Shown piece after piece: positions 1-24,743 of a stretch of 24,743 nucleotides of DNA. Each line of letters opens with the position of its first letter. The stretch's first letter is position 1. Below the pieces are notes generated by a model that had not been told where the DNA came from, ran no database searches, and saw only the letters and a list, made by a program, of their open reading frames with translations. The position numbers were made by a program, and so were the translations under genes. Source of the DNA: Frankiales bacterium (lineage in GTDB: Bacteria; Actinomycetota; Actinomycetes; Mycobacteriales; SCTD01). The stretch is taken from positions 1 through 24,743 of the forward strand of contig SCTD01000210.1 of assembly GCA_004299215.1 (NCBI GenBank), in the 5' to 3' direction.

Positions 1-538
1 AGCCTCGAGGGGGTCTTCCCATTCGGCCTCGTGTCTGGCCGGTGTGCTCCTCGCGAGGCAGCGCCGGCCGAGGCCCTCGTCCTTGGCGTCTACCCATCGG
101 CCCTGCATGTCCGGTGGACCCCGCCGCCGGGTCATGAGGGGGTTCGGGCCCTAGCCGTAGCGCCAGAACCCTGGCCCTTCTGGGACGGCAACGACCAGGC
201 GGAGCGGGTGGCGGCGTGGCGGGATCTCGTCGGCTGGGAGTCGGATTGGGGGAGTGCGGATCCAGCTGGACGTGTGAACGGCAGTTCCGGCCTGGCGGTG
301 CGCCAGCGGATCCTCGAACCCCTGAGGCTGACTTTCGACGACGTCTGGCTCACCGACGCACTGCCGTTCTTCCACGTTCACCGTGGCCGCGGAACTCAGG
401 GCGCTGCGATGTCGGAACGCTACGACCGCTTCGCGTCGGCCCGCGGCCTTCCGCTTCACGATCTACCAGATCGCCCCACGCCCACTGCCCTCGTGACCCG
501 CGCGATAGCGGAGGAAGCGCAACGTCTGCGCGACGAGC
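1..538 (+). pseudogene. Uracil-DNA glycosylase-like hypothetical protein; starts before the window, 3' end cut off by IS21
   Basis: Frame open from base 1 (SLEGVFPFG...VLGVYPSALHVRW...NGSSG...WLTDALP...LRDE). Motif order resembles UDG-superfamily hypothetical proteins. Protein-like sequence ends at the IS end (539); the ORF-track tail to 672 is read-through into the IS. Confidence 0.55.
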
Positions 539-594
539 TGATGCCGCTCAGCGAATTTCCCCAGGGTTGCTTATCGAACTTCCCCACCCTGGGC
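539..594 (+). repeat. IS21 terminal inverted repeat (istB-proximal)
   Basis: TGATGCCGCTCAGCGAATTTCCCCAGGGTTGCTTATCGAACTTCCCCACCCTGGGC aligns with the reverse complement of 2878-2934. Contains two GCT...GAA...TCCCCA sub-repeats (546-563, 569-586). Confidence 0.92.
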
Positions 595-612
595 GGTCGT
601 GAAGGTAGCGCG

Positions 613-1446
613 TCAGGGTCGTGGGTGTACCGCCTTGCGCAGCGTGTTGGCGCGGGCGTGGTGGCTGCGTAGTCGGTAGCTGTCGCCGTCGAGGTGCATG
701 ACGACGCTGCGGTCCAGGAGACGGTCGAGCATGGCGGCGGCGACCATCTCGTCGCCCAGGACGTTGCCCCAGCTGCTGATCCCGCGGTTGGTCGTTAGGA
801 CGATGCTGGTCTTGAGGTGGCGTTGGCTGACGACCTGGAACAGTGCCGCGGCGGCGTCGGCGGGCAGCGGGAGGTAGCCGAGCTCATCGATCACGAGCAG
901 CGTCGGGCCGGCGAAGAACCGCATGGTGGTGGCCCAGCGACCTTCGATCGCGGCGCGGTGGCAGCGCGCCGCGAGGTCAGCCGCGGTGGTGAAGTAGGTC
1001 CGGTAGCCGGCCTCCGCGGCCTTGCGGGCGAGCCCGACGGCGATGTGGGTCTTCCCGACGCCCGGTGGTCCGATGAGCAGCACGTTCGCTGCCTGCTCGA
1101 TGAAGCGCAGCGACGCCAGGTCGGTGATCAGGGCGCGGTCCAGGTTGGGGCTGGCGTCGTAGTCCAGGTCCTCCAGGGTCCAGGGCGCGGGCAGGCTCGC
1201 GAACCGCAGCCGCCCGGTGAGCCGGCGCTCCTCGGTGGCACGGACTTCAGCGTCCAGGAGCCGCTCGAGCAGTGCCGTCGGTGACAAGCCCTCGATGCGG
1301 GCGGCGTCCAGGACCTCGGGCAGGACCTCGGCGGCGGTGGGGAGCTTGAGGTAGGCCAGGTGCGCTCGCAGCCGCTGATAGGACGCGGCCTGGTCGGCCG
1401 TGCTCGGTGTCGGGTCGGTGACCGCTCGGGTCGTGTTGGCGGTCAT
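613..1446 (-). CDS. istB: IS21 helper AAA+ ATPase IstB
   Basis: 277 aa; Walker A GPPGVGKT, Walker B LLVIDELGY, LTTN and AMLDRL motifs; ATGA overlap with the istA stop. Confidence 0.96.
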   Translation of the reverse strand: MTANTTRAVTDPTPSTADQAASYQRLRAHLAYLKLPTAAEVLPEVLDAARIEGLSPTALLERLLDAEVRATEERRLTGRLRFASLPAPWTLEDLDYDASPNLDRALITDLASLRFIEQAANVLLIGPPGVGKTHIAVGLARKAAEAGYRTYFTTAADLAARCHRAAIEGRWATTMRFFAGPTLLVIDELGYLPLPADAAAALFQVVSQRHLKTSIVLTTNRGISSWGNVLGDEMVAAAMLDRLLDRSVVMHLDGDSYRLRSHHARANTLRKAVHPRP

Positions 1447-2786
1447 GGTGCGACCCGTCGGTTCTCGGCCGCGTCGGCGTAGCGGCGCAGGTCGACCACG
1501 ACCTCATGGTCCGGGGGCGGGTGGCTTCGGTTGCTGCTCAGGTGTTCTGCTTCGGCAAGGGCGGCGGGCGTCGGTGGCCGGCGGGCCTTGCGGTGACACG
1601 GCTTGCCGGTCGTGAACGCCGCCAGGACCGCAGTCTCCAGCGCGGTGACGTGGACGGTGTCGCGGACCATCACCCCGGCGCCGTCGGGTTCACGGCGGTG
1701 CCGCGCCAGGACCGTCCCGCTCGCGGTCGCGACGTCCAGGGTCAGCTCCCCGAGGCGGTGCGTGAGGGTGAGGGTCGTGCCCGCCAGTCCTGGTGGGACG
1801 GAGTAGTGGTTGCCGCGGAACGCGACCAGCGCCTGACTGCTCACGACCCTGGTGACGGCGAGGGTCGCGGGGAACGCCGGTGGCAGCGGCGCGAGCAGCA
1901 GTGCCTCCGCGGTGGCGAGCTCTCCGACGGTGGTCTTGATCCCGTCGCGCTTGCGGACCCGGCTGTCGCTCTTGCGGGCTCCGAACGCGTCCAGCGAGGC
2001 TTGGGCTTGAGCCATCGTGAAGTCGTCCGGGACGGTCCGCCACCAGCGCTGCGCGGCACTGTCGTTGGCCTTCTCCACGCTGCCTTTGCGGTTGCCGTGC
2101 CGCGGAGGACATAGCTTCACGTGGACGCCGTAGTGCTTCGCGACCGCGGCGAACGTCGCGGTGACCCGGCCGGTGTTGGGGCTCGCGACCGTGGCCATCC
2201 GGTCGAACCGCCACTGCTTCGTCAGGCCGCCGAGCCGACCGGCCACGACGTGCAGGCCCTCGACGAGGTGCGCGTGGTCCTCGGCGTCGGCGAGGTAGCC
2301 GCGCCACTTTCCCGAGGACGGCAGCGCCCCCACCAGCAGATGCGCACCGCCGGGCAGGCCCCAGTGCGCCGGTGGGTCGGGGAGCTCGAGCCAGTCCCAC
2401 TGCGTCTCCTCACCCGGCGGGTGCGCGATCACGGTGTGGTCGCGGCCCTTGCTGCTCGCGCAGGGTTCGCAGTGCGGACGAACCCGATGTGCGCGCAGGT
2501 CGCGGGTGAAGCTCGGATAGGAACGGTCGAACCCCAGCTCGGTGACCTCGTCGAACAAGGTCGTGGCCCACACGTGCGGGTCGTCCTTCAACCGCTGGGT
2601 GCAGTAGCCGGCGTACGCCTCGAACGGGTCCGGAACCGTGCTGAGGCGCTGCCCGGCGACGCGGTCGCCGTTTATGTAGGCGCGGATGGTCGTGCGGTCA
2701 TGACCGAGGTGCCGAGCGATCGCGCTGATCGTCCAGCCCTGTCGGTGGAGCGCGTGAGCGTCCACATCGTCCTCCTGTGTGAGCAT
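1443..2786 (-). CDS. istA: IS21 DDE transposase IstA
   Basis: 447 aa; N-terminal HTH (GWTISAIARHLGHDRTTIR), DDE-type motifs QWDW / RFDRM / KGSVE, C-terminal FRGNHYSVP. Confidence 0.95.
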   Translation of the reverse strand: MLTQEDDVDAHALHRQGWTISAIARHLGHDRTTIRAYINGDRVAGQRLSTVPDPFEAYAGYCTQRLKDDPHVWATTLFDEVTELGFDRSYPSFTRDLRAHRVRPHCEPCASSKGRDHTVIAHPPGEETQWDWLELPDPPAHWGLPGGAHLLVGALPSSGKWRGYLADAEDHAHLVEGLHVVAGRLGGLTKQWRFDRMATVASPNTGRVTATFAAVAKHYGVHVKLCPPRHGNRKGSVEKANDSAAQRWWRTVPDDFTMAQAQASLDAFGARKSDSRVRKRDGIKTTVGELATAEALLLAPLPPAFPATLAVTRVVSSQALVAFRGNHYSVPPGLAGTTLTLTHRLGELTLDVATASGTVLARHRREPDGAGVMVRDTVHVTALETAVLAAFTTGKPCHRKARRPPTPAALAEAEHLSSNRSHPPPDHEVVVDLRRYADAAENRRVAP

Positions 2787-2790
2787 CCGT

Positions 2791-2850
2791 GCGGGACTCC
2801 TTCGAGGAGTTGGTGGAGGTCAGAGACCGCCACCCTCGAAGGAGTCCCGC
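2791..2850 (-). promoter_or_regulatory. 17-bp perfect inverted repeat that would sequester the istA Shine-Dalgarno
   Basis: GCGGGACTCCTTCGAGG (2791-2807) and CCTCGAAGGAGTCCCGC (2834-2850). On the minus strand, GAAGGAG lies in the 3' arm just upstream of the istA ATG at 2786. Confidence 0.75.
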
Positions 2851-2877
2851 CCAGCGCGGCGACGCCACGCTGGAGGT

Positions 2878-2934
2878 GCCCGAGGTGGGGACTTTCAGTG
2901 AGCAGGTCTGGGGAGATTCAGATGAGCGCCATCA
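2878..2934 (-). repeat. IS21 terminal inverted repeat (istA-proximal)
   Basis: Reverse complement TGATGGCGCTCATCTGAATCTCCCCAGACCTGCTCACTGAAAGTCCCCACCTCGGGC matches 539-594 and has the same two sub-repeats. Confidence 0.92.
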
Positions 2935-3118
2935 GAGGTGCGGCTGTTGCGTCAGACGAGGAGCCGGCAAGAGAACGGCTGTCATCAGAGGTGCCATGAC
3001 TGGCCGCACGGCCATCAGAAGCCGCACCAGTTGCCAAGCCCGCGACTACCTCCCATCGGTGCTGGACGTCCCTCACCCGGTCTGCCGCGACCTCAGCAGA
3101 CTCTCAGGGGGTGGGAAA

Positions 3119-3482
3119 ATGCGGGTCTCTGTCGACAACCCACTGTTCGTGGCGGGGGTGCTGTGTCTCGCCTGTGCACCGTGGTCATGGACTGACGACG
3201 GGATCAGGTGGTCTTCCCGGTGTTGGTTGCCATCGGGCTCTGGCGGCTGAGTCGAGGCAAGGGCAGGCTGTGGCTGGCGATGACGGCCACCGTCTTCGGC
3301 CTGGTGCTCCTTCCGTGGACGTGGGCTGCCTTGACCGGAGGGGACAACCCGGCCAACGCCGAGAGAGACGTCAACTCCGTGCAGTGGCCGTCACCCTGTT
3401 CCTGGTGCCCTTGGTGACCTCAGCGCTGGGCTGGGTGGCGTGGCGAAGCCAGCGCGAGCAGGTGTCGCAGTCCGCGAGATAG
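3119..3482 (+). pseudogene. Probable small multi-pass membrane protein split by two frameshifts
   Basis: Hydrophobic segments follow one another in three frames: MRVSVDNPLFVAGVLCLACAPWSW, then VVFPVLVAIGLWRLSRGKGRLWLAMTATVFGLVLLPWTWAAL, then AVAVTLFLVPLVTSALGWVAWRSQREQVSQSAR*. Confidence 0.45.
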
Positions 3483-3517
3483 CTGCGCCGCGAGAACATG
3501 CCGATACCGTCGCCGCC

Positions 3518-3679
3518 GTGACCCGAGGCCGATGGTTGGTGGTGCTAGCCGTGCTGTTGCTTTCCCTCGCCGCGTACGGCATCTACGACTGGACCCGCCC
3601 GTGCACCGGAGGACCCGTCACGCAGTTCGTGAAGTCAGTCGCCGCCGGCGGGTCGTTCACGGTGCGGTGCGCCGGGTAG
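3518..3679 (+). CDS. Small single-TM hypothetical protein (53 aa from GTG 3518)
   Basis: MTRGRWLVVLAVLLLSLAAYGIYDWTRPCTGG...VRCAG: basic N-terminus, hydrophobic helix, two Cys in the tail. Start codon uncertain. Confidence 0.45.
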   Translation: MTRGRWLVVLAVLLLSLAAYGIYDWTRPCTGGPVTQFVKSVAAGGSFTVRCAG

Positions 3680-3728
3680 GTGCCACGTCCCGAGGGTGCT
3701 GGGCCAGTTCCAGGCCGCCGTTCGGCGG

Positions 3729-4148
3729 CTACCGAGCGCTGGCGTGTCCCGCCGCGGAGCACGAGCAGGCTGCGGATCCGCTCCACCCCGCGAGGACCTG
3801 TGGACGAGCCGCGACAGCCTGCCCGGTGCACATCTCGTGACGATTGCTCTCGCACCATGAGCACGCGCTGCGCCCTGCGCTCGGCGTCGGCGCTGCAGGA
3901 ACGCCCCGGGCGACGAAGCCCATGAAGGCAGACGCCGCTGCGAAGACCAGTCCGGTGACTGCGATCCCGACTCGGCCCTCGACCATGGCGACCCCTGCCG
4001 CGATCAGGCCGGCAACGGCGACGGCAAACCAGACGGGCGTCAGGGCAGGGTGCAGCCCGGACAGCGCGTTGAAGGCGAAGCCGCGGGTGGTGTCGGACCG
4101 ACCCAGGACCGCATCGTCGATGCGCCTCGCTCTGTCCAAGATGCCCAC
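3729..4148 (-). CDS. Hypothetical membrane protein with C-terminal Cys/His cluster
   Basis: 139 aa; two hydrophobic helices, then CSWCESNRHEMC...CSCSAAGH. Confidence 0.6.
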   Translation of the reverse strand: MGILDRARRIDDAVLGRSDTTRGFAFNALSGLHPALTPVWFAVAVAGLIAAGVAMVEGRVGIAVTGLVFAAASAFMGFVARGVPAAPTPSAGRSACSWCESNRHEMCTGQAVAARPQVLAGWSGSAACSCSAAGHASAR

Positions 4149-4175
4149 TCGCCGGACGGTACTCGTGCCCGGTGC

Positions 4176-4295
4176 TCACGTCTGCGTAGGTGCCTGGTTT
4201 CCCTTGACGTAGTAGTCCCACATCGCCCACACGACGAGCGCCGACACCACCACGCACAGCCCGACGGCAATGGCAGAGAGCACGAGCGCAAGCAC
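4176..4295 (-). CDS. Small single-TM hypothetical protein (~39 aa)
   Basis: C-terminal end of the 4176-4712 ORF is one clean hydrophobic helix (VLALVLSAIAVGLCVVVSALVVWAMWDYYVKGNQAPTQT). Start at GTG 4295 or TTG 4301. Confidence 0.4.
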   Translation of the reverse strand: MLALVLSAIAVGLCVVVSALVVWAMWDYYVKGNQAPTQT

Positions 4296-4584
4296 GCGCA
4301 AACGGTACGCCGCACTTTCTGGGCGTGGCGATGCGGCGCCACTCTGCTGGGGCCGGTTGTCACAGAGGTGGCGGTAGGGCCCGCCTGGAAGCAGCCGGCC
4401 GGCGGGTCGCGCCTGGTGGGCCGGCCGCGTGGTCGAGGTCGCCGTGGACACGGGGTCGTGGCTGGGACTTGTCTTCTCCGAGTGCCGGAGCCGACACCAC
4501 CTGGACCCACGACCTGCACGACCGACCGAACCGGGCGGCTGAGGCGATGCAGGGACACGACCCCCTCCCGTCGAACCTGACGAG

Positions 4585-6018
4585 ATGCGACTGTCCCGGG
4601 TCCTCGTCGTCAGCCTGAGCGCCCTCCTCATCGGCGGATCCGTCACACCGACCGGCGCGGCGCCGAAGAGCAGCGTGCCGAACCCCACCGTGACCGGCCC
4701 GGTCCCGAGCACCCAGGGCAGCCACGGCCGCCCGCAGACGGACTCCGCGTTCGACCTCCGGCCGTACGGCTTCGTGGAGGAGGAGTACTTCGTCTCCGGG
4801 ACCGCGAAGACCTACACCGCGCGCCCGACCACCGCCGACTACACGACCCGGATGCTCGTCCGCCGGCCGGCCGACCCGAAGGACTTCAACGGCACCGTCA
4901 TCGTCGAGTGGAACAACGTCACCGCGCAGCACGACCAGTCGCCGGACTACTTCTGGTCCTACCCGATGGTCCTGCGCGAGGGGTTCGCCTACGTCGTCGT
5001 CAGCGCGCAGGCCGCCGGCATCTGCTGCGCCCCGCCGCTCGCGCTGCAGGTCATCGACAGCGGGCGCTACGAGGACCTCAGCCATCCCGGTGACGACTAC
5101 AGCTTCGACATGTTCAGCCAGGTCGTGCAGTCGTTGCGCAGCCCGCAGGGCGTCGACCCGATGGGTGGCCTCAAGGTCAGGCGCGCCCTGGCATCGGGGC
5201 ACTCCCAGTCCGCGAGCCGGCTGCACAGCTACGTCACCACGGTGCAGGCCGACGCCGGCGTCATCGACGGCTTCTTCATCGACGGCGGTGGCGCGCAGTC
5301 CTTCCCGGCCGAGCCGCTGGTCCCCGTCGTGCACGTGCGCGAGCAGGGCTGGCAGCCCTCGCCTGTGACGCCGAACGTCGACCGGAACTACCGGCTCTGG
5401 GAGGTCGCCGGCGCGACGCACGCCGACTACTGGTTGCTCCGCCAGCAGTTCGACAACCCGGAGCGGCTCGTGCCGCAGCAACCGCAGTTCGGGCCCGGCT
5501 GGCGCGAGCAGGAGGAGGACATCAGCGGCAACTACGGGTACGACGTGGAGCCCCGGCAGACGACCTGCCCGGTCGGCGGCGGGATGTTCCCGAAGCGCTA
5601 CGCCGTGAGCGCCGGACTCAAGCGGCTCGACGAGTGGGTCCGCACCGGTACTCCGGCCCCTCGCGTCCCGCGGCTCGAGTTCGACGCCGATGGCCGGGTC
5701 TCCCTCGACGAGCACGGCAACGGCAAGGGGGGCCTGCGGCTGCCCCCGATCGACGTCCCCGTCGCGTCCTACGCCGCCGGCGCCTGCCAGCTCTTCGGCG
5801 TCACGATCCCGCTCCCGCCGACCACGCTGCGAGAGCTCTACCCGACCCACGACGTCTACGTCGCGAAGATGCAGGCCGCGACCGACAAGGCGGTCGCGGC
5901 GGGCATCCTGCTGCCCGCGGACGCCGCCGACCTGATGGCGCGCGCGGAGCGCTCCTCGATCCCGAGCCAGGGGATCCGCTCACCGCTGCCGACCCACCTG
6001 GTGCCCGAACCGGTGTAG
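4585..6018 (+). CDS. Secreted alpha/beta-hydrolase domain protein (Abhydrolase_10-like)
   Basis: 477 aa; signal peptide (..TPTGA-AP), EEEYFVSGTA, FNGTVIVEWNNVT, nucleophile-like GHSQSA, EVAGATHAD, RLPPIDVP; strong GC3 codon bias. Confidence 0.85.
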   Translation: MRLSRVLVVSLSALLIGGSVTPTGAAPKSSVPNPTVTGPVPSTQGSHGRPQTDSAFDLRPYGFVEEEYFVSGTAKTYTARPTTADYTTRMLVRRPADPKDFNGTVIVEWNNVTAQHDQSPDYFWSYPMVLREGFAYVVVSAQAAGICCAPPLALQVIDSGRYEDLSHPGDDYSFDMFSQVVQSLRSPQGVDPMGGLKVRRALASGHSQSASRLHSYVTTVQADAGVIDGFFIDGGGAQSFPAEPLVPVVHVREQGWQPSPVTPNVDRNYRLWEVAGATHADYWLLRQQFDNPERLVPQQPQFGPGWREQEEDISGNYGYDVEPRQTTCPVGGGMFPKRYAVSAGLKRLDEWVRTGTPAPRVPRLEFDADGRVSLDEHGNGKGGLRLPPIDVPVASYAAGACQLFGVTIPLPPTTLRELYPTHDVYVAKMQAATDKAVAAGILLPADAADLMARAERSSIPSQGIRSPLPTHLVPEPV

Positions 6019-6057
6019 CCCGGCAGGAGTCGCGGGCCGGGTGTCGAAGTCCCCCGC

Positions 6058-7362
6058 ATGCGCCGCCTCGCCCTCGCCGCCACCGCTGTCTGCCTGATGG
6101 CCGCCGCAGCTCCCTCGGGCGCTGCGCCCGCTGTCACCCCGCCCGAGCCCGGTCCGGGCTACGTGAAGACGTCCAACGTCACGCACGTCGCGACGCTCCC
6201 GCTCGACACCGACTCCATCGGCGGCCGGGTGCTGGGCAAGGACTTCTTCCTGCGCACCGGCAAGGGCATCACGATCTACGACACCTCGAACCCCGACCTG
6301 CCGGTGCCCAAGGGGTTCGTCGCGGTCCCGCAGACGCCGAACCAGGAGCGCGAGGACGTCGACACCAACGGCGAGATCCTCGTGACCGGCCAGGCCTACA
6401 CCGGTCTGCTGCACGTCGTCGACGTCCGCAACCGCACGACCCCCACGATCCTCGCCACGCTCACCGGCGCCGGCGACCACACCAACACCTGCGTGCTGCG
6501 CTGCACCTTCGTCTACGGCAGCGAGGGCACCGTCACCGATCTCCGCGATCCGGCAGCCCCGAAGCTCGCGCCCGTCAACTGGCTGCGTGAGCTGGACGTC
6601 CGCGGGTCCCACGACCTCACCGAGGTCAAGCCCGGCCTGCTCGTGGCGGCCTCGAACCCGGTGACCTACATCGACGCGCGCAACCCGCTGGCGCCCAGGC
6701 TGCTGGCCCGCGGGCCGCTGCCGGACGACCGCTACACCCACGGCATGTCCTGGCCGCGCGGCGGCCAGGACCGGTTCGTCCTCGGCGGCAGCGAGTCCGG
6801 CTACGGCTGCCTGACCCCCGAGGACGGCACCTTCTTCGTGCACGACACGAGGCGCACGAAGAAGGACGACGAGGGTGTGCCCAACTGGACCCGCACCGGC
6901 GACTACACGATCTCTGCCGGCCTGCCGACCGAGGGGAAGGCGCCGACCTCGGAGCTGTGCGGCCACTGGTTCGACCCGCACCCCTCCTTCAAGGACGGCG
7001 GGCTGGTGGCCATGGCCTGGTACGGCTTCGGCGTCCGCTTCCTCGAGGTGACCAGGAAGGGCGCCGTCGAGGAGCGGGGCTTCTGGCAGCCGCTCCCCGG
7101 GCAGTCGAGCGCCGTCTACTGGGTCAGCCCCGACACGGTGTGGGTCACCGACTACACCGCCCGCGGCATCGACGTGCTGCGCTTCGACGCCGGCAAGCCG
7201 GCGCAGCGCGACCAGCGCCACCCGGGCGTCTTCCGTCCGGCGCAGGCCGACGACGAGGTGCGAGCCCGGCTGGCCGGTCGCGGACCGGAGCACGCCGCGG
7301 CGCACCACACGGAGGACGGCTCGCTGAGCGAGCTCGCCAGTCGCTGGGTCTGCCGGCCCTAG
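6058..7362 (+). CDS. Secreted LVIVD-repeat-like beta-propeller protein
   Basis: 434 aa; signal peptide, repeated ITIYDTSNP / LHVVDVRNRTTP / VTDLRDPAAP / VTYIDARNPLAP units, REDVDTNG, C-terminal HWFD and WYGFGVRFL motifs. Confidence 0.75.
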   Translation: MRRLALAATAVCLMAAAAPSGAAPAVTPPEPGPGYVKTSNVTHVATLPLDTDSIGGRVLGKDFFLRTGKGITIYDTSNPDLPVPKGFVAVPQTPNQEREDVDTNGEILVTGQAYTGLLHVVDVRNRTTPTILATLTGAGDHTNTCVLRCTFVYGSEGTVTDLRDPAAPKLAPVNWLRELDVRGSHDLTEVKPGLLVAASNPVTYIDARNPLAPRLLARGPLPDDRYTHGMSWPRGGQDRFVLGGSESGYGCLTPEDGTFFVHDTRRTKKDDEGVPNWTRTGDYTISAGLPTEGKAPTSELCGHWFDPHPSFKDGGLVAMAWYGFGVRFLEVTRKGAVEERGFWQPLPGQSSAVYWVSPDTVWVTDYTARGIDVLRFDAGKPAQRDQRHPGVFRPAQADDEVRARLAGRGPEHAAAHHTEDGSLSELASRWVCRP

Positions 7363-7778
7363 CGACGCTCGAGGTTGTGGAAGAACGCCTTCTGCTGCAC
7401 GCGCGCCGCGAAGCGCCACCCGGCGGGGGTGCGCACAAGAGCGTCGTCGTACCAGAGCCCGACGAAGAACACGTGCTCGCCGTCGACGACCATCGGGTTG
7501 AAGCAGATGCTCCGCGACGTCGCCCGGTCGCCGTCGACGACGACCGTCGGCAGGCCCATCACGTGCTGCGTGCCCGCGAAGCCGGTCAGCACCTTGGCGT
7601 TGAACTCCTGGTGGTCCGCGACGCTGCCGCAGATGCCGCCGGTGGCGGAGAAGTCGAGCACCGCGTCAGCCGTGAACAGCGCGGGCATCTCCGCCCACGC
7701 GCCCCGGTCGACGACGGTGCTGTAGCGCGCCAGCAGGTCGAGGATCTCGACCCGGTCGGCGACCTCCTGCGGCGTCAC
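7359..7778 (-). CDS. NTF2-like / SnoaL_4 family protein (BaiE/scytalone-dehydratase-like fold)
   Basis: 139 aa from GTG 7778, which overlaps the upstream TGA (GTGA). DRVEILDLLARYSTVVDRGAW, TQHVMG, GLWYDDALVRTPAGWRFAAR. Confidence 0.88.
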   Translation of the reverse strand: MTPQEVADRVEILDLLARYSTVVDRGAWAEMPALFTADAVLDFSATGGICGSVADHQEFNAKVLTGFAGTQHVMGLPTVVVDGDRATSRSICFNPMVVDGEHVFFVGLWYDDALVRTPAGWRFAARVQQKAFFHNLERR

Positions 7779-8509
7779 GGCGACGTCGGGGACAGGCGGC
7801 GGACCACCGTCTCGACCATCGGTGCCACCTGGATCGTCGCGTAGTCGATGAAGTGCGAGGTCTCCTCGACGACCCTCCGCTGGTTGGCGCGGAGCTGGTC
7901 GATGTCCCCGCCGGAGACGTAGAACCGGTGCAGGTCGAGGAAGTCCCGCACGTCCGGCGACGCCTCGGTCACGATGCCGCGGTAACGCGGCGCACCGTCG
8001 GTGAGCGCACGGACGACCTCGTTGCGCACGTAGGACGCGAACGGGTGGCACTCCGCCGTCGTGATCCGGTGCAGCTCGTGCCAGTAGTGGAAGAAGACCT
8101 TCTCGTCCGCGCCCTCCGGCTTGTCGAGCAGCGTGACGATCGACAGCCCGGGAGAGGGCTCCCCCGCCGCCCACGTCATGACGTCGCCGTAGGGCTGCGG
8201 CACCGACTCGCTCACGAGGTACGACGCGCGCTCCGCAGCCGGAGCGGTCACCAGCAGCTGCTCCAGCTCGGGGGCGTCCTGGTAGCTGTCCCGCCACACC
8301 GACACCAGCCCGGCCAGCAGCCGGCCGTCACGCCCCCCGCCGTGCCGCAGGGCGCTGTGCGCCGGGTCGGCGGACTCGACGTGCACGGTCGCGGCGCGGA
8401 CCCCCGGGTTGCCCTGCAGCGCAGGCACCAGCTCGTCGGCTGCCCAGGACGGCAGCGAGCCCGGATCGCTGTCGGCCGTACGCCACAGGGCAGTGCACAC
8501 CTTCTCCAC
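7775..8509 (-). CDS. EthD-like (dimeric alpha/beta barrel) protein
   Basis: ~244 aa from GTG 8509. C-terminal half LLDKPEG...FFHYWHELH...SYVRNEVV...YRGIVTE fits the EthD pattern. Confidence 0.72.
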   Translation of the reverse strand: MEKVCTALWRTADSDPGSLPSWAADELVPALQGNPGVRAATVHVESADPAHSALRHGGGRDGRLLAGLVSVWRDSYQDAPELEQLLVTAPAAERASYLVSESVPQPYGDVMTWAAGEPSPGLSIVTLLDKPEGADEKVFFHYWHELHRITTAECHPFASYVRNEVVRALTDGAPRYRGIVTEASPDVRDFLDLHRFYVSGGDIDQLRANQRRVVEETSHFIDYATIQVAPMVETVVRRLSPTSP

Positions 8510-8543
8510 CCGGCGGACGCTAACGCACCCCGTCGCGCGGAAC

Positions 8544-8557
8544 AAGAACCTGTTCTA
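8544..8557. promoter_or_regulatory. KstR operator
   Basis: AAGAACCTGTTCTA, 1 mismatch to TnnAACnnGTTnnA, in a 59-bp divergent intergenic gap. Confidence 0.85.
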
Positions 8558-8568
8558 GTCTGAGCGCC

Positions 8569-9402
8569 ATGACGCGACCGGTGTGCGTGGTGACGGGGGC
8601 GAGCGCGGGGATCGGCGCCGCCGCCGTGGTGGAGATCGCCCGACGCGGCTACGACGTGGCCCTCACCGGGCGCAGCGCCGAGCGGCTCGAGGAGGTCGCG
8701 GAGCGGTGCCGCGCCGCGGGTGCGACCGCCCGCACGTACGCCGTCGACGTGGCCGAGCTGGACGCGGTCCGCGACCTGGCCAAGCAGCTGCTCACCGACT
8801 GGCCGCGCATCGACGTGCTGCTCAACAACGCCGCGCTCGTGACGCAGCGCCGGCACCTCACGCCCGACGGCCACGAGCAGGTCTTCGCCGTGAACCACCT
8901 GGCGCCCTACCTGCTCACCCGGCTGCTGCAGGAGCGGCTCGTCCAGAGCGCACCGTCGCGGGTCGTGATCGTCGCGAGCGACGCCTACACGTTCGACCAC
9001 CTCGACCCCGACGACTACATGAGCAGCACGCGCTGGAACCCGATGAAGGTCTACGGCCGCAGCAAGCTGTGCAACCTGCTCTTCGCCGCCGAGCTGCAGC
9101 GCCGGCTGGACGGCACCGGTGTCGCGGTCAGTACCGTGCACCCGGGTTTCGTGTCCACCTCGCTCGGCCGTGACAACCGCATCGCCGCCGTCGCGCTGAA
9201 GCTCATCAGGCCCTTCATCCGCACGCCGGAGAAGGGCGCGCGCACCCCGGTCTCCCTCGCCACGGAACCGCTCGGAGCGACCGGCGGTGCGCGCTTCCAC
9301 GTCGACGGCAAGGTGGTCGACCTCGACCCCCGCGCCACCGATCCGGTCATGGCGAAGCGGCTGTGGGACGACAGCGCCCGGCTGGTGGGTCTCGAGCCGT
9401 GA
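8569..9402 (+). CDS. Short-chain dehydrogenase/reductase (retinol-dehydrogenase-like subfamily)
   Basis: 277 aa; TGASAGIG, LLNNAA, VNHLAPYLLT, catalytic YGRSK, HPGFVST. Confidence 0.93.
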   Translation: MTRPVCVVTGASAGIGAAAVVEIARRGYDVALTGRSAERLEEVAERCRAAGATARTYAVDVAELDAVRDLAKQLLTDWPRIDVLLNNAALVTQRRHLTPDGHEQVFAVNHLAPYLLTRLLQERLVQSAPSRVVIVASDAYTFDHLDPDDYMSSTRWNPMKVYGRSKLCNLLFAAELQRRLDGTGVAVSTVHPGFVSTSLGRDNRIAAVALKLIRPFIRTPEKGARTPVSLATEPLGATGGARFHVDGKVVDLDPRATDPVMAKRLWDDSARLVGLEP

Positions 9403-9905
9403 GCCTCGAGACAGAGGTCGAGCAGGCCTTCCACGCCTGCTGGACGACTGGCAGCGTGAACGAGGACTGGGCCGCCTGGCCGGACCACCTCACCGAGGAC
9501 GTGCACTACGTCGAGCGCCACTTCGGCACCATGCACGGCCGCGACGCGGTCCGCGCCTGGATCACCGACCTGATGGTCGTGCGCGCCGACGTGCACGCGG
9601 TGCTGGAGTGGTACGTCGTGAAGGGTCGCCGGGTGATCCTGTCCATGCAGAACCGCTACTACGCAGCCGATCCCGCGCAGCCGCACATCGACTTCGCCGG
9701 CCTCACCGTGCTCGAGTACGCCGGCGACGGGCTCTTCGGCTACGAGGAGGACTACTGGGACCTCGCCGGTGCCAGGACGGCGTACGAGCGCTTCACCGCC
9801 GAGGTGGAGCGCGTCGGCGGGCGGGGCCTGGAGGACGGCCGGCTCGAGCAGCTGCAGGCCGAGCGGCGGGCTGCGACCGAGGCGGTCTTCGCCCGCGGCG
9901 GCTGA
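9399..9905 (+). CDS. NTF2-like / SnoaL_2 family protein
   Basis: 168 aa from GTG 9399 (GTGA overlap with the SDR stop). EDVHYVERHFGTMHGRDAVRAW and LEYAGDGLFGYEEDYWD. Confidence 0.8.
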   Translation: MSLETEVEQAFHACWTTGSVNEDWAAWPDHLTEDVHYVERHFGTMHGRDAVRAWITDLMVVRADVHAVLEWYVVKGRRVILSMQNRYYAADPAQPHIDFAGLTVLEYAGDGLFGYEEDYWDLAGARTAYERFTAEVERVGGRGLEDGRLEQLQAERRAATEAVFARGG

Positions 9906-9911
9906 GGCCGG

Positions 9912-10931
9912 CTACACCAGGTCGGCGAGCTGCTTCATGACCGCCGGGTCCTGGACGCCGCCGAGCAGCAGGGTGGTGACCGGGGACTGCCGCCACAGCT
10001 CGAGCCGCTCGGCGATCCGCTCGATCGGGCCGCACAGCGCGATGCCGTCGCACAGCTCGTCCGGAACGGCCTTGACCGCCCCGTCGCGGTCGCCGGCGAG
10101 GAACAGGTCCTGCACCTTGTGCGCCGCCTCCTCGAAGCCGAAGCGGGAGACGACGTCGAGGTGGAAGTTCTTGTCCTTGGCGCCCATGCCCCCGATGTAG
10201 AACGCCATCGTGAGCTTCACCCAGTCGATCGCCGCCTGCACGTCGTCGTCGACGACGACGGTCACCGGGCAGGCGACCTCGAACCCCGGCTTGGCCGTCG
10301 CGAGCGCGTCGGCGTAGACCGCCGGGGCGTTCTCGACGTGGAAGAAGATGGGCAGCCAGCCGTCGGCGATCTCGCAGGCGAGCGCGACGTTCTTCGGTCC
10401 CTCGGCGCCGAGGAAGACCGGGATCTCCGGGCGCAGCGGGTGGCAGTTCGCCTTGAGCGGCTTGCCCAGTCCGGTGCCCCCCGGGTAGGGCAGCGGGTAG
10501 TGCTCGCCGTCGCTGGTGACCGGCCCCTCGCGCCGCCAGATGTCCCGGCAGATCTGGACGTACTCCCGGGTGCGGGCGAGCGGCTTCGGGAAGGGCACGC
10601 CGTACCACCCCTCGACGACCTGCGGGCCGCTGACGCCGAGGCCGAGCTGCAGCCGCCCGCCCGAGAGCCGGTCGAGCGTCAGCGCCGTCATCGCGGTCGC
10701 GGCGGGCGTGCGCGCCGACAGCTGCACGAGGCCGGTGGAGAGCTTGATGCGCGAGGTGTGCGAGCCGAGCCAGGCGAGCGGCGTGAAGGCGTCGCTGCCG
10801 TACGACTCGGCGGTCCAGACGCTGTCGAACCCGCAGTCCTCGGCGGCCTGGGCGGCGGCGATCTGCTCACCCGGCTGCGGGCCCTGACCGGTCCAGTAGC
10901 CGAGCATCAGCCCGAGCTTGAGGTCGCTCAT
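9912..10931 (-). CDS. LLM-class F420-dependent oxidoreductase, Rv3520c-like
   Basis: 339 aa from ATG 10931 (ATGA overlap with fadE34). LGLMLGYW, VWTAESYGSDAFTPL, LGLGVSGPQVVEGWYG, AEGPKNVALA. Confidence 0.92.
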   Translation of the reverse strand: MSDLKLGLMLGYWTGQGPQPGEQIAAAQAAEDCGFDSVWTAESYGSDAFTPLAWLGSHTSRIKLSTGLVQLSARTPAATAMTALTLDRLSGGRLQLGLGVSGPQVVEGWYGVPFPKPLARTREYVQICRDIWRREGPVTSDGEHYPLPYPGGTGLGKPLKANCHPLRPEIPVFLGAEGPKNVALACEIADGWLPIFFHVENAPAVYADALATAKPGFEVACPVTVVVDDDVQAAIDWVKLTMAFYIGGMGAKDKNFHLDVVSRFGFEEAAHKVQDLFLAGDRDGAVKAVPDELCDGIALCGPIERIAERLELWRQSPVTTLLLGGVQDPAVMKQLADLV

Positions 10932-13105
10932 CGCGCGTCCTCCCGCGGCAGGCCGAGGATGCGCTCCCCGACGACGTTCTTGAGCACCTCGCTGGTGCCG
11001 CCGGCGATGGTCAGGCAGCGGGTGTTCAGCATCGTGTGCGCGAGCTTCGCGGTCCCGGGGTCCGAGAGGTCCAGCCCGTCGGCCCCGCACAGCTCGAAGC
11101 GGAGCTCGGCGGCGTCCTGCTGGTGCCGCATGCCGACCAGCTTGCGCACGCTGCTCGCCGGGCCGGGCTCGGCACCGGAGAGCTGGCGCAGCGTGGTGCG
11201 GAAGCCGAGCAGCGCCTGCCCGTGCGCCTCGCAGACGAGGTGCCCGACGCGGTCGCGGAGGACTCCGTCACCGCCGAAGCCGCCCAGAGCCGCGACGTCG
11301 GCGAGCACGTCCTCGACGCCGCGGCCGAAGGGCGAGCCGGAGCTCATCGCGACCCGCTCGTTGGCGAGCGTCGTGCGCGCCAGCGGCCAGCCGCCGCCGA
11401 CCTCGCCGACGAGGCAGTCGTCCGGCACGAACACGTCGTCGAGGAAGACCTCGTTGAAGGCGGCGTGCCCGGTCAGCTCGCGCAGCGGCCGCACGTCCAC
11501 GCCGGACGTCGTCATGTCCAGCAGGAGGTACGTGATGCCCTTGTGGCGATCCGGTCCCTTGCCGGTGCCGCTGGTGCGCACCAGGAGGATCGCCCAGTCC
11601 GCGACCTGCGCCATGGAGGTCCAGACCTTCTGTCCGTTGACCTTCCAGCCGCCCTCGACCTTCTCGGCGCGGGTCTGCAGCGCGGCGAGGTCGGAGCCGG
11701 CGCCGGGCTCGCTGAACATCTGGCACCACACGATCTCGCCGTGCAGCGTCGGGCGCACGAAGCGCTCCTGCTGCTCGGGGGTGCCGTGGGCGACGATCGT
11801 GGGCGCGGCCCAGCCGCCGATGATGAGGTCGGGCCGCTTCACCCCGGCGGCGGCGAACTCCTCGTCGATGACGAGCTGCTCGACGGCGTTCGCGTCGCGG
11901 CCCCACGGGGCCGGCCAGTGCGGCACGAGGTAGCCGGCGTCCGCGATGGCCCGGCGGTCCTGCGGGTCGATGCCGGCGAGGAACTCCCGCACGGACTCGC
12001 GAAGCGGCGCGGTGTCCGCACCCAGCTCCAGGTCGAGCTGACGACGGGCGCCGCCGAGCGCCAGGTCCGCGGAACGCCCGCGCCACGCGGCCGGGTCGCC
12101 GACGAGCGCCCGCAGCGACAGCGCGCGCTTGAGCACGATGTGCGCGTCGTGCTCCCAGGTGTAGCCGATGCCGCCGAGCACCTGCAGCGCGTCCTTGGCA
12201 TTGTCGAGCGCCGCCTGCACCGCGGTCGCGACGGCGATCGAGATGGTGAGCTCGGTCTCCGGCGAGAGCGGCTCGTCCAGCGCGCGGGCGGCGTCCCAGG
12301 CGGTGGCCCGGGCCTGCTCGGCGCGGACCAGCATGTCGGCGCACTTGTGCTTGATGCCCTGGAAGACGCCGATCGGACGGCCGAACTGCTCGCGGGTCTT
12401 GGCGTAGCCCACCGCCGTCTCGAGCGCCCAGCCGGCGATGCCGGCCGCCTCGGCCGCGACGACGGCGGCGGAGAGCGTGCGCACCGCGTCAGCGGTCAGC
12501 CCGTCCAGCACCCGCTGCTGCGGGACGACGACGTCCTGCAGCGAGACCTCGGCCGGCCGCCGGGTGGCGTCGAGCCCCGACAGCGGCGTGACCGTCGTGC
12601 TCGCCGCCTCGACGACGAACCACGTGTCACCGGCGCCGAGCACGAGCAGGTCGGCCAGCCCCGCGCCGACCACGGGTCGGACCGTCCCGGTCACCGTCAG
12701 GCCGTCGTCGGTGCCCGTCGCGACGAGCTCGCCCGGGACGAGGGCGACGGCCGCGGTCGTCGAGCCGTCCGCGAGGCCCGGAAGCAGCTCCTTGGCCGCC
12801 GTCCCGCCCGCTCGGGTGATCAGCAGGCTCGCGAGCACCGTCGGCAGCGCAGGCCCGTGCGCGAGCGATCGGGCGAGCTCCTCGACCGACACGGCGAGCT
12901 CCACGCCGCCCGCACCCGAACCGCCGAGCTCCTCCGGGACGTGCAGCCCGAGCAGTCCCTGCTCGGCCAGCCCGGGCCACCAGGACGGCCGGCACTCCGG
13001 GCCCTCGAGCGCCTCCCGGGCGGCCGCGCGGACCCCGGCCCGGTCGGCCCAGCCCCGGATCGCGGCAGCCAGCGCCTCGTGGTCCTCGCTCACACCGATG
13101 GCCAT
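10928..13105 (-). CDS. fadE34: Fused two-domain steroid acyl-CoA dehydrogenase (FadE34/ChsE3-like)
   Basis: 725 aa from ATG 13105 with AGGAGG RBS. Two ACAD modules (REQFGRPIGVFQGIKHKCA...GGIGYTWEHD and WCQMFSEPGAGSDLA...TIAGGTSEV). Divergent from kstR as in M. tuberculosis Rv3573c/Rv3574. Confidence 0.88.
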   Translation of the reverse strand: MAIGVSEDHEALAAAIRGWADRAGVRAAAREALEGPECRPSWWPGLAEQGLLGLHVPEELGGSGAGGVELAVSVEELARSLAHGPALPTVLASLLITRAGGTAAKELLPGLADGSTTAAVALVPGELVATGTDDGLTVTGTVRPVVGAGLADLLVLGAGDTWFVVEAASTTVTPLSGLDATRRPAEVSLQDVVVPQQRVLDGLTADAVRTLSAAVVAAEAAGIAGWALETAVGYAKTREQFGRPIGVFQGIKHKCADMLVRAEQARATAWDAARALDEPLSPETELTISIAVATAVQAALDNAKDALQVLGGIGYTWEHDAHIVLKRALSLRALVGDPAAWRGRSADLALGGARRQLDLELGADTAPLRESVREFLAGIDPQDRRAIADAGYLVPHWPAPWGRDANAVEQLVIDEEFAAAGVKRPDLIIGGWAAPTIVAHGTPEQQERFVRPTLHGEIVWCQMFSEPGAGSDLAALQTRAEKVEGGWKVNGQKVWTSMAQVADWAILLVRTSGTGKGPDRHKGITYLLLDMTTSGVDVRPLRELTGHAAFNEVFLDDVFVPDDCLVGEVGGGWPLARTTLANERVAMSSGSPFGRGVEDVLADVAALGGFGGDGVLRDRVGHLVCEAHGQALLGFRTTLRQLSGAEPGPASSVRKLVGMRHQQDAAELRFELCGADGLDLSDPGTAKLAHTMLNTRCLTIAGGTSEVLKNVVGERILGLPREDAR

Positions 13106-13141
13106 CGCGGACCGCCTCCTGCTCGACTCGATGCGGCATAC

Positions 13142-13155
13142 TAGAACAGGTTCTT
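13142..13155. promoter_or_regulatory. KstR operator (fadE34-proximal)
   Basis: TAGAACAGGTTCTT, 1 mismatch to consensus. Confidence 0.85.
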
Positions 13156-13209
13156 GTTCCTGTGCAGTTTCCCCCTGTGCGCGTGACGCGTCTGACAGGG
13201 GGAACGAGC

Positions 13210-13223
13210 TAGAACCGGTGCTA
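13210..13223. promoter_or_regulatory. KstR operator (kstR-proximal)
   Basis: TAGAACCGGTGCTA, 1 mismatch to consensus. Confidence 0.75.
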
Positions 13224-13258
13224 CTTTCTGGCCCAACGAAGCGCGGGAGGCAGACGGC

Positions 13259-13867
13259 ATGGCGATGGCCGGCACGAGCACGACGACCGCGGAGGTCGAG
13301 ACCGCGGCGCAGCGCGACCGTCGCTCCCGCATCGTGCAGGCAGCCCTGGCACTGGCCAGCCGCGGCGGCTACGAGGACGTCCAGATGCGCGAGGTCGCCG
13401 AGCGCTCCGGCGTCGCCCTCGGCACGCTCTACCGCTACTTCCCGTCCAAGGTGCACCTGCTGGTCAACGCGATGGCGCACGACCTCGAGCGGATGAGCAG
13501 CCGGCTGCAGCGCCGCACCATCCCGGGCGAGACGGCGACGGAGCGCGTCGAGTGGGTGCTGGAGAAGGCGACCCGCTCGCTGCAGAAGGATCCCAACCTC
13601 ACCGAGGCGATGATCCGGGCCATGATGGCGGCCGACGCCAGCGTCGCCGTCGAGGTCGCCGCCGTCCGGTCGCAGATGAGCGGCATGATCACCGCCGCCA
13701 TCCGCGGTGACGGGCCCGAGGGCCCCGACGACGCGGAGTACGCCGGCGTCCTGCAGGACGTGTGGTTCGCCCGCCAGATCGCCTGGCTGGGCGGCCGGAT
13801 CAGCAGCGCCGACGTGTGGCGTGACATCGAGTCGGCGATCCGGCTCGTGCTGCGCGAGCACGCCTGA
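13259..13867 (+). CDS. kstR: TetR-family cholesterol catabolism repressor KstR
   Basis: 202 aa; QRDRRSRIVQAALALASRGGYEDVQMREVAERSGVALGTLYRYFPSKVHLLV closely matches the recalled Rv3574 N-terminus. GGGAGG RBS; context of fadE34 and the operators agrees. Confidence 0.92.
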   Translation: MAMAGTSTTTAEVETAAQRDRRSRIVQAALALASRGGYEDVQMREVAERSGVALGTLYRYFPSKVHLLVNAMAHDLERMSSRLQRRTIPGETATERVEWVLEKATRSLQKDPNLTEAMIRAMMAADASVAVEVAAVRSQMSGMITAAIRGDGPEGPDDAEYAGVLQDVWFARQIAWLGGRISSADVWRDIESAIRLVLREHA

Positions 13868-13879
13868 CGCGCTGCCTCC

Positions 13880-15391
13880 CTAGTCCGGGAAGCCCTCCTT
13901 GGCCGTCTTGGTCTTGGTGTCGTAGATCTTGTCCGAGCACCGGTTGCTGCCGGGCGCCTCGGGCAGGAAGCGCACGAACTTGCCCCCGCGTACCTGCACG
14001 ATCTTGGTGCAGCTGGCGAGCTCCTTGCCGCCGACGTCCTGTCCAGGGAACAGCCCGTTGCCGGTGTAGTTGCGCACCTTCGGGATCGTGGCCAGCAGCG
14101 CCTTGCGGGTGGGCTTGGGCCCGATCTCCTTCATCTTCTCCACGAACAGCGCCATCGCGCCCCACGCGAACTGGCCGATGCCGGTCGGCGTCTTCCCGGG
14201 CGCGACCTGGTTGAGCCACTGCGCGTACGTCTGCAGCTCCTTGTTCTGCGCGATCTCCTCGTTGAGCGAGGCGGTCACGGCGATGTAGGTCCCCTCCGCG
14301 GCGTCGCCGGCCTGCTTGATGTAGTCGGGGGTGTAGGCCGTGACCGTGGGCTGCCAGACCTTGGGGGTGTAGCTCTGCGCCTTGAACTCCTTGGCCAGCG
14401 CCGCGGCCTGCTGGTAGGCGCCGGTGAAGGTGACGTACTCGACGCCGCGGCTCTTGAGCTGCCGCACCACGGGGCCGTAGTTCGTCTCGGTGATGCCGAT
14501 GGCAGAGGAGTAGATCCAGTCGTAGCCGAGGATCTTGGTCGTCCCCTCCATGTCCTCCTCCGCCAGCGTGCGGGTGACCTCGCCGTCGATGTAGACGTAC
14601 GCCGCCTTCTTGACGGCCTCCGGGAACGTGTCCTTGGCCCAGCCGAACATGCTGAGGCTGCGCGCCCCGCCGGTGCCCGCCGCGTTGATCGGGAAGGCGT
14701 TCGGCACGACCTTCATCGGGTTGGTCGTCGACAGCCCGCGGATGTCGGGGATGCCGCAGTCCTGGATGACCGGGGCGCCGCCCTGGTCGAAGGCCGAGAC
14801 CGAGCCGGCACCGGCGAAGGACTTCGCGCAGGCCTCGAGACTGGCGCTGCGGTTGGCGCCCGCGTCCAGCCGCGAGTCGAGGGCGAGCAGCTTGAGCTTG
14901 CGCCCGTAGATCGTCCCCTCCCTGGCGGTGAAGTAGGCGACGTAGGCCTTGGCCGCGAGCTGGGCGTCCTCGAACAGGCCGGGCACCGCGCCGCTGATGT
15001 CGCTGACGTTGCTCACGACGATCGTGTCCGCCGTGATGCCCTTGTCCGTCGCACCGCCGTTGCCGCCGGGCGGCGCCGACCGGGTGTCCTTGGCACCACC
15101 GGCAGCCGTCCCTGCGGAGCCCGCGCTGCCGGCCGTGCCCGCGGTGCCCGCCGTGCCGCCCGTCGTGCCACTGATGGCCGGACCGGCCGTCGCAGCTGAC
15201 GTCGCCTCGGGTCCGGCGGCGAGCGGGTCGACCGCCGCCTCACCACCCTCGGCCAGCGAGCTGCCCCCGCCGCCGCCGCCGAACTGCGAGAGCGCCTCGG
15301 AGCGCTGCTCGTCGGACAGCCGTGCCCCGCAGGCGGTGGACAGCAGGGCGGACGCCAGCAGGGCGACGACCAGTCGGTTCGCGCTTCTCAT
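13880..15391 (-). CDS. ABC transporter substrate-binding lipoprotein, Liv/HAAT (periplasmic binding protein type 1) family
   Basis: 503 aa; lipobox-like LLSTAC, long Gly/Ala/Thr tether, GITADTIVV..SDISG..PG, IYGRKLKL...DS motifs. Confidence 0.88.
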   Translation of the reverse strand: MRSANRLVVALLASALLSTACGARLSDEQRSEALSQFGGGGGGSSLAEGGEAAVDPLAAGPEATSAATAGPAISGTTGGTAGTAGTAGSAGSAGTAAGGAKDTRSAPPGGNGGATDKGITADTIVVSNVSDISGAVPGLFEDAQLAAKAYVAYFTAREGTIYGRKLKLLALDSRLDAGANRSASLEACAKSFAGAGSVSAFDQGGAPVIQDCGIPDIRGLSTTNPMKVVPNAFPINAAGTGGARSLSMFGWAKDTFPEAVKKAAYVYIDGEVTRTLAEEDMEGTTKILGYDWIYSSAIGITETNYGPVVRQLKSRGVEYVTFTGAYQQAAALAKEFKAQSYTPKVWQPTVTAYTPDYIKQAGDAAEGTYIAVTASLNEEIAQNKELQTYAQWLNQVAPGKTPTGIGQFAWGAMALFVEKMKEIGPKPTRKALLATIPKVRNYTGNGLFPGQDVGGKELASCTKIVQVRGGKFVRFLPEAPGSNRCSDKIYDTKTKTAKEGFPD

Positions 15392-15421
15392 GTGTGCCTT
15401 CCAGGAGGTGCTGGGGTCAGG

Positions 15422-15994
15422 TCAGGCGCGCTCGAGGACGCCGAGCGGGTCGCAGAGCCGGCAGGGCTGCAGCCCCTCGACCTCGGCGTCGCCGACGGCG
15501 TGCACGTCGTCGCGACCGGTGACGATCGCGCAGTCGGGGCGGTGCAGCATCGAGCCGTGGGCGGTGGCGACCAGGCCGTGCGCGCCGCTGCCGTTGCTCG
15601 AGGCGGCCTTGCGACGGCCCCTCGCCTGCGCGGGAACCGGCTCGGCCGCGCTCGTCCTGAGCTGGGTCAGCTCGGCGCGCAGCTCGCGCACGGCCAGCAG
15701 CAGCTCGTCGTCCCGGGCGCCCTGCTCGCGCGACGTGCGCGCGATCCAGGAGCCGAACAGGACGAAGCCGCCGGTCATCACGAGGCCGAGACCGAGCAGC
15801 CCACCACTGACGAGGTACGGCACCTGCTCGAACAGGTACGGCGTGTGCGACGCGCCGTACCAGCCGAGCAGGACCATCACCAGGCCGAGCGGCAGCAGCA
15901 CCGCAGCCAGCACGGTCATCAGCTGATCGGCGGTCGAGACGCGGTCCCGGAGCCGGGTCGGGCGGGCGTCGGCGAAGGCGTCGGGCTCGGTCAC
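15422..15994 (-). CDS. Two-TM membrane protein with coiled-coil and C-terminal Ada-like metal-binding motif
   Basis: 190 aa; GWYGASHT...[13 protein letters not shown] between helices, [17 protein letters not shown]-terminal LHRPDC...[14 protein letters not shown] overlap with the upstream gene. Confidence 0.8.
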
Positions 15995-17508
15995 GGGCGC
16001 TCCTCGGTCCGCAGGTCGGGCAGATCGCTGGGGGCGCCGAAGGCGCAGCCGCCGCCGAGGAGGGCGCCGCCGAGCGCGGCCCCCTGCAGGGCCAGCAGGC
16101 CGCGTGCCCCGACCCCGGCCAGGAACAGGCCGGTGAGCACGAGCATCAGCGGCAGCCCGCCGAAGCCGGCCGGTCGGGAGTCCGCGGACGTGGCCACGAC
16201 CGGCAGTGCCGCACCGGCCTCCGCGGGCGCGCTGACCGGTGCCTCGATCCCGGCGCTGACGGGCGCCGCGACCGGGATGCCCGGGGTGCCGGGGATGGCC
16301 GGCGTGCCGGCCATCCCGCCGGTGAGCGGCGGGAGCTCCAGCGTCGGGAAGTCGAACATCAGCGGGAGCGTGGCGGCGGCCGCGGCATCGGCCTGGCCCA
16401 TGATGAAGGTGATCTTGGGCGTGGCGGACAGCGTGTAGAAGAGCAGGTTGTTCGGCTGCGGCGCCGACGGCGGGAGCCCGGGGATCGCCGGCACCTCGCC
16501 GAACACGCCGCCCAGCGCGTCGGCGAGACCGGGGATCTCGTTGATGGCGCCGCGCAGCACCACGGTGTCGACGGTGATCCGCAGGCCCTGCGCACGACGC
16601 GTCGCCGACGCCCCGGTCTCGGTCGACTTCTGGGAGACCGGCTCGACGGTCAGGCCGAGCGTCTTGAGGGCGTCGAGCCCGTTGCCGAGCTGCTCGGGGT
16701 AGCCCGCCGCGGGCTCCTCGGAGCCGGGGCGCACGCCGTTCTCGTCGACGACGAACGGCGTGCCGGCGATGCTCAGGCCGGAGACCGTGGTCGACCCGGC
16801 CGACGCGGCCTTCACCGCGTCGCTGCGCGTCTCGAGGGTCGTGACGACCGAGTCGATGGTGATGGTGCCGCCGAGCAGGGACACGTCGGTGACCTTGGAG
16901 ACGGCAGTGGAGACCAGGACGTCCTTCACGTCGTCCTTGCTCTTGTTGTCGGCCACGGTGGTCGCCGACGAGGTCGAGCTCGCGTTGCCGAACGACATGG
17001 CCTGCTCGCTGCCGGGCGGCTGGCCCTGGGTGCTCGCCGTCGCCGACATGTCGAGCCCGAGCGCCTGGCTCCTCATCTGCGCGGCGCCCATGTTCGTCTC
17101 GGCCGTGGGCGTGCCGCCGGGGTAGGAGGAGTAGGCCTGGACCGGGTAGACGGTGCTCGGGTCACCGGTGACCTGCGGCAGGCCCTCGCCGAAGAGCCCT
17201 CCTGGCCACAGCGAGCTGGCGATGGCGCGTCCGGTCGGCCCGGTGTTGAGCTGGACCAGGGTGAACGACGGGTCGACCTCGACGATCGCTGCCTCGGGCG
17301 GTCGCGGGATGGGGATGCTCGGGTCGTCGAGCAGGACCTTGAAGGGCGCAGCGCTGGACTCGGCGATGAAGCCGCCCAGGTCGGTGTCGGTGCGCGGCTC
17401 GGCCGCGTTGACCGGCGCGCTGAGCAGCGGCACGCTGCCGATGACGACGACGCCCGACAGCAGCGCGCCCCATGCTCGTGCTCGACGCACTCGCCGGTCT
17501 GCGGTCAT
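15991..17508 (-). CDS. Secreted, C-terminally membrane-anchored beta-rich protein (possibly choice-of-anchor P-like)
   Basis: 505 aa; signal peptide (..PVNA-AE), Ser/Thr-rich beta-like core, Pro/Ala linker, C-terminal hydrophobic segment and GGGCAFG tail. ATGA overlap with the upstream ATPase. Confidence 0.75.
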
Positions 17509-18218
17509 GCGGCACCTCCCAGGTAGGCCTCGGACAGCTGAGACTCGATGTCGGCGGGCTCGCCGACCGCGGTGACGCGGCCACCCACCATGACGACGGC
17601 GTACTGCGCGACGGCGAGCGCGCGGCGGGCGAACTGCTCGACCACCAGGACGGACACCCCCGTCGCGGCGATCTCGGCGACCAGCTCGTAGAGCTGCTCG
17701 ACGATGAGCGGCGCGAGCCCCATCGAGAGCTCGTCGAGCATGAGCAGCGCCGGGTCGGTCGCGAGCGCGCGTGCCATGGCGAGCATCTGCTGCTCACCGC
17801 CGGAGAGCCGGCCGGCGAGCTGGCTGCGCCGCTCCTGCAGCCGCGGGAACTGCGCGAAGGTCCGCTCGCGGATGTCCTTCTCGCCGACCTTCGCGGTGTA
17901 GGCGAACAGCCGGAGGTTCTCGTCGACGGACAGGTTCGGGAACACACCCCGGCCCTCGGGGATCGTGCACAGGCCGGCCCGGGCGAGCCGGTCGGGGTCG
18001 GCGCCGTTGAGGTGGTGACCCGACAGGTGCACGTGACCGGACGTCGGCGGCATCTGACCGCTCGCGACCCGCAGCGTCGTGCTCTTGCCGGCGCCGTTCG
18101 GCCCGAGCAGCGCGACCACGCAGCCGCGCGGGACCGTGAGGTCGACGCCGTGCAGCACCTCGATCCGGCCGTACGCCGCGTGCACGTCGATCAGCTCGAG
18201 AGCGGGGGTCTCCGTCAT
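17505..18218 (-). CDS. ABC ATP-binding protein, LivF-like
   Basis: 237 aa from ATG 18218; [37 protein letters not shown]. Confidence 0.95.
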
Positions 18219-18961
18219 GCCGGCACGTCCTCGAGGTCGGCGGACGCCCCCGTGTCGGCGCCGAGGTAGGCGTCCTGCACGCGCGCGTCGGCGGCGATGA
18301 CCTCCGGCGGTCCGGTGGCGATGATGTGGCCGAAGTCGAGGACGTGGATCGTCGAGCACAGGCTCATCACCAGCTCGACGTCGTGCTCGACGAGCAGCAC
18401 CGACCGGCCGTCGTCGTCGGCCAGCGACCGGACCAGCTTCTCGAAGTCCTCGGTCTCGTCGTCGGACAGGCCGGAGGACGGCTCGTCGAGCAGCAGCAGC
18501 TGCGGGTCGCAGGCCAGCGCGCGGGCGAGCTCGGTGAGCCGGGCGATGCCGGTCGGGACGGAGTCGGCGGGGACGTCCTGGAAGCCGCGCAGACCGACCC
18601 GGTCCAGCAGCCCGTCGCGCACCGTCGCCGGCGAGGAGACGCCGCGCATCTCGGCCGCGACCAGGACGTTCTCGCCGACCGTCAGCGAGCCGAAGACCTC
18701 GAGCCGCTGAAAGGTGCGGCCGATCCCCATCCGCGCGCGACGGCGCGGCGCCATCTCGGTGATGTCGACGTCGCGGAAGCGGACCCGGCCGGTGGTCGGC
18801 TCCTGCAGCCCGGTGATGACGTTGAAGAGCGTCGTCTTGCCCGCGCCGTTCGGCCCCATGAGGCCGACGACCGCGCCCTCCTCGACCTCGAAGGTGGCAT
18901 CGGTGACGGCGTGGACGCCGCCGAAGCGGACGCCGACCTCGGTGAGCTCAAGAAGCGCCAA
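18215..18961 (-). CDS. ABC ATP-binding protein, LivG-like
   Basis: 248 aa, TTG start; FGGVHAV, GPNGAGKT, GIGRTFQ, LLLDEPSSG, VEHD, VQDAYLG. Confidence 0.95.
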   Translation of the reverse strand: MALLELTEVGVRFGGVHAVTDATFEVEEGAVVGLMGPNGAGKTTLFNVITGLQEPTTGRVRFRDVDITEMAPRRRARMGIGRTFQRLEVFGSLTVGENVLVAAEMRGVSSPATVRDGLLDRVGLRGFQDVPADSVPTGIARLTELARALACDPQLLLLDEPSSGLSDDETEDFEKLVRSLADDDGRSVLLVEHDVELVMSLCSTIHVLDFGHIIATGPPEVIAADARVQDAYLGADTGASADLEDVPA

Positions 18962-20891
18962 CGACCTCGCCCTTCTCGATCCGGGCCAGGTCGAGCTGCC
19001 GCGGCAGCGCGGCGCGCAGCCGGTTGCCCCAGCCGAAGAGCAGCTGGGCCACGCCGTTCGGGTTGCCGCCCAGGCCGAGGACGGCGAGCAGCAGCAGGAC
19101 GTAGATGACGCCGGCGAGCGCCGGGACCTGGTCGAGCAGGACGGGCATCAGGCCGTACGCCAGCCCGCCGAGGAGCACGCCGGTCACAGTCGTGACGCCG
19201 CCGACCACGGCGAACAGCAGCAGCGGCAGGCTCTGGAAGAACATGAAGTCCGCGGTGCTGATCGAGACCCGCATGCCGGTGTAGAAGACGCCGGCGACGC
19301 CGGCCAGGCCTGCGCTGACCGCGAAGACGGCGACGCGGACCGCGCGGGTGTTGTAGCCGAGCGTCGCGCAGGCCGCCTCGCTGTCGCGCGCGGCGAGCAG
19401 GATGCGGCCGTACCGGCTGCGGCGCACGCCGAGCACCAGGAAGCCCATCAGCACGAAGGCGACCGCGACCGACATCGCCATCGCGCGCTCTCCCGTCAGG
19501 TCGAGGCCGAGCAGGCTGCCGCGCTCCAGGGTGAGCGAGCCGCCGCCGGCGCCGAAGCCGAACTTGGTCTGGAAGAGCATCGAGTCGAGCGCGCTCGCGA
19601 CGGCGAGCGTCGCGAGGCCGAGGTAGAGCCCGCGCAGCCGCAGCGCGGGGACCGCCACGAGCACGCCCAGCAGGGCGGTCGCGAGGAAGGCCCAGGCGAT
19701 CGACCACACCGTGATCCCCGCGTCGACGAACGGCAGCAGCTTGCCGCCGACCACCAGGCCGCCGACGCCCACGAAGCTCATCTGGCAGAGCGAGACGTCG
19801 CCGCCGTAGCCGACCAGCAGCACCAGCGACAGCATGATGAGCGAGATGCACAGCGCCTGGCCGAAGCGCGAGTTGTCGGCCTCGCTGAGCGAGCCGGTCA
19901 GCACGAAGACGCCGGCCAGGAACACCGCGCCCCAGGTGAGGGTCCGGCTCCACGACGGCAGCGCGGGCATCTTGGTGCCGGCCACCCGCCCGACGCGCAG
20001 CTTGTCCTGCGGCAGCATCAGCATCACCGCCAGCAGGAAGATCGTCGGCAGCGCGATGCGGGTGCCCTGCACCAGGCCGCCGAGGGTCTGGTCGACGGAG
20101 GCGGGGATGTAGGCGACGCCCCACTGCGCGTACGACGTGAGCAGTCCCAACACGAGCGCACCGACGAAGGTGCGCGGCAGGTTCTTGAGCCGGCCGACCA
20201 TGGCGGCGGCGTAGGCCGCGATCACCAGCAGGGTGAGGTTCAGGTAGTCGAGCTGCAGCGTCGGCACCAGCAGCACGCCGGCGAGTGCCGCCAGCGAGCA
20301 GCCGATCGCCCAGGACAGCCCGGACAGCCGGTTCGGCCGGGCGCCGTGCAGCGCGAGCAGCTCGCGGTTGTCGACGACCGCGCGCATCGCGGTGCCGGTG
20401 CGGGTCCGGTTGAGCAGCACGAACAGGGCGGCCGCCACCGCGACGGCGACGCCGAAGGTGATGAGCTGCTGGGCGGTGATGAAGTAGTCGCCGACCTGCA
20501 GGCCGCGGCCGTTGAAGTACGGGTCGACCTTGCGCCCGGCCGGCGGCCACAGCGCCTGGGCCGCCCCGATGAGGGCGACGAGCAGGGCGACGGTGACGAC
20601 GAGCGCGACGGCCACGGGCGCGTCCGTGAGCTTGCGCATCATGAAGCGCTCGATGAGCAGGCCGAACAGCGGCGCGAGCACGCCGACGACGAGGACCAGG
20701 GCCAGCAGGGGCGGGAGCCCCCGGTCGACCGCCAGCTCCCAGTAGACGAACGCCATGAACATCCCCACCGAGCCGTGGGCGATGTTGAAGACGTTGCTGG
20801 TGGCGTAGGTGAGGACGAGACCGCTCGCCGCCACGGCATAGGCCGACCCGGCGATCAACCCGATGATCGTGAAGGCCAGGAACTGGCTCAC
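18948..20891 (-). CDS. Fused LivH/LivM-type ABC permease
   Basis: 647 aa, GGAGG RBS. First half GLVLTY..SNVFNIAHG / RTGTAMRAVVDN; second half LVLLVGYGGDVSLCQ / LRLRGLYLGLATL / SRYGRILLAARDSE. Confidence 0.93.
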   Translation of the reverse strand: MSQFLAFTIIGLIAGSAYAVAASGLVLTYATSNVFNIAHGSVGMFMAFVYWELAVDRGLPPLLALVLVVGVLAPLFGLLIERFMMRKLTDAPVAVALVVTVALLVALIGAAQALWPPAGRKVDPYFNGRGLQVGDYFITAQQLITFGVAVAVAAALFVLLNRTRTGTAMRAVVDNRELLALHGARPNRLSGLSWAIGCSLAALAGVLLVPTLQLDYLNLTLLVIAAYAAAMVGRLKNLPRTFVGALVLGLLTSYAQWGVAYIPASVDQTLGGLVQGTRIALPTIFLLAVMLMLPQDKLRVGRVAGTKMPALPSWSRTLTWGAVFLAGVFVLTGSLSEADNSRFGQALCISLIMLSLVLLVGYGGDVSLCQMSFVGVGGLVVGGKLLPFVDAGITVWSIAWAFLATALLGVLVAVPALRLRGLYLGLATLAVASALDSMLFQTKFGFGAGGGSLTLERGSLLGLDLTGERAMAMSVAVAFVLMGFLVLGVRRSRYGRILLAARDSEAACATLGYNTRAVRVAVFAVSAGLAGVAGVFYTGMRVSISTADFMFFQSLPLLLFAVVGGVTTVTGVLLGGLAYGLMPVLLDQVPALAGVIYVLLLLAVLGLGGNPNGVAQLLFGWGNRLRAALPRQLDLARIEKGEVVGAS

Positions 20892-20938
20892 GGCTCGAGT
20901 CCTCCGTCTCCGTCGGCGCTGCTGGGGTGTGGAGCGGC

Positions 20939-20954
20939 TGTGTCACAGATCACA
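20939..20954. promoter_or_regulatory. CRP/GlxR-type binding site
   Basis: TGTGTCACAGATCACA (minus strand TGTGA-TCTGTG-ACACA), 1 mismatch to TGTGA-N6-TCACA, ~48 bp upstream of the permease start. Confidence 0.55.
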
Positions 20955-21000
20955 ACGTGCTGGGAGGATCTTCGACACGGGTGCCGCCAACCCTTCTCGG

Positions 21001-21906
21001 TCACGACAGCGCGTAGAACTCCGCTGCGGTGAAGCCGGCCCCCGGGTCACGGTCGGCGAAGTAGCTGCCCAGGGCCCCGTCGAGGTCCTCGAGCGTCCAG
21101 CTGGGCCCGCTCGCGTCGAACCGCTTCTCCACCGTGGGAGCGCCCGCCAGCGCGACCATCGGGCCGTACGCCACGAAGACCTGGCCGGTGATCGCGGCCG
21201 CGGCCGGTGACGCGAGGTAGGCCACCAGCGGGGCGACGTGGTCCGCGGACAGCGGGTCGGCGCCCTCGGGAGCCTCGCCGAAGACGTTCTCGGTCATGGC
21301 GGTGCGGGCGCGGGGGCACAGCGCGTTCGCCCTGACGCCGAAGCGCCCGCAGGCGTGGGCGGTCGAGAGGGTCAGGGCGGTGATCCCGGCCTTGGCGGCG
21401 GCGTAGTTGGGCTGGCCGGGCGAGCCGAACAGGAACGCCTCGCTGGAGGTGTTGATGACGCGCGCGTCGACCGTCTCGCCGGCCTTCGAGCGGGCGCGCC
21501 AGTGCGCCGTGGCGAAACGGGTGGTGGCTGCGTGACCCTTGAGGTGGACGCCGATCACGGTGTCCCACTCCTGCTCGCTGATGTTGAAGATCAGCCGGTC
21601 CCGGAGCACGCCCGCGTTGTTGACGAGCACGTCGAGCCGGCCGTAGCTGTCGACCGCCGCCTGCACCAGCCCCTCGGCGACCGACCAGTCCGACACGTCG
21701 CCCGGGGCGGCGACGGCGGAGCCGCCTCTGCTCTCGATCTCGGCGACGACCTGCGCCGCCGCCCCGGCGTCGTAGTCGTTGACGACCACGCTCGCACCGG
21801 CGGCGGCGAGCGCGAGGGCCTCGGCGCGACCCAGGCCCTGCCCGGCCCCGGTGACGAGGGCGGAGCGGCCGTCGAGCCGGAGCCGGTCGGTCTGCGGAGC
21901 GGTCAC
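21001..21906 (-). CDS. hsd4A: Steroid side-chain SDR, Hsd4A / Rv3502c-like
   Basis: 301 aa from GTG 21906 with GGAGG RBS. TGAGQGLGRAEAL, NTSSEA, QPNYAAAKAGITALT, ALCPRARTAMTENVFG, GQVFVAYGP match recalled Rv3502c throughout. Confidence 0.85.
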   Translation of the reverse strand: MTAPQTDRLRLDGRSALVTGAGQGLGRAEALALAAAGASVVVNDYDAGAAAQVVAEIESRGGSAVAAPGDVSDWSVAEGLVQAAVDSYGRLDVLVNNAGVLRDRLIFNISEQEWDTVIGVHLKGHAATTRFATAHWRARSKAGETVDARVINTSSEAFLFGSPGQPNYAAAKAGITALTLSTAHACGRFGVRANALCPRARTAMTENVFGEAPEGADPLSADHVAPLVAYLASPAAAAITGQVFVAYGPMVALAGAPTVEKRFDASGPSWTLEDLDGALGSYFADRDPGAGFTAAEFYALS

Positions 21907-21943
21907 GAGTCGGGCCTCCAGCGGCACAAAGGGACACAGGCGT

Positions 21944-21957
21944 AAGAACACGTTCTA
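21944..21957. promoter_or_regulatory. KstR operator upstream of hsd4A (proximal)
   Basis: AAGAACACGTTCTA, 1 mismatch to consensus. Confidence 0.85.
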
Positions 21958-22000
21958 CGTGGTGTACGTCACTCCGGTCAAGGGTGCTCGACCATCTGAT

Positions 22001-22014
22001 GAGAACGTGTTCTA
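22001..22014. promoter_or_regulatory. KstR operator upstream of hsd4A (distal)
   Basis: GAGAACGTGTTCTA, 1 mismatch to consensus. Confidence 0.85.
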
Positions 22015-22047
22015 CTGCCCGCCGCCGATCGCGGGCCGCACGATTTC

Positions 22048-22090
22048 CATGATCACCGGGGACACGCCGGGCGTGTCCCGCGTGATCATG
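22048..22090. terminator. GC-rich hairpin, probable terminator of the fadD19-fadD17 operon or REP-like element
   Basis: CATGATCAC (22048-22056) pairs with GTGATCATG (22082-22090); GGGACACGC (22059-22067) pairs with GCGTGTCCC (22071-22079). Starts 17 bp after the fadD17 stop. Confidence 0.6.
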
Positions 22091-22106
22091 AGGATCGGCC
22101 CAGCGG

Positions 22107-23735
22107 TCAGGCCGGGAGGGCTCGGCCGGACTCGGCGAAGGCCTTCTCGAGGGCGGCGGCGTCGTCGGCCGTGAACGGGCGGAGGTCGAGCGAGCGGCCG
22201 TCGCGGACCCAGACGTCACCGCCGGTCCAGCGCTCGCGGACCAGCTGGCGCACCAGCACCTTGCCGGTCGCGGTGCGCGGCAGGTCGGGGTCGACCCGCA
22301 GGTAGCGCGGCACCCAGGTGGGCGAGGCGTCCGGCTGCGACGCGACCCAGCGGGCGAAGCCGGCCGGGTCGAAGCCGTCGGCGGCGACGACCGCGGCCAT
22401 CACCTGGTCACCCGCGGTGGCGTCCGGCACGGCGTAGACGACGGCCTCGACGACCTGCGGGTGGCCGGTCAGCAGCCGGGCGACGGGCGCGGCGGGGAAG
22501 TTCTCCCCCGACACCCGCAGCCGGTCCGCGCTGCGGCCGGCGAAGTAGAGGAACCCGTCGGCGTCGGCGTAGCCGAGGTCGCCGCTCCAGTACCTCCCGT
22601 CGCGCAGCCGGTGCGCCGTCTCGACCGGGCTGTCCCAGTAGCCCTCGAACATCCCGGGCCCGTCGAAGCCGACCAGCTCGCCGACGGCCTCGTCGGCGTT
22701 GACCAGCCGTCCCGTCTCGTCGAAGACCGCCGGCGGGCACTGCTGCCCCGAGGCGTCGCACACGCGCACGTCCCCGACCGGGCGGCCGAGCGAGCCCCTC
22801 GGGGTGTCCGGGGTGCGGCTGATGCTGATGCCGCCCTCGCTCGACCCGAAGCCGTCCATGACGGTGCAGCCGAACCGCTGACCGAACCGCTCCAGGTCTG
22901 CCGGCGCGCCCTCGTTGCCGAAGAGCCGCCGGAGCGGGTTCGCCGCGTCGTCCGGCTGCTCCGGCTGCGCCAGGACGTACGACAGCGGGGTGCCGACGTA
23001 GTTGGCGAACGTCGCGCCGAAGCGCCGCACGTCCGGGAGGAACTGCGACGCGCTGAAGCGGCGGCGCAGCGCGAGGGTGGCCCCGACGGCGAGGGCCGGT
23101 GCCCAGCCGGCGATCACGGCGTTGGAGTGGAAGAGCGGCATGGAGCAGTACGCGACGTCGTCGGCGGTGAGCTCGACCCGCAGCGACACCCCGAACCCGG
23201 AGGACGCGATCTTGCTCTGCGAGCAGCGCACCGCCTTGGGGGTGCCGGTCGTGCCGCTGGTGAAGACGAGCGTGAACAGGTCGGTCGGCTCAGCCTGCTC
23301 CGCCGGGAGGTCGGCCGCCGGGTAGGCCTGCGCGTCGACGTCGACCACCGTCGCGCCGCCGAGGTCGAGCCCCTCCAGCAGCGGCAGGCCGGCCGCGTCC
23401 GTGAGCACGAGGTCGCAGGCGGTCGCGCGGACGTCCGCGGCCAGCTCCTCACCGCGCCGGGTGGAGTTCAGGCCGACCACGACGAACCGGCCGAGGCCCG
23501 CGGCGCCGAGCCAGAAGGCGAACTCCGGGACGTTCTCGAGCAGCACGCCGACGTGCGGCGGCCCGTCGACGCCGCGCGAGGTCCGGTCCGCGGCGTACCA
23601 CGCGGCGCGCGCCGTGGACTCGGCGACGACCTCGACCCACGTCCACGAGCGGTCCTCGACGAGCAGGCCGGGGCGGGGGTCGGCGGCTCGTGCGCGCAGC
23701 AGCTCCCCGACCGTGGACGGGAAGCCGCCGGTCAC
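22107..23735 (-). CDS. fadD17: Acyl-CoA synthetase, FadD17 (Rv3506)-like
   Basis: 542 aa from GTG 23735 (GTGA overlap). PPHVGVLLEN, GLNSTRRG, FTSGTTGTPKAV, CSMPLFHSNA, FGSSEGG, GRSADRLRVSGENF. Confidence 0.8.
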   Translation of the reverse strand: MTGGFPSTVGELLRARAADPRPGLLVEDRSWTWVEVVAESTARAAWYAADRTSRGVDGPPHVGVLLENVPEFAFWLGAAGLGRFVVVGLNSTRRGEELAADVRATACDLVLTDAAGLPLLEGLDLGGATVVDVDAQAYPAADLPAEQAEPTDLFTLVFTSGTTGTPKAVRCSQSKIASSGFGVSLRVELTADDVAYCSMPLFHSNAVIAGWAPALAVGATLALRRRFSASQFLPDVRRFGATFANYVGTPLSYVLAQPEQPDDAANPLRRLFGNEGAPADLERFGQRFGCTVMDGFGSSEGGISISRTPDTPRGSLGRPVGDVRVCDASGQQCPPAVFDETGRLVNADEAVGELVGFDGPGMFEGYWDSPVETAHRLRDGRYWSGDLGYADADGFLYFAGRSADRLRVSGENFPAAPVARLLTGHPQVVEAVVYAVPDATAGDQVMAAVVAADGFDPAGFARWVASQPDASPTWVPRYLRVDPDLPRTATGKVLVRQLVRERWTGGDVWVRDGRSLDLRPFTADDAAALEKAFAESGRALPA

Positions 23736-24743
23736 GCGGGGGCCTTGGCCACCGCGTCGGTCAGCACCTTCGTCGCCCACCCGTAGTCCGGCTTGCCGCT
23801 GGGCGAGCGCTGCATCAGGTCGATGACGTGCACGAAGCGCGGCACCTTGTAGCGCGCGATGCGCGAGGACAGGTGCTGCTCGATGTCCTCCTGCGACGGG
23901 GCCTCGTGCCCGTCGACGACCTGCAGCACCGCGGCGACCCGCTGCCCCCACCGCTCGTCGGGGATGCCGGCGACGACGGCGTCGAGCACGGCCGGGTGGC
24001 TCTTGAGCGCGCCCTCGACCTCCTCGGGATAGATCTTCTCGCCACCGGAGTTGATGCAGATCGAGCCGCGGCCGAGGAAGTGCATGGTGCCGTCCTCCTC
24101 GACGGTCGCCATGTCGCCCGGCATGACCCAGCGCTCCCCGTCGATCTCGACGAAGGTCTTGGCGGTCTTCTCCGGGTCGCCCCAGTAGCCCAGCGGGATG
24201 TGGCCCTTCTGCGCGACGCGCCCCACCGTGCCCGAGCCCCACGCGACCGGCTTGAGGTCGTCGTCGAAGACGTTCGTGCGCTCGTGCACGGTGAACTTCA
24301 GGCCGTCGCTGGCCTTGCTGCCGGGCTTGGCCGAGCCGTTGTAGCCGGTCTCGGTCGAGCCGAAGCTGTCGTTGATGTAGACGTTGGGCAGCTTGGCGTT
24401 GATGAGGTCGCGCACCGGCTGCGAGAGCAGCGCACCGGCCGAGGCCAGCACCAGCAACGAGGAGGTGTCGTACGACTTCTCCTCCAGCGCCTGGATGACC
24501 GGGATCGCCATCGCGTCGCCGACGATGGTGAAGGTGTTGATCTTCTCCTGCTCGATGAGCGACAGCGCGCCGTCGCCGGTGTAGCGGCGGATCAGGCAGA
24601 CCTTGCCGCCGCCGAGGAAGTTGATGAAGCTGCCGAGCTGGGCGGCGCCGTGCATGAGAGGCGGCGCCGGGAACGACACCAGCGGGCTGTTCGCGGCGGC
24701 GCGGGCGCCGGCTTCCTTCGGGCCGGCGAGCCGATCGCCGACC
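23732..24743 (-). CDS. fadD19: Steroid acyl-CoA synthetase, FadD19 (Rv3515c)-like; 5' part outside the window
   Basis: Frame open to the window edge. PPLMHGAAQ, VGDAMAIP, DSFGSTETG, GHIPLGYW.D..KTAKTF, GRGSICINSGGEKIYPEEVE, RSPSGKPDY. Confidence 0.8.
   Translation of the reverse strand, partial: VGDRLAGPKEAGARAAANSPLVSFPAPPLMHGAAQLGSFINFLGGGKVCLIRRYTGDGALSLIEQEKINTFTIVGDAMAIPVIQALEEKSYDTSSLLVLASAGALLSQPVRDLINAKLPNVYINDSFGSTETGYNGSAKPGSKASDGLKFTVHERTNVFDDDLKPVAWGSGTVGRVAQKGHIPLGYWGDPEKTAKTFVEIDGERWVMPGDMATVEEDGTMHFLGRGSICINSGGEKIYPEEVEGALKSHPAVLDAVVAGIPDERWGQRVAAVLQVVDGHEAPSQEDIEQHLSSRIARYKVPRFVHVIDLMQRSPSGKPDYGWATKVLTDAVAKAPA

Follow-up and report, generated by a model that had tools for sequence, protein, structure and literature searches.

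What does an ABC transporter carry when its operon lies between the steroid genes hsd4A and kstR? In Mycobacterium and Rhodococcus, the slot directly downstream of hsd4A, within the KstR regulon, is that of Mce4 (YrbE4AB-Mce4A-F with MceG). In an uncultured groundwater actinobacterium, the window, that is, the whole stretch of 24,743 nucleotides analysed, carries between hsd4A and kstR six minus-strand genes that encode a permease, LivG, LivF, two proteins here called acc1 and acc2, and a substrate-binding protein (SBP). A preliminary description of this DNA proposed that the operon sits where mce4 normally is and may be used instead of Mce4. Sequencing runs with this DNA are groundwater, soil, other environmental, and a few gut metagenomes; metatranscriptomes share at most 7% of words with it. 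The features of the locus are as follows.

23732..24743, minus strand: fadD19-like acyl-CoA synthetase (NF005863/PRK07798, 416 bits), its 5' part off the contig
22107..23714, minus strand: fadD17/CasI-like steroid-22-oyl-CoA synthetase (NF052587, 583 bits; NF005897, 538 bits; each under its own cut-off)
22001..22014, unstranded: distal KstR-type operator upstream of hsd4A (GAGAACGTGTTCTA, 11/12)
21944..21957, unstranded: proximal KstR-type operator (AAGAACACGTTCTA, 11/12), about 38 nt 5' of the likely hsd4A start
21001..21906, minus strand: hsd4A-like SDR (NF005862, 428.5 bits; cut-off 414)
20939..20954, minus strand: conserved operator-like motif TGTGA-N6-NCACA in the hsd4A-permease gap
18948..20891, minus strand: fused LivH/LivM-type permease, 647 aa (PF02653, BPD_transp_2, in two stretches; UrtB- and UrtC-like halves)
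18215..18961, minus strand: LivG-type ATPase (PF00005 and PF12399, the BCA_ABC_TP_C tail; NF008449, 195 bits)
17505..18218, minus strand: LivF-type ATPase, 237 aa (TIGR03410, UrtE, 196 bits; NF008626, LivF, 173 bits)
15991..17508, minus strand: acc1, anchored ectoprotein, without Pfam match
15422..15994, minus strand: acc2, 2-TM His/Cys protein, without family match
13880..15391, minus strand: SBP lipoprotein, type I periplasmic binding protein (PBP) (PF13458, Peripla_BP_6, 101 bits)
13259..13867, plus strand: kstR-like TetR repressor (NF033703, 232 bits; PF17925, TetR_C_20)
13142..13223, unstranded: two KstR-type operators in the fadE34-kstR divergent region (TAGAACAGGTTCTT at 13142, TAGAACCGGTGCTA at 13210)
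10928..13100, minus strand: fadE34/ChsE3-like double acyl-CoA dehydrogenase, two ACAD modules
9912..10920, minus strand: Rv3520c-type F420-dependent LLM oxidoreductase (TIGR03559, 438.6 bits; cut-off 335)

The operon structure is as the preliminary description had given it. The six genes begin 109 bp past hsd4A, overlapping stop and start codons join the first five (permease through acc2), and 12 nt separate the stop of the SBP gene (13880) from that of the convergent kstR (13867). Permease and LivG genes overlap by 14 nt, and the LivG/LivF, LivF/acc1, and acc1/acc2 junctions are ATGA, ATGA, and GTGA overlaps, respectively, tying the two acc genes into the operon. Upstream of the SBP gene is a gap of 30 nt that holds a GGAAGG ribosome-binding site. 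The true start of the LivF-type gene is ATG 18218, giving a product shorter than the listed ORF, with ATGA overlaps at both ends. According to the onset of the family match and to homologue lengths of 295–301 aa, hsd4A likely starts at GTG 21906 and not at 21951. The starts of the fadD17-like gene, whose long ORF runs into fadD19, and of the fadE34-like and LLM genes are approximate.

Is the operon under KstR control? Scored over 12 positions against the consensus type TAGAACNNGTTCTA / TnnAACnnGTTnnA, five KstR-type boxes are present in the window, against 0.09 expected by chance. The hsd4A gene, whose product scores above its family cut-off, has the two upstream operators ascribed to it earlier, and two more boxes separate fadE34 from the divergent kstR. 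The kstR-like product scores under the NF033703 cut-off (232 vs. 280 bits), yet it has the TetR_C_20 domain; in relatives, the protein is 68–87% identical and its position unchanged. Unlike at mce4, the operon's own 109-bp gap contains no KstR box (best score 6/12), so that KstR control hinges on read-through from upstream. No intrinsic terminator was found in this interval. The gap harbors the operator-like motif listed above: GTGA-N6-NCACA occurs in 13/13 orthologous gaps (TGTGA in 10/13), compared with 6 of 2000 shuffles, and in 11 of the 13 it lies 27–35 nt past a conserved TCGAC[A/G]. Transcription may combine read-through from the KstR-boxed hsd4A promoter with an operon promoter carrying its own conserved operator-like motif. 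Paralogous operons carry KstR-type boxes directly upstream.

The HAAT/Liv parts list is complete, with two BPD_transp_2 domains, LivG with BCA_ABC_TP_C, LivF, and a Peripla_BP_6 SBP, as in the LivJ/K-LivHMGF and UrtABCDE systems of the HAAT family (TC 3.A.1.4). Pfam and NCBIfam return Liv/Urt-type matches and public records name the system a branched-chain amino-acid transporter, as had been anticipated. It is nevertheless highly improbable that a common importer of branched-chain amino acids or urea/amides merely happens to neighbour steroid genes here. Every equivalog score is far under its cut-off (63 vs. 379 for the LivH type; 22 vs. 477 for the Liv SBP model), and the operon differs from the Liv and Urt systems by its fused permease, by two extra conserved subunits unknown in those systems, and by an SBP at most 18% identical to solved members. 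Invariant synteny, KstR boxes, and linkage to KshA, detailed below, completed the grounds on which we rejected this candidate.

The acc1 and acc2 proteins are two extra, previously undescribed membrane proteins of an ABC uptake system. The acc1 protein consists of a signal peptide, a beta-rich ectodomain of about 350 aa, a Pro/Gly stalk, and a C-terminal TM helix, with a conserved tail, GC..GAPSxLPDLR. Family searches gave only a marginal "choice-of-anchor P" match, and all of the roughly 70 homologues are labelled hypothetical. Its AF2 model is of moderate quality (pLDDT 65). Foldseek against the PDB had no match at E ≤ 0.001, the best VIA-align Z, 6.7, did not rise above noise, with beta-barrel sheets the only matches, and only uncharacterised proteins were recovered among AFDB clusters. 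The cytoplasmic tail of acc2 contains an invariant H-x3-C ... C-x2-C motif, whose residues H151, C155, C178, and C181 are conserved without exception in the two operon types described below.

The SBP signal peptide ends in ...LSTAC and is followed by a Gly/Ala/Thr-rich linker of about 100 aa. Its AF2 model (pLDDT 91.7) matches LivK and LivJ folds at TM 0.7–0.8. Top matches include LivK and the Thermomonospora curvata fatty-acid SBP (PDB 4n03). The latter, a type I PBP from an actinobacterium with a hydrophobic acid as its ligand, ranks in the top three by sequence and by fold (E 1.9e-7, TM 0.72), at an identity of only 18%. Ligands of the fold neighbours are amino acids, aromatic acids, urea, or fatty acid; as no solved SBP exceeds 18% identity, the ligand is unreadable from the model.

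The genomic context is more informative. The block hsd4A-ABC-kstR-fadE34-Rv3520c-like is present in all 15 related metagenome-assembled loci with readable flanks (15/15), in the order [fadD19-fadD17]-(fadE26/27)-hsd4A-permease-LivG-LivF-acc1-acc2-SBP followed by the oppositely oriented kstR, the box, fadE34, and the LLM gene. This order holds despite acc1 identity dropping to about 40%; the related loci are phylogenetically close, and synteny counts therefore overstate independence. The fadD19-like gene is kept upstream, the fadD17-like protein is 65–94% identical across syntenic loci, and a fadE34-like product of about 720 aa occupies the matching place in relatives. The linkage to hsd4A, kstR, fadD17/19, and fadE34 noted in the window thus recurs in every related locus examined. 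A second order, SBP-permease-LivG-LivF-acc1-acc2, occurs in other families. Such SBP-first operons lie directly behind perfect or near-perfect KstR boxes in three loci (L046, L047, and L049), behind a box and hsd4A in two (L050 and L052), and behind hsd4A in L048. Jatrophihabitans cynanchi, a cultured species, has its SBP-first operon in divergent orientation to a fadE26/27-like pair, and TAGAACACGTTCTA lies in the interval. Versions in cultured strains are those of J. cynanchi SB3-54 and of Nocardioides/Marmoricola species. The window's own genome contains two further copies, making three paralogous systems; the copy on contig C662 has a KstR-type box 39 nt 5' of its permease gene. In a steroid degrader without acc1 (G037), no other transporter follows hsd4A, and SecA2-like and unrelated genes are found there.

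Among 401 genomes of the order, KshA is encoded by 32 of the 35 acc1-positive genomes compared with 79 of the 366 acc1-negative ones. Within the window's genus, the nine sampled genomes without acc1 are all also without KshA. The presence of KshA and HsaA (660 bits) indicates that the window's organism is a 9,10-seco degrader. This distribution bears on a reading in which the cargo would be hydrophobic acids other than steroids, whether long-chain, methyl-branched, or isoprenoid, handled with beta-oxidation enzymes and a KstR-type repressor that also serve the steroid pathway. The fatty-acid SBP among the nearest solved relatives and the generic beta-oxidation types of the neighbouring genes would suit such a cargo, as would the Nocardioides marmorisolisilvae copy, whose box scores only 10/12 and whose neighbours are hydrolases and TetR genes with no obvious steroid cluster. 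The tight co-occurrence with KshA and the patchy joint loss with the steroid pathway within a genus argue against it, and orthologues of hsd4A, fadD17/19, and fadE34 are steroid-specific in characterised organisms. We regard this reading as unlikely.

Does the operon replace Mce4? The mycobacterial-type control G035 carries hsd4A, a perfect KstR box (TAGAACGTGTTCTA), and yrbE4A at this place, in agreement with the proposal that the ABC operon occupies the mce4 slot; the window's hsd4A is 56% identical to the G035 gene directly preceding yrbE4A. Mce4 and the system described here are alike in being ABC transporters of several subunits that include extracytoplasmic accessory proteins. Domain and family searches detected no YrbE (MlaE) or Mce (MlaD) domain within the locus, which has a classical SBP and a LivHM permease there instead. 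A genome free of mce is contradicted by five MlaD-domain matches in the window's genome, four on contig C536 and one on C15. These contigs are short (4.4 and 2.7 kb), without upstream DNA, and yrbE is unassembled; we therefore typed mce genes in relatives. Each relative has one generic mce operon, whose YrbE falls outside the 100/100 clade containing all mycobacterial mce operons, mce4 included, and no KstR-like box scoring at least 10/12 was found within 4 kb of mce operons in ABC-bearing genomes. The idea of a system used instead of Mce4 thus stands insofar as no KstR-boxed mce4-type operon was found in relatives and falls insofar as mce genes are present; the defensible claim is that no KstR-linked, mce4-type operon was found, not that Mce is missing.

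These data bear on whether neutral sterols (cholesterol, phytosterols) enter these non-mycolate actinobacteria chiefly through this system, as a functional replacement of Mce4. The operon's place after hsd4A and the character of the resident mce operon point that way. So does the steroid cluster of relatives, in which a CYP125/124-like P450, the only P450 detected in G041, lies about 10–20 kb upstream of the ABC operon and shares the cluster with ltp3/ltp4, implying substrates with alkyl side chains. In the window's genome, this P450 is on contig C548 and is 47% identical to a P450 within the G035 steroid cluster. Steroid uptake systems outside mycolate bacteria were described as unidentified (Bergstrand 2016), leaving room for such a role. 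On the other side, the ligands known for HAAT SBPs are small molecules or bear a carboxylate or amide group; among hydrophobic ligands, the closest precedent is the fatty acid of 4n03. The generic mce operon may itself take up sterols. We know of no type I PBP that binds a neutral sterol.

Two precedents connect HAAT-type transporters with steroid regulons. In Nocardioides simplex VKM Ac-2033D, a CamA-like SBP-livH-livG-livF operon, KR76_25195-25180, is induced 59-fold with phytosterol, 65-fold with cholesterol, and 13-fold with lithocholate (PMC7807495; PMC7593942), and is the gene set most induced by phytosterol in this species (PMC7807495), a further point for neutral sterols. Published tables name its SBP "CamA", a component of an "ABC amino acid transporter", and assign the operon to the KstR2 regulon (PMC7807495; PMC7593942); a role in sterol import was not among the authors' proposals. 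Compared over SBP, livH, livG, and livF, it resembles the SBP-first variant in gene order, in its single permease gene, and in its steroid-repressor site, and differs in being KstR2-assigned and beside kstR2/fadD3. Since a KstR-regulated mce operon coexists with this Liv-type operon in N. simplex, one system does not generally stand in for the other. With this weighed in, we hold a primary role in neutral-sterol import to be doubtful.

The second precedent is CamABCD (ro04888-ro04885), an ABC system by which Rhodococcus jostii RHA1 takes up metabolites of cholate degradation (PMC8399759). Compared by description only, it is likewise devoted to steroid-derived compounds; it belongs to cholate metabolism and not to an hsd4A/kstR block. 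Uptake of acidic steroids (bile acids, cholestenoate-type acids, or intermediates of side-chain and ring degradation that were excreted) and not of sterols is, by analogy, a tentative possibility. HAAT SBPs are typically carboxylate binders, fadD19 and fadD17 right upstream could activate an imported acid, and three paralogous systems per genome would fit several related acids; the naming, regulon, and lithocholate response of the N. simplex SBP agree with this. Conversely, the locus lies in the KstR side-chain block and not in a KstR2 block. To our knowledge, no acc1- or acc2-type subunits are reported for CamABCD. A full-text literature search found the six-gene system and acc1/acc2 nowhere described, so that the system as such appears without prior description while its novelty is lowered by the CamABCD and N. 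simplex precedents.

Taken together, the locus probably encodes a binding-protein-dependent Liv/HAAT ABC importer serving the KstR-controlled steroid side-chain pathway and not amino-acid uptake. From the sequence, we infer import and a cargo class whose candidates are a sterol, a steroid acid, or another lipid acid. Outside the membrane, the lipoprotein SBP would capture a hydrophobic ligand of steroid type, which could be a sterol but is more cautiously taken to be a carboxylated steroid, and pass it to the fused LivHM permease, with energy supplied by the LivG/LivF pair. The translationally coupled acc1, a membrane-anchored beta-rich ectoprotein, and acc2, with its cytoplasmic His/Cys3 tail, may adapt the machine to a poorly soluble cargo. 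Besides the boxless gap, the distance of the SBP from any solved one, and the close kinship of the related loci, we counted against this explanation that the resident mce operon could still carry sterols, the context of the N. marmorisolisilvae copy, and the assignment of the N. simplex precedent to KstR2 and not KstR. A bolder version is speculative and, in our judgment, rather unlikely: in steroid-degrading Actinomycetota outside the mycolate group, among them Jatrophihabitans, Nocardioidaceae, and uncultured families of Mycobacteriales, sterols would enter mainly through the machine with acc1/acc2. It would do Mce4's job, with acc1 as a surface extractor or chaperone that loads an insoluble sterol onto the type I SBP.

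Being constantly linked to genes of steroid breakdown, the importer is a testable candidate for a steroid uptake route in non-mycolate actinobacteria, one that is concrete, kept across several actinobacterial families, and accessible to genetics. If confirmed, it would extend the HAAT family to steroid cargo, define two new ABC accessory subunits, and correct a widespread mis-annotation as "branched-chain amino acid transporter" that masks steroid uptake in soil and groundwater metagenomes. It might also help in engineering strains for sterol bioconversion.

All the elements listed in the preliminary description of this region were found: KstR boxes, hsd4A, a 109-bp gap, six genes and kstR next to their end. 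The window contains five KstR-type boxes, versus 0.09 expected, and two boxes with 11/12 matches each lie upstream of hsd4A. The product of hsd4A, whose start is probably at 21906, exceeds the NF005862 cut-off, and KstR falls short of its NCBIfam cut-off. The ABC system and the motif preceding it are as follows:

20939–20954, minus strand: operator-like motif in the hsd4A–permease gap, also present in this gap in L018–L055
First of the six genes, minus strand, 109 bp after hsd4A: fused LivH/M permease
Second gene, minus strand: LivG-type ATPase
Third gene, minus strand, corrected start at 18218: LivF-type ATPase
Fourth gene, minus strand: acc1, 505 aa, with signal peptide, beta-rich ectodomain, Pro/Gly stalk and C-terminal anchor
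Fifth gene, minus strand: acc2, 190 aa, two transmembrane segments and an invariant H-x3-C...C-x2-C tail
Sixth gene, minus strand: substrate-binding protein (SBP), a lipoprotein of the Peripla_BP_6 type on a long tether of low complexity

Successive genes are joined by a 14-nt overlap, by ATGA, ATGA and GTGA overlaps, and across a 30-nt gap containing a ribosome-binding site. The stop codon of the convergent kstR is 12 nt from that of the SBP gene. Elsewhere in the window, a gene for an Abhydrolase_10 protein (4585–6018) and two divergently oriented genes around a KstR box (8544), one at 7775–8545 on the minus strand and an SDR gene at 8569–9402 on the plus strand, are unassigned members of the local KstR regulon (4585–9402). 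An IS21-family element (istA transposase and istB helper ATPase; 613–2786, minus strand) adjoins the steroid gene block at the contig end. The window is an entire 24.7-kb contig (C498) of a groundwater MAG of 3.2 Mb in 738 contigs (81% completeness). The MAG represents an uncultured family, probably of the GTDB order Mycobacteriales, given that Jatrophihabitans cynanchi and a mycobacterial-type genome with 11 mce operons fall into the same order.

Classical Liv and Urt systems lack acc1 and acc2, whereas this system has both. Pfam and structure searches gave no family and no credible fold match for acc1, and profile searches no family match for acc2. A search of 5.8 billion proteins yields around 70 acc1 homologues, which without exception are labelled hypothetical and come almost entirely from MAGs; the Nocardioidaceae branch of acc1 has more than 370 members. 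The SBP is modeled as a type I periplasmic binding protein (pLDDT 91.7), and no solved structure is more than 18% identical to it. The nearest solved neighbors bind leucine, aromatic acids, urea or, for 4n03 of Thermomonospora curvata, a fatty acid, and the ligand cannot be deduced from the predicted fold or from these neighbors. Lipid acids other than steroid acids would be an improbable cargo.

The recurring linkage to steroid genes expected from the preliminary description was borne out, as all related loci whose flanks could be read share one gene order (12 loci from public contigs and three from the genomes analyzed): (fadD19-fadD17)-(fadE26/27)-hsd4A-permease-ATPase-ATPase-acc1-acc2-SBP, then kstR in convergent orientation, a KstR box, fadE34 and the gene of an Rv3520c-type LLM oxidoreductase. 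Across these syntenic loci, acc1 identity falls to about 40%. A second arrangement, SBP-permease-ATPase-ATPase-acc1-acc2, is seen in Nocardioidaceae as well as in three families of the taxonomic order other than the window's, and the His/Cys3 motif of acc2 is invariant in both operon types. Of the seven readable SBP-first loci, five immediately follow a KstR box that is perfect or nearly so, or a box and hsd4A. In J. cynanchi, a fadE26/27-like pair and the SBP-first copy are oriented away from each other, with TAGAACACGTTCTA in between. The six-gene SBP-first variant of Nocardioides marmorisolisilvae (scaffold3, 4791–11479) is flanked by genes for a histidine kinase, two TetR_C_6 regulators and alpha/beta hydrolases, without steroid genes, and the KstR-like box before its SBP gene matches at only 10/12 positions. 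Not every member of the family need therefore be steroid-linked. The window genome itself encodes two further paralogous permease-ATPase-ATPase-acc1(-acc2) systems, both on truncated contigs (C662 and C239); on C662, the KstR box TAGAACGCGTTCCA lies 39 nt before the permease gene.

A motif scan of the 109-bp hsd4A–permease gap detected no KstR box. No terminator was found there either, and read-through into the ABC operon from the KstR-boxed hsd4A promoter is therefore plausible. The operator-like motif GTGA-N6-NCACA is present in all 13 orthologous gaps, versus 6 of 2000 shuffles, and takes the form TGTGA in ten of them; TGTGA-N6-NCACA occurs only nine times genome-wide. In 11/13 gaps, the motif is placed 27–35 nt after a conserved TCGAC[A/G]. 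The TGTGA-N6-NCACA element presumably resembles CRP/GlxR-type sites. In locus L030, the GTGA-N6-NCACA motif overlaps the near-KstR box TAGAACGTGATCTA.

The window genome encodes both steroid-degradation markers KshA and HsaA. Among 401 genomes of the order, KshA is found in 32 of 35 acc1-positive and 79 of 366 acc1-negative genomes, counts that are inflated by relatedness and include two unpublished genomes positive for both proteins (G170 and G357; 30/33 without them), which enter into no other conclusion. One of the three acc1-positive, KshA-negative exceptions, the same-genus genome G011, has a frameshifted kshA. In its region C19:610000–640000 (contig of about 1 Mb; G011 is identical to G042), kshA, hsaA and acc1 are interrupted by frameshifts or by TGA codons, probably through long-read assembly error and not pseudogenization. 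Within the family of the window genome, 20 genomes have acc1 and KshA, two acc1 only, two KshA only and 23 neither. The patchiness within the genus, where KshA is missing from all nine sampled genomes that have no acc1, is more telling than the overall counts. In relatives, a CYP125/124-like P450 is encoded, together with ltp2 and ltp3/ltp4, upstream of the ABC block in the steroid cluster, an indication of substrates that carry alkyl side chains. This P450 is the sole one detected in the relative G041, and the P450 of the window genome (contig C548) is 47% identical to one inside a mycobacterial-type steroid cluster. In G041 (C39:44000–57000) and on C548 of the window genome, the CYP125/124-like P450 gene of the cluster forms a pair with one for a FabK-like nitronate monooxygenase. 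Neutral sterols would be a conceivable but less than likely cargo.

The preliminary description had placed the ABC system at the position of mce4 as a candidate steroid importer that may be used instead of Mce4. This interpretation holds in part: the system occupies the mce4 slot, and a HAAT-type importer tied to steroid catabolism is the favored reading. As to replacement, no KstR-linked, mce4-type operon is detectable, but the genome keeps mce genes, with five MlaD-domain matches (four on the 4.4-kb C536, one on the 2.7-kb C15) and no assembled yrbE, and its relatives keep mce operons. ABC-bearing relatives have one mce operon each, except two genomes with two and three. A search for KstR sites detected no box of at least 10/12 within 4 kb upstream of yrbEA in ten mce operons examined, whereas the same scan found a perfect box in the hsd4A–yrbE4A gap of G035, a mycobacterial-type control genome with 11 mce operons. 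A tree of YrbEA+B groups every G035 operon, the mce4 beside hsd4A among them, into a single 100/100 clade. Outside it fall the YrbE pairs of the window's family (G011, G012, G041 and the first operon of G050) and those of the other ABC-bearing genomes, except one of the three operons of G241, which is sister to it. The YrbE proteins of the window's family are unusually conserved, at 94–99% identity between genomes (94% for G011 versus G041), in genomes whose acc1 are 41–54% identical to that of the window. In the single mce operons of G011 (C12), G041 (C55) and G012 (C299), yrbEA is apparently preceded by an ORF for an mceG-like ATPase. Being without boxes and outside the mce4 clade, the mce operons of the ABC-bearing organisms are generic actinobacterial ones, and no KstR-linked, mce4-type operon is detectable in these organisms. 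A generic mce operon could move sterols.

Uptake systems outside mycolate bacteria were described as unidentified (Bergstrand 2016). CamABCD of RHA1 imports cholate metabolites (PMC8399759). Phytosterol induces the N. simplex operon KR76_25195 ("CamA" SBP)-livH-livG-livF 59-, 9.7-, 13- and 15-fold, KR76_25195 being the most induced gene of that experiment (PMC7807495) and responding 65-fold to cholesterol and 13-fold to lithocholate (PMC7593942, PMC7807495). The operon was assigned to KstR2 and was not taken for a steroid importer by the authors. N. simplex also carries a KstR-regulated mce operon adjoining hsd4A; thus, the two systems coexist in some lineages. Steroid acids or intermediates may tentatively be proposed as cargo of the window system, only slightly ahead of neutral sterols. 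No account of the six-gene system, acc1 or acc2 turned up in full-text literature searches; the novel features are the two additional subunits and the placement of the system in the KstR block at the mce4 slot. A HAAT-type importer recruited to steroid catabolism is moderately favored, and cultured strains of Jatrophihabitans and Nocardioides make the system open to direct testing.
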